Assembly: GCA_049287005.1 (NCBI GenBank)
Contig: JBAQEZ010000003.1
Coordinates: 95,493 to 159,492 of the forward strand
Reading direction: 5' to 3'
From: Candidatus Moraniibacteriota bacterium
Lineage (GTDB): Bacteria > Patescibacteriota > Minisyncoccia > Moranbacterales > UBA1568
Length of the DNA stretch: 64,000 nucleotides
Shown here: positions 1 to 64,000 of the stretch, piece after piece
Numbering within the stretch: the first letter of the stretch is position 1
How the letters are laid out: each line of letters begins with the position of its first letter
Position numbers and translations under genes: made by a program
Notes under the pieces: model-generated
Database searches by the model: none
What the model saw: the letters and a program-made list of their open reading frames with translations, nothing else
What the model was told of the DNA's origin: nothing

Positions 1-1078
1 CGTTCGATCGTTTTTGATCTTTTCGTTGTATTCCTTGAAGTGTCTTTTTAATTCCTCTAGCACTTTCGGATCATAAATTATGCTCATCAGAGGTAATGAA
101 ATTTGGTTTAATCGCGGCTCGATGTCGGGGTTGCTGAGTTCCGGTCGTAATTTGTGTTTACCCTTCTCTTTGAAACGGAACATGAGGAGTTTGTTCCTGA
201 GTAACAACGCCTCTCTTTTGAAATCATCGGAGATGTTGGTCGCAATATCCTCTCGCTTGGTTATCAGACTCATGTCCTCGGTTATCATTCGGCTTTCAAG
301 AGCAGGATCTTTGTAGAGTTCCCGTGTCGCAATCAACTTCGGACCGAATACATTGAATGATTTCGCATCATAGCTTTTTTTGTTGTTCGCCTCGCTCCTG
401 AGAACAGGAACATCCTTCATGAATCCCATATTGAGGATTTTCACGATGTCCGCTGTTGTCGTAGACATCTCGAAATCCGCCTCATCCAGCGTGAGCGTTC
501 CCCTGAAGTCTTCCAGTATCCTAAATATGGGTGATATTGTCGTTGCTCCAGCGGTAAAAATCGGCCGATAGCAGACCGAGCCTATAACCTGCAGAAACCG
601 TGATTTTCCTGTACCGTAATCACCGAGAGCACGCAGATACGGAAGCTCGTTGAAGTCGTCATGTATCCAGGTGAACATGGCGTAGTAGCTCGCCACATCC
701 TCGAAGAAAGGAGAAACAGCAAGATACTTCCGCATGAAAGCCTTTATCTGCTTGGCGAGGTCTTCGCGTGAAACATATTCGCCGACTGCCGATGGGAACA
801 ACACGACTCTGTTTCGAAGTAGGTTCTTATTCGGCGAATGAGGAATATATGTTATCCCGTTGTGCTCAAACATCTTCTCGATCTTTACTTCTCCGCTTGA
901 ACAGACTGCAAAGCTCGTCTCGGATTTTTCGGCATCGTAAAGCATTTCAACTAATGTCCCGTCGTTTAGAGCCAAAAAAGCAATCTCAGTCGGCTTCGGG
1001 GAGGTGCTTTTTTCTGGTGTGTCTTTTTTCTCCAATTCCTTTTTTAATGTTTCTAATTTGATGTGTTCTCTGGATTCC
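1..1078 (-). CDS. P-loop NTPase (Walker A GDYGTGKSRFLQ), putative replication ATPase/helicase of mobile element; partial, 3' end beyond window start
   Basis: Manual reverse-complement translation from ATG at 1078 gives an uninterrupted >350-aa frame down to position 1 (MESREHIKLETLKK...GDYGTGKSRFLQVIGSV...). It is absent from the ORF track because no stop lies inside the window. It starts 5 nt downstream of the zinc-finger gene stop. Confidence 0.6.
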
Positions 1079-1083
1079 ATAGG

Positions 1084-1698
1084 TTAAATGAGCATCTTTA
1101 CTGCCTCAGTGAACCTGACTCCGTAAAGATGCATGGTAAAAGTTATTACGTCGCCTCCCTCATGACATCCGAAGCAGTGAAATGTATTGCTATCGGTGAA
1201 GAAATAACATGAAGGAGTCTTTTCGTTGTGGAACGGGCAAAGGGCTACGAAGTTCTTTCCCGAAGCCTTCAGTTCAAGTTTGTCTCGAGCGAGATCGCAA
1301 ATCGGACGAACCCTGGCAGCCGCAATGAGTTCCTGCATGTCTATCCATCGTCGAGAATTACTTTCTTTTGGACTGCTTATAATTGCAAGCTGTCTTTTGA
1401 GACGAAAGAGATGATTTTCGGCGGTGATTAACTTCGGTATGCTTAGTTTTTCGATAAAGACCTCGTAGATGTCGTGATCTTTTTCGGGTATAGAGGCGAG
1501 TTGTTCCTGTATTTGCGCTTTCAGGCAGTCACACCTCTCTTGCTGCTCGTTGATCTTTTCCTGTAGCGTTTCCTTGTCTATTGGAAACACTTCGAGAAGC
1601 TCTCGATCGTTCAGTTTCGGCAATGATTTTCTCCACTCCCTCTCCCAATCAAGCGAAGCGAAAAAGAGTTCTTCATCATCCGAAAAGTCTTGTTTCAT
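1084..1698 (-). CDS. DnaG-type CHC2 zinc-finger domain protein (primase zinc finger located at the C-terminus)
   Basis: The C-terminal CPFHNEKTPSCYF...FHCFGCHEGGDVITF matches the canonical DnaG CHC2 zinc-finger consensus. The N-terminal 150 aa are charged/coiled-coil-like. Confidence 0.75.
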   Translation of the reverse strand: MKQDFSDDEELFFASLDWEREWRKSLPKLNDRELLEVFPIDKETLQEKINEQQERCDCLKAQIQEQLASIPEKDHDIYEVFIEKLSIPKLITAENHLFRLKRQLAIISSPKESNSRRWIDMQELIAAARVRPICDLARDKLELKASGKNFVALCPFHNEKTPSCYFFTDSNTFHCFGCHEGGDVITFTMHLYGVRFTEAVKMLI

Positions 1699-1828
1699 AT
1701 TTGAATGCGCATAATAGCTTACGCTTCATATAATGACTCTTCGATTAGTCGGATGAGTAAATAAAAAACCGCTTGTTAGAGCGGTTATTATCGTTCGACC
1801 AATATTTTATTCGATTAATATTCGAATG

Positions 1829-2716
1829 CTAGATAGTTTTATCGATATATAGTGATCGGTATTGTGATGGAATATTTTTTACCAACTCAACCTTTACAGG
1901 GATTTCGTTTTTTAATACGAGAATATTCTCCTGCTTCGATTTTTGTATCAAAGTAGGTTTTCTCAAGCCGTTGGTTTTCATGTATTCTTTTAGGCGACTT
2001 CTTTTGAATAATCCATTATTAATACAGTCCTGTAGATTTTTATCGAAATCAACTCTCGTTCCAGGTGCATTCACTATATAGGCGATAGAGTGGAGTTTTT
2101 TTATATAAGTATCCTCACCCTTGGCATTTTTGACTTCAAAGCGTATGGGTGATTCGTATCTTCCATCATACACAAGAAATATCACGTCGTTTGGTTGTAG
2201 CGTTTCAGCAACCAGACTTAAAGACTTCAATTCCTTCTCTTGGGTGCTTGTTTTGGTTTTAGGAATCATATCCATCCGAGCATCAACAAGGTGCTTTAAA
2301 AACAGAAAGTCAGCGGCTTCCGAATTGAATTTAATCGCGAGTTCGTAATCGCCGTAATATGTGACAGATTTCAGTATCCCAAAATATTCATGAAACATTC
2401 CAAGCGCATTCATAATATCTTCCCTACTGATACTCTCGGGGAAAGCATGAAATGGGAGGTTAAACCATAATCCATGCGGATACCGCCTAAGCTCATCTTG
2501 TCGCGACTTTGTATCGAGTGTGCTAATTTCTTTCCCGGCCCTGTCCGCAAGCACCTGCATGACCTTGAAAAGTTTTTCAATCTGACTATCTGGCAAACCT
2601 GAAAATAAATGCTGAATACTATCAGGTAATCGTGGATATTCCGGATTCTTCCATGAAGAAGATAGTGGCGCTATGGCTGGATCATTCTCTTTGGATTCGA
2701 CAGTGAGGGGTGTCAT
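1829..2716 (-). CDS. hypothetical protein (island 1)
   Basis: 295-aa ORF in an AT-rich island with no recognisable motifs; divergent from the 3000..3410 gene. Confidence 0.5.
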   Translation of the reverse strand: MTPLTVESKENDPAIAPLSSSWKNPEYPRLPDSIQHLFSGLPDSQIEKLFKVMQVLADRAGKEISTLDTKSRQDELRRYPHGLWFNLPFHAFPESISREDIMNALGMFHEYFGILKSVTYYGDYELAIKFNSEAADFLFLKHLVDARMDMIPKTKTSTQEKELKSLSLVAETLQPNDVIFLVYDGRYESPIRFEVKNAKGEDTYIKKLHSIAYIVNAPGTRVDFDKNLQDCINNGLFKRSRLKEYMKTNGLRKPTLIQKSKQENILVLKNEIPVKVELVKNIPSQYRSLYIDKTI

Positions 2717-2942
2717 TTGATTTTTTTAGTTGTTTATCTTGATATTCCCGCATATTGTACAGAAAAGCAAGTTGCCTTTTGCTTTATTTGAGTGTACTTT
2801 ATATATGAACCCACAATTGAAAAATACTGAGGTAAAGCCTTTGAGGTTTTGTCCTATCACGCTTTTTAGCGGGCGGCTCGGCGCACATGATAGGACACCT
2901 CGGTGCTTCTCGATTGTGGGTTCCGTCGGGTCGTCCACTCAA

Positions 2943-2965
2943 GTGAACATGTGAACGTAGTGAAC
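2943..2965. repeat. three tandem GTGAAC hexamers (iteron-like) in a divergent intergenic region
   Basis: caaGTGAACatGTGAACgtaGTGAACttc read directly; it lies next to a local GC-rich patch (2866-2940) inside the AT-rich island. Confidence 0.4.
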
Positions 2966-2999
2966 TTCTCGGCGACTTAAATTCATTTAGGTCGCTTTT

Positions 3000-3410
3000 A
3001 TGTTTGATAAAAAGGTAGACTACAATGCTTTAAACGCTCGACAGAAAGAGATTTACAACTTTCAAAAGGCTTCTGCTATTTTTGCTGAATTTGGATATAC
3101 GACCGTTAAGCTCTCTGATGATTGGATGGGGGCTGATTTTATCGCGATCAGTTTCGACGGATCGCAGTATCTCAGGGTTCAATTGAAGGGTCGTTTAACT
3201 TTCGATAAGAAATATCAAGGGAAGGGTATATACATTTGTTTCTATGATAAGAAAAGTGAGTGCTGGTACCTATATAATCATGATGAAATTTTGAAAAAAG
3301 TCATTAAATCAATTGAGAATAGTGATACATGGAATACAAACAAGCCGTATCACTATAAGTATCTCCAGTCAGAACACATGGAAATGTTAAGTTCGTGCAA
3401 AATTGGCTGA
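3000..3410 (+). CDS. hypothetical protein
   Basis: 136-aa ORF; a possible D...QxK nuclease-like motif (DFIAISFD...LRVQLKG) is weak. Confidence 0.45.
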   Translation: MFDKKVDYNALNARQKEIYNFQKASAIFAEFGYTTVKLSDDWMGADFIAISFDGSQYLRVQLKGRLTFDKKYQGKGIYICFYDKKSECWYLYNHDEILKKVIKSIENSDTWNTNKPYHYKYLQSEHMEMLSSCKIG

Positions 3411-3481
3411 AATTGTACTTTTTTGAGATTACGTCATATTTTGAGATTCGTTGGCATGTTCAAAATTTGTACACAGTAATT

Positions 3482-4066
3482 ATGAGAAAATATCTGAGGA
3501 GGTTGCAAAAGAAGATAAGGGGCATGGATACCGATGCTAAGTATGTCGCTGGGGCATACTTATTTGTTTTTATGTTCGTCGGTACAGCGGGTGTGCTCGC
3601 AGCATCTGGGTGGCATCCTGAGATAGCACCTTCGACACGAGTACGACCAGCGATGATGGAAAAAATTATACCTGCGGAAACAAAGTCGCTCTTCGATGAG
3701 AAGGAAGATGTTGTCGAGAAGCAATCCGTTTCAACTAAGAAGGCTATTCAGCCGATTGAACCGAGTAATGTTACGGATGTTACCTTGAAGACAGATCAGA
3801 AAAAAGCAGACCAAATAAAGACAGATGAATTGAAGAAGCAGCTTAAGATAGCCAAGGAAATTGAGAGGCAAGCGAAAGAGAGCTTCGATGAACTCAAGAA
3901 GACATTGAGCACACCGATTGCTCCTCCGCCAGCTATTAAGCCGTTCCCTGTTGCAAAAGCGCCAGAGCCAATAAAGGTGGATCTGCCGACAACCCATTAC
4001 ACGACAACTTGTTGGGATGATTTTCTTTTGGGCAAACAATGCAAGACAACGATGAGCGTTTATTGA
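3482..4066 (+). CDS. membrane-anchored charged/coiled-coil protein, hypothetical
   Basis: The ORF track frame 3395..4066 contains an N-terminal hydrophobic anchor (YVAGAYLFVFMFVGTAGVLAASG) followed by a K/E-rich region. The likely start is ATG 3482 or 3524 (the latter preceded by AAGGGG). Confidence 0.5.
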   Translation: MRKYLRRLQKKIRGMDTDAKYVAGAYLFVFMFVGTAGVLAASGWHPEIAPSTRVRPAMMEKIIPAETKSLFDEKEDVVEKQSVSTKKAIQPIEPSNVTDVTLKTDQKKADQIKTDELKKQLKIAKEIERQAKESFDELKKTLSTPIAPPPAIKPFPVAKAPEPIKVDLPTTHYTTTCWDDFLLGKQCKTTMSVY

Positions 4067-4120
4067 TGAAATGCTTTATTTAAAACAAAATTAGTGTTTA
4101 GACTCAATTTTCTTTACGCC

Positions 4121-4150
4121 AAACCCTCTCATCTAGAGGGTTTTTTGTTT
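4121..4150 (+). terminator. rho-independent terminator
   Basis: aaaCCCTCTcatcTAGAGGGttttttg: a GC hairpin plus T-run downstream of the 4066 stop. Confidence 0.6.
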
Positions 4151-4171
4151 CTACATAATAAAGTGCCTGCA

Positions 4172-4315
4172 ATAAAAGGCTTTATCTGAAACAAAGATAG
4201 GTGTTTGCTCATACTTTTTCAATTTAGATGTCTGCTTATTGTGTAGAGACAGATTTTCTAATCAATGTATCAAAAAAGGCTTTAAATAAAGCAAATCTAT
4301 GTGTTTGCTCAAATA
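4172..4315 (+). repeat. two short copies (A 4172-4215, B 4272-4315) of the island repeat family: hairpin aaaaGGCTTTAaaTAAAGC plus ATGTGTTTGCTCA
   Basis: Direct sequence comparison; copy B is followed by a sigma70-like promoter TTGCTC-16nt-TATAAT (4305-4332). Confidence 0.6.
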
Positions 4316-4409
4316 TTTTTAAAAAGTATAATTTCAAGTGATTGATCTTTTATGCTATTGCAAGAGCCTTTCTTTTATCCCTTGGACTCACAAAACACCC
4401 CCAGTCACA

Positions 4410-4557
4410 CAGAAAGATAAAAAACATAAAGATATATGGCCGGTATGTCGAAGTGTGCTCTAGGGATGAAATGGGCTTCGGAGCCATGTTAATAATAATG
4501 TATAAACAAAAAAAGGTTTTAAATAAAGCCAATTGATATGTTTGCTTAACTTTTTAG
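4410..4557 (+). repeat. long copy C (~150 bp) of the island repeat family
   Basis: About 75% identical to 5961-6105 (cagaaaNNaaaaNcataaagatatatNgccNgta...gggatgaaat...aaaGGTTTTAaaTAAAGCCaattgatatgtttgcttaa). Confidence 0.65.
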
Positions 4558-4590
4558 ATAAAAACAAGACCGCCTTTCAGCGGTCTTGTA
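4553..4590 (-). terminator. rho-independent terminator for the XRE-ImmA operon (minus strand)
   Basis: ACAAGACCGCctttcaGCGGTCTTGT is a 10-bp stem. On the minus strand it is followed by TTTTTATCT. Confidence 0.5.
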
Positions 4591-4899
4591 ATGGAAGTGT
4601 CTTGCTATTTTCGGAGCCGTTCACATTCCTTGCAGAGAGGTTTTCCGCCATTGCCCTGACGGAGATTCTCTCGCTCGATGTTGTTCCCGGTGTTACATTC
4701 CGTATTATCATGATGTACGGACTGTTTCACTGAGTGCCACGGTGATTTACGCATATGCGTGATGTGTGGGGTTGATTAGGTGGGCGTCAGCATGATACAT
4801 TTGATATGCAATATTTTTGTATTAGCTGGCTTTTAAGAGAACGACGCCGAGTTCTTTAAGAGAGAACTCCTCAAATTTAAACGCCCAAAGAAACCGCTA

Positions 4900-5448
4900 T
4901 TACTGGCGGCTTTTTTTGACCCTCAAATCTTTCTCTATACCAAGTTCGTTCAGACGATAGCCTAAAGCTTCTCCAGAAACTTTGAAAATGGAAGTCATTC
5001 GGACTTTCCGCAGATCAATGTCTAAATTGCTGAAAGCCTCCCACTTTTCTTTAAAGACTTCTCTGGGCATAAGGAATGCTGCTGCGAATCGGTTACAGAA
5101 CCGCTCCTCCTCGTTCATTGTGTATAGATTTCCATCGAAAAAGCCGAATGCAATCCCAGAGTTACGGATGACATGACCAACTTCATGACAGAGCGTGAAA
5201 TTCTGCCTTCGCGGATAGTCGGACTCTTTGATCCAAATTCTGTACTCGTCAGTAGCGGGATCGTAATATGTGAGACCAGAGATTTTCACAAAATGTTCTC
5301 CATCACCATGTCCAATCCAGATTTTTATCCCGAATTGATCTTCAACCCATTTGACCAATTCATGTATGGATGGCATAGGAGAGCCAATACTGTGAAAGAT
5401 GGCATTTGCTGTTCTTTCTGCCTCGATGTTTATTTTTGGGTAATTCAT
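4900..5448 (-). CDS. ImmA/IrrE-family zinc metallopeptidase
   Basis: HEVGHVI (HExxH) motif; 182 aa; immediately downstream of, and co-oriented with, the XRE repressor gene, the classic prophage/ICE immunity pair. Confidence 0.8.
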   Translation of the reverse strand: MNYPKINIEAERTANAIFHSIGSPMPSIHELVKWVEDQFGIKIWIGHGDGEHFVKISGLTYYDPATDEYRIWIKESDYPRRQNFTLCHEVGHVIRNSGIAFGFFDGNLYTMNEEERFCNRFAAAFLMPREVFKEKWEAFSNLDIDLRKVRMTSIFKVSGEALGYRLNELGIEKDLRVKKSRQ

Positions 5449-5452
5449 GATG

Positions 5453-5833
5453 TTACTTTTTGAGGTGATCGATGAGGTTCTCTATGATGCGGACAGCCTC
5501 CTTATTATCCATGCCATATTGCTGTCTGAGATAGACGCTTAAGGATGGAGTTGAGGGTTGGTCGCTTATAACCTTGAGAAGGCCTAAAATCTCTTTGACT
5601 TTGACGCTGAACCCGTCAGCTAGTTTGATAAGCGTATCAAGAGAGATATTTTTTTCATCAAACTCCCCATTTTCTATCTTTGAAATGAAACTCTTGGAGA
5701 GGGAGGCTCTCTCGGCTAATTCGTCCAGTGTGAAGCCCCTGTTTTTTCGGAGTTCTGATACGATTTCGCTCAATATCATATGTAGTTTATTTAAGTACAA
5801 TGAGAGTCTATCATAGGAAACTTTTTTGTGCAA
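5453..5833 (-). CDS. XRE-family helix-turn-helix transcriptional regulator
   Basis: HTH FTLDELAERASLSKSFISKIENGE; an alternative start at Met19 (5779) is more typical. Confidence 0.8.
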   Translation of the reverse strand: MHKKVSYDRLSLYLNKLHMILSEIVSELRKNRGFTLDELAERASLSKSFISKIENGEFDEKNISLDTLIKLADGFSVKVKEILGLLKVISDQPSTPSLSVYLRQQYGMDNKEAVRIIENLIDHLKK

Positions 5834-5960
5834 GGGGCGGTGAGCAAGGTACTCATTGAAGGAAAAAACTTCGGCTCTAACTGCACCCGCCCAAATATTT
5901 TTTTAGAGAGTGTTTTTGAATGATTTCATTCCTCGGATTCACAGAATACTCTCAGTTATA

Positions 5961-6105
5961 CAGAAATCCAAAAAGCATAAAGATATATAGCCAGTACGCC
6001 GAGGTGTCCTCTGGGGATGAAATATGGATTTGTAAGCTTGTCGTGTAATAACTCACAAACAAAAGGCTTCATTTGAAGCCAATTCATATGTTTGCTTAAT
6101 TATTT
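5961..6105 (+). repeat. long copy D of the island repeat family, in the divergent XRE / DUF4238-gene regulatory region
   Basis: See copy C. The hairpin here is GCTTCAttTGAAGC, versus GCTTTAaaTAAAGC in copies A and B: compensatory changes that preserve the palindrome. Confidence 0.65.
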
Positions 6106-6187
6106 TTCATTTGATTGCGGTCGGCGATTTTTTTGTGAATTGCGTATATACTGAAAGTGTTTCTTTTTCAGGCTTTCACCAAAAATT

Positions 6188-8659
6188 ATGTCCATAACAC
6201 ATCGTAATCATTATGTCCCTGAATGGTATCAAAAACGTTTTATATTACCAGGACAAAACAAACTACATTATTTGGATCTTTGCCCAGATAAAAAAATACT
6301 TGCTGATGGAAGAATTGTAACAATGAATTCTCATTTCTTCTGGGCGCCAAGTCAGTGCTTTTACAAAGAAGATTTGTATACGACATCCCTTTTTGGAAAT
6401 GAAAATGATGAAATCGAGAAATATCTTTTTGGGAGTATAGATATAACTGGAGCTAAGGCACTCCGTGCCATTGTAAGTAATGATATACAAAAACTCCACG
6501 ATTCGTTTAGTAGCTTTTTTGAATATTTAGATGCTCAGAAATTGAGAACTCCAAAGGGATTGGGTTGGATAAATGTTAATTATCCCAGGCTTACTCAGCT
6601 TCAATTGATGCTTGAGATGCAACAAATCAGACAACTGCACTGCACTATGTGGGTTGAGGCGGTGCGCGAAATAGTTTCTGCTGAAGATTCAGAGATTAAA
6701 TTTATAATTACTGATCATCCTGTTACTATTTATAATCCCGGATGCTCTCCAGGCACAAAATATTGCACATATCCAAATGAACCGTCTATAGCCCTAAAAG
6801 GAACACAGACCGTTTTCCCGCTGGATCTAAACCATTGTTTGATTTTAACCAATCTAGAATATGCGCAGGAGCCATTTTTAAAAGATTTACTTTCTAATAG
6901 GACAAATGCGCGGAATTTTGGACAAACAACTTCTCGTATTGATAATTGGATTAGAACCAGAAAGCTCAAGGATTTAGAGGTTAAAAAAATCAATTATATC
7001 TTAAAGTCACGAGCATCTAAGCATATCGCTGCTTCCAAGAAAGAGTGGCTTTATCCTGAAAAGGATATTAAAGAAACTTGGCAAAAAATAGGGCAAGTAC
7101 TTTTACCTCCAAAAAATGAGTTACACCATTTTGGAGGTGAGATGTACATGGGATACAAAGACGGAACAGTTCATTATCAGGATGCATTTGGGCGTACTAC
7201 TGGAGATACGTCGTATTTAAAAAAGCCAATCCCGAAAGGTAAAATTGGTAATAATGACCCGTGCGTTTGTGGAAGCGGAAGGAAATATAAAAAATGTTGT
7301 TTAGGAAAGAAGCCTGAAGATATGCCGGATACTACCGAGTACAGTATTCGAGAAAGAAATATTATATTCTCAAAAATTCTAGAAGACATACTGGGTCTAT
7401 CTAAAGGAAAAACCTGGGAAGATGTTCGAAAAGAATTAAGTGATGAGCAAGTAAAAAAAATCTACGAAGCTTTTCAGGGTTTATGGCCTAAAGATACAAA
7501 TATTATTAATTTATTGCCACACCCAGATGAAAGAATATCGAGAGCGCTGTATGCTGGTTTAATAGATCCTAGAACTGCAGCGAGAGATATAATCAGCTAT
7601 ACGCCCTATTTCGACGAAATTCTGGTCATAAATCCCTTTATGAATCCCGCCTATATAAGCCCGGAGTACAATCCGATAAATTTTCCGGGTCAATATAAAC
7701 AAGAGGTGTTAAAAAATGTTTTATTTTTCTTACAGCTGATGCCTTTTATAGAAATAGGCGCTGTGAATATAATTCCTGATCCCTGTTCTACTAATTATCG
7801 ATTACAAAGACAGATCTGGGATTTGGCGGAGTCACGTCATAAAAGATATAAATTAGAAGGATTTGACTTTGACCTCGAATCTGACGAGTCAATAAAAAAA
7901 ATATTTGAAGATGATTTTAAAAGGGGGATGACTGGTTTTTCTGACGAACATCTAATACAAAGCATAAAAAAAAGATTGCCAAAGCTACCTGATAGAGAAT
8001 TAGGAGAATTATTGGATTATATAAAAAAAGAGCGATTGAAAGACCCCTTGGCATTACTTCAGCCCATGGAAGACAATGAAAAAAGTGGACAGATGACTGC
8101 TACTCATGTAACCCCAAATCTTGAGCTTGGTTTCTTTATTGCGCAGCTTACGGGCTCGTTTATTTATACAGATAGTAAAGTGAGATGGCAAGAAATAACA
8201 AGATCAACTAAAGCCAGTGAGGATGAGAATAAAATGCCTTGGGAGTTTTTAGCAAAAACAATTAATGATATTGATTTCAATCTTGAAATTGACCCTTTAT
8301 TTAATTTTAAAATAAGAAAAACTGGGAAATTAGGATTAATAAGGGGTGCTGTAAGAAGATTGTGCACTACAATAAAAAATGAGCAAGATGCTCCTAAAAT
8401 TAAAATTTTAAACAAATCCTTATCTGACGAAATTATATTAGCGCACCAGAAGTCAGAAAAAGAGTTAGAAGCAATCAGGAAAGACAATGAGAAGCAGAAG
8501 GATGAAATTAGCTTTACATTTAAAAGTAAGATGACCTGTTTGATTTCTGTGGATGACTTTTTTTCATTAATACCAGTTCAAAGACTTGTTTTATCGTATG
8601 GGGCGAAACCTCAAAAAATAGTGCCAATAGCTGTATTCATTGAACATAATGATTGCTAG
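6188..8659 (+). CDS. large DUF4238-like protein with SEC-C metal-binding motif and ~450-aa C-terminal extension (candidate phage-defence/abortive-infection protein)
   Basis: N-terminus HRNHYVPEWYQKRFILPG resembles the DUF4238 start (HYVPxFYLxxF; family recall from memory). CVCGSGRKYKKCC matches the SEC-C motif exactly. 823 aa, inside an AT-rich island next to the ImmA/XRE pair. Confidence 0.55.
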   Translation: MSITHRNHYVPEWYQKRFILPGQNKLHYLDLCPDKKILADGRIVTMNSHFFWAPSQCFYKEDLYTTSLFGNENDEIEKYLFGSIDITGAKALRAIVSNDIQKLHDSFSSFFEYLDAQKLRTPKGLGWINVNYPRLTQLQLMLEMQQIRQLHCTMWVEAVREIVSAEDSEIKFIITDHPVTIYNPGCSPGTKYCTYPNEPSIALKGTQTVFPLDLNHCLILTNLEYAQEPFLKDLLSNRTNARNFGQTTSRIDNWIRTRKLKDLEVKKINYILKSRASKHIAASKKEWLYPEKDIKETWQKIGQVLLPPKNELHHFGGEMYMGYKDGTVHYQDAFGRTTGDTSYLKKPIPKGKIGNNDPCVCGSGRKYKKCCLGKKPEDMPDTTEYSIRERNIIFSKILEDILGLSKGKTWEDVRKELSDEQVKKIYEAFQGLWPKDTNIINLLPHPDERISRALYAGLIDPRTAARDIISYTPYFDEILVINPFMNPAYISPEYNPINFPGQYKQEVLKNVLFFLQLMPFIEIGAVNIIPDPCSTNYRLQRQIWDLAESRHKRYKLEGFDFDLESDESIKKIFEDDFKRGMTGFSDEHLIQSIKKRLPKLPDRELGELLDYIKKERLKDPLALLQPMEDNEKSGQMTATHVTPNLELGFFIAQLTGSFIYTDSKVRWQEITRSTKASEDENKMPWEFLAKTINDIDFNLEIDPLFNFKIRKTGKLGLIRGAVRRLCTTIKNEQDAPKIKILNKSLSDEIILAHQKSEKELEAIRKDNEKQKDEISFTFKSKMTCLISVDDFFSLIPVQRLVLSYGAKPQKIVPIAVFIEHNDC

Positions 8660-8749
8660 TTTGTAAAAATTCAGCTCTAACTGCATGATTATCCGTTCAA
8701 AAGAACTAATGGATTGTTAAAAAATATTAAACTGATATACACTTCATAA

Positions 8750-9463
8750 GTGAGATCCATAAAAGACGGGCTATACAATTACTTATCCCAACACAGCACG
8801 AGACGATTTAAAATACTCGTGGTATTTTTGTTTTTCTCCCTGGTTGGATTAATTACATTATTTGCTAATAAGGTATTTTCTGACCAAAATTTATACTATT
8901 ATACCTTTAGTACTATAGTCCAGGGGTTTCTAGCATTGGTTGCATTCCTTGGGGCAGTGGTCATTTATAAATTGCAGATTATTGAGTCTGATTTGGAAAA
9001 AATATCTAATAATCTATACTTCTTTATAAAAGTCTTCCCTCCATTCTCTGAATCAGTTGAAGGTGTTCATTCTTGGGCCGAAATTATGAATGAGGGGGGA
9101 AGAATCATAAATACACCCGAGAATAAAACAGGTATGTACTCTGATTCTATACAGAGAGCTGAGATTTATTGGAATAAACTGCGCAAATTGTCTAGTGATC
9201 GAGGAGATATTAGAACGAAAATGGTTGATTTTAGCTTATTCTCATTTCTGAATGTGGGGTTTTCTCTAATTTCAATGCCTATTACGAGACTATTTGTAGA
9301 GCAAAAGTTGTTTTATTTTGGAGAGGTTTTTATTATTATTGGTATTTTAATTAGCTGTTTTTCTCTTTTTCTAGCATTTGGGATTATCCGTGCCGTTTTG
9401 GGGTACTCTTTTTCAGCTAAGTTTGAGGCCGCCGCTTTTAAGCTAAACGCTAGAATCCATTAA
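8750..9463 (+). CDS. polytopic membrane protein, hypothetical (possible partner of DUF4238 protein)
   Basis: GTG start directly after an in-frame stop; at least 5 hydrophobic helices. Confidence 0.5.
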   Translation: MRSIKDGLYNYLSQHSTRRFKILVVFLFFSLVGLITLFANKVFSDQNLYYYTFSTIVQGFLALVAFLGAVVIYKLQIIESDLEKISNNLYFFIKVFPPFSESVEGVHSWAEIMNEGGRIINTPENKTGMYSDSIQRAEIYWNKLRKLSSDRGDIRTKMVDFSLFSFLNVGFSLISMPITRLFVEQKLFYFGEVFIIIGILISCFSLFLAFGIIRAVLGYSFSAKFEAAAFKLNARIH

Positions 9464-9679
9464 AGTTATTTATTTTCTAGTTGTTGCTCTTTTTATCTAA
9501 GTCACAACAGATAAGCACTTCAATAAGGAGTTGATTTAGTGATACTAGTCAGAAATTCAGTTCTAACCGTATTAACTACCCAGCTCAGATAAAAACAAGG
9601 CTCATCCGCCAGTCGGCAGAGAGCCTTATTTGTTATCCTCACAGTGGACGGTCAAACCGATGAATGTTATGGTAATGGT

Positions 9680-10291
9680 ATGAAAAATATCAAGGCGATC
9701 GTTTTTGATCTGAACGGGGTTTTTATCACGAGCCCCAAGTTGAGCCACAGATTTCATCAGGATTTCGGAGTTGATGAAGAGGCTTTTTTGCTCGCGCTGA
9801 AAGATGTCATGGCTCAAGTGCGGCAGCCTCATGCCGGCGGCGCCTATTCCTATTGGCAGCCTTATCTGGAACAGTGGGGCGTGCCATTCGATGAGGAATC
9901 ATTGCTTGATTATTGGTTTGCGGCGGAAAAGGAAAACCCTGCCATGATAAAGATCTCAGAAGCGTTGAAAGCGAAGGGCATTTCCCTATTCATTCTTTCC
10001 AATAATCTGAGAGAGCGATCCGGATATTACCAGGAGCGCTTTTCTTTTTTGGGCGCTCTCTTCCAGAAAATCTATTATTCATGGCAAACAGGATTCATCA
10101 AACCGGACAGACGGGCATACGAACTCATTTTGCGAGAAAATAATCTGCGGCCCGAAGAATGTATATACTTCGACGACTCGCAAACCAATATCGCCGTCGC
10201 TCAAGGCATCGGGATAGAGAGCTATCTCTTCCAGGGCAGCGACGATGTGCAAGAAAAACTGGCAGAACTTTTGACATGTCGGATCAGTTAA
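9680..10291 (+). CDS. HAD-superfamily hydrolase
   Basis: Motif I VFDLNGV (DxDx[TV]); ILSNN and FDDS motifs. The ORF frame opens at GTG 9644 and the first ATG is 9680. Confidence 0.7.
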   Translation: MKNIKAIVFDLNGVFITSPKLSHRFHQDFGVDEEAFLLALKDVMAQVRQPHAGGAYSYWQPYLEQWGVPFDEESLLDYWFAAEKENPAMIKISEALKAKGISLFILSNNLRERSGYYQERFSFLGALFQKIYYSWQTGFIKPDRRAYELILRENNLRPEECIYFDDSQTNIAVAQGIGIESYLFQGSDDVQEKLAELLTCRIS

Positions 10292-10397
10292 CCTCAGCAG
10301 CACCTCGTTTGGTATTAAAAAAAAGCCCACTGGATAGTGTTGCTACCAGTGGGATATCAGTTTATCCGTTCTTTCTGCCTTGCTTGTTAGCGATGAG

Positions 10398-10937
10398 TCA
10401 GCGGGAAGCGCTCGCCATCTGCCTGAGGTTCTCAGCGGCGCGCTCTGCTACCGTGAAGTCGGCATATTTCCGCGGCGTAATGATGCCATACATTCCGTCC
10501 CCGAGCATGACGTTAAGCGGAATGGCGAAAGCAGGAGGCCCATCGCCGCTTGGTTGCGCGGTGGCGTAGTGGGTCGCCGTGACGTACAGGATCCACTCTT
10601 CGGGGTTGCCGCGAGCGATGACCGCTTCTTGATTGGGCCAGTCCTTGGCCTGTCCGAGCGAGATCACCTGAAAGCGTTCCGGGTGATTCACCCAGATGTA
10701 AGCATCAGACGCAATCGGCACGAGGAAAAGAAACTGCGCCGCAGCGAATGTTTTCGCGACAATGCTCCCATATTCTTCTGTGAGGCCTGGCAAGCAAGCG
10801 GCCTCACCAAACCATTGCACGCAGATATAAGGCTTCTCGTTTTCCGTGAGCCGTTCCACACTGATGGTGGGAACCAGTACGGTGGGTTTTTTGGTTCTAC
10901 TCTCGGGCTGAAACGCCCGTGGGTCGATGCTTTGCAT
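10398..10937 (-). CDS. hypothetical protein
   Basis: 179-aa ORF convergent with the HAD gene. Preferred over the overlapping plus-strand ORF 10380..11207, whose translation is Arg-rich and low-complexity and which overlaps the VKOR gene. Confidence 0.5.
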   Translation of the reverse strand: MQSIDPRAFQPESRTKKPTVLVPTISVERLTENEKPYICVQWFGEAACLPGLTEEYGSIVAKTFAAAQFLFLVPIASDAYIWVNHPERFQVISLGQAKDWPNQEAVIARGNPEEWILYVTATHYATAQPSGDGPPAFAIPLNVMLGDGMYGIITPRKYADFTVAERAAENLRQMASASR

Positions 10938-11085
10938 GGGTACTCTCCTTTGTTAAGGTCACTGTCCAGGTGGCGAACGAAATGTTGCGGACTTATATTT
11001 ATAGCATTTTTATCTGAGCATGTCCATGACTGGCGCAAGGATCGCAAAAGAGATATTATAGGAGCATCATTAAAACAGTATCTTT

Positions 11086-11532
11086 ATGAAAAAATACTCC
11101 CTTATCATGTGGCTTGCGGCGGTTGCGATAGTCAATGCGACGTATTTGAGTTACAAAGCCTATGTGTATCATTTTGTGGACCCGAACAAATTATCGACCA
11201 TATGTGATTTTTCACGCTTTAGTTCCTGCACGGACGTGCTGCGCCACCCCCTGTCTCTCGTTTTCGGTATCCCCTTCCCCTGGATAGCCCTCGTGGTATA
11301 CCCGATTTTGCTGATAGTGGCCTGGTACGGTTATCGGAAGGCTTCTCTTCTGCCGGCGAAAATCATCGTGGTGCTTTCCGGTCTCGGTATGTGTTTCAAC
11401 GGCTTTATCATCTATCGGGAGATTCGCTACATTCATGCTTACTGCATCCTGTGTCTGCTTTGTACGGCAATCATCGTTTCCATCTTTGTCTTGTCCCTCC
11501 AGCTCGTGCGAGACGCCAAAAAAGAAGCCTGA
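11086..11532 (+). CDS. vitamin K epoxide reductase (VKOR)-family membrane protein
   Basis: Four to five TM helices with CxxC (CILC) in the last helix and a conserved loop Cys pair (ICDFSRFSSC). Confidence 0.7.
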   Translation: MKKYSLIMWLAAVAIVNATYLSYKAYVYHFVDPNKLSTICDFSRFSSCTDVLRHPLSLVFGIPFPWIALVVYPILLIVAWYGYRKASLLPAKIIVVLSGLGMCFNGFIIYREIRYIHAYCILCLLCTAIIVSIFVLSLQLVRDAKKEA

Positions 11533-11555
11533 CAGGCCATGCGGCTCGTAAAACC

Positions 11556-11588
11556 TTCCCACGTGGAACCGTTTTTTACTCGAAGGGC
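11556..11588 (+). terminator. terminator hairpin containing a near-copy of the TTCCACGTGGAA palindrome core
   Basis: aaaaCCTTCCCACGTGGAACCGtttttt: a near-palindrome plus T-run just after the VKOR stop. Confidence 0.5.
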
Positions 11589-11687
11589 GGTTTTTTGTTA
11601 TCTCTTTTGGTATTGGCTTAGATAAGGGATAAGATGAGAATTAATGCATAAAAATGCTTTATATAAGCCAAATATCTGTATCGTGCG

Positions 11688-11716
11688 ATTGACACCCTGT
11701 ACATTTTGTGCTATTA
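11688..11716 (+). promoter_or_regulatory. sigma70-like promoter for the 3D-domain gene
   Basis: TTGACA-17nt-TATTAT, followed by a ~65-nt leader containing a GGTTGGCCTG direct repeat. Confidence 0.55.
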
Positions 11717-11786
11717 TCATCGGTTGGCCTGAGAAGGTTGGCCTGTTCCCCTTACGAGGGTCGCAGCTCATCTGTAAGAGCAAACT

Positions 11787-12338
11787 ATGATATTTCGGAA
11801 AGACTTTCTTTTCGTAGCAGTAGCGATAGCGATCTTTGCCAATATGCATACCGCGCAGGCGATGGGGACTGAAATAGTGTTGCCGTCAGTGACTGCCTAT
11901 GACTTCAAAAGCGATCCTTTCTTGTTCAATTGGAACTTTATTGTCCAGAATAAGCAGATCGAAACAGCTGTTGTCGCCCCCTTGTCTTTCGAAGACAAGA
12001 CGCTCAACCGTTGGAAACAGAAGCAGGCGCATCTGTGGGCCGCCCTTCCCAAAGCGAAATTCACCATCAACGCTTCTGCTTATACGGCCGCGGCCGATGA
12101 ATGTGGTAAAAGCGATGGGATCACTGCCTCAGGACTGAAGGTCGCTGAGAAGCGTACCCTGGCCTGTCCTCCGGCTTTCCCGTTCGGTACCAAGATCAGT
12201 ATCGAAGGTGTCGGCGAACTGCGCTGCGAAGACCGCGGCGGAGCGATCAAGGGCAATCACTTCGATATCTATGTTCAAACAAAAACAGAAGCCTTCGCGT
12301 TCGGTCGCCGCAACTTGGTTGCGGAAGTGATAGAGTAA
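11787..12338 (+). CDS. secreted 3D-domain protein (MltA/YuiC-like cell-wall hydrolase domain)
   Basis: Signal peptide; the C-terminal ...GTKISIEGVGELRCEDRGGAIKGNHFDIYV matches the 3D-domain signature. Confidence 0.7.
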   Translation: MIFRKDFLFVAVAIAIFANMHTAQAMGTEIVLPSVTAYDFKSDPFLFNWNFIVQNKQIETAVVAPLSFEDKTLNRWKQKQAHLWAALPKAKFTINASAYTAAADECGKSDGITASGLKVAEKRTLACPPAFPFGTKISIEGVGELRCEDRGGAIKGNHFDIYVQTKTEAFAFGRRNLVAEVIE

Positions 12339-12346
12339 GGCAAATG

Positions 12347-12382
12347 AAAAACGCCCTTTGATAAGCTCAGGGCGTTTTTTGT
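12347..12382 (+). terminator. rho-independent terminator
   Basis: aaaaACGCCCTttgataagctcAGGGCGTtttttg. Confidence 0.6.
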
Positions 12383-12394
12383 TTGCAGAAGAAG

Positions 12395-12694
12395 CTATTT
12401 CGGGGAAAGGGCGAATAGAGCGACAGAAGAAATCCCCAGGACAATAGCGGCGATTTCAAGCACCGAGAGCGTGTCTCCGAAGTAGGCGTAACCCGCAATC
12501 GCTACGAAAATCATATTGAAAAGCAGGATGCTGTAAGAAGCGGAAGCGAAATCTGCGGAGCGGAGCGTATAGCCGTAGATGCTCATACCGACGACATACA
12601 TCGTGATAGCGAAGGCATACCAAACGAAGTTCTGTTGAAAGTAGGGATGATTTTCTGCCCAAGATTTCATGAAGAAATCTCCAGCCGCAAGCAT
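12395..12694 (-). CDS. small membrane protein (~100 aa), hypothetical
   Basis: C-terminal third of the track ORF 12395..13195, starting at internal Met168 (MLAAGDFFMKSW...); the rest of that ORF overlaps two tRNA genes. Confidence 0.45.
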   Translation of the reverse strand: MLAAGDFFMKSWAENHPYFQQNFVWYAFAITMYVVGMSIYGYTLRSADFASASYSILLFNMIFVAIAGYAYFGDTLSVLEIAAIVLGISSVALFALSPK

Positions 12695-12875
12695 GCCGCC
12701 GACGGAACACAATATGATGATCTGATAGAAAGACACAGTGTGAGTATATTTGTTCAATAAGCCTATTCTAACTGAAAATTCGAAATATATACAGAGAGAT
12801 GTTTTATTGACGCTATCCTTGAACTTCGGTAGACTGATGATGTTCTCTTTTGGAGCGAAAAGAGCGTGGAAAAAT

Positions 12876-12946
12876 GGTCCGATGGCCGAGTGGTTAGGCA
12901 AAGGTCTGCAAAACCTTTTACAGCGGTTCAATTCCGCTTCGGACCT
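12876..12946 (+). tRNA. tRNA-Cys (anticodon GCA)
   Basis: Cloverleaf: acceptor GGTCCGA/TCGGACC, anticodon arm AAGGT-CTGCAAA-ACCTT, T-arm AGCGG-TTCAATT-CCGCT. Confidence 0.8.
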
Positions 12947-12960
12947 CAAAGAGGTGTATT

Positions 12961-13043
12961 GCCGTGGTGGCGGAATGGTATACGCAGAGGACTTAAAATC
13001 CTCGGGTTGCAAAACCATGCGAGTTCGAGTCTCGCCCGCGGCA
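12961..13043 (+). tRNA. tRNA-Leu (anticodon TAA), long variable arm
   Basis: Acceptor GCCGTGG/CCGCGGC, anticodon arm GAGGA-CTTAAAA-TCCTC, variable arm GGGTTGCAAAACC, T-arm GCGAG-TTCGAGT-CTCGC. Confidence 0.8.
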
Positions 13044-13053
13044 CAAGAAAATA

Positions 13054-13083
13054 AAAAAGCCGAGTGATTACTCGGCTTTTTTG
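13054..13083. terminator. bidirectional rho-independent terminator
   Basis: aaaaaAGCCGAGTgattACTCGGCTtttttt with A- and T-runs on either side; it serves the tRNA pair and the convergent UDG gene. Confidence 0.6.
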
Positions 13084-13652
13084 ATTTTCTCCAACAATGC
13101 TGGAATTTTGCTGAAATCTTTTTTGAGCGTTTCGCGCATCCCGCCGTTGTAGAGCGCAGCGGCCGGATGATAGAGCGAGAAGAAAATTTGCTCACCGATA
13201 TCGTCGAATGTTCTGCGGAAAGCCTGACCGTGCACGTCTGAGATTTTCTTGCCGGGAATGAAGTGTTCCATGGCGTGGCGGCCGAGCGTCACGATGATCT
13301 TCGGTTGGATGATTTTTATCTGCTCATGGAGCCAGGGCATGCACGCGGCGATCTCTTCCGGGAGCGGATCACGATTGTTCGGCGGCCGATATTTCACGAC
13401 GTTCGTAATATAGATATCCGCGCGCTTGAGATGGATCGTGGTGAGCATCTCAGAGAGGAATTTTCCGGCAGCTCCCACGAACGGAATCCCCTGCAGATCT
13501 TCGTTCTTTCCCGGCGCTTCCCCGACGAACATGATCTCGGCGGACGCACTGCCGTCCCCGGGCACAGCTTGCGTGGCCGCCTGTTTCAATACGCAGGTAC
13601 ACGACTCTGCCATGAGGGTATTGAGCATCGTCAGGGTTTTTTCTTTGTCCAT
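13068..13652 (-). CDS. uracil-DNA glycosylase, family 4
   Basis: [23 protein letters not shown] family-4 motif. Start taken at internal Met76 (MDKEKTL...), because the upstream part of the track ORF is low-complexity and overlaps nrnA. Confidence 0.75.
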
Positions 13653-13683
13653 GATCTTTTGGTTTTCCACGGAAGATTTTTTC

Positions 13684-14643
13684 TTATTGTATGGTCCAGC
13701 CCTCTTTCGTTTCGAGCAGTTTGCCTTGTATCTCGAAGCCGCTGGCGAGCTTGTGTCCTCCCCCGCCGAATTCATGAGCGATAGCTGAGACATCGACGCC
13801 GTTATGTTCCATCGAGCGCAGGCTGGCGCGCACGATGTTGTCGCTTCTTTCCGATAGGACGAGGGCGAATTTCGCATCCGGTACCGCGCTCAGAATCGAG
13901 GACACCTGATAGATATCTTCCGCGGAAGCCTGACAGGCCTCGACATCCTGCTGGGTGATGGCGGTCACGAGCATCCCGTTTTTTTTATTGAAACGCGCTT
14001 TTTCAAACGCTTTCCCCCACAGTTTCAGCGCGCCGATATTTTTTTTGGTGAAAAGGATCTGGGTAATCTTTTCCAGCGGCGCCCCCTTCCTCACGAGGTC
14101 GGAGGCTATTTCCATGACGCGCGGAGAAACATTGGAGTGCTGCAATCCGCCGGTATCGAACAAAATTCCCGTGAGCAGCATCGTGGCCATCGTCTTGGTA
14201 ACCTTCGCTTTTGTCACAGAGAAAAAAAGATAGAGCAATTCGGATGACGAAGAGTATTCCGCATCGATCATGACGACATCGCCCGTGATGTGAATATCCG
14301 GATGATGATCGATGAGCACCACCACTTGTTTTTCTGCCAGGTTCCCGACGACTTTATCGAAACCGCGATCGACGCTGTCGCAGGCGATGACCGCGTCGTA
14401 GCTGGTGATATCCAGCTGATCCGGGTGGAGAAACGTATGATCGAGCAGCGGCTTCACATTATCAGGAAAAGCATCGAAACAAGCGATATCCACATGTTTT
14501 CCACAGTTTTTGACGTATTCCGCCAGAGCGAGATTGGCGCCGACGGTATCGGGATCCGGCCGACTATGCGCGAAAAGCAATACGCGGTTGGCTCTTTCGA
14601 TGATGTATTCGAGAGTATGAAATTCAGCGTCAAAATTTTGCAT
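13684..14643 (-). CDS. nrnA: DHH/DHHA1 phosphoesterase, NrnA-like (oligoribonuclease / pAp phosphatase)
   Basis: DHH motif (LIDHHPD) and C-terminal GGGH motif ([12 protein letters not shown]). Confidence 0.75.
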
Positions 14644-14654
14644 ACTCAGTAGTG

Positions 14655-14688
14655 AAATTTTGACAGTTTTTGAGAAAAACTGTCAAAA
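14655..14688. promoter_or_regulatory. perfect 14-bp inverted repeat TTTTGACAGTTTTT-gag-AAAAACTGTCAAAA between rbfA end and nrnA start
   Basis: Read directly; it contains TTGACA on both strands. Possible operator or weak bidirectional terminator. Confidence 0.4.
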
Positions 14689-14805
14689 ATTAGATTATTT
14701 CTTGATGGAGAATTCTTGTGTCCAGTGTCCCGCGGCCAAAATTCCAGTCGAAGTTCTGTTCCTGGGCATAACGTGTGGATAACCCTGAAAAATACCGCAA
14801 GCAAG

Positions 14806-15141
14806 CTAAAAAATTTCTTTGAGTAATTTCTCGACGACGTCTGCTTCTTGGGCGGTCGTGTCTATTTCAAAAGATATTTTTGGCATTGGCTTCATGTGTA
14901 GTTTTCCGTAGAGGTGTCTTTGGATTTTCGGCAATTCTTTTTTCAGCGTTTCTGATACGTAATGAGATTCTTTCTCCGGGAACACGCTGATAAACATCCG
15001 AGTATAGCGAAGATCTGGGGACGTGTCAATTTTGGCAATGGTAATAAACACCCCGATCTTGAGAGAAAGTTCCCGTTCCATAATTTCGGCCAGAAGCTTG
15101 CGGATCAGCTCGTTGACCCTGGTAATGCGCATTGACGGCAT
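14806..15141 (-). CDS. rbfA: ribosome-binding factor A
   Basis: 111 aa; RVNELIRKLLAEIM...KISFEID profile typical of RbfA. Confidence 0.8.
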   Translation of the reverse strand: MPSMRITRVNELIRKLLAEIMERELSLKIGVFITIAKIDTSPDLRYTRMFISVFPEKESHYVSETLKKELPKIQRHLYGKLHMKPMPKISFEIDTTAQEADVVEKLLKEIF

Positions 15142-15181
15142 AGAGGTGTATATATGAAATAGAACGAAGAGGATATCCTCA

Positions 15182-15253
15182 GTGCCCCTAGAGGGAATCG
15201 AACCCCCATCTCTCCCTTAGGACGGGATAGCTCTATCCATTGAGCTATAGAGG
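15182..15253 (-). tRNA. tRNA-Arg (anticodon CCT; assignment tentative)
   Basis: Reverse complement GCCTCTATAGCTCAATGGATAGAGC...TCCC-GTCCTAA-GGGA...GGGTTCGATTCCC...TAGGGGCA folds as a cloverleaf. Confidence 0.65.
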
Positions 15254-15405
15254 CAAACTTGCTGCTTTTCACTTGTGTATATTGCCATTCTCTCTGGCGG
15301 ACATCCGGCTCTGCTTATCCGGAACAGAGAGAACCTTTCACTCTCATGGATAGTAACAAGGAATATAGAACGCCGATATCCTTCTGTACCGCAAGTATTT
15401 GAGTG

Positions 15406-15478
15406 TGGACCGTGCCGGATTCGAACCGGCGACCTCCTCCATGCCATGGAGGCGCGCTACCAACTGTGCCAACGGCCC
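15406..15478 (-). tRNA. tRNA-Ala (anticodon GGC)
   Basis: Reverse complement GGGCCGTTGGCACAGTTGGTAGCGCG-CCTCC-ATGGCAT-GGAGG...GGTTCGAATCC...ACGGTCCA; the G3:U70 Ala identity pair is present. Confidence 0.75.
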
Positions 15479-15620
15479 ATGTAAATCACGATGCCTCTTA
15501 GAGGAGCTGCCATTCGTGCGCATCGCTTATGCTATACTTTCCTATCATACTGGTTTTTCTTGATTCGTCAATGCGTTGCCTCTTCACAAACACCCTATTT
15601 CCGCTATAATGAAGTGATTT

Positions 15621-17507
15621 ATGTTATTCTCTCCTATGATACGAAAGAGCGAACATCTCCCTGCCGGTCTCTCTTGGCATCGCATCTTTTTTGTTTTTTT
15701 TCTTTTCTCCCTTCCTTTTTCCATTCGCAAGGTTCTCGTTGTATTTTCTGCCGATGGCACTTTCAATGAGTATTTAGACGTATCCTTGTATCTTTCGGAT
15801 ATTTTGCTCCTCTGTACGGTATTTTCATACATATTATGCAATAAAGTATCAATATTGTCAATAGTATACTGGAGAAAGATGTTCCACGTGGAACATTTAT
15901 TCCTCCCTTTTTTTATTCCAGCCCTCTTGATCGTATGGTCCGGGCTCTCTATTTTTTGGTCGGCAAGTCCGCTACTCGCTGTGTATTCTTTCTCTCATCT
16001 CTTCGCAGGGTATCTTTTATACGTCTATATTTTTCTTTCTTGTGTTCCACGTGGAACAATCGCACGACATGAACCGTGTTCCACGTGGAACAAGTCTCAA
16101 ATTGGTACGGTGGAAATGTTCCACGTGGAACAATCGCACGACATGAACCGTGTTCCACGTGGAACATTCTGGTCTTGGATAGCCCAGTCCACAAAGAAAT
16201 GTTCCACGTGGAACACATATCAAGTGATTATGCTGGTATTTATAATCTCAGGTTTTTTTCAGTCCCTCATTGCTATTCTGCAATTCATAGAGCAAAAATC
16301 CCTTGGATTAAGCATTTTAGAGGAAAGTATCCTTTCACCGGCAAGTCCTGGGGTAGCCAAAGTAGTGATTGGTAGTGAGATATTCATAAGATCATACGGG
16401 CTGTTTCCTCACCCGAACATTCTTGGAGGTTTTTTGGCCGTATCTTTGCTGATGACCATAGTCTATCCATTGCTATTTACTTCCCAATTGTTCCACGTGG
16501 AACAATCAAACAGCATGAAGAATGTTCCACGTGGAACATTCTTGTCTTTTATTTCTCGTTGTATGGGTAAATGTTCCACGTGGAACACCTCACGGTCTCA
16601 TCTTGCAAAAATGTTCCACGTGGAACAATCGAGGTCTCTCTTTCTGTATAGAATGATTATTTTCTTTCAATCAGCCGCTCTTTTGTTCTCATTTTCCAAG
16701 ACGGCGATTGCTGGATTTATTATTGGGCTTGTTTTAGCCATTTTTGGTATGAAAAAAATGTTCCACGTGGAACAATCAAACAGCATGAAGAATGTTCCAC
16801 GTGGAACATTAATCGACTTAGAACCAGATACTGTGCAGAAATGTTCCACGTGGAACAAATTAAGTGCTCGTTTCAATAAAATGGGTATATTGTTCCACGT
16901 GGAACATTGGATCATTATGTTTGGCATTGTACTCACCGTTCTTGTGTTTGCCTCAGTGAATTTAAAACTTTTTATTGTTCAGCCCATTACGGAACGGCTC
17001 TTCTATATGCGGTCACTTCGGGTGTTGTGGCAAGAATATGCTTTTGAGGGCTTGGGAATAGGGCAATTTGTGTATAGGATACAGGATCTTTTCAGTGAAC
17101 CGCTCTTGAGCTGGCAGTTTCAGCCGATCCACAACGTATTTTTGCTTGTTTTCAGTGAAATCGGAGTCATTGGCCTTGGGCTGTTTCTCTGGTTTTACAT
17201 ATATGTTTTTCTAAAAAATAACCAAAATGTTCCACGTGGAACAAATCAACAAAAGGGCAGCCAATGTTCCACGTGGAACATTGGGAATAAAATTAGAGGA
17301 ATGTTCCACGTGGAACAATTTTCCGGCGTTCAGTTTCGGGGAGAATCAAAAGGCGGTAGGAAAGTTATCGCTGCCTATCTGCTCAGGTCTCTCTTGGTAG
17401 TAGTAGTCATTGCTATGCTCTTTGATCATTATTTCTGGGATATACAGCAGGGAGAACTCGTACTATGGATCATACTGGCTCTAGCCGTTTCTGAAAGCGG
17501 TTATTGA
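15621..17507 (+). CDS. O-antigen ligase (WaaL/Wzy_C)-like polytopic membrane protein carrying 17 in-frame palindromic-repeat insertions
   Basis: The 628-aa frame stays open. It has multiple TM helices and a conserved Wzy_C-like motif near the C-terminus (QPIHNVFLLVFSEIGVIGLGLF). The inserted peptides MFHVEQ / VPRGT / CSTWN are the three reading frames of the palindrome. Confidence 0.55.
   Translation: MLFSPMIRKSEHLPAGLSWHRIFFVFFLFSLPFSIRKVLVVFSADGTFNEYLDVSLYLSDILLLCTVFSYILCNKVSILSIVYWRKMFHVEHLFLPFFIPALLIVWSGLSIFWSASPLLAVYSFSHLFAGYLLYVYIFLSCVPRGTIARHEPCSTWNKSQIGTVEMFHVEQSHDMNRVPRGTFWSWIAQSTKKCSTWNTYQVIMLVFIISGFFQSLIAILQFIEQKSLGLSILEESILSPASPGVAKVVIGSEIFIRSYGLFPHPNILGGFLAVSLLMTIVYPLLFTSQLFHVEQSNSMKNVPRGTFLSFISRCMGKCSTWNTSRSHLAKMFHVEQSRSLFLYRMIIFFQSAALLFSFSKTAIAGFIIGLVLAIFGMKKMFHVEQSNSMKNVPRGTLIDLEPDTVQKCSTWNKLSARFNKMGILFHVEHWIIMFGIVLTVLVFASVNLKLFIVQPITERLFYMRSLRVLWQEYAFEGLGIGQFVYRIQDLFSEPLLSWQFQPIHNVFLLVFSEIGVIGLGLFLWFYIYVFLKNNQNVPRGTNQQKGSQCSTWNIGNKIRGMFHVEQFSGVQFRGESKGGRKVIAAYLLRSLLVVVVIAMLFDHYFWDIQQGELVLWIILALAVSESGY
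15880..17317. repeat. array of 17 perfect copies of the 16-bp palindrome TGTTCCACGTGGAACA (CACGTG core)
   Basis: Copies start at 15880, 16043, 16077, 16117, 16151, 16200, 16489, 16523, 16572, 16612, 16759, 16793, 16842, 16891, 17228, 17265, 17302. Four of them form composite units palindrome-18nt-palindrome, with related spacers ATCGCACGACATGAACCG (x2) and ATCAAACAGCATGAAGAA (x2). Confidence 0.95.
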
Positions 17508-17758
17508 CAAATAGTTAAAATATGATATAATATTCATCATCCTTTTTCAGTGTACACACACCTTCGCCGGAATGTCGTCTTGCTCTGTTGTCTGGCTGAG
17601 GGGCAATGTTCTGTTTCCTTGCGCATCGCTTCTGTTATTATCATCAGAACGGATGGAGCCAGAGCGCCCATGCGTTAGTGGAGGTATTTTTTTACGCAGG
17701 TAGTGCAGGAAAAAAGAATTGTGTTATAATTGAGCTATCTAAAAAACAAACACCGGAT

Positions 17759-18748
17759 ATGTTCAAAATTTCCCTCCCGAGTTTTGGAGAGTTGGGGACG
17801 AAGTTGACACTGTTTCTTTTTTTCGGGTTGATTATTCTCAGTTCAGCCTTTTTTGTTTTGGCTCAAGACACCACCAGCACAAAGAATATTTTTCAGGATT
17901 CCGATCAGGATGGCTTGAGCAATGATGAAGAAAAGTTGTATGGTACGGATCCGATGAAGAAGGATACGGACGGCGATGGTTATAGCGATGGAATAGAAGT
18001 CGAGAGCGGGTATGATCCGCTCAGACATGCGCCGGGGGATAAGATTATCAAGGAAGGGAAGAAGACTGGAACGGCGCCGGCAGCCTCCCAGGAGGGAGCA
18101 GTCAACCTCACGGAACAAGTTTCTGGAGAGATTGCTACTCTGCTCAAAAGTACGGATCAAAACGGGCAGACCATTTCTTTGGATGATATCAATAATTCTG
18201 TAGATAAGGTCATGAGCGGTAATGTCGAAACGGTTATTCTGCCGGATATTGACATGAAGGAGATAAAAATAAAAAGCTTGCCGAAGAATTTGAATAAGAA
18301 AAAACAGGCAGAGCAAGAAAAGAAAGATGCTATCGAGTATCTGACCGTCCTGGCGTATTTGGTTGCGAATAATTCTCCGAAAATGTTTCAGACAGAAAGT
18401 GATTTAGGCGGGCTGTTGAATAATCTTTCAACGGAATCCATATCGGCCTTGGCATCAGGGAATACGCAGCCTCTCGATGATCTGTCGAAGAAGGGAGAAA
18501 AAATTCTGGGGGAGCTGAAGGATATAGAGGTGCCGGAGAAAATGGTGGATGTGCACGTGAAGGCTTTGCAGATGGCCAAATATGCCATGCAATTGAAAGG
18601 GGAGTTGAGGCCATCGGATACCGATCCGTTGGGGCAGATAGCGGTGCTTTCCAAAGCGCAGGGATTTTTTGGAAGCATTACCGGACTTGCTGATGAAGTA
18701 CAGAAGAAACTCGCTGATTATGGTATCGAGGAAATCCCGCTTAATTAG
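17759..18748 (+). CDS. secreted protein with Asp-rich calcium-binding-like repeats, hypothetical
   Basis: Signal/TM segment LTLFLFFGLIILSSAFFVLA followed by DSDQDGLSNDEE...DTDGDGYSDGIE. A TATAAT -10 box sits at 17725-17730. Start taken at the first ATG with a hydrophobic N-terminus. Confidence 0.6.
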   Translation: MFKISLPSFGELGTKLTLFLFFGLIILSSAFFVLAQDTTSTKNIFQDSDQDGLSNDEEKLYGTDPMKKDTDGDGYSDGIEVESGYDPLRHAPGDKIIKEGKKTGTAPAASQEGAVNLTEQVSGEIATLLKSTDQNGQTISLDDINNSVDKVMSGNVETVILPDIDMKEIKIKSLPKNLNKKKQAEQEKKDAIEYLTVLAYLVANNSPKMFQTESDLGGLLNNLSTESISALASGNTQPLDDLSKKGEKILGELKDIEVPEKMVDVHVKALQMAKYAMQLKGELRPSDTDPLGQIAVLSKAQGFFGSITGLADEVQKKLADYGIEEIPLN

Positions 18749-18751
18749 TTC

Positions 18752-19810
18752 TTGGTGATGGAGCGTATGAAGGAAAAAATGGCAAAGATGATGACCAGGC
18801 GCATGGTAGTTTCTCTTTTGATGTTCTTGAGTGTGACGTTCGGTTTGTTTCCGCAACCAGCGCATGCTCAAGCGTGGGGAGCTGTAAATATTTTTTCTGA
18901 CCTGATGATGAATGTCGTTGAGACTATCAAGCGTCAGATGGAAGGGATGTTGCTTGGAACATTGAAAATGGCGGCCATCCAGACGCTGAATAACCAGGTG
19001 AGTCAGCTGGTCGGCGGGTCAGCTGGAGGGAGACCGCTCTTTATTACCGATTACAATGAATTTCTGTATCAGGGGCCGCGCCAGCGGACGGATCTGTATA
19101 TGAATGATTTCTTCTCGACGACCACGCGCGGGAAAGGATCTTCAGCGAATTATATCGGCGTGGGGGATATGGGTGGCCTCGGCGGCAACTACGCCGCTTA
19201 CCTGAGAAGTGTCGCGGAGAGCACCACCACGAGAAGGGGCGCAGCTAATGTGTACGATTTGGAAGAGTACGTCGCGAGTCCGGATCAGTTGTTCGCACGT
19301 GGCGACTTTCGCGGGTTGAATGCGTTTTTTTCCAATCCGGCCAATAATACTTTCGGATACACGTTGCAAGCTGAAGAAGCGTATCAAAACCAATTGGATC
19401 AGGAAGAGCAGATGGCGATGGCCAAGGCGATTGCGGCGGGTGGTTTCTTGCCGAATGAAAAGAATGGAGTGGTGACGGCACCAGCGGCGACGATCGAAGC
19501 GGCCATGACCAATGTGCAGAACATCCCCAACCAAATGATTGCTGCCGCATCCAATCCGGGAGAACTTTTGAGTGGCGTCGTATCGGCGATGGCGAACAAG
19601 CTGGTGAGTAATCTGGTTCAAAAGGGAGTAGGTGAGGTGCAGTCAAAAATCACCAAGGAAATCAGCAGCGTCAATAACAAGATGTATGGTGAGATAAATA
19701 ATGCGACAAAAACATTGGGACCGGCAGTCCGCTATATGGGAGATATCAATAAGAACCTGAATGTCAATATCAGAACTAGCACGCCTCCGCCGCCTTCGCC
19801 GGTTCGTTGA
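18752..19810 (+). CDS. secreted hypothetical protein
   Basis: Signal peptide ending AHAQA; 352 aa; 4 nt after the preceding gene, so probably one operon. Confidence 0.6.
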   Translation: MVMERMKEKMAKMMTRRMVVSLLMFLSVTFGLFPQPAHAQAWGAVNIFSDLMMNVVETIKRQMEGMLLGTLKMAAIQTLNNQVSQLVGGSAGGRPLFITDYNEFLYQGPRQRTDLYMNDFFSTTTRGKGSSANYIGVGDMGGLGGNYAAYLRSVAESTTTRRGAANVYDLEEYVASPDQLFARGDFRGLNAFFSNPANNTFGYTLQAEEAYQNQLDQEEQMAMAKAIAAGGFLPNEKNGVVTAPAATIEAAMTNVQNIPNQMIAAASNPGELLSGVVSAMANKLVSNLVQKGVGEVQSKITKEISSVNNKMYGEINNATKTLGPAVRYMGDINKNLNVNIRTSTPPPPSPVR

Positions 19811-19832
19811 CGAATACGTGTGAAAAATTTAC

Positions 19833-19866
19833 CCCGCCTTTCGTGAGAAGCGGGGTAATTTTTTTG
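19833..19866 (+). terminator. rho-independent terminator
   Basis: CCCCGCctttcgtgagaaGCGGGGtaattttttt. Confidence 0.65.
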
Positions 19867-19946
19867 TGGGTTTGAAAAATGATTGGCTTATCCGGGTTCC
19901 CTACCCGACGGCAGGCGGGGAACTGGAAACCTCTACAATGTGCGGG

Positions 19947-20020
19947 TGGGTCTGTCCAGATTCGAACTGGAGACCTCTACAATGTCAATGTAGCGCTCTA
20001 ACCAACTGAGCTACAGACCC
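19947..20020 (-). tRNA. tRNA-Val (anticodon GAC)
   Basis: Reverse complement GGGTCTGTAGCTCAGTTGGTTAGAGCG-CTACA-TTGACAT-TGTAG-AGGTCTCCAGTTCGAATCTGGACAGACCCA. Confidence 0.8.
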
Positions 20021-20201
20021 GTTTTTAAATGAGGAACCGCGGCACTCTAACTTCACCCCGTCACCTATTCTAGCAAAACCGTATCTTAGTTGTCAGCGAA
20101 AGCCGCTAGGCGACTACGTCTTATGATGTGCGATAACTGAAGTTTTTTCCTGAATAGGTGACAGGGCAAGCCTGAGCTAATTGTCCAAGATCATAACGAG
20201 T

Positions 20202-21107
20202 TTACTGTGTCGGAGGAATTTCAGGGAGAACCCCGTTCTCCAGGACGCCCTCTGTTTCTGCCGCCACTTTGCTTTTTTCCTGTGGACTTGCGATCGCTTT
20301 GAAAAAAGCGAGCCAGAGAGCTTGTTCGAAAATGGCAAACCAGGTGAGGAAAAGAGCGGAAAGGGCAAAAGAAGGAAGAACCATCCCTCCAGCGGAGAGC
20401 CCAAACTTTTCCCAAAGAACAGTAATACCCAGGATAACGAGGTTCACGAAAAAAGTAAAGAGCAACGTCAGAATGAAAGAAAACAAGGCAAAAAAGAAGG
20501 AGAGGGACATAAAGCGAGAAAAAAGAAAACTGCCTGTTTCGATGGATCCGCGGAGGGAGAGCGAAGAAAAGAGGAGATAAAAAAGAGTAAATTGCTTGAT
20601 GAGAAAAACAATCAGGGCAATGAGCAGAAACGTGAGAAAACCAAAACTGATGAGAGTGGGCAGCGCTCCGGGGTTGGTGCGAGAAGCGATGAGCAGGGGA
20701 ACGCAGAGGATACCTATGACGGCAAGAAGAAACAAGAGGGTGAGAGACTCAATGGAAAAGGCGCGGAGGAAATTGTTTCTTACGGCTCGAGGGGTGCCGG
20801 GATGATTGGGGAGCTGATGCTTATGGACGATGAAGGAAAGAGCCACGATGAGATTGCTTTTTCCGATAACGCTGACGACAAAGAGTCCCAACAGAAGCAG
20901 CGAGAAAAAGAATACTTCTTGTGGCGTCTTTTGCACGATGGCACGGAAAAGCTCTTCCAGAGAGGATATCTTCGCCAAATCCGCATTCATGAAGGTGCCT
21001 ATGAGGCCGGACAGCGCCACGAGCGATCCGAAAATCCACGGCAGTCTTCTCGCACGAGAAGCGACCCAGGCTTCCAGGACAAGCTTATGAAAGTATACCT
21101 TTTCCAT
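20202..21107 (-). CDS. polytopic membrane protein, hypothetical
   Basis: 301 aa with at least 7 hydrophobic helices; preferred over the overlapping plus-strand K/E/R-rich ORF 20181..21311. Confidence 0.6.
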   Translation of the reverse strand: MEKVYFHKLVLEAWVASRARRLPWIFGSLVALSGLIGTFMNADLAKISSLEELFRAIVQKTPQEVFFFSLLLLGLFVVSVIGKSNLIVALSFIVHKHQLPNHPGTPRAVRNNFLRAFSIESLTLLFLLAVIGILCVPLLIASRTNPGALPTLISFGFLTFLLIALIVFLIKQFTLFYLLFSSLSLRGSIETGSFLFSRFMSLSFFFALFSFILTLLFTFFVNLVILGITVLWEKFGLSAGGMVLPSFALSALFLTWFAIFEQALWLAFFKAIASPQEKSKVAAETEGVLENGVLPEIPPTQ

Positions 21108-21188
21108 ATTTTACGAACCAGTTATTGCCCCAAGCCCTACCTGTTTCTGGCAGGTGCGCGAGTATCACGAGCTGCAGACAAACGGTAT

Positions 21189-23027
21189 TTATGCAGCCTC
21201 CGCGGTGGGAGATATTTTCCCCACGATAGCATCGAATTCATCTTTTTCGAGAGTCTCTTTTTCCAGCAGTGTGTGTGCCAATACATCGAGCACCGTACGT
21301 CTTTCGTTTAGGATCTGTGTCGCGCGGTCGAAAGCGGTATTGATCAGGTGTGACACCTCTCCGTCAATATCTTGGGCGGTTTTTTCCGAATAGTCTCGAT
21401 CTTCATGCATGTCGCGGCCAAGGAAGACCAGCTCATCTTTCTTGCCGAATGTCCGTGCTCCTAACCGGCTCATACCGTAGCGGGTCACCATGTTGCGAGC
21501 CATCTGGGTGGCGCGTTCCAGGTCGCTGGAGGGGCCGGTAGTGGTGTCGCCGAAGATCATTTTTTCGCTGGCGTACCCGCCGAGCAGCATCGCCAACTCA
21601 TCGAGGAAATAGTTGTGGGAATGCAGACTTTTGTCTTCCGATGGGACGGCCAACGTGTATCCGCCCGCGTGTCCGCGCGAAATGATGGAGACCTTTTGTA
21701 CGGGATCGGCGTAGAGGAGACTGGCACCGACGAGCGCGTGTCCGCCTTCATGATAGGCGATGATTTCTTTTTCCTTCTTGTTGATCACGCGGCTCCGGCG
21801 TTCCGGGCCGAGAATCACTTTCTCGATGGACTCAGTCAATTCCGGCATGCCGATTGTTTTTTTGTTACGGCGCGTGGCGAGAATAGCGGCCTCATTCACC
21901 AGATTGGCGAGATCGGCACCGGAGAATCCGGGGGTGCGTTCGGCGATCGTGCGGAGAGAGACCTCTTTCTCGATGGGCTTGTTTTTCGTATGAATCACGA
22001 GGATCTGATCCCGCTCGTTGATATCCGGCAGATCCATCGTGACGCGACGGTCAAAACGGCCGGGACGGAGGAGAGCTGGATCAAGTACGTCGGGGCGGTT
22101 GGTAGCGGCGATGACAATAACGCTGGTGTCAGTTTCAAATCCATCCATTTCTACTAAAATTTGGTTCAAGGTCTGTTCGCGTTCGTCGTGTCCGCCGCCG
22201 AGGCCTGCGCCGCGATGGCGTCCCACAGCGTCGATTTCATCGATGAAGACGATTGAGGGGGCATTCTTTTTCGCTTGTTTGAAAAGATCGCGGACACGAC
22301 TGGCGCCGACACCGACAAACATCTCAACGAATTCTGAGCCACTGATATTGAAAAATGGTACGCCGGCCTCACCGGCTACCGCTTTGGCCATAAGCGTTTT
22401 GCCTGTTCCTGGGGGACCAAGGAGCAGCACCCCCTTGGGGATTTTCGCTCCCATACTGAGGAATTTCTTCGGATATTTCAAAAAGTCGACGATTTCCTCG
22501 AGTTCGGCCTTGGTTTCCTCCGCGCCCGCGACATCCGCGAACATGGTGCGCTTCTTCTTATCTTTCGGATCGAGCATCCGGGCACGACTCATGCCGAAAG
22601 ACAGCGCCTGAGCGTTGCCTCGCTGCGCTTGACGCAACATGAACCAAATAAAGGCGCCGATCAGCAGGAAGGGGAGCAAAAACGGCAGAAGCGTAGCGAG
22701 CCACAACGACCACCCGGAAACTTCCGTGACCGAGATGGAAACAGTGCTCAATTTTTCTTTGTCGATGCCGTAATTGGTAAACGTTTCGGTCAGCGAGCTC
22801 TCTCCTTCTTTGCTGGCTTTTTGCTTGTTCCCATCCTGCAGTTCGATGTCGAGATTGTTACTTTGGACGGTGATGGTCTTTACCTGGCCTTGATTGATTT
22901 CGGAGACCAATTCGCTCAAAGAGACAGGAGCCGGTTTCTTCTCCGGTGTCTGGTAGAGAATGATGATGCCGGAGACCAACAGAAAGAATAGAATGATGGT
23001 GAAAAGGTTCTTGAATATTTTTTCCAT
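21189..23027 (-). CDS. ftsH: ATP-dependent zinc metalloprotease FtsH
   Basis: N-terminal TM; AAA Walker [27 protein letters not shown]; HEGGHAL zinc-binding motif. Confidence 0.9.
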
Positions 23028-23047
23028 AGTATGTGTGAAGATAAAAA

Positions 23048-24082
23048 CTAAAAATTGAGTAGTCTCACTATATCACCTTTTCGGACGAACTTCAATCCCC
23101 TGAAGGTCAATGTTTGAGTCTTGCCTTTGGTGCTTTTGAGGGCCTTGATAAGCTCATTAACCAGGTTTTTGTCCGGGTTTTTTCCGGACAGAAACGGCGT
23201 CAGTACGAAACGTAGCTCCTGACGGATGAGTGCTAGCGGCAATGCCACGATGGCGGCACAGGAGAACTCTACGGCGAGCGGGCTTTGCTTGATAGCCAGC
23301 GTGGCGGGGATACTGGTCAGCGTGGCGTAATCTTCGCCGAGCAAGAGGGCGGTTTCCGCCAGCAATTTTCTCGTCTGAGGTTGGAAATTTTTTTCCAGGT
23401 AGGGGATGAGCGCGTGGCGGATTTGATTCCGAAAGTACCGAGGGTCAGTGTTGCTCTTGTCTTCTCGGGAGGTGATGTGACGCTCCTTCAGATACTGCGT
23501 GATATCCGACCGGCTCATTTCGATGAGCGGACGAATCACATGATCGTTCTTGGGACGCATCGCGGATAATCCAGATAATCCGGCACCGCGCAGGAGTCGC
23601 ATGAGCAGCGTTTCTGCCTGATCGTCTTGATTATGAGCAACGACAATGGAATGCGCGTTTATTTTTTGGCGGGTTGCTTCGAAAAAAGCGTAACGAATAT
23701 CGCGGAGCGTTTCTTCTGAGGCGTTTTTCAATTTTTTCTCTTGGGAGAGGCAAGAGAAGGTCAGTCCGTAACGGAGTGCCGCCCCTCTCACCAACCGCTC
23801 ATCTTGAGTGGAGTCTCTGCCGCGCAGATGGTAATTCACATGAACGACGTGGAGCGCGAAGGCCTGTTTTTTTTGCAAGAGCACGAGCATATCCAGGAGG
23901 CAGAGACTGTCCGACCCTCCGGAAACACAGACAATGAAAGCGTCTCCTCTGTGCCAGAGGTCGAATTTGTGTGCCGTGTTCTGCGCGCGCTTGATACAGC
24001 GGCGGACAAACGTCGAAAGAGGCGCTTCACGCGGCGGAAGCACTTTTTTCGATAATGGCACGGACTTTTTCGATGGCTTCAT
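23048..24082 (-). CDS. tilS: tRNA(Ile)-lysidine synthetase TilS (start uncertain)
   Basis: PP-loop FIVCVSGGSDSLCLLDML; sits upstream of ftsH in the conserved arrangement. The track ORF extends to 24172 but overlaps gmk, so Met31 (24082) or a later non-ATG start is more likely. Confidence 0.7.
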   Translation of the reverse strand: MKPSKKSVPLSKKVLPPREAPLSTFVRRCIKRAQNTAHKFDLWHRGDAFIVCVSGGSDSLCLLDMLVLLQKKQAFALHVVHVNYHLRGRDSTQDERLVRGAALRYGLTFSCLSQEKKLKNASEETLRDIRYAFFEATRQKINAHSIVVAHNQDDQAETLLMRLLRGAGLSGLSAMRPKNDHVIRPLIEMSRSDITQYLKERHITSREDKSNTDPRYFRNQIRHALIPYLEKNFQPQTRKLLAETALLLGEDYATLTSIPATLAIKQSPLAVEFSCAAIVALPLALIRQELRFVLTPFLSGKNPDKNLVNELIKALKSTKGKTQTLTFRGLKFVRKGDIVRLLNF

Positions 24083-24590
24083 CGAGCTTGCCCTGCTTGT
24101 TTTCGACGGTGTAGTCATAAAGATCTGTATGTTTGAGCCATTCTCTCGTATACTCCATGCGTTCCTGTACATATTCTTCTGTCAGATTGTCTCGCCTGCG
24201 GATGCGCTGTTCCAATACTTCCAAGGGAGCGATGATGAATATCGCGATGATGTTCGGAAAGAGACGCTTGGCGGTGGCTACGCCCTGATAGTCAATTTTC
24301 CATATGCCGATTTTTTCTGAAGCGGCGATGCGCTCCAATTCTTTCTTGGTTACGCCGTAGTAGTTTCCGTTGTAGTGTTGGGCGTATTCCACCATGTCGC
24401 CGCGTTCGATGTTCTCCTCGAACGCTGCTCGGGAAATGAAATAATACGGATGACCGTCGCTCTCCCCGATCCGTTTGGGACGCGTGACGGTAGTAATGAT
24501 GGTTTCTGTCGGCAGCCGTTTCGAGAGGCCATCAATGATGGAATCTTCTCCGGCGCCGGAGGGTCCGGAAATAATAAAAATATTCTTCAT
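24027..24590 (-). CDS. gmk: guanylate kinase-like protein with non-canonical P-loop (GPSGAGEDS: Walker-A Lys replaced by Glu)
   Basis: MKNIFIISGPSGAGEDS...TTVTRPKRIGESDGHPYYFIS matches the GMK fold motifs. Codon GAA sits at the usual Lys position, verified on the DNA. Confidence 0.65.
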   Translation of the reverse strand: MKNIFIISGPSGAGEDSIIDGLSKRLPTETIITTVTRPKRIGESDGHPYYFISRAAFEENIERGDMVEYAQHYNGNYYGVTKKELERIAASEKIGIWKIDYQGVATAKRLFPNIIAIFIIAPLEVLEQRIRRRDNLTEEYVQERMEYTREWLKHTDLYDYTVENKQGKLDEAIEKVRAIIEKSASAA

Positions 24591-24652
24591 ATTTTTGATG
24601 CTTGATTGGAAGGACGAAAACGTCCTGGATGAGCAGGACATTTTCGTGAGAC

Positions 24653-25858
24653 TTACGCTTTTTCTTCCTCGGTTTCTTTTCCTTTCTCCGCTTTTGTCGT
24701 CTTGCTTTCTTTGGCGGCTCCTTCTTTCACCGGGAGGAGACCCATGCGGTGACTTTTCGGTTCAATGGAGAGGATGCTCCAGGTGTAGGTCTCGCCTTCC
24801 TTGAAAACTTCCTCAATCTTTTTACCGGGGTATACCTCAGAGAATTCGCTGACATGAGCCAGGCCATGGATATCCTTATTCAGATAGACGAAGGCACCGA
24901 AGTGATTGATCTTGTCCACTTTGCCGGGAACGATATCGCCAACTTTGTATTTTTCCAGCACGGCGTTCCAAGGATCTTCTTTCAGAGCCTTCATAGAAAG
25001 CGAAATGCGCGTATCTTCGATGCCGATGATCTTGGCTTCGACGTGGTCGCCCGTCTTGATCACTTCGCGCGGATCATCGATGAGCTGCCAAGCGAGTTCG
25101 GAGATATGCACCAGACCCTCCAGTTTTTCCGTGGATTTTTTCTCACCTTCTTTGGTGGCGGGAGTGAATTTGATGAAGGCACCGAAATCGACAACCCCGC
25201 TCACTTCGCCGCTGACGACTTCGCCTACGCGGAGGAGATTGATGAGCTCACGTTCTTTTTCGCTCTGCGCAGCCTTTTCGCTGACAATCAGCTTTTCGTT
25301 TTCCCGATCCGCATCGAGGATGCGGACATGGACTTCTTGCCCGATCAGTTTTTTGAGTAAATCAAGAATCTTGTTCTTGTCACCGTCTTCAACGCGCGGA
25401 TAGTGCTCGCTCGACAACTGAGACACCGGAAGAAAGCCCGCGATGCCGTTCACTTCGATCATCAAACCACCTTTGTTGGCTTCGACGACCTTCGTCGTGA
25501 CCACTTCGCGGTTCGTGAGCTTGTGTTCAATATCATCCCAAGACTTCTCATAGGAAGCTTCGCGGATGGACAGCTCGATATACCCGTCCTCGTTCTCGTA
25601 GTCCATCAGTGTCGCGACGATAGTGGTGCCGACTTTCAGTTTTCCTTCGGGACCGAGGCCATCGCGCATTTCTTTGCCCAGCACGATTCCGGTTCCGATA
25701 GAGCCCAGATCGATCAAGGCGTAACTGGAAGACACGTGGATTACCGTGCCCTGGACCACCTCGCCCACTTCGGGAATTTCTACCACGTGTTTGGTAAAAA
25801 GCTCATCCATAGCTGACGGATTGAGATTGACTTCTTTAACTTGTGTGGTTTTGGTCAT
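24653..25858 (-). CDS. rpsA: 30S ribosomal protein S1 (four S1 domains)
   Basis: Repeated S1 motifs: GEVVQGTVIHV, GEVVSGEVSGVVDFGAFIKF, GDIVPGKVDKINHFGAFVYL. Confidence 0.85.
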   Translation of the reverse strand: MTKTTQVKEVNLNPSAMDELFTKHVVEIPEVGEVVQGTVIHVSSSYALIDLGSIGTGIVLGKEMRDGLGPEGKLKVGTTIVATLMDYENEDGYIELSIREASYEKSWDDIEHKLTNREVVTTKVVEANKGGLMIEVNGIAGFLPVSQLSSEHYPRVEDGDKNKILDLLKKLIGQEVHVRILDADRENEKLIVSEKAAQSEKERELINLLRVGEVVSGEVSGVVDFGAFIKFTPATKEGEKKSTEKLEGLVHISELAWQLIDDPREVIKTGDHVEAKIIGIEDTRISLSMKALKEDPWNAVLEKYKVGDIVPGKVDKINHFGAFVYLNKDIHGLAHVSEFSEVYPGKKIEEVFKEGETYTWSILSIEPKSHRMGLLPVKEGAAKESKTTKAEKGKETEEEKA

Positions 25859-26211
25859 AAATGTGTTATGTCTTGCAGGCTTGCTCCGGCTTGCGATAAA
25901 GAATTAATCGAGCAAAGGCTTCATTAAAAGCAAAAAACACCGTTCAATGTGGGTGTCTTAGAAAAACGACTGTAACGTTGAAGATTGCAACATCTTCGTA
26001 TTCAGTTGTGTTAGTCTAATTACCCTGAGCTTTCTTCAGCACTCAGTAGTATAATAGAGGAAGTTGCCTTTTTTGGCAAGGAGCGAAAGTGCCTCTTATA
26101 AAAAGTGTTACAAAGTAAAGCAATCTTAGGTGGACAGGGAGAGGGAGAACATGATACACTGGGTGCAGTCCGATGGAATTCGGAAGGTTTGGATGTTTAC
26201 TTTCTTGAAAT

Positions 26212-26871
26212 ATGAATATACAGTATTACGGTGATTATTGCTTTAAAATAAGCACAAAACCAGCGGGACGAGCGACGGAAGATGTAGTCATTTGGACGGA
26301 CCCTTTGCAAAAAGGAGCGGGACTCCGTTCCCCGCAAGGACAAGTCGACATCGTGTTTTTGTCTCATGGGAAAAAAGAAGAAACGAAAGATACGCTCAAA
26401 GAGGAGACGATTGTTCTCGACGCTCCGGGAGAATACGCTGCCAAGGGTATTTCCTCCCTCGGCTTTTCGGCTTATGCAGATATGAGTGAAGGCACGGAAA
26501 GGGGCCAGAACACGATTTTTATTTTTGAAAGCGAAGATATCCATATCTGTTACTTGGGGGCTTTGGGGCATGATTTGTCGCCGGAGTTGCTCGATAAATT
26601 GAATGGCGTGGATATCTTATTCCTTCCGGTCGGGGGAGCCGATGCTCTGGACGCCAAATTGGCGGCCGAGCTGGTGCACAAGATCGAACCGAATATCATC
26701 ATCCCGATGCATTACCAGATTCCGGGGCTGACGTTGCCTCTCGATACCGAAAAAGCCTTTTGCAATGCGATGGGGAATTGTCCATCGCAGACACTCCCCA
26801 AACTCAATATCAAAAAGAAAGATCTGGAAGGCAAGGTGATGGAAGTAGTGTTACTCGAACGAGGCGTGTAA
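26212..26871 (+). CDS. MBL-fold metal-dependent hydrolase
   Basis: 219 aa; HxHxDH-like region (FLSHGK...) and UPF0173-like layout; moderate. Confidence 0.6.
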   Translation: MNIQYYGDYCFKISTKPAGRATEDVVIWTDPLQKGAGLRSPQGQVDIVFLSHGKKEETKDTLKEETIVLDAPGEYAAKGISSLGFSAYADMSEGTERGQNTIFIFESEDIHICYLGALGHDLSPELLDKLNGVDILFLPVGGADALDAKLAAELVHKIEPNIIIPMHYQIPGLTLPLDTEKAFCNAMGNCPSQTLPKLNIKKKDLEGKVMEVVLLERGV

Positions 26872-26874
26872 ATT

Positions 26875-27234
26875 ATGGCACAAGGCTTGTGGGAAAAAAT
26901 AGAGGCGATCCGTGCGCAGCCGGAACATATCCGTATGCGCTATGTGGTGGGATGCTTGTTCGTTTCTATGTTGTTTATCGTCGGTATCTGGCTTTTGACC
27001 GTAGGGGAAAGTTTTCACAGTATCAGCAAGGAGGTCCCGGCCGCCGCCCTCAAAGGCAAGGAATTACTGCCAAAAAACCAAGTGCCGTCATTCAGCAGCT
27101 TATTGGAACGGACAACGCCTCTGCAGGTTGATAACCAAGGCATGCAGGAGAATGGGGATTATTTTGATAAGCAATTTCAGAAAGGCGCGCAAAATACGAC
27201 CGAGAATGCCCAGACAGCGCCGCAGGCTCTGTAA
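26875..27234 (+). CDS. small membrane-anchored hypothetical protein
   Basis: One TM helix (YVVGCLFVSMLFIVGIWLLTV); 4 nt after the previous gene. Confidence 0.45.
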   Translation: MAQGLWEKIEAIRAQPEHIRMRYVVGCLFVSMLFIVGIWLLTVGESFHSISKEVPAAALKGKELLPKNQVPSFSSLLERTTPLQVDNQGMQENGDYFDKQFQKGAQNTTENAQTAPQAL

Positions 27235-27309
27235 CAGTGTCAGTCTGGTGTCGTATACTTTTGAAAGCGGATCCAAGAGAAATATATTTAACTGAAGAGA
27301 GCGTACCAT

Positions 27310-29757
27310 ATGCAAGAAAAAGCTTTTCACGAGGGGAAAATCGAATTACGTTCCATAACGGATGAAGTCAGGCAATCCTATCTTGATTATGCGATGAGCG
27401 TGATCGTGGCGCGTGCTTTGCCTGATGTGCGCGATGGCCTGAAGCCGGTGCATCGCCGCATCCTCTATTCGATGTGGTCGAGCGGACTGCGTTCCACGGC
27501 CAAATTTCGCAAATCAGCGACGGTGGTCGGAGAGGTGCTGGGGAAATATCATCCGCATGGTGATACGGCGGTGTATGACACGATGGTGCGTTTGGCGCAG
27601 GATTTCTCCCTCCGCTATCCATTGGTGTGGGGACAGGGAAACTTCGGATCGATGGACGGCGACAGCGCTGCTGCCTATCGGTATACCGAAGCCAAGCTCA
27701 AGGCCATTGCGGAAGAGATGCTCCTCGATATCGACAAAGACACGGTGGATTTCATCCCGAACTTCGATGGGATGCACGAGGAGCCGCTGGTGCTCCCTGC
27801 CAAACTCCCGCAACTCCTCTTGAATGGGACGGTGGGTATTGCTGTCGGCATGGCGACCAACATTCCGCCGCACAATCTGAATGAATTAGTGGACGGCATC
27901 TGTCATCTGATCGAATTTCCGGAAGCGACGGTGGATGATCTGATGCAATTCATCAAGGGTCCCGACTTCCCGACGGGCGGAACCATCTATAATACGAAGG
28001 ATATCCGTGAGGCCTACGCTACCGGCAAAGGGCCGATTTTGGCGCGCGCCAAGGCGGAAATAGTGGAAAACAAAAGCGGTCAGTTCCAGATCATCGTGAC
28101 GGAAATGACGTACGCTACCAACAAGTCATCGCTGATCATGAAGATTGCCGAACTGGTCAAGGAGGACAAGCTCCAGGGCATCAAAGATCTGCGCGATGAA
28201 TCCGATCGGAATGGCGTGCGTATCGTCGTCGATCTGAAAAAAGACGCTTTTCCTCAGAAAGTGCTCAACAAGCTCTACCAGATGACGGATCTGCAGAAAA
28301 ATTTCAATGTCAATATGCTGGCGCTGGTGGATGGCGTCGATCCGCAGATTCTTACGCTGAAAGCCATTCTTGAACACTACATCAAGCATCGCGAAATCGT
28401 GGTGGTACGTCGCACGGAACATGATTTGAAGAAAAACAAGGAGCGCGCCCATATTTTGGAAGGATTGAAAAGGGCCTTGGATCACATCGACGCCATTATC
28501 GAGACCATCAAGAAATCGCCGACCAAAGAGGAAGCGCATGCGAACCTGATGAAGAAATTCAAGCTCTCCGATTTGCAAACCACGGCTATTCTTGAGATGC
28601 GGCTGCAGACGTTGGCTGGATTGGAACGGAAGAAAATCGAGGACGAATTGGCAGAAAAAATGAAACTCATCGCATATTTCGAGGATTTGCTCAAGTATCG
28701 CAAGAAGATTCTGGCGCTGGTCAAGAGTGAACTCCTCGAGATCCGAGACAGATTTGGTGATGAGCGCCGGACGAAAGTCATTAGAACCGGTGTGACGGAA
28801 TTCAAGCAGGAGGATCTGATCCCGAACGACGAGGCCATCATCACGCTGACGGAAGACGGGTACATCAAGCGCATGAATCCGAGCGTGTACCGTGTGCAGA
28901 AACGCGGCGGCAAGGGCGTCATCGGCGCGACGACCAAAGAAGAAGACCGGATCGCACAGGTGTTGTCCATCGAAATGCATGACAATTTGATGTTCTTTAC
29001 CAACACGGGCAAAGTCTTTCAGACCAAAGCCTACGAAATTCCAGAATCTACGCGCACTTCGAAAGGACAGGCCATCGTGAATTTCCTCCAAGTGGCTCAG
29101 GAAGAAAAGATCACGGCCGTGATCGCTTTCAACAACAACGATGCCTTCAAGTACCTCTTTATGGCGACGGAGCAGGGGACGATCAAGAAAACCAAGCTGG
29201 AAGATTTTGAAAACGTACGACGGAGCGGATTGATCGCTATCGGATTAGATAAAGGCGACACGCTCGGCTGGGTGGGCCCGACGACGGGTGCCGATGATGT
29301 GGTGTTGACGACCAATGATGGTCAGGCGATCCGTTTCAAGGAGACGGATGTCCGGCCGATGGGACGCAATGCTTCCGGAGTGCGAGGTATGAAGCTGAAA
29401 AACATAGACAAGATTGTCGGGATGGATGTCTTGCCGAAAGATGCCAAGGGATTGGAGCTTTTGATTCTTTCACAGAACGGTTTCGGCAAGAGAAGCGAAC
29501 TGAAATCATATAAGGTGCAGAAACGCGGTGGTTCCGGTATCAAGACGATGAAGGTGACGTCCAAGACGGGTAAGCTCGTGGGAGCAACTGTGACCAGCGT
29601 GGCGGACATTGAAAGCGATTTGATTCTTACTTCGGAGAAAGGAACGATCATCCGGGTGCCGTTCAAAAGCGTACCGCTCCTCGGGCGTGTGACACAGGGT
29701 GTGCGCGTGATGAAACCGCAGGCCGGTGACGGTGTGGCTGCCTTTACGGTGTTGTAA
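27310..29757 (+). CDS. gyrA: DNA gyrase subunit A
   Basis: [13 protein letters not shown], active-site Tyr region and the C-terminal beta-pinwheel repeats; 815 aa. Confidence 0.9.
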
Positions 29758-29788
29758 TCAGGAGAGCCTTGTATCGATTGAATTTTTT

Positions 29789-30973
29789 ATGGATTCTTTT
29801 TCAGCACTGAAACCAAGAAGAAAAACGCGTGTGGTGAACGTCGGTGGAGTGGGGATAGGCGGGGACAATCCTATCCGAGTCCAGACGATGACAAACACGG
29901 ATACGCTTGATATTGGTTCCACTGTGGCTCAAATCAAAGCTTGCGTGAAAGCTGGCGTGGAACTCATTCGTTTGACAACGCCTACCCCGAAACATGCCCA
30001 GGCGCTCGGATCGATTCGAGAAGCGCTGCTTCAGGACGGCATAGATGTGCCGCTGATTGCAGATATCCATTTTTTACCGGCAGCGGCGTTTGAGGCGCTG
30101 AAATGGGCAGACAAGATCCGGCTCAATCCCGGGAACTTTCTGGATGGCAAGATGTTTCGAGAGTTCGCGTTCAGTGACGTCAGCTATGCCAAGGAAATAG
30201 AGCGGATAGAAGAAAGCTTGCTGCCTTTTATCGTAGCCGTGAAAGATTCCGGCAAGGCGCTGCGCATCGGATGTAACCACGGCTCGCTTTCCGACCGCGT
30301 ACTCTCTCGTTTTGGCGACACGTCGCATGGGATGGTGGAGTCGACGATGGAATACTTGCGGATTTTCCACAAGCATCAGTTTCACAACATGGTGGTCGCC
30401 CTGAAGGCGTCAGACCCCCTCATCATGATCGAATCCAATCGGTTGCTGGTCGCGACGATGGACAAGGAGGGGATGGACTACCCGATTCATCTCGGCGTGA
30501 CGGAGGCCGGCAACGGTGAAGAAGGACGTGCCAAATCGACGCTCGGCATTGGGACGCTTTTGATGGAGGGTATCGGGGATACGGTACGCGTTTCTTTGAC
30601 GGAAGACCCGGTGAAAGAAATCCCCACTTGTTATGGGATTCTTCAGGCGACACACCGGCGTATTACGCGAACAGAATTCATCTCTTGTCCTTCGTGCGGG
30701 CGCACGCTGTTCGATATTGAACCGGTGACGAATATTATCAAAGAACGCATGGGGCATCTCAAGGGTCTGCGTGTTGCTATCATGGGGTGTATCGTAAACG
30801 GTTTGGGAGAAATGGCGGATGCGGATTATGGCTATGTCGGCGGGGCGCACGGCCAGGTGAGCCTGTATCGGAAAAAAGAGCTGGTGAAGCGGAACGTGTC
30901 GGAAAAGGAAGCCGTGGACGAACTCATTCGCCTGATCAAATCAGACGGTCAATGGGTCGAGCCGACTGTTTGA
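29789..30973 (+). CDS. ispG: 4-hydroxy-3-methylbut-2-enyl diphosphate synthase IspG (GcpE)
   Basis: RRKTRVVNVGGVGIGGDNPIRVQTMTNTDT and the C-terminal CPSCGRT Fe-S cysteines. Start at ATG 29789 within track ORF 29726..30973. Confidence 0.85.
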   Translation: MDSFSALKPRRKTRVVNVGGVGIGGDNPIRVQTMTNTDTLDIGSTVAQIKACVKAGVELIRLTTPTPKHAQALGSIREALLQDGIDVPLIADIHFLPAAAFEALKWADKIRLNPGNFLDGKMFREFAFSDVSYAKEIERIEESLLPFIVAVKDSGKALRIGCNHGSLSDRVLSRFGDTSHGMVESTMEYLRIFHKHQFHNMVVALKASDPLIMIESNRLLVATMDKEGMDYPIHLGVTEAGNGEEGRAKSTLGIGTLLMEGIGDTVRVSLTEDPVKEIPTCYGILQATHRRITRTEFISCPSCGRTLFDIEPVTNIIKERMGHLKGLRVAIMGCIVNGLGEMADADYGYVGGAHGQVSLYRKKELVKRNVSEKEAVDELIRLIKSDGQWVEPTV

Positions 30974-31000
30974 AAAAAAGAGAGCATGTTTCTCAAAAAC

Positions 31001-31029
31001 TTGACAATGGGCAAGTTTTTTTGTATGAA
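31001..31029 (+). promoter_or_regulatory. sigma70-like promoter (TTGACA-17-TATGAA)
   Basis: Read directly downstream of the ispG stop. Confidence 0.45.
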
Positions 31030-31056
31030 AAGGATACTACAACCAAAGGAGATACC

Positions 31057-31257
31057 ATGAGCGAAGACGTCGGTTCATCGGGAGTGACGGTTATGCCCTG
31101 TTTTGCGGCGCTGCTGGAAAGATGGGGAAAGACCGTCCCCGGAGAGGAAAGTCCTGTTGTTCGGTCGTTGCGAGTATGCCAGGAAAGAGACGCGCGACCC
31201 GCGTGTCATCCCGTCTCCGGAGAAGAGGCAGGCCGTGAGAAGCGAGATGCAGTGTGA
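31057..31257 (+). CDS. possible 66-aa small protein with strong SD (AAAGGAGatacc-ATG); alternatively part of a structured non-coding RNA
   Basis: SD 6 nt upstream of the ATG. GC-rich, hairpin-dense sequence containing GAGGAAAGTCC, bounded by a promoter and a terminator. No homology evidence for the protein. Confidence 0.3.
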   Translation: MSEDVGSSGVTVMPCFAALLERWGKTVPGEESPVVRSLRVCQERDARPACHPVSGEEAGREKRDAV

Positions 31258-31280
31258 GAGACGGAACCCCGTCGCCTGGA

Positions 31281-31305
31281 GGCATGCAGCGCATGCCTTT
31301 TTTTC
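31281..31305 (+). terminator. rho-independent terminator
   Basis: GGCATGCagcGCATGCCtttttttc. Confidence 0.65.
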
Positions 31306-31404
31306 TTGAATATATTGAGCACAAATTGAAAACGGCGCGAGTCGCTGCTCGGGCCGTTTCTTGTTGCTGTCGGAATGGACTGCCAAGCGAGCTTGTCAGC
31401 GCAT

Positions 31405-31764
31405 TTAGCAAACCGTCGCGACGTACATGATGTTGCCGATGCCGATGCCGATGGCGTGTTTGCCGCTCATCCTCGGAATAACGATTTCCTTTCCGGGACG
31501 AACGATGTGGCCGCCTCTGGTGATCTTGAAATTGGCTTCCAGAACGGCGACCTCTTCCCAGAAGCTCACCATGATGCGTTCCCCGTTGGGAAGGTGTTTC
31601 TCCAGGAGACCCTCGGGAGCCGACCCCAAGAGTTTGCTCTTGTCGATCACGGGATCGGAGGTACTGATAGTGATGCCTTTCCACTGGGGCTTGCGAGGCG
31701 GATGCTGCAGCTGCAGCCGCAGAGTACTCGCCGGAATGATAGTGTGCGGAGACTTCGTGGTCAT
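31405..31764 (-). CDS. hypothetical protein
   Basis: 119-aa ORF; preferred over the Arg/His-rich overlapping frames, but the family is not recognised. Confidence 0.4.
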   Translation of the reverse strand: MTTKSPHTIIPASTLRLQLQHPPRKPQWKGITISTSDPVIDKSKLLGSAPEGLLEKHLPNGERIMVSFWEEVAVLEANFKITRGGHIVRPGKEIVIPRMSGKHAIGIGIGNIMYVATVC

Positions 31765-31945
31765 CGCGACTCCTTCTGGTTTGCGTCCTCGGGTTGGGAC
31801 AATTCAATAAAACATTCCCGAGAGAAAAAGTCAAATATTTGCTAAAATGAGGGGAGTATGGTATTTTTTGTAAGTAATAAATTTTTGATGTAGCGTACGC
31901 TGGTGGAGAGGGATGACTCCTACGAACGTATCGCCGAATACAGCT

Positions 31946-32212
31946 ATGGCACTGACGCACAAGCAGAAAGAGAAAGTAACAGGGGAAGTGAAACGTCACG
32001 ACAAGGATACGGGTTCGCCGGAATACCAGATCGCGCTTTTTACGGAACAGATCAAGAAGCTGACGACGCACTTGAAAAAGAACAAGAAGGATTTTCATTC
32101 CCGTCGCGGATTGCTCAAGATGGTTTCCAAGAGAAAGAAGCTGATGGGGTATCTCGAAAAGACCAATGAGAAATCGTACAAAGGAGTGATCAAAACTTTG
32201 GGGCTTAAGTAA
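31946..32212 (+). CDS. rpsO: 30S ribosomal protein S15
   Basis: MALTHKQKEKV...DTGSPEYQIALFTEQIKKLTTHLKKNKKDFHSRRGLLKMVSKRKKLMGYL. Confidence 0.85.
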   Translation: MALTHKQKEKVTGEVKRHDKDTGSPEYQIALFTEQIKKLTTHLKKNKKDFHSRRGLLKMVSKRKKLMGYLEKTNEKSYKGVIKTLGLK

Positions 32213-32423
32213 GCCTCTTTGTTTTTTATAAAGGGTATGGTTTGTTGACTATCCCGCTTCAATTCCGATTTTTTCTCGTGAAAGAATGGGAGAAGAGAAT
32301 CGGGAACGCCTAGCGGCTCTCGCGTGAGCCAGTATAATTTTTTTAATAATGAATTGAAGCGGGGCGCTCCCTCCCAAGGCGGGCAGGCATAAAAGGAGCT
32401 TCTCGTTTCACCCGAAGACATTT

Positions 32424-32921
32424 ATGGCGAAGTTTGCAGAACAAAGAGTGGGTGTCTTGGTGGACATCCAGAACCTGTATTACAGCGCGCGGGTGCTGTA
32501 CAGCAAGAAAGTGAATTTCAAAAACGTGCTTTTGGCAGCGACGGATGAGCGTAAGCTGATCAGGGCGATCGCCTATGGCATCAAGACCGTCGAGGCCACG
32601 GAAGAAAAATTTTTCGAAGCGCTGGAAAAAAGCGGTTTCGAAGTGAAAACCAAGGATTTGCAGATTTTCCCGGATGGCTCCAAGAAAGGCGACTGGGACG
32701 TCGGCATCGCAGTCGACGCGATCAAGATGGCGGCCAAGCTCGATGTCGTGGTGATCGTGTCTGGTGATGGGGACTATGTTTCTTTGGTAGAATATATCCA
32801 GAGTACCTACGGTTGCCGCGTCGAGGCCATTGCGTTCGCGGAGTCCGCCAGCCAGAAGTTGGTAGAAAAAGTCGATGACTTCATCAATCTTTCGGACAAC
32901 AAGAAGCGTTTTCTGATCTGA
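32424..32921 (+). CDS. NYN-domain (LabA-like) protein
   Basis: VLVDIQNLYYS...VIVSGDGDYVSLV, the characteristic NYN/LabA acidic residues. Confidence 0.75.
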   Translation: MAKFAEQRVGVLVDIQNLYYSARVLYSKKVNFKNVLLAATDERKLIRAIAYGIKTVEATEEKFFEALEKSGFEVKTKDLQIFPDGSKKGDWDVGIAVDAIKMAAKLDVVVIVSGDGDYVSLVEYIQSTYGCRVEAIAFAESASQKLVEKVDDFINLSDNKKRFLI

Positions 32922-32998
32922 GTGTGAAATCTTTTGGAAATAAAGACAGCTATTGCGACTTGCGCGATAGCTGTTTTCAGTAGTGCCGATAGCGTCTG

Positions 32999-34318
32999 TC
33001 AATGCAGCGCTTGGAGATCGAACGAGTGACCCTGCCCGCGATGCGTTATGAGAGCGGTCAGGCCTCTGTCGCCGAAAGTTTCTTTGAGCGCCTTCCTGAT
33101 AATAGTCAGGTGGGAAGGGAGTGCGGATGCGGTCCCGTTGCCTAACTGCTCGTCAGTGCAGAGATCTCCGGATTTTTCGATCATGATGCGCATGATCCGA
33201 GCCGCTTCTCCAGGCAGAATGATTTTTTTCCCGGCAATCGCGATTTCTTCTGATCCCTTCCGGATTTTTGTGCCAGGTTTTTCTGCGAGTGACGCCTTTG
33301 GTGACCTTTTCTTGGCCGGCTTACTGTGAGTACCCTTCGTATTCCGACGGATATTTTCAAGGAGTGCGCCGGTTGCCTTGTGGATATCTTCCGCTGTATC
33401 TTTGGCGGCATCGATCGCTGCGCGGTGGTGATTGACAGCTGCGGTCAGCTGTTCGATGGCGTCAGTCAGGGCGGCGTGAATGTCGCTGATGTCATGGGTT
33501 ACGCTGGTTGTCATGCTATGGTTCCTTTCCTTCGGCTGAGTTTTGGAGAGGGGTGGTAGGTCAGTCATGGAAGTGGTAATCTGTTTCGGTTGTGTCGGAG
33601 CGAGAAGTAAGGGTATAGAAGACATGAAATCGGCCGCCGCGCCCTTTTTTGTAGCAGAAGCTGAGGCCGATGGAATTTGGGCGGGGTGGCGTATTTTCGC
33701 AGGTACGGTAGCCTTTTTCTCGGTGAGGTCGGTGGTCAATGGACGTCCTCTGCATATAATGCCGAAATCAAGAGTCTCTCCTTCCTGGTATCCATCCAAA
33801 GTAAACTCTTCGCTTATGCCGCGCGGTACGCGGGCAATACTGCCACCGGAGCAAGGGAAACTGTCACTCTTTTTGATGGGCGTGGTTATTCTGAGAATTT
33901 TCCGTGCTGCCAGAGCTACGCTTTCGATATGGTCGAGTCGCTGTTCGTAGTACCCCGCGATTCGGAGCGCAACAAAATCAACGGGTTTCACGGAAGTGTT
34001 TTTTCGTAAGGGGGCGATACCGATGACGATGCGGCCGGATATCTTGATGGTGTTCAAATACTCGCCTGGATTATGAAGGCCACGCAGACTCAATACCACT
34101 ATTTTGACGCTCGGATATTTTTTCAGCATGGCTTCAAAACGAATACAAAATTCGTTGAGAGTGGCAAAGCTGATCGCTACTCCTGGCAGACCATAGTCCG
34201 GGAGCCGGCTTTTGATTCCGCCGAGAAAGCTGATGATGTCGCTCTCTCCTGAAATCATGCCCATAATCAAAATGAGCGGTTGAAGCGTGATTGCTCGGGC
34301 TATTGTTTTGCGGACCAT
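32999..34318 (-). CDS. putative transcriptional regulator with C-terminal OmpR/PhoB-type winged-helix domain and unrecognised N-terminal and linker regions
   Basis: C-terminus ...LPSHLTIIRKALKETFGDRGLTALITHRGQGHSFD resembles trans_reg_C. The long low-complexity linker is Ala/Thr/Lys-rich. Confidence 0.55.
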   Translation of the reverse strand: MVRKTIARAITLQPLILIMGMISGESDIISFLGGIKSRLPDYGLPGVAISFATLNEFCIRFEAMLKKYPSVKIVVLSLRGLHNPGEYLNTIKISGRIVIGIAPLRKNTSVKPVDFVALRIAGYYEQRLDHIESVALAARKILRITTPIKKSDSFPCSGGSIARVPRGISEEFTLDGYQEGETLDFGIICRGRPLTTDLTEKKATVPAKIRHPAQIPSASASATKKGAAADFMSSIPLLLAPTQPKQITTSMTDLPPLSKTQPKERNHSMTTSVTHDISDIHAALTDAIEQLTAAVNHHRAAIDAAKDTAEDIHKATGALLENIRRNTKGTHSKPAKKRSPKASLAEKPGTKIRKGSEEIAIAGKKIILPGEAARIMRIMIEKSGDLCTDEQLGNGTASALPSHLTIIRKALKETFGDRGLTALITHRGQGHSFDLQALH

Positions 34319-34614
34319 GAGAGTCTCCCTGGGTTATTTTCGGTTGTTAATGGGCATTGCATGGAAGCTAGCATGACGAGTGGATCTTTGGCAAGAAAGT
34401 AAAAGACCCCGGAACACCGAATCTGTTGACAAAAAGCGATTTTTTCGGTACAGTGCGAAGGCAAATATATTCATTAACAACCTGCTTTTTGCCAAGGAAG
34501 GTGCTAGAGAAGTTCAAATCTCAAAGATCAAAGAGTAAAAAGTTTTTTGCTTTCTGACTTTTGTGCTTTGAATTTTTCTTCTTGCTTTCCCTTGTTTGAA
34601 AGCGGGCACACCAT

Positions 34615-36735
34615 ATGCAAGAAAAGAAATGGTCTCTCCAGCTGGGAGGGAGGGAGCTTGTTATTGAGACGGGCACGCTGGCCAAACAGGCGAGCGGATC
34701 GGTGACGGTGCGGTACGGCGACACAGTCGTATTGGCCGCGGCCGTGATGAGCAAAGAAATGTCCAAGATCACGGGTTATTTTCCGCTCATGGTGGATTAT
34801 GAAGAGCGGTATTATGCCGCCGGAAAGATCAAAGGATCTCGTTTCATCAAGCGCGAAGGGCGTCCTTCAGATGACGCCGTTTTGTCTGGGCGCGCGGTGG
34901 ATCGCACAATCCGCCCGCTGTTTGACAGCCGCATGCGCAACGAAGTGCAGGTGGTCGTGACAACCCTCTCCTATGATGGCGAGAATAACCCGGATCTTGT
35001 CGCGATGATTGCAGCTTCGGCAGCGCTTTCACTTTCCGATATTCCCTGGAACGGTCCCATCGGTGCCGTACGCGTCGGTTTGCAGGATGGCAATTTCGTT
35101 TTGAATCCAGCCAGTGAAGAGCGTAAGCATAGCGCTTTGGATTTGCTCCTGTCCGGCACCGGAGAAAAGATCAATATGATCGAAGCGAGCGCCCAAGAAA
35201 TCACGGAAGAGAAAATGGCGGAAGCGTTCGAATTCGGATTCGAAGCCATCAAAAAAATCACTCACTTTATTGAGGAGGTGCGCGTGGAAGCAGGGAAGGA
35301 AAAACGGGCAGCGGCGCTGCTCCACGGTTCCAATGAATTTGAAGCGGATATCCGCAGGGTCTGCGCCGAATTCGGTATGGCGGAAGCCTTGTATATCCGG
35401 CCGAAGCAGGCGACCGAAGCGAAAGTGGCTGAAATCAATGAAAAAATCGCAGTCTATGCGGCCGAGAAATATCCCGATCAAAAAAACCTTTCCGAAGTGC
35501 TCGCGATTATCATTGATGAGGTATCAGATGAGGCGGTGCATATGAATATTCTCGAGAAAGAGGCTCGTCCGGATGGACGGGGCATCACGGAAATCCGCCC
35601 GATCACCTGTGCTGTCGGCATCTTGCCACGCACGCACGGTACAGGACTCTTCACTCGTGGTGAAACACAGGCGCTGACCGTTACGACTCTCGGCGCTCCC
35701 GGTGATGAGATGGTTATCGACACCATGGAAACAGATGAGAAGAAGCGTTATATGCATTTTTACAATTTCCCCCCGTATTCTGTCGGTGAGGTCAAGCCGA
35801 TGCGCGGACCGGGCCGTCGTGAAGTTGGCCACGGCATGCTAGCGGAAAAAGCGCTGGTACCGGTTCTCCCGAGCAAGGAAGATTTCCCGTACACGATCAT
35901 CCTGGTTTCCGAAGTATTGGAGTCCAACGGTTCGTCTTCGATGGCTTCGACATGCGGTTCAACGCTTTCTCTCATGGATGCGGGAGTGCCGATCAAGAAA
36001 CCGGTCGCCGGTATCGCGATGGGTGTCATCACTGGCAAGAATGGCACGTACAAAGTACTCTCCGATATCCAGGGGCTGGAGGATCATTATGGTGATATGG
36101 ATTTCAAAGTAGCCGGAACGAAAGATGGGATTACCGCGATGCAGATGGATGTGAAGATCGATGGTCTGACCCCAGAAGTCCTCAAAACAGCCATCATACA
36201 AGCCAAAGAAGGACGGATGTTCATCATGGGAAAAATGCTTGAGGCTATTCCTGAAGTGCGTATGACGATGTCGCCGTATGCCCCGCGTATCATCACGCTT
36301 CATATCAACCCTGAAAAGATTCGCGATGTCATCGGTCCTGGAGGCAAGATGATCAATCAGATCATCGATGAGACCGGCGTTTCTATCGATATCGAAGACG
36401 ATGGATCGGTATTCATCACATCGACCGATGAAACGAGCGCCAAGAAGGCCGTTGAATGGATCAATAACATCACGCGCGAAGTGAAGGCGGGTGAACTGTT
36501 CCAGGCACGCATCACGCGTATCATGAATTTCGGCGCCTTTGCTGAAGTGTTGCCCAATCAGGAAGGACTGATTCACATTTCGGAACTGGCTGATAAGCGC
36601 GTGGAAAACGTGGAGGATGTCGTGCATGTCGGCGATATCATACCGGTCATCGTGAAAGAAATCGATAGTCAGGGTCGAATCAACCTCTCGCACAAGGCAG
36701 CTCTGCATCACGTGAGCGAAGAGAAAAGTGCGTGA
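34615..36735 (+). CDS. pnp: polynucleotide phosphorylase
   Basis: Two RNase PH domains followed by KH and S1 domains (…[20 protein letters not shown]…); 706 aa. Confidence 0.9.
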
Positions 36736-36817
36736 CAGGATGCAAAAGAAATAATTTGGTGTATAATAGGAGAGAAGAAATTCTCTCCTATTATTTTTTG
36801 CATTACTGAAAAAACGT

Positions 36818-37966
36818 ATGACATTCTCTCCTTTTGCAAGCCAGCAATCTTCTCCCCAGACAGGTATGGGAAACAAGATAGCGTCTCTCGCGACTATCCG
36901 TACGATGCGAGGGGATATGGAGGCAATCAAGCAGGGAGGGAAGGGCATGGTTTTTGTGCAAAGCCAGCGGGAAGAAAATTCTGTGCGCCGCATGCCATCA
37001 GAGCCGTCCGCGGACCCGCTGGGCAGAGATGAGGAGAAACTATTTCAGAGACAGGAGGAAGGCGTAGCGAAAAAAGTCGATAATCCTTTCGGAGTCGCTT
37101 CTCAAACCAACGCCAGCATCCCCGGACAGTTTTCTCAGCCACAGGGTATGAAAAACGGACTGACTCCGACAACGTTGGTGGGGGAACTCCTCACGGATAC
37201 ATCACGGGGGGGAGGAAGCGCGTTGTTCATAAATATTCTCATAGCGGCAGCTATCCTTCTTTTGATTGCAGGTGGAGCGTATTATTACTTTCTGGTGACT
37301 GGCAAAAAAGCCGCGGAGCGCGCGGGGTCGGCCGACACTGTTCAAAATATACCAGAGACAGCCATGCCCAGTGCTGAGGAAAACCTTGTTTACGCTTTGG
37401 ACAAGCCAAACTATCTTTCTATCAACACGGAAACGGTGTCACTTCTGGATATTCAAAAGACCCTCTCGGGAGTCGCTGCCCGTATCAAAGATTCTCCTAT
37501 TACGCGGCCAGTCGAATTCTTGGTAGTAGACCAGAACAATAATCCGCTCGCATTCAGCCGTTTCGCCTTTCTTGCGCAGTTTGATCTGGCGCCCGATGTG
37601 TTGGCTCTTCTCGATGAGACTTTTTCCCTGTACGCGTACAATGATGATGGCGGTATGCGTTTTGGACTCGGGCTTACCTTCAAAGATCAGGCGGCGGCTC
37701 TTCTGGCCATCGCGAAAATAGAGCATACGTTGCCTCGTGCGTTTCAGGCGCTTATCCTGGATCCGGATGTTAGTATTCCACAGGCGCTGGCTTTTGAGTC
37801 CAGTATGTATGTTCCTCAATCAGGCGGGCAGGGAATCTCGCTCCGTTACGCGAATATCGATATCCTGCGGAACCTGTCGATCGACTACGCGGTGGCAAGC
37901 AATCGCTGGTATATAGGAACGAGTAAAAACACGCTGCGCGCCATTGTGGATGCGGCCACGAAGTAA
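36818..37966 (+). CDS. membrane-anchored hypothetical protein
   Basis: 382 aa with a single TM (LFINILIAAAILLLIAGGAYYYFLV) about 140 aa in; no recognised domain. Confidence 0.5.
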   Translation: MTFSPFASQQSSPQTGMGNKIASLATIRTMRGDMEAIKQGGKGMVFVQSQREENSVRRMPSEPSADPLGRDEEKLFQRQEEGVAKKVDNPFGVASQTNASIPGQFSQPQGMKNGLTPTTLVGELLTDTSRGGGSALFINILIAAAILLLIAGGAYYYFLVTGKKAAERAGSADTVQNIPETAMPSAEENLVYALDKPNYLSINTETVSLLDIQKTLSGVAARIKDSPITRPVEFLVVDQNNNPLAFSRFAFLAQFDLAPDVLALLDETFSLYAYNDDGGMRFGLGLTFKDQAAALLAIAKIEHTLPRAFQALILDPDVSIPQALAFESSMYVPQSGGQGISLRYANIDILRNLSIDYAVASNRWYIGTSKNTLRAIVDAATK

Positions 37967-38180
37967 TGGCTTTTCAGAAGCAAAAATAGTGATAAACAGA
38001 AAGTAAATTATTTTATTTTTGAGCGGAGAAGCAGAAAAACTTATTTTTTATTATCCAGAGAAGAAAAAACGACTGGAATGAAGCATAATATGGCCGCCAC
38101 GATTGACCAAGAGCATTTTTCCTGTTATAATGAATCTGTAAGTAACTGAACTTTGACAATTTCTCTTCTCAAACCGTTCC

Positions 38181-38245
38181 GAACGGTGAAAGAGTTCCCA
38201 ATCACAATTTTCCCCTAATTGTGAAGGGGAACTCTTTCACTGTTC
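38181..38245. repeat. ~65-nt near-perfect inverted repeat (about 30-bp stem, loop TTCCCCT) inside a 750-nt ORF-free intergenic region
   Basis: GAACGGTGAAAGAGTTCCCaaTCACAATT-ttcccct-AATTGTGAaGGGGAACTCTTTCACtGTTC. Confidence 0.6.
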
Positions 38246-38723
38246 AAGAGTTTCGACAAAGTTCGAGACCGCCTCGCCCTAACACGAGGACCAAAACAAA
38301 AACAAAGTTTGCTCCTGAAAAATAAAAAACCCAGGAGAAAAACCAAAAGAAACAAAAAAATGTTCTTTCAAAAAAAACAAAGGCCAAGTGCCAGAGAACG
38401 GTGAAGGGAGAAGTATTTGCCAGTTAGGACAAATGCGATGGTGCATGAGCACAAACTACAGGAATGTAAATTGGATTACCGATGCTTTCTCACCCGAAGC
38501 TACGTAACCGACATACCTGTTGGCACATGCAAGTTCGGGCGTTACAGCCAAGTATTTAATTATTGGGCGTCGTAACGCCCGACACCAACATTCTCGTGGT
38601 GATCGGGAGGAAGGAAGACATGATGGCTTTAAGGGCCGTTTTTTTGTTGTTTATCTGCGCGGTTTAGCACAGCTTACAAACAACAACCCTGTAAGAAACC
38701 TTTTCATATGATAGTATATCTCC

Positions 38724-39113
38724 ATGGGAACTTTCAGAGTACAATCCCCGGCCGGATCTTTGGGCGAGGAGTTGGGCTGCCGCTATTTACGGGAGAAAGG
38801 CTATACGATTCTCGCTACCAACTACTGCAACACGAGCGGGCGGCGGTTAGGAGAGATCGATATCGTGGCTCAAAAACAGAAAGAAATAGTCTTTGTGGAA
38901 GTCAAAACACGCTTGAGTGGAACCAAGAGCGATATCGTGCCGGAAGCCAGTATTACTCGGGAGAAATTACACAAATTGGAGCGCATCGCGGCGCATTATT
39001 TGAGAGAAAGAAAGTGTCGGTCGGCTGCTTATCACTTTGATGCATTGGCTATTCTGTACGATGCGGGCGCCAAGAAGGCTTTGATCCGGCATTTGGAACA
39101 CATTTTTCTTTGA
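38724..39113 (+). CDS. YraN-family (UPF0102) endonuclease-like protein
   Basis: LGEELGCRYLREKGYTILATNY...GEIDIVA...IVFVEVKTR matches the YraN/UPF0102 profile. Confidence 0.65.
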   Translation: MGTFRVQSPAGSLGEELGCRYLREKGYTILATNYCNTSGRRLGEIDIVAQKQKEIVFVEVKTRLSGTKSDIVPEASITREKLHKLERIAAHYLRERKCRSAAYHFDALAILYDAGAKKALIRHLEHIFL

Positions 39114-39185
39114 TGGGCTTGGACGAGGACTGTCTTTTCTGCTATACTTGCGTGACGAAGAGATAATCCTTTTGAGAATAATCGT

Positions 39186-39530
39186 ATGTCGCTTGATGAA
39201 AATACCTTGATAGCGTTGAAAGAGAAGCTTCTGCAAGAGAAAACTCATTTGGAGGCTGAGCTTTCGGTTTTCGCCAAGCCGACGGGCATTCCTGGCGGTT
39301 ATGAAACGCAGATGGAAGAGATCGGCACCGACCTGGAGGACAATGCTACTGAAGTAGAAGGCTATGTCGACAATCTCGGACTGGAAACAAACCTGGAAGC
39401 GCAGCTGAAGGATGTCAATGATGCTTTGGATAAAATGGGCAAAGGGACATACGGGATCTGTGAGAATACTGGGCAGGAGATAAGCGTGGATCGTTTGAAA
39501 GCCTATCCGGCCGCCCGTACCGCCATTTAA
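39186..39530 (+). CDS. DksA/TraR-family protein (degenerate C4 zinc finger)
   Basis: C-terminal GTYGICENTGQEISVDRLKAYPAARTAI; two of the four Cys positions are substituted. Confidence 0.6.
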   Translation: MSLDENTLIALKEKLLQEKTHLEAELSVFAKPTGIPGGYETQMEEIGTDLEDNATEVEGYVDNLGLETNLEAQLKDVNDALDKMGKGTYGICENTGQEISVDRLKAYPAARTAI

Positions 39531-39542
39531 ACTTCGGATACT

Positions 39543-39977
39543 ATGAGGCTGCGGAAAGTGTTCCTATCGATGCTTTTTGTAGCCTTTTTTCTTTGGCTGC
39601 ATTTTTGGCTACGCGCCTGGATGGTGGCGACACACGATGATACAACACTGTGCAACCCCGGTGGACCATTTGGGGTGATTTTCCCAGTGTGGCTGCTGAT
39701 CGCCTTCAGTTGCGGGATAGTGCTTCTTTTGTTGGGAGCGTGGCTGAAAGAAAAAGGCGTTGTCTTTGGTTGGCTATGGCTTCTCATCCTTTCCGGTGGC
39801 TTGGGAAACCTGTTGGAACGTATCCTTTTTGGTTGTATTATAGACTATGTAGCCCTGCCGTTTTTTCCGGTGTTCAATCTGGCAGATGTGTTACTGACCA
39901 TCGGGACGATAGGGATTTTGTGGGGCGCGCGTTCCAAGAAACAAGAGAAAGATTCACTGAATATTAGAAATGAGTAA
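39543..39977 (+). CDS. lspA: lipoprotein signal peptidase II
   Basis: The LspA motifs are all present: N.GG.FG (CNPGGPFG), GGLGNLLERI, IIDYV, FPVFNLADV. Confidence 0.8.
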   Translation: MRLRKVFLSMLFVAFFLWLHFWLRAWMVATHDDTTLCNPGGPFGVIFPVWLLIAFSCGIVLLLLGAWLKEKGVVFGWLWLLILSGGLGNLLERILFGCIIDYVALPFFPVFNLADVLLTIGTIGILWGARSKKQEKDSLNIRNE

Positions 39978-40671
39978 TGAGCTGTTTCTTCATAATACTA
40001 TGTCAGCGAAAATTTTTTCTGCGACAACCTTGGGGTTGGAAAGCGTTTCTGTAGAAGTGGAGGTGGATGTTCTGTCCGCAGGACTTCACGCTTTTACGCT
40101 GGTTGGATTGCCGGATACGGCTATCAAGGAATCGCGCGACCGTGTCAGCGCCGCGCTCAAAAATAGCGGTTTCAGGCCGCCGCATCAATGCGGTCGCGTG
40201 ACCGTCAATCTCGCTCCGGCCGATCTGCCGAAAAATACTCCCATCTATGATTTACCGATGGCGTTGGGATTTCTCTTGGCGACAGAACAACTCTCTTTCG
40301 ATCATCGAAAAAAACTATTCATCGGAGAACTGGCTTTGGATGGTAGCGTGCGCCGCGTGCAAGGCGTCTTGCCTATCGCTTTGTATGCGAAAGAAAAAGG
40401 GTTCCAAGAAATTTATGTTCCGGAGGATAACGCGTATGAAGCGGCGCTGGTCGAAGATATCGACGTGATTCCCGTGAAGCATCTTTTTGCTGTCGCGAAA
40501 CATCTGTGCGGGGAAAAATTGATAGAGCCGTACCGGCGAGAAGCGGTAGTCTTCTCTACGGAGGAATATGATGGACTGGATATGGCCTACGTACTGGGCC
40601 AAGAACACGCCAAGCGGGCGCTCGAAATCGCGGCGGCGGGAGGGCACAATACGCTAATATACGGTCTATAA
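39970..40671 (+). pseudogene. comM: comM/yifB (Mg-chelatase-like AAA+ competence protein) N-terminal fragment, truncated by island insertion
   Basis: Ends ...AKRALEIAAAGGHNTLIYGL*, exactly where ComM normally continues into the Walker A (GGHNxxxxGPPGSGKT). The continuation is found at 51467. Confidence 0.8.
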
Positions 40672-40727
40672 AGTTGACAAATAGGAAATAAGGTATATAG
40701 TGGCTATACATAAGTTAAAGCCATTAT

Positions 40728-42515
40728 ATGGAGAACGCCGTAGGCTACATAAGGGTATCTTCCGAAAAACAAGACTACGAGCGTCAAAGGGACGAGATTA
40801 TTCAGTATGCCGCTAAAAACAACTTTACAGTAGTTAAATTCTTTGAGGACAAGCACTCTGGAAGTGACTATGATGAGAGGAGAGGCTTTCAGGAGCTTCT
40901 TATTTTTTTAGACGAGAATTCTCATATCAAGATAGTTATCTTTGATGAGATCAGCCGTATGGGGCGGGATACTGCTATGCAGGTAACGACCTATAAGGCA
41001 CTCTCAAAGAAAGGCATTAGGATTTTCACAAGAGGCAAGGGTGAATTTGGGAGTAATAAAGAGGACAACCTCTTATTTACAGTTCTTTCAGCAATCGCTG
41101 ACTATGAGAAGCAGACAATCATAGATAGAACCTCGTCAGGACGTAGAAAAGTCGTCAGGGACGGGTTTACGCAGATAAGCAGGCGTCCTTATGGATATAA
41201 CCTCGTTTTGACCGTAAAACAGAATAGGCAAGTCATAAAAAGGCAATCAATTGAGGTAAACAAAGAGGAAGCAGAAGTCGTTAAAAGAATGTTTGAAATC
41301 GTGGCAAAAAATGGGACTTCCTTTGACGCATTAAAGTATTTGAGCAACAGCAAGGTAAAACCACCCAAAGGGAAGAAATGGGGTAAATCTACTGTCTTGC
41401 GGATTCTCCATAACACTACTTATTATGGCGAGTGGAGATTTGGGAAGTACGTGAAAAATCATAAAACAAGGTATTCATTAGCAAAAAGAAAAGAGGAAGA
41501 TTTAACCATTGTTAATGTCCCGGCTATTATTTCCAAAACTCTTTTTGATGTTGTTCAGGAGAAATTGTCTAAAAATAAAACTAGCTTTAATCCTAGAAAC
41601 AGTAAAAGCACCTTTCTTTTGCAGGGAATGCTTCGTTGTGCGTGCGGCAAGTTAATGCAGTGTTACACGGAAGCAAGGACAAAAGAGAGGATTTACCGCT
41701 GTCCTCAAAGGAATATAGCAGGGGTAAGTGAAAAAACCTGTCAGATCCATTCGTTTAAAGCTGATTTTATTGAACGAATCTTTTTGCAGGAGGTGAAAGA
41801 AAGGATTGGAGATAAAGAGTTTTTAAAGGAAGAAAAGCTGAAAAAGCTTACTACGTTAAAAGAGCCATTGAACCGTCTTGAAAAGGAGCTTGATTCTACG
41901 AAAGAATCGTATGAATCGGATATCATCAACCTGAAACAATACTATGAGAAGTCTGTTATTCTCCAATCTAGTGATCCTGATAAAGCGAGGATATTTGAGG
42001 GGCTGGCAGATAATCTTTTAGAAAAGACAAAAGGACACAAAGAAACAATAGGAAAGTTAGTAGAGGAAATAAAGAAACTCAAAGAAAAAAGCATTGATTA
42101 TTCTTCATTCAAAGACCTCAAAAAGGCACTTGCGTATATTACTCAAAAGGACATTGAAGAATATGACGAATCTGCGCTTGATAAGAAAATTAAGTTAGCG
42201 AGAACTTACTTGAAAGAGGTGGTAGTAAGATTTCTTAATGAAGAAACAGAAAAACTACGGAGGGGGGTATTGGAATTGAGAAGCAGGGGAGTTTATAAAA
42301 AGGGAAATGAGGGTTACCGGAAGTTATATTTTAGTGTTGTTAATAAGGAACATATGCTTCGCAGGAATGCGGCAATTGTTGTAGGATTTGAGGTAAGTTT
42401 TGTGAATAACTTCCAATTGTTTGTTAAGTTTCCTTATTTACACGATCAACCGGAGCTTTTACAAAACTATGCAAAAGAGGGACGGGGAGTATCTTTAATC
42501 CCCTCTCACTTCTAA
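40728..42515 (+). CDS. large serine recombinase (resolvase/invertase N-domain + recombinase domain + zinc ribbon + coiled coil)
   Basis: VGYIRVSSEKQDYERQRDEI (catalytic Ser); CACGKLMQCYTEARTKERIYRCPQ zinc ribbon; 595 aa. Confidence 0.85.
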   Translation: MENAVGYIRVSSEKQDYERQRDEIIQYAAKNNFTVVKFFEDKHSGSDYDERRGFQELLIFLDENSHIKIVIFDEISRMGRDTAMQVTTYKALSKKGIRIFTRGKGEFGSNKEDNLLFTVLSAIADYEKQTIIDRTSSGRRKVVRDGFTQISRRPYGYNLVLTVKQNRQVIKRQSIEVNKEEAEVVKRMFEIVAKNGTSFDALKYLSNSKVKPPKGKKWGKSTVLRILHNTTYYGEWRFGKYVKNHKTRYSLAKRKEEDLTIVNVPAIISKTLFDVVQEKLSKNKTSFNPRNSKSTFLLQGMLRCACGKLMQCYTEARTKERIYRCPQRNIAGVSEKTCQIHSFKADFIERIFLQEVKERIGDKEFLKEEKLKKLTTLKEPLNRLEKELDSTKESYESDIINLKQYYEKSVILQSSDPDKARIFEGLADNLLEKTKGHKETIGKLVEEIKKLKEKSIDYSSFKDLKKALAYITQKDIEEYDESALDKKIKLARTYLKEVVVRFLNEETEKLRRGVLELRSRGVYKKGNEGYRKLYFSVVNKEHMLRRNAAIVVGFEVSFVNNFQLFVKFPYLHDQPELLQNYAKEGRGVSLIPSHF

Positions 42516-42680
42516 TCATTCTTCTAACTTTTGGCTATGGAATCAGGTAATTTATAAGTATTATTGGGTGGTCAAAAAATGCAGATTGAGGCTTGATTAA
42601 AGGTAATTTATGTGGTAAAATAATTGTGTTGGAAATACCGCAGAATACCGCAGTCTTAAAAAGAGTAAGCACAAAATAAT

Positions 42681-43835
42681 ATGGCAAAAATAATCAAAGC
42701 AAAGATTGAAAATCTAAAATACCGAGCGGGTAACTCAATGAGGGAAAACGGGTTGACTGAATATAAACTTGGTAACTTTGATGTGAACGAAGCATCGGCA
42801 AGTGGTATAGTAGAGATTAATGGCAAAAACAAAATTGCATATTCAAAATGGGTTACGCCAAAACGAACAAGGTCATATCCATTTGCAAGGATTTATGACA
42901 CATATAGTTTTGGTGGTAAGAGAATAACCATAATACCAATTATTAAAGATGAAGGCGTTGGTGCTTCAAAAAATAAATCAAATAATGACAGAATAAACTT
43001 CATTACGTTGTCTTGGATGAACCTTACCAATATATTTGTAATACTCGCTTGGTATTCAGAAGCAGAAAGGAAAAGTGAATACCGCATTACTAACCAAAGG
43101 TTTGACAATGACTATATAAAAACGAAAATAAAGGAAATCAGTGAATACCAGTTTGATGCTCATCACTGGAACAATAATCATTTTATAAAAGATTTTCGTG
43201 CTGTGTATGAAAAAGCAGTTTCTTCATATGAGCATATAGCAAAAAAACTGTCCGTGAAGTTGCACCCATCATCAAGACACAAAGCTTTCTTGGAAAAAAT
43301 AATTGATAAGTCAAACCCCAAGATAATTAGTCTGAACGGTTTTGCCTTGGAAACTCTAGCTAAATCAAGGTTGGCGGCGGCGAGGGAAGTTATTGTAAAA
43401 CACAAAAACGAATACCTGTCTCTTGATAGCGAAAAACTCCTATTTGAAATAATAAACAACCTTGGTGGCAGTTATTTTTTGACTGCTGACGAAATCATTA
43501 TTGATGGAGATAAGAAAAACCTGACCATACAGGAAGCCAAAAACGCAACAACAGGGAAGTTACCAAAATCGGCAGATATAAAAGACGGTTTATTCAAAAT
43601 ACTTTTGTTTTCCCAAATAAAAACAATTCATTTGGATGGCATCAAATATGACTATACAGTTACTTTGAAGCTAACTGGTAACCTTTCTTCAACTTTGCTA
43701 CTTCCAAACAATAAAAAGAATATATCTGCCTTTATCAAAAAAGAAAAACTGTCCGGTCCTGATATGGGAGCTATTTTTATGCTGAACGAGGAAGCTACAG
43801 AAAATAACTATGAGGTTAAAATCACCAGTAATTAA
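42681..43835 (+). CDS. hypothetical protein; candidate PD-(D/E)xK restriction endonuclease partner of the Dam-class MTase
   Basis: Possible catalytic IIIDGD ... LTIQEAK (D...ExK) near the C-terminus; sits in the same orientation 2 genes upstream of the MTase. Weak. Confidence 0.35.
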   Translation: MAKIIKAKIENLKYRAGNSMRENGLTEYKLGNFDVNEASASGIVEINGKNKIAYSKWVTPKRTRSYPFARIYDTYSFGGKRITIIPIIKDEGVGASKNKSNNDRINFITLSWMNLTNIFVILAWYSEAERKSEYRITNQRFDNDYIKTKIKEISEYQFDAHHWNNNHFIKDFRAVYEKAVSSYEHIAKKLSVKLHPSSRHKAFLEKIIDKSNPKIISLNGFALETLAKSRLAAAREVIVKHKNEYLSLDSEKLLFEIINNLGGSYFLTADEIIIDGDKKNLTIQEAKNATTGKLPKSADIKDGLFKILLFSQIKTIHLDGIKYDYTVTLKLTGNLSSTLLLPNNKKNISAFIKKEKLSGPDMGAIFMLNEEATENNYEVKITSN

Positions 43836-43843
43836 AATCCCCT

Positions 43844-44395
43844 ATGAGATATTATTCTTCAAAAGAAACTATATCGCTGGATGATGAAATTATAAAAAAA
43901 GCAAAAGAGTTCGCAGACAAAGTAGTTGGGACTATTAATTACGGAGATAGCAATCAGTTTGATCTAATCAAAATTGCAAACGACCATTTTATTAGTAAAA
44001 TTGGCGAGGAGGCTGCTAAAAAAGTATTTGAAAGTTTGGGAAAAAACGTTCAGGGTCCCAATTACACTATTTATGAAAAAAAAGAAAAAAGTTGGGATGC
44101 TGACCTCCTGATAGATAGTAGCGTAGAGGTCGCCGTAAAAACACAAAAAAAATCAGCCGCTGATAGATTTGGCTTATCTTGGACTTTTCAGGCATCACCA
44201 GAGCGCAGGGATATAATTTTGGATAATAAGGACGCGTGGGTGGTTTTTGTTGAGTGTAATGATAAAGATGGTTCTTTTGATTGCACTGTTTATCCGCCCT
44301 ATCAAATAAAAGAATTAACATTCGGAGAACCAAAACTTGATTATTTGAAAGGAAAAAAGAAAGTTGTTTACGCAACCAATTTACCCATAATTTGA
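43844..44395 (+). CDS. hypothetical protein, translationally coupled to the MTase (ATGA overlap)
   Basis: 183 aa; stop overlaps the MTase start codon; possible D...EVAVK motif. Confidence 0.45.
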   Translation: MRYYSSKETISLDDEIIKKAKEFADKVVGTINYGDSNQFDLIKIANDHFISKIGEEAAKKVFESLGKNVQGPNYTIYEKKEKSWDADLLIDSSVEVAVKTQKKSAADRFGLSWTFQASPERRDIILDNKDAWVVFVECNDKDGSFDCTVYPPYQIKELTFGEPKLDYLKGKKKVVYATNLPII

Positions 44396-45261
44396 GAGAT
44401 ATGATAACAACACCTTTAAGATATCCGGGCGGAAAAGCTAAAGCAATAAAAAAAATACTGCCTCTTGTCCCAACATTTTCCGAGTTTAGAGAGCCATTTC
44501 TTGGCGGCGCTTCTGTTTTCCTGGCTTTGAAGCAGAAGTATCCAGATAAGAAATACTGGGTGAATGATTTAAACAATGACCTATATCATTTTTGGATAAA
44601 TCTAAAGAATAATTGTGAAAAACTTGTAAGAGGGGTTCAGAGGAAAAAGGATATAGAAAAAGATGGTAGGGTGTTACATAAAAATCTTGTTGAAAATAAT
44701 CCAAAATCAAGTATTGGGAAGGCAATTAGATTTTTTGTGCTGAACAGAATAACATTTTCTGGGACTATTGAAGCGGGTGGTTATTCCCAAGGTGCGTTTG
44801 AGGCTCGTTTTACACAATCCTCTATTCGTAGACTGAAGCCTGTTAGTTCAGTATTAAATGATACTGAAATTACAAACCTTGACTATGAGAAACTGATTAA
44901 CAAAAAAGGTAAGGACGTATTCATTTTTTTAGATCCCCCATATTTGTCTGCAACAAAGTCTCGTCTATATGGGAAGAAAGGTAATTTGCATACAAGCTTT
45001 GACCACAAAAGATTTGCGAGAGTTATGAAAAAAACGAAGCATAAATGGATGATTACTTATGATGATTGTCCAGAGGTTAGGGATTTGTTTGCATTTGCCA
45101 ACATTTTAAGTTGGGAGTTTCAGTATGGTATGAACAACTACAAGCAGGAAACTGCGGCGAAAGGGAAAGAGCTTATCATTACAAATTACACGCTCCCGGA
45201 GCCTGAAACGCTATTTTCAATGAATGAGGTTTCACTAAAAATTACAAAAGTTACAGCGTAA
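44392..45261 (+). CDS. Dam-class (D12, alpha-group) N6-adenine DNA methyltransferase
   Basis: Motif I region RYPGGKAKAI / FLGGASVF and motif IV DPPY (IFLDPPYLSATKS). Confidence 0.8.
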   Translation: MRDMITTPLRYPGGKAKAIKKILPLVPTFSEFREPFLGGASVFLALKQKYPDKKYWVNDLNNDLYHFWINLKNNCEKLVRGVQRKKDIEKDGRVLHKNLVENNPKSSIGKAIRFFVLNRITFSGTIEAGGYSQGAFEARFTQSSIRRLKPVSSVLNDTEITNLDYEKLINKKGKDVFIFLDPPYLSATKSRLYGKKGNLHTSFDHKRFARVMKKTKHKWMITYDDCPEVRDLFAFANILSWEFQYGMNNYKQETAAKGKELIITNYTLPEPETLFSMNEVSLKITKVTA

Positions 45262-45426
45262 TAATTTATGAAGGTAGTCAATGTCTTATGTGTATCAACT
45301 GAAGAATAAAAGGGGGCAGGCAATTCTTTGCCCGCCCAGATTGAGTGTGTAAAAAAACTGTTGTAAGAAAAAGTCTTTTATGCAAAGTCCCCGATAGCCT
45401 AGATAATGAATCTATTCAAAAAATAA

Positions 45427-45828
45427 ATGAATAATTCCAATCGGTCACAACTTTATGAAGAAGAGTTTGATTTTATCTTTAACAAAAAAGGATCTGGTGT
45501 AAGGCGCGCGACAGTAATTTCTGCATTTATAGAGTGGCAGATAATTTCACTGGCAAGCAATTTTTTAGAGGAAAGGAACGTCGTACACAAGCCAGAACCA
45601 TATCAAGAGTATAGCCAGTCTTTCTATGTTTTAAAGGTGAATAGTGTTCTTACCACGGAAGAATTAGAAAGGGTAAAAAAATTTCGTAAGGAAAGAAATA
45701 AATCTATTCACGGGATATTCAAAGGTATGACACGTCCTGAATGGGATAGACAGAATAAACTTGTGATAAATCTCGGTAAGCCAATCGTAAAGGAACTAGA
45801 TAAAAAGCTTTATTCTTCTAATATATAA
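45427..45828 (+). CDS. hypothetical protein
   Basis: 133-aa ORF in the island; no motifs recognised. Confidence 0.45.
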   Translation: MNNSNRSQLYEEEFDFIFNKKGSGVRRATVISAFIEWQIISLASNFLEERNVVHKPEPYQEYSQSFYVLKVNSVLTTEELERVKKFRKERNKSIHGIFKGMTRPEWDRQNKLVINLGKPIVKELDKKLYSSNI

Positions 45829-45837
45829 TCGTTAATT

Positions 45838-46098
45838 ATGACCGTCCACATAGGCTACCGCTTCTACCCATTGAAAGAGCTATTACAAGCACTCAAAAAA
45901 GATAGGCAAACTTTAATTTGTGATTTGCCTTTTGAGTTAAGAATTCGCCAATTTTTTGAAAGCGAATTTAGTATAACGGGGAAAGAAGAACGTCCTTTGT
46001 CTGATGAAGAAGTGGAAAAGTTGGTAGAGCATTACAAATCTTTCCAAAAAATCTTTGAAGAAAAAGGGTTATTGCCTGTCAAAAAGTTAAACTTGTAG
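45838..46098 (+). CDS. hypothetical protein
   Basis: 86-aa ORF 10 nt after the previous gene. Confidence 0.4.
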   Translation: MTVHIGYRFYPLKELLQALKKDRQTLICDLPFELRIRQFFESEFSITGKEERPLSDEEVEKLVEHYKSFQKIFEEKGLLPVKKLNL

Positions 46099-46205
46099 AT
46101 TCCCCCATTATGTATTTAAAAGTATTTTTCTATCTTGCTGAAAAGAATCTTTATGCAAAGGTCTGGAAGTAAGGTAGTCTAGATAATAAATCTGGATATG
46201 TTTTA

Positions 46206-47369
46206 ATGATGAAAACCATTTTTACTAGGGATAGGATCAGAAAGGCGATTACTAGGACAAAACCGTGGGCAACGCCGATTTTTGCTCAATTGTGTATTGG
46301 AAACCACGAAAGCCTAGTTGTATTACGAAGTCAAATAGAAAAATGGTTGAAAAATGTTCCCAAAGAGAAAAGAAAAGACCTTGCGAGCAGGTTGACGCAG
46401 TGGGACGATATGAATCACCTCTCTGCATTTTTTGAATTGATGTGGCATCAATTTTTTCTTGAAGAGAAATTTCGCGTCTGTAATGAACCAGTTCTAGACA
46501 ATGGGAAAAAGCCAGAGTTTCTTTTATATACAAAATATGGTGATTTTTTATTTGAAGTGATAACCTCATTTGATGAGAAAACTTTGTATAAGAAGAAAAA
46601 GATTACGGAGGAAATTTTAGGGAAAACGAGTGAAATCAGTCATCATTTTAGGATAAGCCTTTCGTTAGATAAGTGGTTTGGTCACGATTTCAAATCTTCA
46701 TTGTTTCTAAAATTTGTAGTGAACCAGTTAGATTTATTGTTGTTGGCTAGAAATCAAAATCAAGAAAAGTTTGAGCCGATAACATATCGTCAGAAAGACT
46801 ATGTAATTGAAATTGATATTTCTTCTTTCCAAGAGAAACGTGGGAAAATTTTGGCAGGCGTTTCATATCCCGGTTATTCAGGGACTCTTGGGTCAAAACA
46901 AATCAAATCTAGATTGCAGAAAAAAATTACAAATTATAAAAACGTGGTTGATCTCAAAAAACCATTAGTTGTCGCGGTCTGTAATGATAATAGCAATTCG
47001 TTTATTGGGAATTCTGTGGAATATGATTTATTCGGGAGACCAACTGTTCATTTTAGCATTGACGGCTCTGGAAAGTCTTATTGGGGAAGAGATAATAGCG
47101 GAATTTTTATGCAAAGAAATGCTGATAGATCACCAAGAAATACTAGATTGAGTGCGGTAATTCAGTGTGCAAGGAAGTGGGGGAAAACAAAAAAATATAA
47201 GAATGGGTCGTATATTTATGATATGGCTGTTTATCATAATCCATTTGCGGCATTTCCAATCAGTAAAAATGTCTTTTCCAAATTTGCTCAATATATCCCA
47301 CATCAAACGAAAACTGGTGGCGTAATGAAATGGCGAAATAAGAAAGAGAATAGATACATTGTGTTTTAG
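46206..47369 (+). CDS. hypothetical protein
   Basis: 387-aa ORF; no motifs recognised. Confidence 0.5.
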   Translation: MMKTIFTRDRIRKAITRTKPWATPIFAQLCIGNHESLVVLRSQIEKWLKNVPKEKRKDLASRLTQWDDMNHLSAFFELMWHQFFLEEKFRVCNEPVLDNGKKPEFLLYTKYGDFLFEVITSFDEKTLYKKKKITEEILGKTSEISHHFRISLSLDKWFGHDFKSSLFLKFVVNQLDLLLLARNQNQEKFEPITYRQKDYVIEIDISSFQEKRGKILAGVSYPGYSGTLGSKQIKSRLQKKITNYKNVVDLKKPLVVAVCNDNSNSFIGNSVEYDLFGRPTVHFSIDGSGKSYWGRDNSGIFMQRNADRSPRNTRLSAVIQCARKWGKTKKYKNGSYIYDMAVYHNPFAAFPISKNVFSKFAQYIPHQTKTGGVMKWRNKKENRYIVF

Positions 47370-47410
47370 TGGTTTCTATCTAGCTGAAAGTAGCTTTTTC
47401 ACTCTTTTTG

Positions 47411-47578
47411 TTAAGCCATTTGATCTATCTGCCCCAAATCCATTTCCAGATTGAGTAAGCACTGTTGCTCGGTCATATCCGGATACTTCGCTTGAAGCTT
47501 CTCCACCGCGTCCCAAATCATTTTTGGAGGGTAGGTGGCTAGTGTTGGGTATTCTTTTTTGTCTAGTTCTTTATTCAT
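47411..47578 (-). CDS. 55-aa hypothetical protein (below the ORF-track size cutoff)
   Basis: Manual translation MNKELDKKEYPTLATYPPKMIWDAVEKLQAKYPDMTEQQCLLNLEMDLGQIDQMA; last gene of a minus-strand operon. Confidence 0.3.
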   Translation of the reverse strand: MNKELDKKEYPTLATYPPKMIWDAVEKLQAKYPDMTEQQCLLNLEMDLGQIDQMA

Positions 47579-47597
47579 AGATATTATTGTGCTGTAT

Positions 47598-48017
47598 CTA
47601 GTGACGAAATCGGGGGGTTATGCACATAGTTTGGATTTCATAAAAGAGCTTTCCATTCGGAAAATAGTACAGATATTTTTCTTCAAAAGGATCCCGAAAG
47701 ATTTCCTTTTTTACTCCATCAACAAGTATCCCGTCAGATTTGGAACAGATAGCTACCCGACCGGTATCCACCAATTCCAAAAGACCATAAGTGTCCTGTG
47801 TATCTTCCGGGTAATTGCTTGGCTTTGTTCGTAAATCTGTTTTGTTATAAAACACGGTAGCTTCTGATAGGCTATCTTGGCTATCGTATTTCTCTTTGGG
47901 CGAAAGCCTGATGATAGTAGTGCTTGTGCTTTCGTTGGGAATTGGATCTCTATGTTTGTAGGATTCAATCCTCTTTATTTGCTCTTGAAGCAGAGATTCT
48001 TTTTTATTGTCTAACAT
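47598..48017 (-). CDS. hypothetical protein
   Basis: 139-aa ORF within a co-oriented four-gene cluster. Confidence 0.45.
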   Translation of the reverse strand: MLDNKKESLLQEQIKRIESYKHRDPIPNESTSTTIIRLSPKEKYDSQDSLSEATVFYNKTDLRTKPSNYPEDTQDTYGLLELVDTGRVAICSKSDGILVDGVKKEIFRDPFEEKYLYYFPNGKLFYEIQTMCITPRFRH

Positions 48018-48036
48018 AAAACGTTCAATCTAAAAC

Positions 48037-48582
48037 CTACTTTAATTTTTTCAATTGGTTATTCCTTTCATTTACACATTCAGTAATGTTGCTATTATAT
48101 TCTTCTGTATAGGCGGGCTTATAATCATTAGCAAGCTGTTCTTGAAATCTTTCTTTGCTTTTTGAAAGACAATCGTTATATTTATCTATGGCTTTTTCAG
48201 CTATAACGTTTTTCTGTTTTATTAAATCACACTCGCTCTCGCTGACTTTGAGGGTAGTGCCGTCAAAAGCCAGACAGGATACTATTTTTTCTTCTACTTT
48301 TATTGGAGCAACTTCTACGCTTTTTATGGCTGTCTGGGTTTGTTGGGTAGTGGCTTCCGATACTGGAATGTCTTTTTCTGCTTCTTTATTTGCTTCTTGA
48401 TTGGTTTCATTTTTTGCTTGCAATTCCTCTACTGATTTTTGTAAGGCTTCAACTTGTTGTTTAGTTTTTTCTTTTTCATTTTTGATTACAAAATAGCCAG
48501 ACGCAACCGTTGTTGTTACTGCTGACGTTATAACTACTGTGAGCAATAATGCCCGGTGTTGTTGAAGAAAATCTTTAATCAT
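48037..48582 (-). CDS. membrane-anchored coiled-coil protein, hypothetical
   Basis: N-terminal TM (ALLLTVVITSAVTTTVASGYFVI) followed by a K/E/Q-rich coiled coil; overlaps the upstream gene by 8 nt. Confidence 0.45.
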   Translation of the reverse strand: MIKDFLQQHRALLLTVVITSAVTTTVASGYFVIKNEKEKTKQQVEALQKSVEELQAKNETNQEANKEAEKDIPVSEATTQQTQTAIKSVEVAPIKVEEKIVSCLAFDGTTLKVSESECDLIKQKNVIAEKAIDKYNDCLSKSKERFQEQLANDYKPAYTEEYNSNITECVNERNNQLKKLK

Positions 48583-49069
48583 ATTTATTGTCAGACCAGC
48601 CGTTTTCTTTTTTTAACTGATGTAATTTTAATAACCAATTGAGTTTTGTGTAGAATGTAAGTAATGCCATTGCTAATCCACAAAAGAGAGCCAATCCTAC
48701 CAACCCAAGTATCAATTCACCCAGTAGCCCTATCCCTTTTGGTGTTAGATCGTAAAGTTGTGAAAAACCAAATAAAAAAATAATCACTAACGTAGTGGCT
48801 AGTATATTTGATACTATTTTCACGCCACCGGTCAGCTCGGTATTTTTTATATAGTGCATTGTACGTATAAAACATTTTATATCACGCAACTTTGAACTTA
48901 TTAATTTTCGTTGTTCTTTGGTGAGATCAGAAACTTTCTCAATTAATAGATTTCGTTGTAAAGCAAAATAATATTTCTCGGAACAATCACCACAAAGGGG
49001 TTCATTATCTTCTGTCCACTTATCAGGACAATCCATTATTTTTTTACACCAAACACAGCTTTCTTCCAT
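48575..49069 (-). CDS. zinc-ribbon (CxxC...CxxC) protein with two C-terminal TM helices, hypothetical
   Basis: CVWCKKIMDC...CGDCSEKYY, then two hydrophobic helices. Confidence 0.5.
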   Translation of the reverse strand: MEESCVWCKKIMDCPDKWTEDNEPLCGDCSEKYYFALQRNLLIEKVSDLTKEQRKLISSKLRDIKCFIRTMHYIKNTELTGGVKIVSNILATTLVIIFLFGFSQLYDLTPKGIGLLGELILGLVGLALFCGLAMALLTFYTKLNWLLKLHQLKKENGWSDNKYD

Positions 49070-49723
49070 AGATACTATAAATAAAAAAAGGCAACCCTAC
49101 TGGTTGCAACACCCAACTAGACGATTATGCCCAGCTGTTTGAAGTAGGATTGCCCTTTTCAGGCACAATCCCACCTGCATAAAGCAAGGGTTTTTAGTTG
49201 AGTGTTGCATACTTAAATTACCACGAAAAACGTCCAGAATCAAACGTAAAAATTTGACTTTTTTCCAATTTGCGTGTATACTGTATGCAGTTGTTTATCA
49301 ATTATTGTAAAGAGTTTGGAAATCTGTTTAGTGAAATGTTGATTTTTCCACTGCGCGGAGAGAACCTCCCCAGTAACTTGTTGGTTGATTGAAGCTAAAT
49401 AAGATCCCAGACGATTCCTTTTGAGGAACATTATTTTTATCATAGGTTATTGCATACACACAGAGGGCGGAAAAGAGGGTTGATATCCTCTCTGACGAAA
49501 ACTCATTCTCCATAAAAAGAGATATGTCAGTCCGATCATTGTAACTGTTGTAGGGCGTTCAGAATAAACGTTAAGTAAGGCTCAAAGAAATCATTATCAA
49601 ATTAGGCAGGTTAGTTTCTGCTCTCTTTGGTGGTTATTTCTTTGAGTTTTTTTGTTATAAGAAAGAGGGTAGGCGTAATTTGCCTGCCCTCTTTTATTTG
49701 TCTAATCCATTAAACACACAAGT

Positions 49724-49924
49724 ATGCGGTCAATAGAAGCAAGGTTCAAAAAAGTGCAGGTCAGGAATTTTATCAAGAGTTCTTATGATTGTTTTGCAGA
49801 GGCAATATCGGGGCAGAAGTTTAGCAGGGAAGTGATCCATCGCTGGTTTATGAAACTGGTCAATAAAGACGATTATGCTAAAAGAGAGAAAAAAGAGTTA
49901 TTGCTATATCTGGAAAGTTTATGA
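49724..49924 (+). CDS. small hypothetical protein
   Basis: 66 aa, downstream of a 650-bp divergent regulatory region. Confidence 0.3.
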   Translation: MRSIEARFKKVQVRNFIKSSYDCFAEAISGQKFSREVIHRWFMKLVNKDDYAKREKKELLLYLESL

Positions 49925-50567
49925 AACGTCCGAGGACGACAGAAAATGCGGGGGTAAAGGCGGTTTGGGAGAGGGGCAAAGGGTAAATGATACATATTTA
50001 CCAAGTACCACGAGAAACAATGCTTAAAACGAGTTTTGTAAAAATAAGAATCAAATATGAAAAAGAAATGGTTAAGGAATAGAAACTATTATAAGTATTC
50101 CTTTTCTAACAAACCTGTCCATTGAAAATGAGGGTCAAATAGCTCTTGCCGGTGGCGAATAATAAGCCCAAGGTAATAAGCTAACGCCGGTTTGTTCGTT
50201 CCGGTAAATTCAAAACGATAGTCCGTGCGTTATACAGGAACTGGGGCGCAAGGAATACACATTATGGAGAGTGAAATCTCCTACCCAATGCTTCTTGTTA
50301 ACAGTAGCAAGATAACCGTTCCGAAAAAGGAAGCTGGGCTGCGGTACGCTCTAAATTACCGCCCTTGTGTCGCTATCCATATGAACAATCGTGTGGATAG
50401 CGATGTAAGGATAATAGTTTCAAAATCGTTAGCGACCCCCTCATTTTCAGGTTCCGGATACATAGCCGATCAAATAACCCACTCAAAAAGACGGGAAACT
50501 ACAACCATATATCGCAATCTCTTATAACCATATTAAATAGCTAATAAGAATAATTATTTATAAGTAT

Positions 50568-51104
50568 ATGGACAAAAAAAAGAAAAAAAAGAGAGGTGTT
50601 TATCTAAAAAATATGAAACAGAAAGAGAAACTAGAAGAATATGACCCCAATAATGGCAAGGGACTGAAATTACAATGGCTCAATTTCATAAAAGAATATA
50701 TCAAAAACGGGGGAAACGCTACGGAAGCCTATATAACAGCATACCCAGAAGTTAATAGGGAATCGGCGAGGCGCAATGGGTCGCGCCTGTTGACACACGC
50801 AGACATTATAGGAGAAATCGGAAACCGTTATGACGTTCAGACGGCGACGGACGCTTGGGTTATTGCTACGGCTATGAAATACGCCAAAGCAGGGTTAGAG
50901 AACCCCAAAGTGGCACTAGCCGGAGTGAAAGCACTAGAAATGATCGCTAGGAGCAAGGGTATGCTAACGGACGTTCAAAAAGTGGAATTTACAGCAGAGA
51001 ATCCGGCAGTTTTCTTTGCTCCATATAGCAAGGAAGAAGCAGAAGAAATGGATAAAATGTTCCAGCCGAAAGACGGGAAACCCCCAATTCGGATAATTGA
51101 ATAG
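50568..51104 (+). CDS. phage terminase small subunit-like protein (P27/Terminase_2 family)
   Basis: GGNATEAYITAYPEVNRESARRNGSRLLTHADI is the characteristic TerS HTH; 178 aa. No terL, portal or capsid genes are nearby. Confidence 0.65.
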   Translation: MDKKKKKKRGVYLKNMKQKEKLEEYDPNNGKGLKLQWLNFIKEYIKNGGNATEAYITAYPEVNRESARRNGSRLLTHADIIGEIGNRYDVQTATDAWVIATAMKYAKAGLENPKVALAGVKALEMIARSKGMLTDVQKVEFTAENPAVFFAPYSKEEAEEMDKMFQPKDGKPPIRIIE

Positions 51105-51466
51105 ATTACTAGAAAAAAGCCTTTTTGGTGAAAACGTTATGGAAAGAACCCGGGAAAATCAGGATAGAGTTTCTACTCCACGGGTAGCTGGTTCTTCCTT
51201 TGGCTCTATTCCTTTAAGGAGTTTTGGGAGTATAATAGAGTATGACAGTCGGATAGGCTTAAAACAATTGAGCAGGGAGATCCCTAGTAACGCATTTATA
51301 TTCAATGTAGGGAGTACTTATGTTGTTGTCGTTTTATAGTGGCTTATGATATATCTCATTTATGGAACAGGGGGCTATTCAATTAACTTTCCTTAATCCA
51401 CTATCCTTTCTAATAAGGGGTTGGAGTTGGTTTATTAGAGAATTCCCAGAAAAGCGTGTTTCTGAC

Positions 51467-52345
51467 CACAATATGATTTTCATCGGACCGCCGGGATCGG
51501 GGAAAACGCTTTTGGCGAAAACATTGCCCACCATCCTGCCGAAGTTGGATTTGGCCGAGAGTCTGGAAATTACCAAAATATTTTCGATCGCCGGATGTTT
51601 ACCAAAAGATAAATCGTTGATCATGACACGACCGTTCCGTTCCCCTCACCATACAGCCAGTGCGGTCTCTCTCGTGGGTGGCGGTTCTTTTCCGAAACCG
51701 GGAGAAATCAGTCTGGCACACCGAGGAGTATTGTTTCTGGATGAGTTCGCGGAATTCTCGCGGACGGTTTTGGAGAATTTGCGTCAGCCGCTCGAAGACG
51801 GGGAAATCACCGTCTCCCGAGCTAGAGGGTCTTTGCATTTTCCGGCGCGTTTCATGTTGGTGGCGGCGATGAATCCGTGTCCGTGCGGGCACGCAGGAGA
51901 CCCGCAGCGTGCCTGTGCTTGCGCGCCGTATCAGGTGGTGCGTTATCGACAGAAAATTTCCGGACCGATCCTGGATCGTATCGATCTGCATATTGATGTG
52001 CCGCGAGTGAAATTCGAGAAGCTGGCAGAAAAAGAAACCGGTGCAGAAAAAAGCAACGTTATCCGGGCGCGAGTCGAAAGTGCACGGGCCATACAGAAAG
52101 AGCGCTTCGCGGAGAAAACGTGTCGAACCAACGCGGAAATGACGAGCCATATGGTGAAAGAATTCTGTGTGTTGAACGATGAGACGCGGGATATTTTGCG
52201 TAGTGCTGTATCGCAATTGAAGCTTTCTGCGCGCGCCTATATGCGGATTTTGAAAGTGGCTCGGACAATCGCGGATTTGGCACAGGTGCCGTCTATCGGG
52301 GTCTCGCATCTGGCCGAAGCGCTCCAGTATCGATTCAAAGAGTAA
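51467..52345 (+). pseudogene. comM: comM/yifB C-terminal fragment (AAA+ and Mg-chelatase C-terminal domains)
   Basis: HNMIFIGPPGSGKTLLAKTL... continues the interrupted N-fragment. Track ORF 51362..52345 starts inside island DNA. Confidence 0.8.
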
Positions 52346-52437
52346 AGAATTTTTTGGTGGTTATTTTCTTTGTCCAAGCTCAAAAAAACTTCAAGCTTCC
52401 TAGAAAGATTCTTGCGATGAAAGACCACTTTTATTGA

Positions 52438-53445
52438 GTGACTATGAGTGAACGAGAAATTATGGATTACGGACTTCGAACGAAAAAAGCGCAGAGGAAA
52501 AGGGGAATGAAAATCATTTCTTTTTTCATCATCCTTCTCTTTCTTGGCGTGGGAGCATATATTGTTTTGGGGAAGACAGGATCAGAAGCGTGGAACTGCA
52601 ATGCTCAAAAAACAATCACGGTGGTCGATAACGGGCTCGAATTTCCGTTTGCTGATGTGGCTGAAAAAACCGTCGGAGAACTCCTCCTTTCGAAAAAGAT
52701 CATCCTGACTTTGGGTGACAGCATTTTTCCTGACGTAGAGGCACCGCTTTTCTCCGGTACGCGTATCCTGATCGCGCGCTCTCATCCGCTCTCGGTCGTG
52801 GTTGATGGTGGCGAGCAGGTACTCCATACGCAGGCGCTCTCAGTGGGGCAAGCTCTCGAGGAGAGTACCATCGCGATAGACGAAGACGATATCGTGAAGC
52901 CGAGCCGTGATATGTTTGCAGTGAACGGTATCAGAGTCGTGATCACGCGGGTGCAGATTGAAGAGCAATCAGTCGAAAAACCGATCGCCTTTGATAAAAA
53001 GGTGAATGAAGATGGTAATCTCTCCTGGAGAAAAAATGTCGTGACGCAAAAAGGAGAGAATGGCATACAGAAGCTTATCTATAGAGTAAGCAAATACGAC
53101 GGTAGGGAAGTAAATCGCAAACTTTTGAATACGGAAGTTATCAGGGACCCGGTTGCGCAGATAGTGACGCAAGGAACGCATGTACAGTTGGGGAAAAGCC
53201 ATAGTGGCGGAGCTTCGTGGTATGCTTTCACTGGAACGATGGCAGCGGCCAATCCGTGGCTGCCGATGGGGAGCTATGTGAAAGTAACCAATGTGGGCAA
53301 TGGTAAGAGCGTGATCGTGAAGATCAACGATCGTGGGCCGTTCGTTCCTGGGCGTATTATTGATCTTGATAAAGCAGCCTTTACTCGTATTGCCTCAATT
53401 GGCGCCGGCGTCATCAATGTGAAAATGGAGGAAATCATCAATTGA
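52438..53445 (+). CDS. membrane-anchored G5-domain + RlpA-like double-psi beta-barrel protein (cell-wall associated)
   Basis: N-terminal TM; G5-like region (NLSWRKNVVTQKGENGIQKLIYRV...); C-terminal GGASWYAF...VKVTNVGNGKSVIVKINDRGPFVPGRIIDLDKAAF RlpA/DPBB signature. Confidence 0.7.
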   Translation: MTMSEREIMDYGLRTKKAQRKRGMKIISFFIILLFLGVGAYIVLGKTGSEAWNCNAQKTITVVDNGLEFPFADVAEKTVGELLLSKKIILTLGDSIFPDVEAPLFSGTRILIARSHPLSVVVDGGEQVLHTQALSVGQALEESTIAIDEDDIVKPSRDMFAVNGIRVVITRVQIEEQSVEKPIAFDKKVNEDGNLSWRKNVVTQKGENGIQKLIYRVSKYDGREVNRKLLNTEVIRDPVAQIVTQGTHVQLGKSHSGGASWYAFTGTMAAANPWLPMGSYVKVTNVGNGKSVIVKINDRGPFVPGRIIDLDKAAFTRIASIGAGVINVKMEEIIN

Positions 53446-53452
53446 TGTCCGT

Positions 53453-53529
53453 CAGCTGAGCGAGAATGTGGTGCAGATGAGCCCGGTAACTTCAAGGACA
53501 TTTTCAGCTGGGCAAAATTGTAGATGAGG
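53453..53529 (+). repeat. 78-bp degenerate copy of the giant-gene 3' end, positioned just upstream of the giant gene (direct repeat with 60218..60295)
   Basis: cagctgagcgagaatgtggtgcagatga...aaggacattttcag[c/t]tgggc[a/g]aaattgtagatgagg; about 90% identity with a 1-nt indel. Confidence 0.85.
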
Positions 53530-53644
53530 AAAAGAGCGCGCATGGACATGGGCAAAGACTGCAAGCAGCCTACCGCAGAAGAATCTCATACCTCTGTATG
53601 AGATTTTTCTTTGCCTTCTGAGAGTATCTTTTTCTCCTCTTTTT

Positions 53645-56600
53645 GTGGTATTATTTCAATGGATGGTTGTTGTTCAAACAGCTATTTTGAGTGTAGAAAA
53701 AAGAAACAGCAGTATGCAAAACGTCTTGTCGGCGCATCAAAGAAGAAAACGGTATCAGATGAAAAATCGCAGACGGCTGGGGTGTTTTGACGGCGGCGCG
53801 TATCAATCGCGGGTCAGTATTTTGTGGCGACGCTTACGACAGCAGTATCGGCGATGGCAAGCGGAGGTATCCGCGCCTATGGCGGCGCACATACTTGATT
53901 TTTTCGTGCGAACCAAGAGGCCGAAATCATTCGATAGTGTCAAGGCGAAAAGAAGTATTTCCCGGAACAAGAGAGGGCGATCTCCTTTCGGTCTTGCTTC
54001 CATGTGGTACCGGCGGTATATAGCATTCAATCCGGTGGCCAAGGTTTCGGCCCTCCTTATCGTCATGCTGCTTAGTGGCGTGTACCTCTTTCCTTTTGGA
54101 ACACAGGGTGCGACTTTCACGTTCGTCCAAACTTCCTGGCTCGGCGGAGCCACCGCGAATCCCGCCACTCACGCGAGCAACCAGACCGGTTGGACGGAAT
54201 ATGCCAGCAAGGACACGAATGTCTCAGCGGTGAATGGAGGTGCGGACGTGACTCTGACGTCGACCAACTACGCTTTCACCGATGATGGGACAACGGATGT
54301 CTCGCCAACCGGAGGAGTCGCTACATCCGGGGGCGGGTTTGGGAACGGGACGAATGCCAGCACGACCGTAACCGGCAGCGGGACAGGGGCGAGCGTGGGG
54401 CTCGCGGGTTCGGTTACCGCATTCGATACCCGAGATGATTATACAGTAGGCACCAACCCCCAGTTTGCCGCCTTCGACTCCTCTACGAATTCCGTCTGGG
54501 TGTCGAATTACGCCTCCGGCAACGTCACAAAACTCAACCCCGCCACCGGCGCGGTTATCGGTACCTATACGGTCGGCACCAATCCGGTCGGTGTCCTCTT
54601 CGATCCTTCCACCAACTCTATCTGGGTTGCGAACAACGGTTCAGACACCATTACGAAACTCAATGCCTCCACCGGTGCCCCGACCGGCACCTATAACACG
54701 GGAACCCACCCGAGAACGCTCGCCTTCGACTCTTCCACCAACTCTATCTGGGTATCGCAAGAAGGTGCGTATGTTTCAGGTTCCGTCGCTAAATTCAATG
54801 CCTCCACCGGTGCCCTCCTCGGTACGTATCCCACGTCTGCCTATCCGGGTAATATCGCCTATGATGATTTTACCAACTCTATCTGGCAGGCGAGCGGCGG
54901 CGACAGCAAGCTTTACAAGCTCAACGCTGCTACGGGCGCCCTGACTGCTAGCTCCACCTCGGGTATGGGGTCCTCACTGACTTACGATTCTTATACTCAC
55001 TCCATATGGCTGGGGAGATTCGGTTACTCTGACCCCGAAATTAAAAAATTCGACGTTACCACCGGGGCAAACACGGCTACGGTATATATTGCATCCGTTA
55101 ATGATACTGGGTATGTCAACTTTGACCCTGCGACCAACACTATCTTAGTGACAGGGACTAGCAACAATACCGTTACGAGATTCGATGTCTCCACCGGCGC
55201 GACTCTTGGTGTGTATAGCACCGGCACTACCCCGCAAAGCGCCATCGCCGACCCCTCTACCAACTCCATCTGGGTGACGAACTACGGCACGAACACCGTC
55301 TCCAAGATCAGTGGCCTCACCGGGTCCACTTCGGCGAACTATACTGTCGGCACTACTCCGCAAAATGCCGTCTTTGACCCCTCCACTAATTCCGTCTGGG
55401 TAGCGAACTACGGCTCCAACAATGTTAAAAAACTTAATGCTTCCACCGGAGCGGTCACCGGCACCTATACCGTGGGTACCAGTCCTTATGCCATTGCTTT
55501 CGACTCGTCCACCAACTCCGTCTGGGTGACCAATAGCGGATCCAGCAATGTCAAAAAACTCTCTGCCGCCGACGGCACGGTCACGGGTACCTATACAGCA
55601 AGCACCAGTCCCAGGGGCATTGCTTTCGACTCGTCCACCAACTCTATCTGGGTATCAAACTTCACCTCCAATAACGTCACCAAACTCTCTGCCGCCGATG
55701 GCTCGTACATCGGTACCTATCCTGTAGCCACAGGAGGGAACCCTCTTGGTGTTGCTTTCGACTCCTCCACTAATTCCATTTGGATAGCTAATAGCGCTAC
55801 TGCCAACGTCACCAAACTCACTGCCGCCACCGGTGCGCTTGTCGGCACGTATGCCGCAGGCACCACCCCGACACGTTTGGCCTTCGATTCTTCAACCAAC
55901 TCTATTTGGGTGACCAATAGCGGATCCAATAACGTCAAAAAACTCAGTGCCGCCGACGGTTCGGTTACCGGTACGTATACCGTAACTAGTGCCAGTGGGA
56001 TTGCCATCGATCCCACCACGAGCTCTGTTTGGGTGTCGAGTGGGGGTGCTAGTAACACGCTTGTCACTAAACTCAATCTTGCTACTGGCGCGACAATAAA
56101 GACCTATACGGTGGGGACTCAACCATCGGGAGTGACTTTCGACTCCTTCACCAATTCCATCTGGGTTGCGAACTACAGCACTAATAACATCACTAAAATA
56201 GTCACCGGCACCACCACGTATTCCACCCCCGGCACCTTCACCTCCGCAGTCATTGATCTGGGGACCGGCGTTGGCTTTGGCACGATGTCGTGGACGGCCA
56301 CGCTCAACAGCCAGACGCTCACCATGAAGGCTCGTTCCTCCGCCACGGTAGACTTTTCCGGCGCCACCGCGTGGGCGAGCTGTACCGACATCACGAGCGG
56401 CGCCGCGCTCTCTACCGGCGGCTGCATCACCGATGGTCACCGATACATTCAGTATCAAGCCGCCTTCTCCACTGCCGATACCGCCATCACCCCCGCTCTC
56501 AATAGCGTCTCTATCGCCTATGGCCAATACGGTAGCGGCACGCTTACCTCATCTATTTACAACTCTTCCTCCGCGGCCAATCTTCTTTCCAGACTGACAT

Positions 56601-59600
56601 GGACGGCGACCGGTACAAGTGGGATGGAAACAGTCCAATTCCAAGTCCGTTCCGCCGCTACCTCGGAAGGCGTGGCGGGCGCGACCTGGTGCGGGTATGA
56701 AAATTGCTCGGGCACGAGCTACTTCGACGCGGCCGAAAGCGGCGTGACACTTTCTCCCTCCCATCCTCTTATGATCGGTACAGATGATCAGTATTTTCAG
56801 TACAAAGTGATCCTTTCGGGCGGTGCCGTCACCCCCGTGTTAAACAGCGTGACGGTTCAATATGTCGTCAACGCCGCACCGAATCTCGATACATCCTTCG
56901 GCACGAATGGCATCACGGTGGCGCAGATTTCCGATTTTTCCGATCCTGACTGGGGAAAAGTCCGCATCACGTATCAAGTGCGCGATGTCGATACCGGAGA
57001 TGGAACAAACACTCCTGGCTCGGTCACTCCCTCCTTTGCCTACGACACCGGCTCAGGATTCACGACGATCACAGCTCCGAGTATCGCGGCCGGCTCTCTC
57101 ACGAGCAAAGCGGTTGATGCTTCGAGCTATACTCAGTATGAGGCGATCTGGGACGCTCAAACCGATATCCCGGACACTTTCGCGGCAGCACTCCAGGTGC
57201 GGGTTACGGTAAACGACAATGAAGCGGCCAACAACACGGCGACCGCCACCGATACGCTCGCGTTCGATTCCAAGGATCCTGTTTTGGGTGGGGCTCCGAT
57301 CATCGTCGACGCTTCGACAGTACCGGCGGCAGCCACTTTTTCCGTCACGGACGACTCCTCACTCCAGATGAAAGTCTCCCTCAACGCCGATTTGGCAGGA
57401 GCTTCATGGGAAACCTACAGCGTGAGCAAGACTATGGCTCTCGTTACCAATCCCGATACCGTCTACGCGCAGTTCCGCGATACCTATGGCGACGAAACGG
57501 CAATCGTCTCGGTGGCGTCTACTGAAACGCCGACGCTCATGATCGTGCAGGATATTTCTAATCCAGCGACTTCCGAATGGCGTCTCTTCTCTTCTTGGCG
57601 CGCTGTCGCTGAGCCGTCTGCCGGCTTCGCGAGCTACAAGCTCTATCGCTCCACGGACAATGTTACATTTTCGCTTATTACCACGATCTTTTCGAGAGTC
57701 ATGAATTACTACATTGACGATACTGCCGCTTTCGATACTCTCTACTACTATAAAATCAAGATGACAGACAGTGTCGGAAACGTTTCCTGGTTTTCCAGCG
57801 TTCTGCAGGGGAAAGCCAACGGCACCCAGGACGCGGGGGAAGGGGGCGGGGGAACGGAAACGACCGCCCCGACGATTTCTACGGTGGCCAGTTCCGGCGT
57901 CTCTACCACCGAAGCCACCATCACCTGGGAAACGGACGAGCTTTCCACTTCGACCGTCGGCTTCTCGACCACGCAGGGAATCTTTACGGATGAAATCGGC
58001 GTGGCGACGTATACCGACAACGCCGCCGGTTCCGGCATCCATCAAGTTGTTCTCTCCGGTCTGACACCCGATACCACCTATTATTATCAGGCGAAATCTG
58101 CCGACCCTTCGACCAACGAGGGCATCGCCAACAACGGCGGCACTGGGTATGTATTTACCACACTCCCCGGTCCGGCTATCTCCGGCGTAGCCATATCATC
58201 GGCTGCCAATACGCAGGCCACCATCACCTGGAATACGGACATCGCTTCCACCTCCACAGTCGTGTATTCCGCGTCTGTCTCGGGAGGGGCGCTGGTCACT
58301 CCGACCGAAGTCGGCAGCTCGACGCCGGTGACTGTCCATAGTGTGCTCCTCTCTGCGCTCACGCAGGGCACGACGTATTACTTCTCCGTCAAATCACAAC
58401 ACGGTAGCGATATCGCCCAAGATACCAATGCCGGCAGCTTCTACCAATTCACGACTACGTCGGATGCGACCAGCCCCATCATCTCCTCGCTCGCGGCCTC
58501 CGTCATCACCTACGATCGAGCTGCCCTCACTTGGAAGACGGATGAACAGGGTTCTGGCCAGATCCGCTACGCCACCGTCTCCGGTGGCCCCTACACTCAG
58601 ACCACCGAAACCGCCACCTACGGACAGGATCATTTCGTCATCCTGCCTTCCCTCATCACCGACACCCTCTACTACTTCAAGGCCTACTCCCGGGATCTCT
58701 CCGGCAACGCGACACTGTCTCCGGAGAACTCTTTCACCACGCTTCAGGATCCGAGCTACCAGCATGATCCCCTCAGCAGTATCACGAGCGTTTCTGCCTC
58801 TCTTGTCACGGATACCAACGCGGTCATCTCCCTGACAACCGACCAACCGGCACTGTGTACTATCGAATACGGCACGGCCCCAGGCAGCTACACCGCTACG
58901 CCCGTGACGGAAACATTGGAAAACAAGCGTCATGCGATCACGCTTCCTTCGCTTCTGTTCAGCACGACATATTATTACCAGGCGACGTGCATCGACAACC
59001 TGGATACGTCCGTGGAATCCGATGAGGAGAGCTTCGCTACCACAGTCGAACAGGTGGACACGGGCAGCGAGGGCGGAGATATCGTCGCCCCGGCCATTTC
59101 CAGCGTCAGTGTCGGGACCGTTACCGGCGAGAACGCGACGATTACCTGGACGACGGATGAGGATGCGAATGGTTACGTCCGTTACGGCATCACCACGGAC
59201 TACGGCAGTATGGCCGGCGATGATTTGGTGAACGCTGCCATCTCCACGTACGCGACCGAGCACACCGTCATTTTGCGAGACCTGATTCCGTCGACGAAAT
59301 ACTACTATACCGTCCTGTCTTCCGATGCTGCCGGCAATCTGACGACTTCCTCAGACTCCTCCTTCACCACTGCCTCTCCTTCCACCATCTCCTCCATCAA
59401 TATCCTCTCGACCAAGATCGGCGAAGCCACCCTGACCTGGAAAACCAGTTCCGCCATGACCTCCATCGTGGAATATGGTCTCACCGAAACCTACGGCGAC
59501 AAACAAGAAAGTGGCACCTCGACGGAAACGCACAGCCTGACGGTCGCGAAGCTTCAGAGCAATCAGCTCTACCACTTCCGCGTCAAAGGCAAAGACAAGG

Positions 59601-60289
59601 ACGGCAACCTCTATTCCTCTTCCGACTACACTTTCGAACCGAAATCTCCTCCGCAGATCCAGAACGTCGCGAGCAAGGTGCTGTCCGACAACGAGGTACA
59701 GGTGGATTTCACGACCAGCGCTCCGACGGATGCCCTGGTAGTCTTCACCAACACGAAGGACGAAAAAGATACCGGGAGCCAAGGCAAGCCGGATCTCAGC
59801 ACCTCTCACAGCCTCATTCTCAAAGGACTGCAGGCGGGAGCCACGTACTCCGGCAAGGTGGTGGCGCACGATGAGGCGGGCAACGAAGTGACGGAAATCG
59901 TCAAGAACTTCACCCTGAGCCAAGACGATACCTCTCCGACAATCGATCAGTTGAAAACCGACATGGCTCTGGCTCAAGATGGGAAGGTTCAGGCCATCAT
60001 CTCCTGGTATACCGATGAGCCGACCACCACCGTCGTGACCTACAAAGAAGGCTCGGGAGGGGACGAAAGGATGCTCAACGTCAAGGATGACTATTCCGCG
60101 GCGCACATCGCCATCATCACCACATTCAAGGTCGGTTCCGTGTATTTCCTCAAAGCCCACTCCGTTGACAAAGCAGGTAACGAAACCGTCTCGAGAGAAC
60201 GGATGATCCTCACTCCTCAGCTGAGCGAGAATGTGGTGCAGATGATCATCGGCAATTTCAAGGACATTTTCAGTTGGGCGAAATTGTAG
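53645..60289 (+). CDS. giant (2214 aa) cell-surface protein: N-terminal signal-anchor, ~25 YVTN-type beta-propeller blades, beta-sandwich region, eight Fn3-like domains
   Basis: Blade repeat GTYTVGT.P.G.AFDSSTNSIWV.N.GSNNV.KL.A..G; Fn3-like repeats P.IS.V....T...ATITW.TDE.S.S.V.YG...YYY.A.S.D. The start codon is uncertain (GTG 53645 or a downstream ATG). Confidence 0.8.
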   Translation: MVLFQWMVVVQTAILSVEKRNSSMQNVLSAHQRRKRYQMKNRRRLGCFDGGAYQSRVSILWRRLRQQYRRWQAEVSAPMAAHILDFFVRTKRPKSFDSVKAKRSISRNKRGRSPFGLASMWYRRYIAFNPVAKVSALLIVMLLSGVYLFPFGTQGATFTFVQTSWLGGATANPATHASNQTGWTEYASKDTNVSAVNGGADVTLTSTNYAFTDDGTTDVSPTGGVATSGGGFGNGTNASTTVTGSGTGASVGLAGSVTAFDTRDDYTVGTNPQFAAFDSSTNSVWVSNYASGNVTKLNPATGAVIGTYTVGTNPVGVLFDPSTNSIWVANNGSDTITKLNASTGAPTGTYNTGTHPRTLAFDSSTNSIWVSQEGAYVSGSVAKFNASTGALLGTYPTSAYPGNIAYDDFTNSIWQASGGDSKLYKLNAATGALTASSTSGMGSSLTYDSYTHSIWLGRFGYSDPEIKKFDVTTGANTATVYIASVNDTGYVNFDPATNTILVTGTSNNTVTRFDVSTGATLGVYSTGTTPQSAIADPSTNSIWVTNYGTNTVSKISGLTGSTSANYTVGTTPQNAVFDPSTNSVWVANYGSNNVKKLNASTGAVTGTYTVGTSPYAIAFDSSTNSVWVTNSGSSNVKKLSAADGTVTGTYTASTSPRGIAFDSSTNSIWVSNFTSNNVTKLSAADGSYIGTYPVATGGNPLGVAFDSSTNSIWIANSATANVTKLTAATGALVGTYAAGTTPTRLAFDSSTNSIWVTNSGSNNVKKLSAADGSVTGTYTVTSASGIAIDPTTSSVWVSSGGASNTLVTKLNLATGATIKTYTVGTQPSGVTFDSFTNSIWVANYSTNNITKIVTGTTTYSTPGTFTSAVIDLGTGVGFGTMSWTATLNSQTLTMKARSSATVDFSGATAWASCTDITSGAALSTGGCITDGHRYIQYQAAFSTADTAITPALNSVSIAYGQYGSGTLTSSIYNSSSAANLLSRLTWTATGTSGMETVQFQVRSAATSEGVAGATWCGYENCSGTSYFDAAESGVTLSPSHPLMIGTDDQYFQYKVILSGGAVTPVLNSVTVQYVVNAAPNLDTSFGTNGITVAQISDFSDPDWGKVRITYQVRDVDTGDGTNTPGSVTPSFAYDTGSGFTTITAPSIAAGSLTSKAVDASSYTQYEAIWDAQTDIPDTFAAALQVRVTVNDNEAANNTATATDTLAFDSKDPVLGGAPIIVDASTVPAAATFSVTDDSSLQMKVSLNADLAGASWETYSVSKTMALVTNPDTVYAQFRDTYGDETAIVSVASTETPTLMIVQDISNPATSEWRLFSSWRAVAEPSAGFASYKLYRSTDNVTFSLITTIFSRVMNYYIDDTAAFDTLYYYKIKMTDSVGNVSWFSSVLQGKANGTQDAGEGGGGTETTAPTISTVASSGVSTTEATITWETDELSTSTVGFSTTQGIFTDEIGVATYTDNAAGSGIHQVVLSGLTPDTTYYYQAKSADPSTNEGIANNGGTGYVFTTLPGPAISGVAISSAANTQATITWNTDIASTSTVVYSASVSGGALVTPTEVGSSTPVTVHSVLLSALTQGTTYYFSVKSQHGSDIAQDTNAGSFYQFTTTSDATSPIISSLAASVITYDRAALTWKTDEQGSGQIRYATVSGGPYTQTTETATYGQDHFVILPSLITDTLYYFKAYSRDLSGNATLSPENSFTTLQDPSYQHDPLSSITSVSASLVTDTNAVISLTTDQPALCTIEYGTAPGSYTATPVTETLENKRHAITLPSLLFSTTYYYQATCIDNLDTSVESDEESFATTVEQVDTGSEGGDIVAPAISSVSVGTVTGENATITWTTDEDANGYVRYGITTDYGSMAGDDLVNAAISTYATEHTVILRDLIPSTKYYYTVLSSDAAGNLTTSSDSSFTTASPSTISSINILSTKIGEATLTWKTSSAMTSIVEYGLTETYGDKQESGTSTETHSLTVAKLQSNQLYHFRVKGKDKDGNLYSSSDYTFEPKSPPQIQNVASKVLSDNEVQVDFTTSAPTDALVVFTNTKDEKDTGSQGKPDLSTSHSLILKGLQAGATYSGKVVAHDEAGNEVTEIVKNFTLSQDDTSPTIDQLKTDMALAQDGKVQAIISWYTDEPTTTVVTYKEGSGGDERMLNVKDDYSAAHIAIITTFKVGSVYFLKAHSVDKAGNETVSRERMILTPQLSENVVQMIIGNFKDIFSWAKL
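54430..56210 (+). repeat. intragenic tandem ~120-bp repeats encoding beta-propeller blades
   Basis: Recurrent ttcgactc(c/g)tccaccaactc(c/t)atctgggt at the DNA level. Confidence 0.7.
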
Positions 60290-60295
60290 ATGAGG
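60218..60295 (+). repeat. 3'-terminal 78 bp of the giant gene (copy B of the flanking direct repeat)
   Basis: See 53453..53529. Confidence 0.85.
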
Positions 60296-60347
60296 GGTAT
60301 ACTACAATACGAAATGCAGATCAGTAATTCTTCAGCATGCTAACGCA

Positions 60348-61652
60348 ATGAATGGTCCATTGTTGCACGTCGAAAATTTGAACGTTACCTATAACGAGGG
60401 AAAGCAGAATGAGATGCGTTCGTTGCAGGACATCAGTTTGGACATCTATCCGGAAGAATATGTGATCGTCTTCGGACCGTCGGGATGTGGAAAATCGACG
60501 CTGCTGTATTCGCTGGCTGCACTGCAAGCGCCGACTTCCGGCGAAATCTTCTTCAATGGGCAGGCCTTTTCCCAGATGAGCAAGAAAGACAAGCTGCTCT
60601 ATCATCAATTGGGTATGGGCATCATCTTTCAGGCATTCTTTCTCATCCCTTCTCTGACTATCATCGACAATATCTGCCTCCCGAAACTTTTCAGGAACGA
60701 AGATAAGCAAGCGCGCCGCGAAGAAGGGATGCAGCTTTTGAAACGCTTCGGTATTTTGGAACAGGCCTTCAAATTCCCGAGCGAACTGTCCGGCGGGCAG
60801 AAACAAAGAGCCTCCATTGCCCGCTCGATGATCAATAAGCCGGATATTATCTTTGCTGATGAGCCGGTAGGAAACCTCGACAGCGCATCCGCTACCAACG
60901 TGTTGGAAATTTTGAAAGAGCTGAATGAGGTTGACAAGAAAACGATTATTCTGGTGACTCATGAACAGAATCATCTGCAATACGGCGACCGCAATCTCTT
61001 TATGAAAGACGGACGGCTGGTAAAGGAAGAGGTGCGCAAAGAGAAACGGGCCTTCGGAGGATCTCTATCGAAGCCGGCAGAGGAAGCCGCAGAGCGTTTG
61101 CCCGAACTGGAGATGTTGCTCCGTTCATTCCGTGGTATGCCGGAGGAGCAAGCGTCAGTGTTGCTCCTGCCGTATAAGATCAAGCAGCTGATGTTCCATA
61201 TTTTTTCGGAAATCACCGAAGAGCAAGTCAGGATTACGGAGGGATTTCTCCGGGATTATTTTTTCAATACCTTGGACAAGGAGCAGCTGGCAGGGGTATT
61301 GGATGCTGGTTTCGCTCAGGGGGGGGCGAACTGGAACACTCGCCGGGCTCTCTCTTTTTCCAATCGTGTGAATGAGCTTGTTGTTCAGGCAAAAAAGATC
61401 AAAGAGTCGCCTCAAACAGCGTCGAGTACGCTCAGCGCCTATCTTGTCCAGGCTTTCTCTTTGCGTCTGAACGAGGAACAATCCGCGCGTTTCGAAGCTC
61501 TTTTGAAAGAGCGTCTCGATAACGCAACGGATTGCGCCGGGCTGGGTCATTTGCTGGACATCCCATGGGAACAGGAGGGATTGGGGCTCCATAAATTCAC
61601 CGCCGAAAGAATCGCTCGGGAAGTAGAACTGATTCTCTTGCTTAAATACTAA
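60348..61652 (+). CDS. ABC transporter ATP-binding protein (MacB/LolD/FtsE-like) with ~200-aa C-terminal extension
   Basis: Walker A GPSGCGKST, signature LSGGQKQR, Walker B IIFADEP, H-loop; the extra C-terminal domain is unrecognised. Confidence 0.85.
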   Translation: MNGPLLHVENLNVTYNEGKQNEMRSLQDISLDIYPEEYVIVFGPSGCGKSTLLYSLAALQAPTSGEIFFNGQAFSQMSKKDKLLYHQLGMGIIFQAFFLIPSLTIIDNICLPKLFRNEDKQARREEGMQLLKRFGILEQAFKFPSELSGGQKQRASIARSMINKPDIIFADEPVGNLDSASATNVLEILKELNEVDKKTIILVTHEQNHLQYGDRNLFMKDGRLVKEEVRKEKRAFGGSLSKPAEEAAERLPELEMLLRSFRGMPEEQASVLLLPYKIKQLMFHIFSEITEEQVRITEGFLRDYFFNTLDKEQLAGVLDAGFAQGGANWNTRRALSFSNRVNELVVQAKKIKESPQTASSTLSAYLVQAFSLRLNEEQSARFEALLKERLDNATDCAGLGHLLDIPWEQEGLGLHKFTAERIAREVELILLLKY

Positions 61653-61667
61653 GGCGACAATAGATCT

Positions 61668-62867
61668 ATGAAGCTTTCCGATGCATTCAGCCTTTCCACG
61701 CGCATGTTCAAGGCTCGCAAGATGAGAACCGCTCTCACTATTTTGGGTATGAGCGTGGGTATCGGCGCGGTTCTTTTCCTGGTCTCTTTGGGCTATGGTC
61801 TCCAGAAAGCATTGCTCGATCGCATCACGACAGCTGATTCTCTTGTCACGCTCGATGTCACGGAAGCCAACGCTGCCCTGGTGCCGATCAATCGGGATAT
61901 GGTAGGAAGAATCCGCTCTTTGGAAGGAGTGACTGAGGTGAGCCCCGCTTCTCGATTGACTGCTCAGGGGATGCTTGGTGATATATCGCTGGATTTGGCC
62001 GTTGTCGCGACGAATCCAAATTTTATGAAATTGAGTGGCTTCCGTCTTGACAGAGGATCAATGATGAACGATGCCGACCCTTACGGCATCCTGATTTCTT
62101 CCGCGCTGGCCAAAGTACTCGAAAAGGATGGAGAGACTATTTTGGAAAAGTCGATCGAGCTTACTTTTTTTGTGCCGCGCGTGGACAAAGAAAGCACCCA
62201 AGAAAAATTGGACAAAATAGGCTCAGAGCAAGGATACAAGGTTATCGGCATCCTTCCGAGTGAGGAGAATATCATTTTCGTCCATGCCACTTCTCTGCCC
62301 GCCGACGCCATCGATCATTATTCCCAACTGAAAGTGAAATGCCAGTCGAGCGCGACTATGCAGGCAGTACGCGATAAGATCATGGAGGAGGGACTCTTGG
62401 TATCATCGCTTTCGGATACAGTGGATCAGGCGAACAAGATTTTTTCCATCGTGCAGATCGTACTCATGAGCTTCGGTGTTGTCGCTCTGGTCGTTTCCGC
62501 TATCGGTATGTTCAATACCATGACCATCACGCTGATGGAGCGCACCGAGGAGATCGGCATCATGAAATCGATCGGAGCTTCCGACGGAAGCATCTCCACA
62601 CTGTTCTTGTGGGAATCGGTCATCATGGGGCTCCTCGGCGGTTTGGGTGGGGTAGCCCTCGGGCTCATCGGCGGGCACGGGCTGAATATAGCCATCAATT
62701 TTTTGGCGGTGCGGCTCGGTGGAACATCGGTCAATCTTTTCTATACGCCGAACTGGTTCATTCTTCTGATCGTCGTCTTCGCTGCTTTTGTCGGTTTTTT
62801 GACGGCAATCGTCCCGGCCAGACGGGCGAGTCAGATAGATCCGTTGGATGCCTTGCGTTACAAGTAG
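61668..62867 (+). CDS. ABC transporter permease, FtsX/MacB-like
   Basis: N-terminal TM, large extracytoplasmic domain, and a C-terminal FtsX domain with three TM (…GIMKSIGASDGSI…). Confidence 0.8.
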   Translation: MKLSDAFSLSTRMFKARKMRTALTILGMSVGIGAVLFLVSLGYGLQKALLDRITTADSLVTLDVTEANAALVPINRDMVGRIRSLEGVTEVSPASRLTAQGMLGDISLDLAVVATNPNFMKLSGFRLDRGSMMNDADPYGILISSALAKVLEKDGETILEKSIELTFFVPRVDKESTQEKLDKIGSEQGYKVIGILPSEENIIFVHATSLPADAIDHYSQLKVKCQSSATMQAVRDKIMEEGLLVSSLSDTVDQANKIFSIVQIVLMSFGVVALVVSAIGMFNTMTITLMERTEEIGIMKSIGASDGSISTLFLWESVIMGLLGGLGGVALGLIGGHGLNIAINFLAVRLGGTSVNLFYTPNWFILLIVVFAAFVGFLTAIVPARRASQIDPLDALRYK

Positions 62868-62950
62868 GCCGGACTTACGGACAACACTTTTTGGTTGCTT
62901 TTATCTCCCAACCTTGGTAGCATGGTTTTTCCCTGCCGCTTATCTGAAAT

Positions 62951-63751
62951 ATGAGAAACATGCTCGTAAAACCGAAAAAATCATTGGGGCAGAATTTTCT
63001 TCAGGATGCGGAAGTCATCGAGGGTATTTTCGAGGCGGCGGCAGTAGAGAAGACGGACTGGGTGTTTGAAATCGGCCCAGGAACAGGGCTCCTGACCGTA
63101 CGGCTGGCGGAGCAGGTGGAAAAAGTGCTGGCCATCGAACTAGATCATGAACTCGTAACGCGTTTGCAGAAACAGTTTGTCGATTCGAGGAGCGTCTCGA
63201 TTCTGGAAGGGAATATTCTGGATGTAGATTTGAAAGAACTGCTCGATGCATCAGGATTCGCTGCCCATTCCTATAAAATTATTGCCAACATTCCGTATTA
63301 CATCACTGCGCCCATCATCAAAACGCTCCTCTCGCTCAAACATCAGCCAGAGACGATGACACTCATGGTGCAGGATGAAGTGGCGGATCGTTTGGCGGCG
63401 CGACCGGGGAGTATGTCTCTTCTTTCTCTCATGGCGCAATACTATGCGACTGTCGAGAAGAAATTCTTCGTTCCGAAAGAAGCGTTTGAACCTGTGCCGA
63501 AAGTGAACAGCGCGGTGATTCAGATTATTCCGAGGAGAGCCTATGATCCCGAAGAGGATCGGAAAGTATTCCGTCTGGCGCGAGCCGGATTCGCTGCGCG
63601 GAGAAAAACATTGGCCAATAATCTTTCCTCCAGTCTATCTCTCTCGAAAGAGGATGTGGAAGAAAAATTGAAATCACTTGGTCTGCGTCCGGATATCCGG
63701 GCACAGGCACTTTCTATCGAAGATTGGGAACGTCTAGGGGAGATCTTTTAG
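62951..63751 (+). CDS. ksgA: 16S rRNA (adenine1518/1519-N6)-dimethyltransferase
   Basis: LGQNFLQD and EIGPGTGLLT SAM-binding motifs; NIPY motif. Confidence 0.85.
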   Translation: MRNMLVKPKKSLGQNFLQDAEVIEGIFEAAAVEKTDWVFEIGPGTGLLTVRLAEQVEKVLAIELDHELVTRLQKQFVDSRSVSILEGNILDVDLKELLDASGFAAHSYKIIANIPYYITAPIIKTLLSLKHQPETMTLMVQDEVADRLAARPGSMSLLSLMAQYYATVEKKFFVPKEAFEPVPKVNSAVIQIIPRRAYDPEEDRKVFRLARAGFAARRKTLANNLSSSLSLSKEDVEEKLKSLGLRPDIRAQALSIEDWERLGEIF

Positions 63752-64000
63752 AAGAGAAGAAGAGCGATCACGCCTCCATAGGCGGCAGTGATAGCGAGAA
63801 TAATACGAGGGAGTTTGCGGAAAGCGAAGAAGGACCTCTCATTGTCGTTTCCTTCTTGCATGCTCCAGAATGTCAGACTACCGAAAAAGAGTGCGGGCAA
63901 AAAAAGAAAGCGAGCGTTCAGAACGAGCGGACTGATTACATAGAGGAGAAGGAGAAGACTGCCGATGAGAAGCTTGGCTTTATCTCTGCCAAGGAGAACT
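63748..64000 (-). CDS. hypothetical membrane protein, C-terminal part only (gene continues beyond window end)
   Basis: Manual translation gives an open frame over the last 253 nt ending ...FRKLPRIILAITAAYGGVIALLLF*; its stop overlaps the ksgA stop by 4 nt. Confidence 0.4.
   Translation of the reverse strand, partial: VLLGRDKAKLLIGSLLLLLYVISPLVLNARFLFLPALFFGSLTFWSMQEGNDNERSFFAFRKLPRIILAITAAYGGVIALLLF

What the first reader, a model, noticed from the sequence alone, without database searches (positions are those of the whole stretch)
15621..17507. A 16-bp perfect palindrome (TGTTCCACGTGGAACA) inserted 17 times, in-frame, into a WaaL-like membrane protein gene
Seventeen identical copies lie within 1.45 kb. 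They include four 50-bp composite units (palindrome-18nt-palindrome) whose spacers are related to each other (both contain CATGAA).

The palindrome has no stop codon in any of the six frames. Each copy is read as MFHVEQ, VPRGT or CSTWN depending on phase. The host ORF nevertheless stays open for 628 aa, and the segments between insertions still read as TM helices, ending in the Wzy_C-type motif PIHNVFLLVFSEIGVIGL.

That pattern suggests the insertions are tolerated as loop insertions, in the way Rickettsia palindromic elements (RPEs) are.

No other gene in the window carries the element. A degenerate copy does form the VKOR terminator at 11560-11588, so the element may be dispersed genome-wide.

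Alternative readings: a protein-binding or partition-type site array; the cognate site of an R-M or other DNA-binding system; a recombination hotspot diversifying a surface glycosylation enzyme.
Basis: partly seen in the sequence, partly recalled or inferred. Interest (0 to 1): 0.85.

Follow-up and report, generated by a model that had tools for sequence, protein, structure and literature searches.

The report
Centromere site array inside a membrane-protein gene
The 17 identical palindromes are copies of the standard bacterial chromosome-segregation site (parS, where ParB binds), packed in-frame into the floppy cytoplasmic loops of one intact O-antigen-ligase-like gene, and relatives across a whole uncultivated phylum share this layout, so the same DNA serves as both centromere and coding sequence.

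Summary
In detail: 17 exact TGTTCCACGTGGAACA lie at 15880-17317 inside an open 628-aa ORF, against 0 expected by chance. The RPE-like mobile-insertion reading does not hold.

The 16-mer is the published chromosomal parS (ParB-binding centromere) sequence. In about 18 orthologous loci from Moraniibacteriota/Parcubacteria MAGs, with conserved synteny and 30-59% protein identity, the same gene carries 1-17 exact copies. None occurs in roughly 280 kb of flanks.

Nucleotide identity to orthologues is 86-100% in the sites, 38-41% in the spacers and 53-63% in the coding core. All three reading phases are used. Variation falls almost only at the known degenerate parS positions 5 and 12.

The protein looks real. 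AlphaFold gives pTM 0.82, the best PDB fold match is WaaL, and catalytic-loop residues are invariant. The site-coded segments are the disordered loops. Spacer lengths change only in steps of 3.

In other phyla, clusters of the same 16-mer sit next to bona fide parB genes.

Gaps: no parB was visible in the window or near orthologues, the rest of the genome was inaccessible, and origin proximity is unresolved.

Verdict: a new variant of a known kind, a dense parS array embedded in a gene.

The parts
15621..17507 (+). Host gene: a 628-aa polytopic membrane protein of the Wzy_C / WaaL-like (O-antigen-ligase) kind. It is intact, and NCBI annotates it only as a 425-aa C-terminal piece (WAV46_01595).
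   Evidence: ORF. 437 homologues, many carrying precomputed PF04932. Pfam Wzy_C is sub-threshold here. AlphaFold pTM 0.82 with 12 long helices. Best PDB fold match is WaaL 7tpg_B, E=1.6e-4, prob 1.0. Residues near the N-terminus are nearly invariant in 97 homologues, so the long start is the right one.
15583..15610 (+). Sigma-70-like promoter candidate (TTCACA-16-TATAAT) just upstream of the ORF start.
   Evidence: Consensus scan, 11 of 12 matches. This is a pattern match only.
15880..15895 (.). parS site 1, in loop A (aa 87-92), read as MFHVEH.
   Evidence: A site sits at this position in 66 of 97 homologues. It is read as NVPRGT, a different phase, in orthologue L122.
16043..16215 (.). parS cluster B: 5 sites at 16043, 16077, 16117, 16151 and 16200, with phases 2-0-1-2-0. 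It codes loop B (aa 141-199).
   Evidence: pLDDT is below 50 for aa 146-180. 93 of 97 homologues have sites in this loop.
16489..16627 (.). parS cluster C: 4 sites at 16489, 16523, 16572 and 16612, with phases 1-2-0-1. It codes loop C (aa 290-336). This lineage has three more sites here than L125 and L241-L243, a 123-bp (41-codon) difference.
   Evidence: pLDDT is below 50 for aa 298-335.
16759..16906 (.). parS cluster D: 4 sites at 16759, 16793, 16842 and 16891, with phases 1-2-0-1. It codes loop D (aa 380-429).
   Evidence: pLDDT is below 50 for aa 384-401. 90 of 97 homologues have sites in this loop.
17228..17317 (.). parS cluster E: 3 sites at 17228, 17265 and 17302, with phases 2-0-1. It codes loop E (aa 536-566).
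   Evidence: pLDDT is below 50 for aa 541-574. 89 of 97 homologues have sites in this loop.
16043..16092 (.). 50-bp composite unit (site, 18 nt, site). It is identical to 16117-16166 but read in a different phase.
16117..16166 (.). Second copy of the 50-bp composite unit (spacer ATCGCACGACATGAACCG).
16489..16538 (.). 50-bp composite unit (spacer ATCAAACAGCATGAAGAA) in loop C. It is identical to 16759-16808 in loop D, which points to a short-tract copy between loops.
16759..16808 (.). Second copy of that composite unit, in loop D.
16389..16418 (+). Conserved extracytoplasmic motif R257-S-Y-G-L-F-P-H264-P-N266. It carries no parS site.
   Evidence: R257, Y259, H264, P265 and N266 are invariant in 97 homologues.
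17121..17135 (+). Conserved extracytoplasmic motif Q501-P-I-H504-N. It carries no parS site.
   Evidence: Q501, P502 and H504 are invariant.

Best explanation
The 17 palindromes are chromosomal parS sites, the centromere-like sequences on which ParB (Spo0J) dimers load. They belong to a Candidatus Moraniibacteriota (CPR/Patescibacteria) chromosome.

The sites are written into a conserved WaaL/Wzy_C-like membrane-protein gene, in the parts that encode five disordered loops. I infer these loops to be cytoplasmic.

Shown here:
- The sequence is identical to experimentally characterised parS.
- Selection acts on the DNA word rather than on the peptides.
- The sites are confined to one gene.
- The arrangement is conserved across a phylum-level clade.
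- The host protein is intact and the array is kept in frame.

Inferred mechanism, from established ParABS biology:
- ParB-CTP dimers nucleate at each 16-mer, close into clamps and slide off. Seventeen loading sites in 1.45 kb would therefore build one large partition complex.
- ParA would segregate that complex, and it may load SMC.
- The gene tolerates the sites for two reasons. The palindrome has no stop codon in any frame, and the loops are unconstrained in sequence.
- The array changes by codon-sized spacer indels, by short copy events between loops, and by gain or loss of three-site blocks.
For: 1. Identity. TGTTCCACGTGGAACA is the published parS of P. aeruginosa, P. putida and B. bacteriovorus, and a form of the consensus TGTTNCACGTGAAACA. 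Purified ParB binds it in vitro.

2. Selection on DNA.
- Across orthologues, site columns are 86-100% identical. Loop spacers are 38-41% and the coding core 53-63%.
- Exact sites per gene are 17, 14, 14, 9, 9 and 1, with none at up to 2 mismatches in the +-10 kb flanks.
- 211 exact sites occur in 19 loci totalling 282 kb. All sites with up to 2 mismatches in the 20 loci examined lie within a 0.55-1.6 kb span inside the gene.
- All three phases are used, and the homologous first site is MFHVEH in some orthologues and NVPRGT in another.
- Identical 50-bp units are read in different phases within one protein.

3. Pattern of variation. Changes occur almost only at positions 5 (C to T, 6 of 243) and 12 (G to A, 7 of 243), the known parS degeneracy. 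Symmetric flanks AAW...WTT are conserved in every phase.

4. Conservation that does not depend on the parS words. A search with the loop-deleted core still found at least one parS peptide in 44 of 48 new homologues. Synteny is conserved: 3D, DHH, RbfA, [this gene], TSP3 ... FtsH, TilS, RpsA, GyrA.

5. Decay where function was presumably lost. L248 keeps only relics with 2-3 mismatches at the homologous positions.

6. Link to ParB in other phyla. 76 of 226 non-CPR loci with clustered copies of this 16-mer contain a GERRxRA ORF a median of 831 bp away. All 8 that were tested are ParB_N + HTH_ParB.

7. The host protein is real. Evidence: pTM 0.82; the low-confidence segments match the parS clusters; WaaL is the top fold hit; catalytic-loop residues are invariant; the parS loops carry net positive charge.

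8. The array is translated. Neighbouring-site spacings form ladders in steps of 3. All six spacer-length differences between the window and its close relative L199 are +3 bp. Non-coding arrays elsewhere show no mod-3 pattern (122:106:121).
Against: - No parB or parA gene is present in the 64-kb window.
- None lies within about 10 kb of the gene in 22 orthologous loci totalling 322 kb.
- The remaining ~700 kb of the source contig could not be reached, so whether this genome has a cognate ParB is untested.
- Origin proximity is unresolved. The window has no DnaA-box cluster and no dnaA, and GC skew does not change sign at the array here or in orthologous loci.
- The conserved AAW/WTT flanks extend beyond the canonical 16-mer. 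A specialised or different binder could account for them.
- Seventeen sites in 1.45 kb is far denser than in any studied chromosome.
- There is no binding, expression or proteomic evidence.
- The aligner tends to line up identical 16-mers, which inflates the site-column identity somewhat.
Confidence: 0.8

Rival explanations
1. RPE-like mobile palindromic element. A selfish short element has inserted repeatedly and recently into the gene and is tolerated in loops. It has no function of its own.
For: - The insertions are in-frame and fall in loops.
- Copy number differs between relatives, from 1 to 17.
- Identical 50-bp units occur at two places, which shows that copying happens.
Against: - Only 16-22 bp are conserved, and spacers are about 40% identical.
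- No copy lies outside this one gene in 64 kb, or in about 280 kb of orthologous loci.
- Sites occupy homologous positions in proteins only 30-59% identical, so they are old rather than recent.
- The word equals the canonical parS and varies only at the parS-degenerate positions.
Confidence: 0.04
2. Binding array for a DNA-binding protein other than ParB. Candidates are a transcription factor that autoregulates the ligase gene, a Noc/KorB-like ParB paralogue, or a restriction-modification target (the core CACGTG is a known type II site).
For: - No parB was seen near the locus in any CPR relative.
- The conserved flanks AAW/WTT extend the site to about 22 bp.
- TrmB-family HTH genes lie next to the gene in several distant orthologous loci.
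Against: - The full 16-mer is invariant, not just CACGTG, and it equals parS.
- CACGTG outside the array is not enriched: 6 found against about 13 expected.
- Clusters of the same 16-mer with the same 30-60 bp pitch sit beside bona fide parB genes in many phyla.
- The TrmB neighbours are absent from the window's own clade.
Confidence: 0.08
3. Recombination or slippage hotspot whose primary role is to switch or diversify a surface-glycosylation enzyme. Seventeen 16-bp direct repeats in mixed phases would give frequent frameshifting deletions and duplications, turning the gene ON and OFF.
For: - Neighbouring sites are almost never in the same phase, so any single-unit slippage would frameshift.
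- Copy number and spacer lengths differ between relatives.
Against: - This reading does not explain why the repeat must be exactly the parS word across a phylum, nor why its flanks are palindromic.
- All orthologues recovered on long contigs are intact ORFs.
- Classical phase-variation repeats are short tandem tracts, not 16-mers 34-50 bp apart (general knowledge).
Confidence: 0.05
4. Functional peptide repeats. The selected objects would be MFHVEQ, VPRGT and CSTWN as protein motifs, with the DNA identity a by-product.
For: The peptides recur in nearly all homologues.
Against: - One DNA word yields three unrelated peptides.
- The same homologous site is read in different phases in different orthologues.
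- There is no synonymous variation at all within the sites, while the surrounding codons vary freely.
- The segments are predicted to be disordered.
Confidence: 0.01

Closest known systems
Chromosomal parS / ParB (Spo0J) centromeres, e.g. B. subtilis, P. aeruginosa, C. crescentus, M. xanthus (22 sites), B. bacteriovorus
   Same: - The 16-bp palindrome is identical to the P. aeruginosa, P. putida and B. bacteriovorus parS.
- It shows the same degeneracy at positions 5 and 12.
- It has few locations per genome region.
- parS sites inside coding sequence are already known: the first B. subtilis site lies in spo0J (Lin and Grossman 1998, from my own knowledge).
   Different: - The density is 17 perfect sites in 1.45 kb. 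Studied chromosomes have 1-24 sites spread over kilobases to hundreds of kilobases (table).
- All sites lie inside one ORF, at five fixed loop positions.
- The arrangement is conserved over a candidate phylum.
- parAB is not adjacent.
- Origin proximity is not established.
Plasmid centromere repeat arrays such as F sopC (12 tandem 43-bp repeats, each with a 16-bp inverted repeat bound by SopB)
   Same: Many closely spaced copies of one 16-bp palindromic ParB-type site, with a pitch of a few tens of bp. The pitch here is 34-49 bp. Non-coding arrays found in metagenomes have a ~44-bp period (L171).
   Different: The site sequence and ParB subfamily differ. sopC is non-coding, strictly tandem and next to sopAB. 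Here the array is broken into five blocks by transmembrane-coding segments and is translated.
Rickettsia palindromic elements (RPEs)
   Same: Palindromic DNA lies in-frame within protein-coding genes and is tolerated because it falls in permissive surface or loop regions.
   Different: RPEs are roughly 100-150 bp selfish elements scattered over many genes and intergenic regions, with no known DNA-level function (from my own knowledge). Here a 16-22 bp protein-binding word is confined to a single gene and is under strong purifying selection.
WaaL / Wzy_C O-antigen ligase family (PF04932; structure 7TPG)
   Same: Polytopic ~12-helix fold with WaaL as the best PDB match. There is a weak Wzy_C Pfam match over the helices around the large extracytoplasmic loop. 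Arg and His residues in the two extracytoplasmic loops are invariant.
   Different: The Pfam score is below the family cut-off. A 97-sequence profile finds no sequence-level match to any PDB chain. The four long disordered loop insertions of about 30-60 aa are absent from WaaL. Substrate and function in CPR bacteria are unknown.

Membership tests
Chromosomal parS (ParB/Spo0J-binding centromere site) | 16-bp palindrome matching the consensus TGTTNCACGTGAAACA | tested here: met
   17 of 17 copies are TGTTCCACGTGGAACA. The literature gives this exact word as the parS of P. aeruginosa, P. putida and B. bacteriovorus, and gives the consensus.
Chromosomal parS (ParB/Spo0J-binding centromere site) | Natural variants differ mainly at the degenerate positions (5 and 12) while the core is invariant | tested here: met
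   Among 243 sites from 20 CPR loci, position 5 is C 237 / T 6 and position 12 is G 236 / A 7. All other positions have at most 1 change. The set was collected at up to 2 mismatches.
Chromosomal parS (ParB/Spo0J-binding centromere site) | Cognate ParB (ParB_N + HTH_ParB), usually with ParA, encoded in the same genome | tested here: inconclusive
   None in the 64-kb window. None in 22 orthologous loci totalling 322 kb.
Chromosomal parS (ParB/Spo0J-binding centromere site) | [quoted passage not shown] | tested here: inconclusive
   gyrA lies 10 kb away in conserved synteny. However, there is no dnaA, no DnaA-box cluster and no GC-skew switch in the window or in orthologous loci.
Chromosomal parS (ParB/Spo0J-binding centromere site) | Few, regionally clustered copies rather than genome-wide dispersal | tested here: met
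   There are no further copies at up to 2 mismatches in the window or in the flanks of any orthologous locus. Only the held DNA was tested.
Chromosomal parS (ParB/Spo0J-binding centromere site) | Specific ParB binding, CTP-dependent clamp loading and spreading | not testable with these tools
   This needs EMSA or BLI, CTPase assays or ChIP-seq. As indirect support, clusters of the same word lie beside verified ParB genes in 76 of 226 loci from other phyla.
Wzy_C / O-antigen ligase (PF04932, WaaL-like) | Pfam PF04932 match at or above the gathering score (31.7 bits) | tested here: not met
   The full ORF scores 19.2 bits (E=1.1e-3). With the parS loops removed it scores 28.3 bits (E=1.8e-6). 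Many orthologues do carry the precomputed PF04932 hit.
Wzy_C / O-antigen ligase (PF04932, WaaL-like) | Polytopic (~12 TM) fold like solved WaaL | tested here: met
   The AlphaFold model has pTM 0.82. The Foldseek PDB top hit is 7tpg_B WaaL, E=1.6e-4, prob 1.00, TM-score (target) 0.47. The next hit is FtsW at E=0.09.
Wzy_C / O-antigen ligase (PF04932, WaaL-like) | Conserved Arg/His catalytic residues in the extracytoplasmic loops | tested here: inconclusive
   R257, H264, R459 and H504 are invariant in 97 homologues. Residue-by-residue equivalence to the WaaL catalytic residues was not established, and the profile finds no PDB sequence hit.
Rickettsia-palindromic-element-like mobile in-frame insertions | A conserved element of about 100 bp or more, beyond a short palindrome | tested here: not met
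   Only the 16-mer plus 3-nt flanks are conserved. Spacers are 38-41% identical between orthologues.
Rickettsia-palindromic-element-like mobile in-frame insertions | Dispersed over many unrelated genes and intergenic regions of the genome | tested here: not met
   All copies lie in one gene, both in the window and in about 18 related loci.
Rickettsia-palindromic-element-like mobile in-frame insertions | In-frame, and located in permissive (loop or surface) parts of the host protein | tested here: met
   All 17 fall in five inter-helix loops with pLDDT below 50. The same loops are used in 66-93 of 97 homologues.

The most novel reading that the evidence does not exclude
A 'frame-locked' centromere. 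The array sits inside a needed membrane-protein gene, and neighbouring sites are kept out of phase. Neighbour spacing mod 3 is 0:1:2 = 1:92:29, against 122:106:121 in arrays elsewhere.

Under that arrangement, deleting or duplicating a single unit between the 16-bp direct repeats frameshifts the protein and is purged by selection. Only three-site blocks or codon-sized indels survive. One example is the 123-bp, three-site difference in loop C, where the flanking distances are unchanged.

Selection on the protein would then stabilise an otherwise recombination-prone repeat centromere in a tiny, intergenic-poor genome. A further possibility is that co-translational membrane insertion of the product tethers the centromere to the membrane.
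Probability: 0.25. Interest if true: 0.8.

Novelty: new variant of a known kind. Interest (0 to 1): 0.62.

Why it matters
- **A candidate centromere for an uncultivated phylum.** This would identify the chromosome-segregation site of Moraniibacteriota/Parcubacteria, for which I found no published ParABS or parS description.
- **An extreme case of dual-use DNA.** The most conserved nucleotides of a protein-coding gene would be a protein-binding array read in all three frames.
- **A natural test bed.** It bears on how many closely packed ParB loading sites a partition complex uses, whether transcription and translation proceed through such a complex, and how repeat centromeres are kept stable.
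- **Practical annotation value.**
  - It explains a recurrent class of odd 'hypothetical proteins' rich in MFHVE, VPRGT and CSTWN.
  - It explains truncated gene calls, such as the 425-aa NCBI call for this gene.
  - It explains contig breaks at parS arrays in metagenome assemblies.
- **A landmark.** The array is an easily searchable marker for orienting CPR MAGs.

Tried and rejected
- **Reaching the rest of the source genome.** Exact-protein look-ups of the 628-aa ORF, of the NCBI 425-aa product and of KsgA were all 'not on record'. ParB, dnaA and genome-wide parS counts in the source genome therefore could not be obtained.
- **Looking for parB or parA next to orthologous genes.** Eight look-ups gave seven loci with DNA, and metagenome loci were added. 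None had one within about 10 kb.
- **Origin signals.** DnaA-box clusters and GC-skew switches near the array, in the window and in 10 orthologous loci, gave nothing.
- **Rfam on the window.** Only 5 tRNAs were found.
- **PDB sequence search with the family profile.** No hit.
- **Whole-collection scans.** They give examples, not frequencies or taxonomic distributions.
- **Literature searches.** Nine searches on parS/ParB combined with CPR, Patescibacteria, Parcubacteria or O-antigen ligase, or on the peptide words, found nothing relevant to CPR. Livny et al. 2007 is not held.
- **Helical phasing of site spacing.** I considered it and dropped it. Spacings of 34, 37, 40 and 49 bp correspond to 3.2-4.7 turns with no common phase.
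- **The 11560 hairpin as a dispersed degenerate copy.** Rejected. It is one half-site, and heptamer half-sites occur at chance frequency.
- **Terminator-like hits inside the ORF.** These are the palindromes with their T-rich flanks, and I did not treat them as terminators.
Full report
**1. Observation.**

The window contains exactly 17 copies of TGTTCCACGTGGAACA, all between 15880 and 17317. Dinucleotide-preserving shuffles give none. Allowing 3 mismatches adds only one chance-level hit at 60361.

All 17 lie in the ORF 15621-17507 (+), 628 aa. Depending on phase they are translated as (M/L)FHVE(H/Q), VPRGT or CSTWN.

They form one single site plus four clusters of 5, 4, 4 and 3 sites. Start-to-start spacings within clusters are 34, 37, 40 or 49 bp. 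The four 50-bp 'site, 18 nt, site' units are real and fall into two identical pairs.

The claimed degenerate copy at 11560 is only a 10-nt half-site in a hairpin. It does not show dispersal, because half-site heptamers outside the array occur at chance frequency.

**2. What the word is.**

The 16-mer is the published chromosomal parS. A full-text search finds it only in ParB/parS papers. A review table lists it for P. aeruginosa and P. putida and gives the general consensus TGTTNCACGTGAAACA. It is also the B. bacteriovorus parS used for in-vitro ParB binding and CTPase assays.

**3. Source and host gene.**

The closest database protein is the 425-aa C-terminal part of this ORF (P0001, 100% identical). 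It comes from a 766,823-bp contig of a 'Candidatus Moraniibacteriota bacterium' MAG. This taxon is a candidate phylum of the Parcubacteria/Patescibacteria (CPR) group.

The window is chromosomal. It carries rbfA, ftsH, tilS, rpsA, gyrA, ispG, pnp, ksgA and tRNAs, but no parA, parB or dnaA.

Pfam gives the ORF only a sub-threshold Wzy_C hit. The score is E=1.1e-3 for the full ORF, and 1.8e-6 (28.3 bits against a 31.7 cut-off) once the site-coded loops are deleted. Hundreds of homologues carry PF04932.

An AlphaFold model built on a 97-sequence alignment is confident in the membrane core (pTM 0.82, with 303 residues at pLDDT of 90 or more). Its best PDB match is the WaaL O-antigen ligase 7TPG (E=1.6e-4, prob 1.0).

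The residues R257, Y259, H264, P265, N266, R459, Q501, P502, H504 and E513 are invariant in the family. A family profile finds no PDB chain by sequence, so 'WaaL-like' rests on fold and weak Pfam evidence.

The segments with pLDDT below 50 are aa 146-180, 298-335, 384-401 and 541-574. These are precisely the four parS clusters.

Counting helices outward from the two conserved catalytic loops places all five parS-bearing loops on the opposite, cytoplasmic side. Their net positive charge agrees with that (K+R versus D+E of 7/4, 6/1, 6/4 and 5/1, against 3/3 and 5/5 in the catalytic loops). The topology is an inference.

**4. The arrangement is ancient and selected at the DNA level.**

- Nearly all of the top 120 homologues, at 30-59% identity, contain 1-18 parS-coded peptides. 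That search is biased by the shared peptide words, so I repeated it with the loops deleted. In the repeat, 44 of 48 newly found homologues still carry at least one.
- Seven orthologous loci fetched with DNA and 10-kb flanks share the neighbourhood 3D, (UDG), DHH, RbfA, [gene], TSP3 ... FtsH, TilS, Cmk/Gmk, RpsA, MBL, GyrA, in whole or in part.
- At DNA level the genes hold 17, 14, 14, 9, 9 and 1 exact 16-mers. One-mismatch variants are the canonical alternatives TGTTCCACGTGAAACA and TGTTTCACGTGGAACA. Nothing at up to 2 mismatches lies in the flanks.
- With metagenome loci added, 19 loci totalling 282 kb hold 211 exact sites. Every site with up to 2 mismatches lies within a 0.55-1.6 kb span inside the gene.
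- In gene alignments the site columns are 86-100% identical to the window. Loop spacers are 38-41% and the coding core 53-63%.
- The homologous first site is read as MFHVEH in three orthologues and as NVPRGT in a fourth.
- Identical 50-bp units are read in different phases within the window protein.
- Among 243 sites, variation is confined to positions 5 and 12. Symmetric flanks (A at -1 in 86%, T at +18 in 83%) extend the palindrome to AAW-16mer-WTT in every phase.
- Across 97 homologues the sites fall in the same five loops: 66, 93, 79 (plus 25 at the loop edge), 90 and 89 of 97. About 30 distant members carry one extra site in the second extracytoplasmic loop (ERLFYLNV[PS]RGT), which the window lacks.
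- One parS-free orthologue keeps decayed relics at homologous positions.

These facts exclude protein-level repeats and a recent mobile element. They are what a conserved protein-binding site would produce.

**5. Link to ParB.**

The numbers below are therefore examples, not frequencies.

Close clusters of this word occur in many phyla, including Acidobacteriota, Bacteroidota, Clostridia, Verrucomicrobiota, Methylococcaceae and Bdellovibrionales. Most such loci have 2-5 sites.

In 76 of 226 non-CPR loci, an ORF with the ParB box GERRxRA lies a median of 831 bp from the nearest site. All 8 that I tested are ParB_N + HTH_ParB, and five of them also match ParB_C.

Dense non-coding arrays also exist. 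L171 has 22 sites, 18 of them at a ~44-bp period and open in all six frames. L202 has 16, and L190/L224 have 14 with parB about 1 kb away in L224.

Dense arrays of chromosomal-type parS are therefore not unique to this locus. Among loci in the truncated sample with 9 or more sites, 11 of 15 belong to this Wzy_C orthogroup, as judged by a core HMM built without the parS loops. The orthogroup is also the case where the array is translated.

**6. The array is kept in frame.**

In the Wzy_C arrays, neighbouring-site spacings of 80 bp or less form two ladders in steps of 3. One runs 31, 34, 37, 40, 43, 46, 49, 52, 58. The other runs 35, 41, 47, 50, 53, 56, 59, 62.

Their mod-3 distribution is 0:1:2 = 1:92:29. 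In the non-Wzy loci it is 122:106:121, and spacing there is continuous from 27 to 60 bp. The Wzy counts are not independent events because of shared ancestry, and one near-duplicate pair (L143/L199) is included.

The window and its close relative L199 differ at six spacers, each by +3 bp. Loop C has three more sites here than in L125 and L241-L243. The extra length is 34+49+40 = 123 bp, or 41 codons, and the flanking distances of 289 and 147 bp are unchanged.

Indels in multiples of three are the signature of a translated sequence. A good sigma-70-type promoter precedes the ORF.

ORF maintenance alone does not explain why neighbours are almost never in the same phase. My proposed reading is given under the novel case and is untested.

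**7. Mechanism (inferred).**

By analogy with characterised systems, ParB-CTP dimers would nucleate on each site, close into clamps and slide away. The 17 sites would form one high-capacity loading platform for the partition complex that ParA moves and that can recruit SMC.

The all-frames stop-free variant TGTTCCACGTGGAACA is the one compatible with coding in any phase. The alternative TGTTTCACGTGAAACA contains TGA in phase 0, which may explain why the variant peptides VSRET and FHVK appear only in the other two phases.

**8. Gaps.**

- The ParB of this genome was not seen, and the rest of the contig is inaccessible.
- No parAB lies within ~10 kb in any CPR relative.
- Origin proximity is undetermined.
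- There are no binding or expression data.
- I found no paper describing parS or ParB in CPR bacteria, or parS arrays in an O-antigen-ligase gene. The library searched is incomplete, so this does not show that none exists.

**9. Verdict.**

The RPE-like interpretation is rejected, and the 'partition-type site array' alternative is supported at about 0.8.

The components are known. What is new is the architecture: an extremely dense parS array, conserved across a phylum, embedded in-frame in the loops of one functional membrane-protein gene. That makes it a new variant of a known kind, of moderate to high interest.

Noticed in passing
window 39970-52345: comM (Mg-chelatase-like competence gene) is split. 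The N-terminal part lies at 39970-40671 and the rest at 51362-52345. Between them is a ~10.7-kb low-GC insert (0.34-0.36, against ~0.50 in the flanks). It carries a large serine recombinase (40728-42515), a Dam-type N6-adenine methyltransferase (44392-45261) and a small terminase (50568-51104). It looks like a prophage or integrative element integrated into comM.
   Followed up: partly
window 1-9600: Low-GC island (0.36-0.43). It carries a DnaG-type CHC2 zinc-finger fragment, an IrrE/M78 peptidase and an 823-aa DUF4238 + SEC-C protein. It is probably another mobile or defence island.
   Followed up: no
window 53645-60289: Giant 2214-aa ORF with NHL, fibronectin-III and purple-acid-phosphatase-N repeats. 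It has higher GC (0.55-0.57) and is the only stretch of the window with negative GC skew.
   Followed up: no
window 15621-17507 versus NCBI WAV46_01595: The public annotation calls only the C-terminal 425 aa of this gene. Orthologues and nearly invariant N-terminal residues (F27, S34, R36, N49-Y51, D60) show that the 628-aa reading is the real one. The parS clusters seem to mislead gene callers.
   Followed up: yes
window 11553-11597: Imperfect hairpin containing a single parS half-site (CACGTGGAAC), followed by T-runs, downstream of the ORF that ends near 11533. About 0.1 such 10-mers are expected by chance. It is not a degenerate full site.
   Followed up: yes
CPR Wzy_C arrays: window 15880-17317, L125, L126, L122, L123, L143/L199, L241-L243 and others: Neighbouring parS sites are almost never in the same reading phase. 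Spacing mod 3 is 1:92:29, against 122:106:121 in arrays of other lineages. Modules recur within one gene, for example 34+49 three times in the window, 37+49 in L125 and 41+50 in L122. This suggests concerted evolution between loops.
   Followed up: partly
243 sites in 20 CPR loci, including window 15876-17321: The palindrome extends beyond the canonical 16 bp to AAW-TGTTCCACGTGGAACA-WTT, with A at -1 in 86% and T at +18 in 83%. This holds regardless of reading phase.
   Followed up: partly
L171 12271-13979 (metagenome contig Ga0256914_1002894, contig end): 22 perfect parS sites. 18 of them form a near-regular ~44-bp tandem array that is open in all six frames, so it is apparently non-coding. 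The layout resembles F-plasmid sopC. L202 (16 sites) and L190/L224 (14 sites, GC 0.63-0.64, with parB about 1 kb away in L224) are further dense arrays outside the Wzy_C family.
   Followed up: partly
L248 10405 and 10969; L249 10546-11131: Some orthologues carry only decayed parS relics (2-3 mismatches) at the homologous loop positions. This implies loss or relocation of the centromere function in those lineages.
   Followed up: partly
About 30 of 97 homologues, aligned to window aa 465 (nt ~17013): Distant family members carry one additional parS inside the conserved second extracytoplasmic loop, read as ERLFYLNV[PS]RGT. The window has YMRSLRVL at that position.
   Followed up: partly
window 16518-16543 (+): One parS with its flanks forms an 11-bp-stem hairpin (AAGAATGTTCCACGTGGAACATTCTT) followed by a T-rich tail on the sense strand, inside the ORF. 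It scores as terminator-like and could attenuate transcription, or it may be only a by-product of the AT-rich palindromic flanks.
   Followed up: no
L121/L122, L127, L249 and the P0105 locus: TrmB-family HTH regulator genes recur next to the Wzy_C/parS gene in the more distant orthologous loci, but not in the window's clade.
   Followed up: no

What the first reader, a model, noticed from the sequence alone, without database searches (positions are those of the whole stretch)
39970..52345. comM (yifB) is split by a 10.8-kb serine-recombinase island; att junction lies inside the GGHN-Walker A segment
The 39970..40671 ORF ends ...AAAGGHNTLIYGL*. The 51467.. frame resumes HNMIFIGPPGSGKT..., together reconstituting a complete ComM/YifB AAA+ protein.

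The ~10.8 kb between them is AT-rich. It begins with a 595-aa large serine recombinase and ends with a terS-like gene. A short shared CACAAT sits at both junctions, consistent with the small crossover core of serine recombinases.

comM is a known hotspot for other element types (transposon-borne resistance islands). A serine-recombinase element using this site in a small-genome bacterium is worth documenting.
Basis: partly seen in the sequence, partly recalled or inferred. Interest (0 to 1): 0.7.

Follow-up and report, generated by a model that had tools for sequence, protein, structure and literature searches.

The report
Mobile island splitting competence gene comM
A 10.8-kb mobile DNA island, inserted by its own serine recombinase, splits the DNA-uptake helicase gene comM of an ultra-small (Patescibacteria) bacterium; the insertion is real, but recombinases of this type are already known to favour this gene.

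Summary
comM is split at the GGHN/Walker A codons by a 10,822-bp low-GC island (0.364 against 0.49-0.50 in the flanks). The host is a Candidatus Moraniibacteriota bacterium.

The island carries a 595-aa large serine recombinase (LSR), a type II restriction-modification pair and unknown genes. It also has a small terminase gene (terS) but no large terminase, portal or capsid gene.

Syntenic and near-identical relatives have an intact comM. About 30 LSRs form a distinct clade. At least seven of them sit at the same comM codons, in either orientation and with different cargo. One relative (L100) carries an unintegrated attP.

It is the CT of the Leu codon 4 bp downstream, so the correct join is 40655|51478, giving GGHNTLFIGPPG as in intact relatives. 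The window's attR reads AT there, so this copy may no longer be able to excise.

The insertion itself is not new. Mg-chelatase/ComM genes are the commonest known LSR target (12.4% of site-specific LSRs), and phage WO uses the same gene in Wolbachia.

The new parts are modest: a Patescibacteria-specific LSR clade, and terS-only islands that look like phage satellites with swappable defence cargo. That satellite reading is untested.

The parts
40000..40655 (+). comM 5' part: ChlI/Lon-like N domain and the start of the AAA+ domain, through ...GGHNT-L(CT). The listed ORF starts at 39970, but intact homologues start at the Met at 40000.
   Evidence: Pfam ChlI and Mg_chelatase on the joined product. 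It aligns to L001 positions 10000-10648. It is 88-91% identical to the intact 507-aa ComMs P0088-P0092.
40654..40655 (+). attL central (crossover) dinucleotide, CT.
   Evidence: CTAAT is invariant in five attL sites and one attP. CT lies at the dyad centre of the L100 and L086 attP and is present in both junctions of L082/L114 and L086.
40656..40727 (+). P' arm of attP plus the LSR promoter (TTGACA-16-TATAGT at 40674..40701). It supplies five codons and the stop (..IYGL*) that end the comM 5' ORF at 40671.
   Evidence: Best promoter-like site in the island, 11 of 12 matches. The arm is conserved in L082, L096, L084, L088, L100 and L086.
40728..42515 (+). Large serine recombinase (595 aa).
   Evidence: PF00239 4.3e-30, PF07508 8.5e-22, PF13408 3.8e-7. 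phrog_95 integrase 4.7e-78. Compared with L082 there are 69 synonymous and 21 non-synonymous codon changes.
42681..43835 (+). Type II restriction endonuclease (384 aa).
   Evidence: PADLOC REase_II PDLC03572, 2.5e-58. No Pfam or PDB sequence match.
43844..44395 (+). 183-aa protein of unknown function between REase and MTase. It overlaps the MTase start by 4 bp.
   Evidence: No Pfam, PADLOC, NCBIfam or PDB match.
44392..45261 (+). D12-class (Dam-like) N6-adenine DNA methyltransferase (289 aa).
   Evidence: PF02086 4.9e-42. PADLOC MTase_II 3e-125. TIGR00571 scores 111 bits, just under its cut-off.
45427..46098 (+). Two small ORFs (133 aa and 86 aa) of unknown function.
   Evidence: No family match.
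46206..47369 (+). 387-aa protein of unknown function, possibly a defence gene.
   Evidence: Only weak PADLOC hits: PD-T7-5 5.3e-6 and PD-T7-1 3.3e-4. The single-sequence AF2 model is unusable, pLDDT 35.
47411..49069 (-). Leftward gene block of 55, 139, 181 and 164 aa. The 139-aa gene (47598..48017) is a conserved backbone gene of the terS islands. By sequence inspection only (inference), the 181- and 164-aa products have hydrophobic segments.
   Evidence: The 139-aa product is 73% identical in L081/L082 and 40% identical in the tyrosine-integrase islands L094/L095. No family match.
49724..49924 (+). 66-aa ORF that starts the rightward block. It is conserved next to terS in L094/L095.
   Evidence: 50% identical over 66 aa in L094/L095.
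50568..51104 (+). Small terminase subunit (TerS, 178 aa), with no TerL, portal or capsid gene in the island.
   Evidence: PF03592 37.9 bits against a cut-off of 26.1. phrog_51 9e-17. It is 35% identical to an IMG/VR protein directly upstream of a TerL. Compared with L082 there are 48 synonymous and 27 non-synonymous codon changes.
51139..51339 (+). Conserved 66-aa ORF downstream of terS.
   Evidence: 77% nucleotide identity to L109 3804-4030, where a 67-aa gene is called. A 66-aa gene is also called in L114.
51440..51475 (+). P arm of attP (AATTCCCAGAAAAGCGTGTTTCTGACCACAATATG). It mimics the comM codons HNM.
   Evidence: Homologous to the left half of the L100 attP and to the L114 attR.
51476..51477 (+). 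attR central dinucleotide. It reads AT where CT is expected, implying a C-to-A change at 51476.
   Evidence: L114 attR has CT. Six other split-comM 3' ORFs encode Leu at this codon, whereas the window encodes Ile.
51478..52345 (+). comM 3' part: Walker A GPPGSGKT, the rest of the AAA+ domain and Mg_chelatase_C.
   Evidence: Pfam. It aligns to L001 up to position 11520. Annotated in NCBI as a YifB-family protein, P0087.

Best explanation
A 10,822-bp integrative mobile element sits inside comM of a Candidatus Moraniibacteriota (Patescibacteria) chromosome.

**How it inserted.** Its own LSR recombined an element attP with an attB formed by the comM codons GGHN-T-L-F-I-G. The 2-bp crossover was at the CT of the Leu codon (attL 40654-55). 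The P' arm, which also holds the LSR promoter, ends the comM 5' ORF after five extra codons. The P arm mimics the HN(M) codons in front of the comM 3' part.

**Effect on the host.** ComM, the branch-migration helicase of natural transformation, is therefore split (shown). Inactivation follows from the Walker A motif being separated from the N-terminal domain (inference). This may protect resident mobile elements from being removed by transformation (inference from the literature).

**Cargo.** The element carries a type II restriction-modification pair and unknown genes.

**How it probably spreads.** Its conserved backbone is the LSR, a 139-aa leftward gene, TerS and a 66-aa ORF. It has a TerS but no TerL, portal or capsid gene. 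This points to spread by hijacking the packaging machinery of a helper phage, as SaPI-type satellites do (inferred, about 0.45).

**State of this copy.** attL has CT but attR has AT at the crossover. LSR-mediated excision of this copy is therefore probably blocked (inferred from one base).
For: **The split and the empty site.**
- The joined product has complete ComM domains.
- L001 is syntenic for about 8 kb upstream and carries an intact comM.
- The closest intact ComMs read GGHNTLFIGPPG, which is exactly the join at 40655|51478.

**Foreign origin.** GC is 0.364 against 0.49-0.50 in the flanks.

**An LSR clade specific for this site.**
- About 30 proteins are 44-97% identical, and the next-best LSRs reach only 29%.
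- Seven distinct members lie next to comM fragments that break at residues 226-232: the window, P0001, L096, P0012, P0016, P0017 and L099.

**Mobility.**
- The LSR is 94% identical in nucleotides to that of L082, while the host ComM N-terminal parts are only 62% identical in amino acids.
- The cargo differs between them: a type II R-M pair here, two methyltransferases plus a ResIII helicase there.
- L100 carries P arm-CT-P' arm joined together, that is an unintegrated attP.

**Crossover at CT.**
- Both junctions of L082/L114 and of L086 contain CT.
- The attP of L100 and L086 are palindromic around CT.
- With CT as the crossover, the P' arms of both orientation types align without gaps.
- The two elements inserted the other way round (L086, L099) have AG on the LSR-sense strand. 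This fits the rule that the central dinucleotide alone sets polarity (PMC3783163).

**Genes are maintained.** Synonymous changes outnumber non-synonymous ones: 69 to 21 in the LSR and 48 to 27 in terS.

**TerS.**
- It matches Pfam and PHROG terminase families.
- Relatives 32-36% identical sit directly upstream of TerL and an SU10-like capsid gene in viral contigs.
- In six island contexts there is no TerL.
Against: **Against the satellite step.**
- No helper phage is known.
- No replication module or recognisable regulator was found in this island.
- The TerS model did not match solved TerS folds: pLDDT 65 and no Foldseek hit.
- TerS has no tblastn match in GenBank phages.

**Against a crossover at CT in this copy.** The window's attR has AT, so one must assume a later C-to-A change. 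Otherwise the only shared dinucleotides lie in CACAATA or CGG, both away from the dyad centre.

**Other limits.**
- The 'locked' inference rests on a single base in a metagenome assembly.
- Excision, circular forms and transfer were not observed for this copy.
Confidence: 0.6

Rival explanations
1. The element is an integrative defence island that does not depend on a phage. In this reading the terS-like protein is a DNA-binding regulator or an excision cofactor (recombination directionality factor) rather than a packaging protein. The island would move by some other route, such as uptake of excised circles or another element.
For: The Pfam match covers only the N-terminal helix-turn-helix part of Terminase_2, profile positions 7-52 of 141. 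The terS module always lies close to recombinase genes or att ends. It occurs with three different recombinase types and, in L091, next to an HTH_17 excisionase-like gene. No LSR directionality factor has been identified in the island. The fold search gave no TerS match.
Against: phrog_51 (terminase small subunit) matches residues 4-140 at 9e-17. A 35% identical homologue aligned over about 140 residues sits directly upstream of TerL in viral contigs. To my knowledge, no TerS-family directionality factor is known.
Confidence: 0.25
2. The island is a decayed prophage remnant that lost its structural genes and is now fixed in the chromosome.
For: It has no TerL, portal, capsid, tail or lysis gene. 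The attL and attR cores do not match, CT against AT, which would fix this copy in place.
Against: The same compact backbone occurs in a host whose ComM N-terminal part is only 62% identical, with 94% nucleotide identity in the LSR and strong purifying selection on both LSR and terS. The relatives are also small, 13.4 kb in L082/L114 and about 10.3 kb in L086. No pseudogenised structural genes were seen among the ORFs. An unintegrated attP exists in a relative.
Confidence: 0.1
3. The element is a regulatory switch of the 'active lysogeny' type, like phi10403S in Listeria comK or SPbeta in spsM. It would excise under defined conditions to restore comM and re-integrate afterwards.
For: The insertion is precise and in frame, so excision would restore an intact comM. 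Elements that interrupt competence genes are known to act this way (my own knowledge of the Listeria comK case). The LSR promoter lies in the P' arm and stays intact in the integrated state.
Against: In this copy the core mismatch argues against precise excision. There are no expression or excision data. The cargo (R-M systems) and the transfer between hosts point to a selfish mobile element. This reading does not exclude the best explanation for other copies.
Confidence: 0.05

Closest known systems
LSR-carrying mobile elements that target Mg-chelatase/ComM (YifB) genes, catalogued by Durrant et al. 2022 (PMC10083194)
   Same: A large serine recombinase at one end of a mobile element inserted inside the coding sequence of a Mg-chelatase/ATP-dependent-protease-like (ComM) gene. 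That paper reports this gene family as the target of 12.4% of predicted site-specific LSRs, and reports enrichment of competence genes among targets.
   Different: The paper's main text does not mention Patescibacteria. This LSR clade is at most 29% identical to the other LSRs found. I could not check whether those elements use the same codons of the gene.
Phage WO sr1WO prophages of Wolbachia (PMC9203015)
   Same: An LSR integrates into the magnesium chelatase gene of a reduced-genome bacterium, leaving gene halves on both sides. WO recombinases are the best GenBank-phage matches to this LSR.
   Different: Identity is only 27.7% over 59% of the protein. WO is a complete tailed prophage of 30-65 kb, whereas this is a 10.8-kb island without structural genes. 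The position within the gene was not compared.
SaPI-type phage-inducible chromosomal islands (phage satellites carrying their own terS)
   Same: Size of about 10-13 kb, a site-specific recombinase at one end, divergent leftward and rightward gene blocks, a terS of its own without terL or virion genes, and accessory or defence cargo.
   Different: The recombinase is a serine rather than a tyrosine type. No primase or replication-origin module and no recognisable repressor were found in this copy. No helper phage is known. Induction and packaging are untested. A literature search found no report of satellites in Patescibacteria.
AbaR/AbGRI (Tn7-like) and defence islands in comM of Acinetobacter baumannii (PMC11472951)
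   Same: comM is interrupted in its Mg-chelatase domain by elements that often carry defence systems. The proposed benefit is reduced removal of mobile elements by transformation.
   Different: Those insertions are made by Tn7-like transposition (TniABC...), not by a serine recombinase crossing over at a 2-bp core.
Serine-integrase prophages that interrupt genes, such as A118/phi10403S in Listeria comK and SPbeta in spsM
   Same: An LSR-mediated, reversible, in-frame interruption of a gene (a competence gene for comK), with polarity set by the central dinucleotide (PMC3783163).
   Different: The target gene and the host phylum differ. Those are complete phages. Regulated excision is not shown here.

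Membership tests
Large serine recombinase (serine integrase) | N-terminal resolvase catalytic domain with the serine nucleophile in a YxRVS motif | tested here: met
   PF00239 at 4.3e-30 over residues 4-145. The sequence reads GYIRVSSEKQ. Y7, R9, V10 and Q15 are invariant and S11 is nearly invariant across 30 clade members.
Large serine recombinase (serine integrase) | C-terminal Recombinase domain followed by a zinc-ribbon domain | tested here: met
   PF07508 at 8.5e-22 (residues 180-283) and PF13408 at 3.8e-7 (residues 297-357).
Large serine recombinase (serine integrase) | Short att sites with imperfect dyad symmetry around a 2-bp crossover that is identical in attL and attR | tested here: inconclusive
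   Met in relatives: CT in both junctions of L082/L114 and L086, and attP palindromic around CT in L100 and L086. In the window attL has CT but attR has AT.
Large serine recombinase (serine integrase) | A recombination directionality factor for excision | not testable with these tools
   These factors share no common sequence family. Several small ORFs in the island are candidates, but none can be assigned.
ComM / YifB AAA+ helicase | ChlI (Lon-like) N domain, Mg_chelatase AAA+ domain with Walker A, and Mg_chelatase_C, end to end | tested here: met
   The joined product matches PF13541 (residues 30-154), PF01078 (residues 204-410, profile 1-206 of 207) and PF13335 (residues 419-514). It is 88-91% identical to intact 507-aa homologues.
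LSR elements that target comM / Mg chelatase | LSR gene at the element end next to the two halves of a Mg-chelatase-family gene, with an uninterrupted gene in relatives | tested here: met
LSR elements that target comM / Mg chelatase | Common descent with the described comM-targeting LSRs, such as sr1WO | tested here: inconclusive
   The best phage hits are WO recombinases, but at 27.7% identity over 59% of the protein. No phylogeny was made.
PICI / SaPI-like phage satellite | Island of about 10-15 kb with a recombinase at one end and no virion or lysis genes | tested here: met
   10,822 bp with the LSR at the left end. The only Pfam or PHROG structural or lysis hit is terS.
PICI / SaPI-like phage satellite | A packaging-hijack gene: its own terS, or a capsid or terminase redirection gene | tested here: met
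   terS is present with homologues next to TerL in viral contigs. Its function is not shown.
PICI / SaPI-like phage satellite | Replication module (primase or replication initiator plus origin) | tested here: not met
   No primase or replication domain in the window island and no iteron-like repeats. Some elements with a related LSR do carry DnaG zinc-ribbon or Prim-Pol genes.
PICI / SaPI-like phage satellite | Induction by, and packaging into particles of, a helper phage | not testable with these tools
   This needs virome or read-level data, or an experiment.
Type II restriction-modification system | Adjacent REase and cognate MTase genes | tested here: met
   PADLOC REase_II at 2.5e-58 and MTase_II at 3e-125, with genes 9 bp to 0.5 kb apart on one strand. 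The specificity is unknown.

The most novel reading that the evidence does not exclude
The terS-only islands may be a family of phage satellites of Patescibacteria. I found no report of satellites in this phylum. The family is defined by a backbone of a 139-aa leftward gene, a 66-aa ORF, TerS and a second 66-aa ORF. These islands would swap recombinase modules: the comM-specific 595-aa LSR, a 502-aa LSR, or tyrosine integrases. They would also swap defence cargo: type II or type III-like R-M systems, or HATPase_c_3 systems. By choosing comM as a landing site they would also switch off transformation-driven removal of mobile elements in bacteria thought to depend on DNA uptake.
Probability: 0.35. 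Interest if true: 0.6.

Novelty: new member of a known kind. Interest (0 to 1): 0.4.

Why it matters
Patescibacteria are ultra-small, mostly uncultured bacteria with reduced genomes. They are thought to rely on DNA uptake, and natural competence is the route used for their genetic manipulation (my own knowledge).

A recurrent mobile element that knocks out ComM bears on how transformable these bacteria are, and on the conflict between mobile elements and transformation.

The finding also yields practical material:
- a defined attB/attP pair with its central dinucleotide;
- a distinct LSR clade that could serve as an integration tool for these organisms;
- a candidate first family of satellite-like defence islands in the phylum.

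As an observation it extends a well-documented pattern, LSRs targeting comM, and does not reveal a new mechanism.

Tried and rejected
**Crossover position**
I rejected it after comparing relatives with both junctions, an unintegrated attP, and the closest intact ComMs.
- A crossover at the shared CGG (the Gly codon) was considered. It was rejected because it lies about 11 bp from the dyad centre and would give HNTLIYG, which the closest intact relatives do not have.
- Simple dyad-symmetry scoring of the window's attB and attP was not decisive on its own.

**Searches that found little or nothing**
- Single-sequence scans of viral contigs with the LSR and with TerS found nothing. Only the TerS alignment found distant viral relatives.
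- The metagenome scan with the LSR alignment returned only 9 loci.
- The exact LSR protein is not on record in the assembly index.
- PDB sequence searches for the REase and the 183-aa protein gave nothing.
- tblastn of TerS against GenBank phages gave no match.
- No island gene is duplicated elsewhere in the window.

**Structure predictions**
- The AF2 model of TerS (pLDDT 65) gave no meaningful Foldseek match in the PDB.
- The single-sequence AF2 model of the 387-aa protein was unusable, pLDDT 35.

**The in-frame extension on the comM 3' ORF**
- I asked whether the element-derived extension in front of the comM 3' part is a selected coding sequence.
- Differences from L114 are spread evenly over codon positions (16, 13, 17), and the ORF is short in L100.
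- There is therefore no support for it being a real coding sequence.

**Right junction of the L081 lineage**
- I tried to reach it through terS homologues (P0060, P0063). These led to other contexts instead.
- It was finally obtained through the comM 3' fragment P0204.
Full report
**1. The observation**

- The ORF 39970..40671 ends AAAGGHNTLIYGL*, and the frame from 51467 reads HNMIFIGPPGSGKT.
- Between them lie 10.8 kb with GC 0.364. The flanks have GC 0.49-0.50.
- This stretch opens with a 595-aa protein carrying Resolvase, Recombinase and Zn_ribbon_recom domains.
- It closes with a Terminase_2 / phrog_51 small-terminase gene, followed by one small conserved ORF.
- Joined in silico, the two comM parts give an in-frame product. 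Its ChlI, Mg_chelatase (profile 1-206 of 207, one stretch across the junction) and Mg_chelatase_C domains are complete.
- There is no second comM in the window.

**2. Host and empty sites**

The best genomic matches to the joined ComM are metagenome-assembled genomes of Candidatus Moraniibacteriota and other Patescibacteria. In all of them comM is uninterrupted.

L001 is syntenic with about 8 kb upstream of the window's comM. Its comM aligns to the two window halves, which abut each other.

Closer relatives were found later. The intact 507-aa ComMs P0088, P0089, P0091 and P0092 are 88-91% identical and read EIAAAGGHNTLFIGPPGSGKT.

The source contig is probably a 766,823-bp NCBI Moraniibacteriota contig, which carries the identical TerS and ComM C-terminal part. 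This size fits a small genome.

**3. A recombinase clade dedicated to this site**

The LSR has about 30 relatives at 44-97% identity. The next-best LSRs reach only 29%.

Where context could be read, seven distinct members lie next to comM fragments that break at the same residues, 226-232 of the joined protein:

| LSR | Identity to window LSR | Loci |
|---|---|---|
| window | - | - |
| P0001 | 97% | L081-83 |
| (unnamed) | 96% | L096 |
| P0012 | 58% | L084/85 |
| P0016 | 53% | L086/87/98 |
| P0017 | 51% | L088 |
| (unnamed) | 66% | L099 |

Two more distant members, P0019 (51%) and P0027 (46%), are not next to comM. They lie in elements with DUF87/TrwB-type ATPases.

Among the 120 best ComM clusters, seven are 3' fragments of 290-328 aa. 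Six of these carry an element-derived N-terminal extension, and the seventh is the window's own fragment, called from the internal Met. So the site is occupied in a noticeable minority of these bacteria.

**4. Evidence that the element is, or recently was, mobile**

- The window LSR and that of L082 are 94.3% identical in nucleotides. The differences fall mostly at third codon positions (16, 12 and 74 at positions 1, 2 and 3), with 69 synonymous against 21 non-synonymous codon changes.
- terS shows the same pattern: 15, 18 and 59, with 48 synonymous against 27 non-synonymous changes.
- The two hosts' ComM N-terminal parts are only 62% identical in amino acids. The element has therefore moved between well-separated hosts.
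- The cargo between the conserved backbone genes differs. The window has a type II REase plus a D12 methyltransferase. L081/L082 have two N6/N4 methyltransferases plus a ResIII helicase.
- The L082/L114 element is 13,398 bp. The L086 element is about 10.3 kb.
- The 2.3-kb metagenome contig L100 (LSR 77% identical) carries the homologue of the window's right-end arm joined directly to the homologue of its left-end arm, upstream of the LSR gene. This is an intact attP, which means an unintegrated form exists.

**5. Where the crossover is**

It turns out to be similarity between the host B arm and the element P arm, not the crossover. Five lines of evidence place the crossover at the CT of the Leu codon in GGHN-x-L, 4 bp downstream.

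- In L082/L114, attL is ..CATAATATC[CT]AATGTATGGTCTATAAAG and attR is ..GAACACAATATG[CT]CATGTCGGGACC.
- In L086, both junctions also have CT at that codon.
- The attP of L100 (GCACAATATA-CT-AATATTGTGC) and the reconstructed attP of L086 are near-palindromes centred on CT.
- CTAAT is invariant in five attL sites and one attP.
- With CT as the crossover, the P' arms of all elements align without gaps, 23 nt from the core to the end of a TTGAC/TTTAC motif.

Two elements, L086 and L099, are inserted the other way round. Their LSR gene lies next to the comM 3' half. On the LSR-sense strand their core reads AG, the reverse complement of CT. This is what is expected if polarity is set only by the central dinucleotide, as established for serine integrases (PMC3783163).

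For the window, the join 40655|51478 gives GGHNTLFIGPPG. This is identical to the closest intact ComMs and has two more identities than the CACAAT join. The element length stays 10,822 bp.

**6. An anomaly in this copy**

The window's attL core is CT (40654-55), but the corresponding attR position reads AT (51476-77). The attR of L114 has CT. All six other split-comM 3' ORFs encode Leu at that codon, whereas the window encodes Ile.

The simplest reading is a C-to-A change at 51476 after integration. Serine integrases proofread the central dinucleotide, so attL x attR excision of this copy would be blocked. This is an inference from one base in an assembly and needs read-level confirmation.

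**7. What the island is**

Gene content:
- the LSR and the R-M pair;
- a 183-aa ORF inside the R-M operon;
- two small ORFs, and a 387-aa protein with only weak PADLOC hits (PD-T7-5, 5e-6);
- a leftward block of four genes;
- a rightward block with a 66-aa ORF, terS and another 66-aa ORF.

No TerL, portal, capsid, tail, lysis, relaxase or replication gene was detected, and no iteron-like repeats.

The best promoter-like site, TTGACA-16-TATAGT, lies in the P' arm in front of the LSR gene.

The terS family has 28 members at 60-100% identity. It recurs in small islands with different recombinases:
- this LSR at the far end of the island;
- a 502-aa LSR directly downstream (L110-113);
- two tyrosine integrases (L094/95);
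- an HTH_17 gene plus a type III R-M system (L091).

It often occurs together with homologues of the 139-aa and 66-aa genes, and never with a TerL.

In IMG/VR viral contigs, 32-36% identical relatives sit directly upstream of a TerL, followed by a roughly 700-aa protein and an SU10-like capsid protein.

A conserved TerS under purifying selection, in 10-13-kb islands without any other virion gene, matches the architecture of SaPI-type satellites. I therefore favour helper-phage packaging as the route of transfer, at about 0.45. The steps that remain untested:
- No helper phage is known.
- No replication module was found in this copy.
- The TerS structure model was too weak to confirm the fold.

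**8. Comparison with what is known**

LSR insertion into this gene is well documented.
- Durrant et al. found Mg-chelatase/ATP-dependent-protease homologues to be the target of 12.4% of predicted site-specific LSRs, with competence genes enriched among targets (PMC10083194).
- sr1WO prophages integrate into the magnesium chelatase gene of Wolbachia, another reduced-genome bacterium (PMC9203015). WO recombinases are the best, though distant (27.7%), GenBank-phage matches to this LSR.
- comM is also hit by Tn7-like AbaR islands and by defence islands in Acinetobacter. The proposed rationale is that losing ComM lowers the removal of mobile elements by transformation (PMC11472951).

Prophages of Patescibacteria have been described. 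I found no report of phage satellites in the phylum.

**9. Verdict**

The finding is real and its main interpretation is right. The crossover assignment and the novelty claim need correcting.

It is a new member of a known kind. The additions of modest interest:
- a Patescibacteria-specific LSR clade targeting comM, with defined attB, attP and core;
- insertion in both orientations, explained by an inverted core dinucleotide;
- swappable defence cargo;
- a satellite-like terS backbone shared among islands with different recombinases;
- a probable core mutation that locks this copy in place.

Noticed in passing
window 1..~9600: A second low-GC region (0.387), cut off by the window start. It carries a DnaG zinc-ribbon protein (1087-1698, minus strand), an ImmA/IrrE M78 peptidase (4903-5448, minus strand) and an 823-aa DUF4238 + SEC-C protein (6188-8656). 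The DnaG-like protein is 37% identical to a gene of the comM element in L084, and the ORF at 3000-3407 is 55% identical to a gene of the L081 element. This is probably another related mobile element.
   Followed up: partly
window 51362..52345: The island's right end supplies an ATG and 38 in-frame codons fused to the comM 3' half, giving a 327-aa chimeric ORF. Similar chimeric ORFs of 319-328 aa occur in six relatives (P0090, P0128, P0131, P0132, P0152, P0204). Differences from L114 are spread evenly over codon positions (16, 13, 17), so there is no sign that the extension is selected as protein. Whether a truncated ComM is made is unknown.
   Followed up: partly
window 51476: The attR central dinucleotide reads AT, while attL and all relatives have CT. 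The single-base difference would block LSR excision if it is real and not an assembly or population variant.
   Followed up: partly
window 45305-45337 and 49661-49698: A 19-nt inverted repeat, 95% complementary (AATAAAAGGGGGCAGGCAA / TTGCCTGCCCTCTTTTATT). Each copy lies in a strong terminator-like hairpin, and together they bracket a 4.36-kb segment holding the 133-, 86- and 387-aa genes and the leftward block. This may mark a module boundary.
   Followed up: no
L089 and L090 (LSR at 10001-11800 in each): Clade members at 51% and 46% identity are not next to comM. They sit in elements with a DUF87/TrwB-type ATPase and HTH regulators. In L089 a palindromic attP-like sequence lies upstream of the LSR gene (ACAATACT-AA-AGTATTGT); L090 has no obvious counterpart. 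They may be conjugative or plasmid-like relatives with a different core.
   Followed up: no
L110-L113; L094/L095; L091: The terS module (a leftward gene of 112-139 aa, terS, and a small ORF of 62-67 aa) occurs with other recombinases. These are a 502-aa LSR next to tsaD with HATPase_c_3 cargo, two tyrosine integrases, and HTH_17 plus a type III R-M system. This suggests recombinase-module exchange within one island family.
   Followed up: partly
window 53645..60289: A 2214-aa ORF with NHL repeats, fn3 and purple-acid-phosphatase N-terminal domains, in a region of raised GC (0.55-0.57) and negative GC skew. It is probably a giant surface protein.
   Followed up: no
L101 (upstream of the LSR at 1129): The sequence GCCGTGTTTATGACCACAATAC-CAGA-GTATTATG resembles an intact attP with an AG centre. 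This may be a second unintegrated relative.
   Followed up: no

What the first reader, a model, noticed from the sequence alone, without database searches (positions are those of the whole stretch)
40660..51466. The island resembles a phage satellite (PICI-like): recombinase plus a lone terminase small subunit, no structural genes
The only recognisable virion-related gene is a TerS (50568..51104, GNATEAYITAYPEVNRESARRNGSRLLTHADI). There is no terL, portal, capsid or tail gene in ~11 kb.

The rest is a recombinase, an R-M-like module and unknown small operons, with long intergenic regulatory regions at 49070-49720. Size (~11 kb), terminal integrase and a terS near the opposite end match the architecture of phage-inducible chromosomal islands that hijack helper-phage packaging.

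Such satellites have barely been described outside Firmicutes and Proteobacteria. Their accessory genes often form anti-phage hotspots.
Basis: inference. Interest (0 to 1): 0.6.

Follow-up and report, generated by a model that had tools for sequence, protein, structure and literature searches.

The report
Candidate phage satellite in a CPR bacterium
A 10.8-kb mobile island inserted in the competence gene comM of an ultra-small Moraniibacteriota (CPR) bacterium carries one phage packaging gene (terS), a serine integrase and a restriction-modification system but no virion genes. It belongs to a previously undescribed family of similar elements that look like minimalist phage satellites carrying anti-phage cargo.

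Summary
A low-GC block of 10,822 bp (7-bp cores CACAATA at 40645 and 51467) splits comM. Joining the cores restores a full-length YifB/ComM.

The island encodes:
- a large serine recombinase;
- a type II R-M system;
- unknown genes;
- a validated pac-type TerS (Pfam Terminase_2 above cut-off, PHROG 51, profile hit to the solved SF6 TerS).

No TerL, portal, capsid or tail gene is present in the island or the 64-kb window.

About 15 related elements in metagenomes (TerS 60-85% identical) share a core: an m139-like protein, a leader with two tandem terminators, a p66-like protein and terS. Their integrases (serine or tyrosine) and defence-like cargo vary. None has structural genes.

More distant TerS homologues (32-46%) sit immediately before TerL, a portal-sized protein and a capsid-like protein in IMG/VR phage contigs.

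TerS is under purifying selection (dN/dS 0.11). A sister island occupies the same comM site in a different host lineage.

It is not a PICI: three of the five PICI core components were not detected. The best reading is a new satellite-like family in Patescibacteria. Helper-dependent packaging is inferred, not shown.

The parts
40645..40651 (+). attL crossover core CACAATA inside comM (codon context GGHN|)
   Evidence: the same core sits at the same comM position at the right (attR) junction of the sister island L007; its left junction lies outside the contig
39970..40671 (+). comM N-terminal half (host gene, interrupted). The last 7 codons plus the stop are island-derived.
   Evidence: Pfam ChlI 5e-41 and Mg_chelatase positions 1-29
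40728..42515 (+). large serine recombinase (integrase), 595 aa, N-terminal motif GYIRVSSEKQ
   Evidence: Pfam Resolvase 4e-30, Recombinase 8.5e-22, Zn_ribbon_recom 3.8e-07; phrog_95 integrase 4.7e-78. The C-terminal 200 aa are 91% identical in L007.
42681..43835 (+). type II restriction endonuclease (cargo)
   Evidence: PADLOC REase_II PDLC03572 2.5e-58; no Pfam, NCBIfam or PDB sequence match
43844..44395 (+). 183-aa ORF inside the R-M module, function unknown
   Evidence: no significant family hit
44392..45261 (+). Dam-type (D12 class) N6-adenine DNA methyltransferase (cargo)
   Evidence: Pfam MethyltransfD12 4.9e-42; PADLOC MTase_II 3e-125; NCBIfam dam subfamily 111 bits, just under its 114.85 cut-off
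45427..47369 (+). three cargo ORFs of unknown function (133, 86 and 387 aa)
   Evidence: Only p387 has weak partial hits: PD-T7-5 5.3e-06 and PD-T7-1 3.3e-04. It has 4 homologues in 5.8 billion proteins. Its AlphaFold model is unusable, pLDDT 45.7.
47411..49069 (-). minus-strand operon: m164 (Zn-ribbon plus TM helices, 48575..49069), m181 (TM plus coiled coil, 48037..48582), m139 (47598..48017, family core protein) and m55 (47411..47578)
   Evidence: ORFs. m139 is 73% identical in L007, with dN/dS 0.12. The m139 family has 13 representative clusters in 1.84 billion. Its AF2 model has pLDDT 81.8 with no significant fold match in PDB or BFVD. It is absent from IMG/VR.
49078..49107 (-). terminator-like hairpin plus U-run about 10 nt upstream of the m164 start codon
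49254..49282 (+). near-consensus sigma70-like promoter TTGACT-17-TATACT facing the terS operon
   Evidence: the pattern occurs only 4 times in the 64-kb window. An equivalent promoter lies 226-320 nt upstream of the operon in 8 other family loci. A similar one (TTGACTTTTTT...TATACT, or TATAAT in L014) precedes terS in phage contigs L011-L014.
49385..49723 (+). conserved non-coding leader of the terS operon (83% identical to L020, more than terS itself)
49579..49655 (+). leader hairpin 1 (70 nt, dG -29.5) plus U-run: first intrinsic-terminator-like element
49663..49701 (+). leader hairpin 2 (dG -22.6) plus U-run: second terminator-like element, 31 nt before the p66 ATG
49724..49924 (+). p66, a small conserved protein and first gene of the terS operon (family core, function unknown)
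   Evidence: Homologues stand upstream of terS in L001, L008, L020, L022, L025, L034 and L036, with distant 96-98-aa versions in L004 and L032. No Pfam family. Absent from IMG/VR.
49925..50567 (+). 643-nt spacer between p66 and terS. It is strongly structured and includes a near-perfect 22-bp hairpin at 50363..50410. It holds a doubtful GTG ORF (50225..50527). It is a candidate pac/ori or RNA element.
   Evidence: RNA fold z = -5.5; inverted repeat I20; no Rfam family; no homologue in fetched loci or phages
50568..51104 (+). terS, SF6/SPP1-type (Terminase_2) small terminase subunit, 178 aa
   Evidence: dN/dS 0.11 against L007
51097..51339 (+). p80, a small ORF found only in the two comM/serine-recombinase islands. 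It is a candidate recombination directionality factor (inference only).
   Evidence: 66% identical in L007; third-position excess of substitutions; dN/dS 0.21; no family hit
51362..51466 (+). island-derived ATG plus 35 codons fused in frame to the comM C-half. It also contains the P arm of attR.
51467..51473 (+). attR crossover core CACAATA

Best explanation
The block 40645..51473 is an intact, recently mobile integrative element of a Candidatus Moraniibacteriota (Patescibacteria/CPR) genome.

Shown:
- It is inserted by a large serine recombinase at a 7-bp core inside comM, and precise excision would restore comM.
- Between the integrase and a conserved core it carries swappable cargo, here a type II R-M system plus three unknown genes.
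- The core is a minus-strand operon with the m139 protein, then a strong promoter, then a conserved leader with two tandem intrinsic terminators, then p66 and terS.

Inferred:
- The element is a phage satellite. While it is quiescent, transcripts from the promoter stop at the two terminators.
- During infection by, or induction of, a helper phage of the lineage seen in IMG/VR contigs L011-L017 (terS, TerL of Terminase_3 type, a portal-sized protein, an SU10-like capsid protein), read-through switches on p66 and terS. A helper late antiterminator is the likeliest trigger.
- The island TerS keeps the phage-type oligomerisation core and the C-terminal FT(A/G)ENPA(V/I)F...RIxE tail. It binds a pac site on the island and recruits the helper TerL, so island DNA is packaged by the headful into helper capsids and delivered to new hosts. 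There the recombinase integrates it into comM.
- No replication or capsid-resizing gene was recognised. Replication may be helper- or host-dependent, and packaging may use multimers.
- The R-M cargo protects the host, and so the island, against other phages.
For: Insertion in comM:
- comM is split, and joining the cores reconstructs it exactly.

The terS gene is genuine and functional:
- It passes Pfam, PHROG and PDB-profile tests.
- dN/dS is 0.11 against the sister island.

No virion genes:
- No other virion or packaging gene was found in the island, the window, or any of the related satellite-like loci.

Horizontal transfer:
- A sister island in another Moraniibacteriota MAG (L007) uses the same comM core.
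- Its recombinase C-terminus is 91% identical, TerS 85% and m139 73%, while comM itself is 64% identical with saturated dS. That pattern indicates horizontal transfer.
- Its cargo is completely different.

A recurrent family:
- TerS homologues 60-85% identical always sit in the same module with m139-like and/or p66-like genes.
- The integrases are serine or tyrosine. The cargo is defence-like: PLD-SNF2 plus MmeI-type MTase; Dcm, Vsr, AIPR and Abi_C; DEAD helicase plus DUF4145.
- These terS genes are never next to a TerL.

Phage relatives of terS:
- TerS 32-46% identical and collinear to the C-terminal residue lies directly upstream of TerL (Terminase_3, 1.4e-20) and portal-sized and capsid-like proteins in phage contigs.
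- m139-like and p66-like proteins are absent from IMG/VR, so only the packaging gene is shared with phages.

The double-terminator leader:
- It is found by per-sequence folding in all 8 p66-bearing loci, although in L022 only the first hairpin passes the detection threshold. By eye it is also upstream of terS in L019, which has no p66.
- A covariance model finds it ending at the operon's first gene's ATG in 7 loci at E<0.01 (window, L020, L022, L025, L032, L019, L004).
- 95% of cells form pairs, and 31 of 44 pairs carry compensatory changes. Shifted controls give about 50% and 6-10 pairs.
- Only 21-39 nt separate the second terminator from the ATG, which leaves no room for a promoter.
- Phage contigs L011-L014 show an analogous promoter plus hairpin/U-run before their terS.
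Against: - There is no direct evidence of excision, replication or encapsidation. No contig of the family is circular. No close family member was found in IMG/VR.
- No replication initiator or primase, no AlpA/Stl/MerR-type regulator and no capsid-size or packaging-interference gene was detected in the window island. Some relatives do carry an HTH_36 protein plus an IstB/DnaC-like ATPase.
- The nearest phage TerS is only 46% identical. No helper has been identified for this host, and the rest of the 767-kb genome could not be searched.
- The leader model does not detect a homologous leader in the phage contigs. Promoter-like hits as a class are at chance level in the simple scan.
- The covariation counts come from an alignment fitted to the model.
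Confidence: 0.55

Rival explanations
1. Integrative defence island whose TerS-like protein does not mobilise the island. Instead it would act as a DNA-binding regulator, or as an anti-phage decoy that titrates or misdirects the TerL of infecting phages (packaging interference as defence). The island would spread by other means.
For: - The cargo is dominated by defence genes in every family member.
- No replication module or capsid-remodelling gene is seen in the window island.
- No member was found in viral contig collections.
- The C-terminal TerL-docking-like tail is conserved with phage TerS, which a decoy would also need.
Against: - The island has demonstrably moved between host lineages, and CPR genomes offer few alternative transfer routes.
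- No relaxase or conjugation gene was detected.
- terS is the one gene kept in all members whatever the integrase type and cargo, as expected for the transfer function.
- Interference and self-packaging are not exclusive in known satellites (established knowledge of SaPIs).
Confidence: 0.22
2. Ordinary prophage remnant: a decayed temperate phage that has kept its integrase and terS by chance, later colonised by an R-M system.
For: An integrase plus a lone phage gene in a low-GC block is the usual signature of a cryptic prophage.
Against: - All ORFs are intact. terS, the recombinase and m139 evolve under purifying selection (dN/dS 0.11-0.135).
- The same minimal gene set and order recurs in about 15 independent elements with different integrases and cargo, and none of them retains any structural gene.
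- The non-coding leader is more conserved than the coding sequence.
- The element-specific core proteins have no phage homologues.
Confidence: 0.08
3. TerS-like protein acts as the excisionase or recombination directionality factor of the integrase. Winged-helix/HTH small terminases and excisionases are structurally related.
For: terS lies next to the att site or the integrase gene in many members. The Pfam match is confined to the N-terminal HTH part.
Against: - The same TerS (60-85% identical) accompanies unrelated integrases: two or more kinds of serine recombinase, and tyrosine recombinases. An RDF would be expected to co-vary with its integrase.
- The protein is collinear over its whole length, including the oligomerisation core and C-terminus, with TerS proteins that precede TerL and with solved SF6 TerS.
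- p80, which co-occurs only with the comM-type recombinase, is a better RDF candidate.
Confidence: 0.05

Closest known systems
PICIs / SaPIs with their own terS (pac-type, e.g. SaPI1, SaPIbov1)
   Same: - A chromosomally integrated island of about 11 kb.
- Integrase at one end and terS near the other, with no structural genes.
- Divergent regulatory region between a leftward and a rightward operon.
- The TerS is homologous to, but distinct from, phage TerS.
- Accessory or defence cargo.
   Different: - Large serine recombinase instead of a tyrosine integrase.
- Insertion inside an ORF (comM).
- No Stl/AlpA/MerR regulator, no Pri-Rep, no Ppi/Cpm/capsid-morphogenesis gene detected.
- Core proteins (m139, p66) unrelated to any PICI protein.
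- Host is a CPR bacterium, whereas more than 99.9% of PICIs are in Proteobacteria or Firmicutes (PMC10085698).
PICMI (phage-inducible chromosomal minimalist islands of Vibrionaceae; PMC10803314)
   Same: - Minimal gene content.
- No capsid-remodelling genes.
- Likely headful packaging of multimers.
- Protects the host from other phages.
   Different: PICMIs have int, alpA and a primase but no terS. This element has terS but no recognisable alpA or primase, and uses a different integrase class and host phylum.
SF6/SPP1 G1P-type small terminase (PDB 3zqp, 2cmp, 4zc3)
   Same: A profile of the family matches SF6 TerS over the HTH DNA-binding and oligomerisation regions (4e-11). This is the Terminase_2 family, whose characterised members are pac/headful packaging phages.
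   Different: It is encoded without a TerL partner. It has a lysine-rich N-terminal extension and a distinctive C-terminal tail shared only with a set of uncultured phages.
Lambda-type late-operon control (PR' promoter, short terminated leader, tR', Q antiterminator) preceding the terminase genes
   Same: A near-consensus promoter, a 230-470-nt leader ending in intrinsic terminators, then the terS operon with no room for another promoter.
   Different: - Two tandem terminators.
- No sequence similarity to known leaders and no Rfam family.
- The antiterminator is unidentified, and the function is inferred from layout only.
Serine-integrase prophages that interrupt competence or sporulation genes and restore them on excision (e.g. 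Listeria comK prophages, Bacillus SPbeta/skin; from my own knowledge)
   Same: A large serine recombinase, insertion inside a coding gene of the competence pathway, and precise reconstitution of the gene on excision.
   Different: Those are full or clearly phage-derived prophages of 40-130 kb. This is a 10.8-kb element with one phage gene.
Defence hotspots in phage satellites (P4-like and PICI accessory regions; from my own knowledge, and PMC10085698)
   Same: A variable anti-phage cargo slot lies between conserved core genes. The window island has R-M. Relatives carry BREX-like PLD-SNF2/MmeI MTase, Dcm/Vsr/AIPR/Abi_C and other genes.
   Different: Different core genes and host clade. Only the R-M system here is a validated defence type.

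Membership tests
PICI (core components of de Sousa et al. 2023, PMC10085698) | integrase at one end of the island | tested here: met
   Present, but it is a large serine recombinase (Resolvase+Recombinase+Zn_ribbon_recom), not the tyrosine type used by described PICIs.
PICI (core components of de Sousa et al. 2023, PMC10085698) | regulation module homologous to alpA, merR or stl | tested here: not met
   No HTH, AlpA, MerR or Stl family hit in any island ORF (Pfam, PHROGs, NCBIfam).
PICI (core components of de Sousa et al. 2023, PMC10085698) | primase-replicase module | tested here: not met
   No primase, helicase or Rep hit in the island. Some relatives have HTH_36 plus an IstB-like ATPase.
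PICI (core components of de Sousa et al. 2023, PMC10085698) | capsid-morphogenesis or packaging-interference gene (cpm/ppi/rpp-like) | tested here: not met
   No hit in PHROGs or Pfam. Unknown ORFs cannot be excluded.
PICI (core components of de Sousa et al. 2023, PMC10085698) | small terminase subunit | tested here: met
   Terminase_2 37.9 bits (above the 26.1 cut-off); phrog_51 9e-17; PDB SF6 TerS 4e-11.
Phage satellite (general definition) | integrated element lacking virion structural genes (no tail, holin, portal, capsid or TerL) | tested here: met
Phage satellite (general definition) | induction, replication and encapsidation dependent on a helper phage | not testable with these tools
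   Needs virome or junction-read data or experiments. Indirect only: phage TerS-TerL relatives.
Phage satellite (general definition) | evidence of horizontal mobility | tested here: met
   The sister island sits in the same comM core of a divergent host. Island genes have dN 0.05-0.16 (p80 0.20) against comM dN 0.32 with saturated dS.
Large serine recombinase integrative element | three-domain LSR plus short att core, with reconstitution of the target | tested here: met
   Domains; 7-bp core and in-frame comM restoration.
Terminase_2 (SF6/SPP1-type) TerS | N-terminal HTH plus oligomerisation core, full-length collinearity with TerS genes that precede a TerL | tested here: met
Type II restriction-modification system | adjacent REase and cognate-type MTase | tested here: met
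   PADLOC REase_II 2.5e-58 and MTase_II 3e-125; Pfam D12 MTase. Specificity not determined.
Prophage (intact or remnant) | presence, or decayed traces, of TerL, portal, capsid, tail or lysis genes | tested here: not met
   None in the island or window, and none in about 15 relatives.

The most novel reading that the evidence does not exclude
The island would be the founding, fully delimited member of a Patescibacteria-wide family of minimalist phage satellites. Its core would be one orphan-fold protein (m139), one small protein (p66), a captured pac-type terS, and a conserved double-terminator leader. The leader would keep terS silent until a helper phage's late antitermination machinery reads through it. 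These would be the first satellites described for CPR bacteria. They would act as interchangeable carriers of defence systems in about 0.8-Mb genomes, and would insert into comM or next to 16S rRNA.
Probability: 0.4. Interest if true: 0.8.

Novelty: new variant of a known kind. Interest (0 to 1): 0.66.

Why it matters
Phage satellites are known almost only from Proteobacteria and Firmicutes. Virus-host biology of the Candidate Phyla Radiation is largely unexplored.

If this family is a satellite, three things follow:
- Satellite parasitism extends to ultra-small episymbiotic bacteria.
- It defines a very small core gene set: terS, two small orphan proteins and an RNA leader, with no recognisable replication genes.
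- It gives a concrete marker (the terS clade plus the leader) for finding CPR phages, their helpers, and the defence systems they shuttle.

The insertion in comM, reversible through a serine recombinase, also links the element to control of recombination of incoming DNA. CPR bacteria are thought to depend on DNA uptake.

The promoter, double-terminator and terS layout is a directly testable hypothesis for how a satellite senses its helper's late phase.

Tried and rejected
- tblastn of TerS and blastn of the regulatory region against 50,697 GenBank phages: no match.
- Circularity test (terminal overlaps) on all fetched contigs: none. Contigs of about 11 kb are therefore not demonstrably free circular forms.
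- AlphaFold of p387 with a 4-sequence alignment: pLDDT 45.7, not used.
- Word-indexed homology search for m139 and p387 returned only 2 and 4 proteins.
- RNAalifold on a MAFFT alignment of eight leaders gave no structure because the alignment was not structural. I replaced it with per-sequence folding and a covariance model.
- Rfam (gathering and permissive thresholds) found no known RNA family in the island's regulatory region. The L20-leader and STnc390 hits are far below their thresholds.
- No iteron-like tandem repeats that would mark an origin.
- PDB sequence search for the REase: nothing.
- Literature search for satellites in Patescibacteria or CPR found no description.
- I considered and rejected terS as an RDF and the prophage-remnant reading (see rivals).
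- The idea that L019 (terS directly followed by a serine recombinase) shows the excised attP form was dropped. Its recombinase is not close to the window's and the junction sequences differ.

Full report
**1. What is in the sequence**

The region is a compositional island. GC is 0.34-0.40 between about 41 and 51 kb, against about 0.50 on both sides.

It interrupts a comM/yifB gene:
- The ORF 39970..40671 carries the ChlI domain and the first 29 positions of the Mg_chelatase profile.
- The ORF 51362..52345 carries profile positions 22-206 plus Mg_chelatase_C.

The two junctions share a 7-bp core, CACAATA, at 40645..40651 and 51467..51473. Joining them gives an uninterrupted 517-aa protein with the Walker A context GGHNMIFIGPPGSGKT. 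It matches TIGR00368 (YifB family) from position 1 to 499 of 499 at 604 bits.

The element is therefore 10,822 bp and sharply delimited, and its excision would restore comM. The genes outside it are housekeeping: UPF0102, a DksA/TraR zinc-finger protein and LspA on the left, and a G5-DPBB protein on the right. There is no tRNA in or next to it.

**2. Gene content**

From left to right:
- A 595-aa large serine recombinase: Resolvase, Recombinase and Zn_ribbon_recom domains; phrog_95 integrase 4.7e-78.
- A type II R-M module: REase with PADLOC 2.5e-58, an unknown 183-aa ORF, and a D12/Dam-type MTase with PADLOC 3e-125.
- Three unknown ORFs of 133, 86 and 387 aa. The last has only partial PD-T7-5/PD-T7-1 hits.
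- A four-gene minus-strand operon, 47411..49069: a Zn-ribbon/TM protein, a TM/coiled-coil protein, m139 and a 55-aa ORF.
- A 654-nt intergenic region.
- p66 (49724..49924).
- A 643-nt spacer.
- terS (50568..51104).
- A small ORF, p80.

terS passes every test I could apply:
- Pfam Terminase_2 is above its gathering score (37.9 against 26.1 bits), although only on the HTH part.
- PHROG 51 scores 9e-17 over aa 4-140.
- A profile of the family matches the solved small terminase of phage SF6 (3zqp, 4e-11) across the DNA-binding and oligomerisation regions, plus three other solved TerS entries.

Nothing else in the island matches a phage structural, packaging or lysis family. tblastn with TerL and portal-, scaffold- and capsid-position proteins from related phage contigs finds nothing in the whole 64-kb window.

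**3. Host**

The identical TerS protein is on record as 'MAG: terminase small subunit [Candidatus Moraniibacteriota bacterium]' on a 766,823-bp contig. Moraniibacteriota belongs to the Parcubacteria/Patescibacteria group, i.e. the CPR.

**4. It is one of a family, and it moves**

TerS has 28 homologues at 60-85% identity among 5.8 billion proteins. I fetched their contexts.

The closest relative, L007, is from another Moraniibacteriota MAG. It is inserted at the same core at the same comM codon (HN|M).

| Gene, window vs L007 | Amino-acid identity |
|---|---|
| Recombinase C-terminus | 91% |
| TerS | 85% |
| m139 | 73% |
| p80 | 66% |
| comM (host) | 64% |

dS for comM is saturated and its dN is 0.32. 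Island genes have dN 0.05-0.16 (p80 0.20). That pattern indicates transfer of the island between already diverged hosts.

The cargo between the recombinase and the core is entirely different in L007: two MTase-like proteins and a 915-aa helicase/Res-like protein.

dN/dS values show these are functional genes rather than debris:

| Gene | dN/dS |
|---|---|
| terS | 0.11 |
| recombinase | 0.135 |
| m139 | 0.12 |
| p80 | 0.21 |

**5. Family architecture**

Across about 15 independent elements the following recur:
- a minus-strand operon of small, often membrane-anchored proteins containing an m139-type domain (clusters C4/C10);
- a non-coding leader;
- a p66-type small protein (clusters C2/C7);
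- terS.

Other features vary:
- Integrase: the comM-type serine recombinase, other serine recombinases (L019, L023), or one or two tyrosine integrases.
- Cargo, mostly defence-like: PLD-SNF2 helicase plus MmeI-type MTase; Dcm, Vsr, AIPR and Abi_C; DEAD helicase plus DUF4145.
- A replication-type pair in some members: an HTH_36 protein and an IstB/DnaC-like ATPase (L020/L021) or the HTH_36 protein alone (L036; the adjacent ATPase was not checked there), after terS. The window island lacks this pair.

None has a TerL, a portal-sized protein or a capsid-like protein.

m139-type proteins are rare, with 13 representative clusters among 1.84 billion. A confident AlphaFold model (pLDDT 81.8) has no significant match in PDB or BFVD. 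Neither m139-type nor p66-type proteins are found in IMG/VR.

**6. Phage relatives of terS**

In IMG/VR, TerS proteins 32-46% identical to the island's lie immediately upstream of:
- a TerL (Pfam Terminase_3 1.4e-20);
- a 700-aa portal-sized protein;
- a scaffold-like protein;
- an SU10-like capsid protein.

These phage TerS are collinear with the island TerS to the last residue. They share the tail FT(A/G)ENPA(V/I)F…RIxE-COOH. By analogy with other TerS proteins this is the region expected to contact TerL; that point is inference.

There is thus a clean split. TerS of at least 60% identity is never followed by TerL. TerS of 46% identity or less is always followed by TerL. This is what one expects if a satellite lineage captured a helper-type terS once and kept it.

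One satellite-like contig (L022, IMG 3300013122) has an IMG number close to those of four of the phage contigs (3300013126-137). That suggests the same sampling project, but I could not verify it.

**7. The regulatory region**

The stretch 49385..49742, which was labelled intergenic, is 83% identical to L020. That exceeds the identity of terS itself between the same loci, 74.6%.

Folding each family member separately gave the following:
- In all 8 p66-bearing loci a long hairpin with a U-run lies 63-104 nt from the ATG of the first operon gene. In the window it is 49579..49648, dG -29.5.
- A second GC-rich hairpin with a U-run lies 21-39 nt from that ATG. In the window it is 49663..49693, dG -22.6. 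In L022 only the first hairpin passes the detection threshold.
- L004 and L032 also have two hairpin plus U-run elements. By eye, so does L019, where the leader directly precedes terS.

A covariance model built from the window and L020 gave these results:
- Besides the two loci it was built from, it recovers the leader, ending at the operon's first gene's ATG, in L022, L025, L032, L019 and L004 (E 2e-4 to 8e-3), and more weakly in L036, L008 and L034.
- On those ten rows, 95% of cells are canonical pairs, and 31 of 44 pairs carry compensatory changes.
- Shifted pairings give about 50% and 6-10 pairs.
- Caveat: the alignment is fitted to the model.

A near-consensus promoter (TTGACx-N16-18-TAxAxT) has these properties:
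- It occurs only 4 times in the 64-kb window.
- It lies 226-320 nt upstream of the operon in eight other loci.
- In the window it is at 49254..49282, 470 nt upstream.

There is no room for a promoter after the second terminator. The p66-terS operon must therefore be transcribed through two intrinsic terminators, which points to control by antitermination.

The phage contigs L011-L014 show the same logic before their terS: a TTGACTTTTTT…TATACT promoter (TATAAT in L014), then a hairpin plus U-run 4-37 nt before the ATG in L011, L012 and L014; the 201-nt distance for L013 was measured from a mis-set start. Their leaders are not detectably homologous to the island's.

A terminator-like hairpin also sits about 10 nt before the first gene of the minus operon.

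The 643-nt p66-terS spacer is unusually structured (z = -5.5) and contains a 22-bp hairpin. It has no Rfam family and no homologue elsewhere. It is a candidate pac or ori element, but that is a guess.

**8. Most likely mechanism**

Shown:
- a serine-recombinase integrative element in comM;
- intact genes under selection;
- horizontal spread;
- a swappable defence cargo;
- a genuine pac-type terS of phage ancestry without any partner gene;
- a conserved terminator-gated leader.

Inferred (confidence about 0.55):
- A helper phage of the L011-L017 lineage relieves termination.
- TerS is then made, binds an island pac site and recruits the helper TerL.
- The island, possibly as multimers, is packaged by the headful and transduced, then integrates into comM.
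- p80 is present only with the comM-type recombinase and may be its directionality factor. This is a weak inference.

Rivals are a TerS decoy or regulator in a non-packaged defence island (0.22), a prophage remnant (0.08) and TerS as an RDF (0.05). The remaining 0.10 is unassigned.

**9. Comparison with known systems**

It works like a pac-type PICI/SaPI that carries its own terS, and like PICMIs in its minimalism.

It is not a PICI by the published core set. Integrase and terS are present. The regulator (alpA/merR/stl), primase-replicase and capsid-morphogenesis components were tested and not detected, and the integrase class differs (PMC10085698).

PICMIs have alpA and a primase but no terS (PMC10803314).

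More than 99.9% of predicted PICIs are in Proteobacteria or Firmicutes. Full-text searches found no description of satellites in Patescibacteria or CPR.

I therefore rate it a new variant of a known kind: a candidate new satellite family. It is not categorically new.

**10. Verdict**

The finding is well anchored, extends a known phenomenon to an unexplored clade, and brings a testable regulatory hypothesis. The defining property, helper-dependent encapsidation, remains unproven.

Noticed in passing
window 1..10300 (esp. 1084..1698, 1829..2716, 2850..3020, 3000..3410, 4900..5833, 6188..8659): There is a second low-GC block (GC 0.33-0.41). It encodes a CHC2 DnaG-type zinc-finger protein, an HTH_3 plus ImmA/IrrE (Peptidase_M78) pair and a DUF4238/SEC-C protein. 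It shares DNA with the island family: a 136-aa ORF is homologous to L007 6666..7088, and a non-coding stretch of about 140 nt is shared with L007, L019 and L025. It may be a second, related mobile element that runs off the window's left end.
   Followed up: partly
window 2850..3020 (minus strand); L007 8495..8660; L019 4800..4960; L025 1690..1850: A conserved non-coding element of about 130 nt lies between the minus operon and the leader. It has a predicted three-helix structure, and 4 of 24 pairs show compensatory changes among 4 sequences. No Rfam family matches it. The island itself has a positionally equivalent but different sequence at 49085..49200, which is conserved with L022.
   Followed up: partly
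window 51362..51466 (and L007 12031..12135): The right end of the island provides an ATG and 35 codons in frame with the comM C-terminal (AAA+) half. The peptide is similar in the sister island (…QL.fL.PL..F..G..WFI..F…). The island may allow expression of an N-terminally replaced ComM ATPase fragment, or the similarity may simply reflect the attP arm.
   Followed up: no
L001 1706..3261 and L020 1005..2625: In the tyrosine-integrase relatives, a complete 16S rRNA gene lies about 240-260 nt upstream of the left integrase. Those elements therefore sit directly downstream of 16S rRNA in their hosts. L008 and L023 have a tRNA-Asn at the far end of the cargo.
   Followed up: no
L001, L004, L020, L032, L034: Two tyrosine integrase genes bracket the core module (IntA - minus operon - leader - p66 - terS - IntB - cargo). 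This could mean two tandem elements, a 3-4-kb terS mini-element plus a defence island, or one element with two recombinases.
   Followed up: no
window 49925..50567: The 643-nt spacer between p66 and terS has higher GC than the rest of the island, a fold z-score of -5.5 and a near-perfect 22-bp hairpin (50363..50410). It is unique to this island among the loci fetched. The GTG ORF 50225..50527 inside it has no homologue.
   Followed up: partly
window 53645..60289: A 2,214-aa ORF lies about 2.2 kb downstream of the island; comM-C and the G5-DPBB gene intervene. It contains many 'FDSSTNSIWV'-type repeats, which look like beta-propeller repeats, and Fn3-like repeats, in a GC-rich (0.56) stretch with negative GC skew. 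It is probably a giant surface protein.
   Followed up: no
L008 (CAZAJN010000029.1): A family member (TerS 60% identical, with p66, a tyrosine integrase and tRNA-Asn) sits on a contig binned as 'uncultured Bdellovibrionales'. Either the host range extends beyond CPR or the contig is mis-binned.
   Followed up: no
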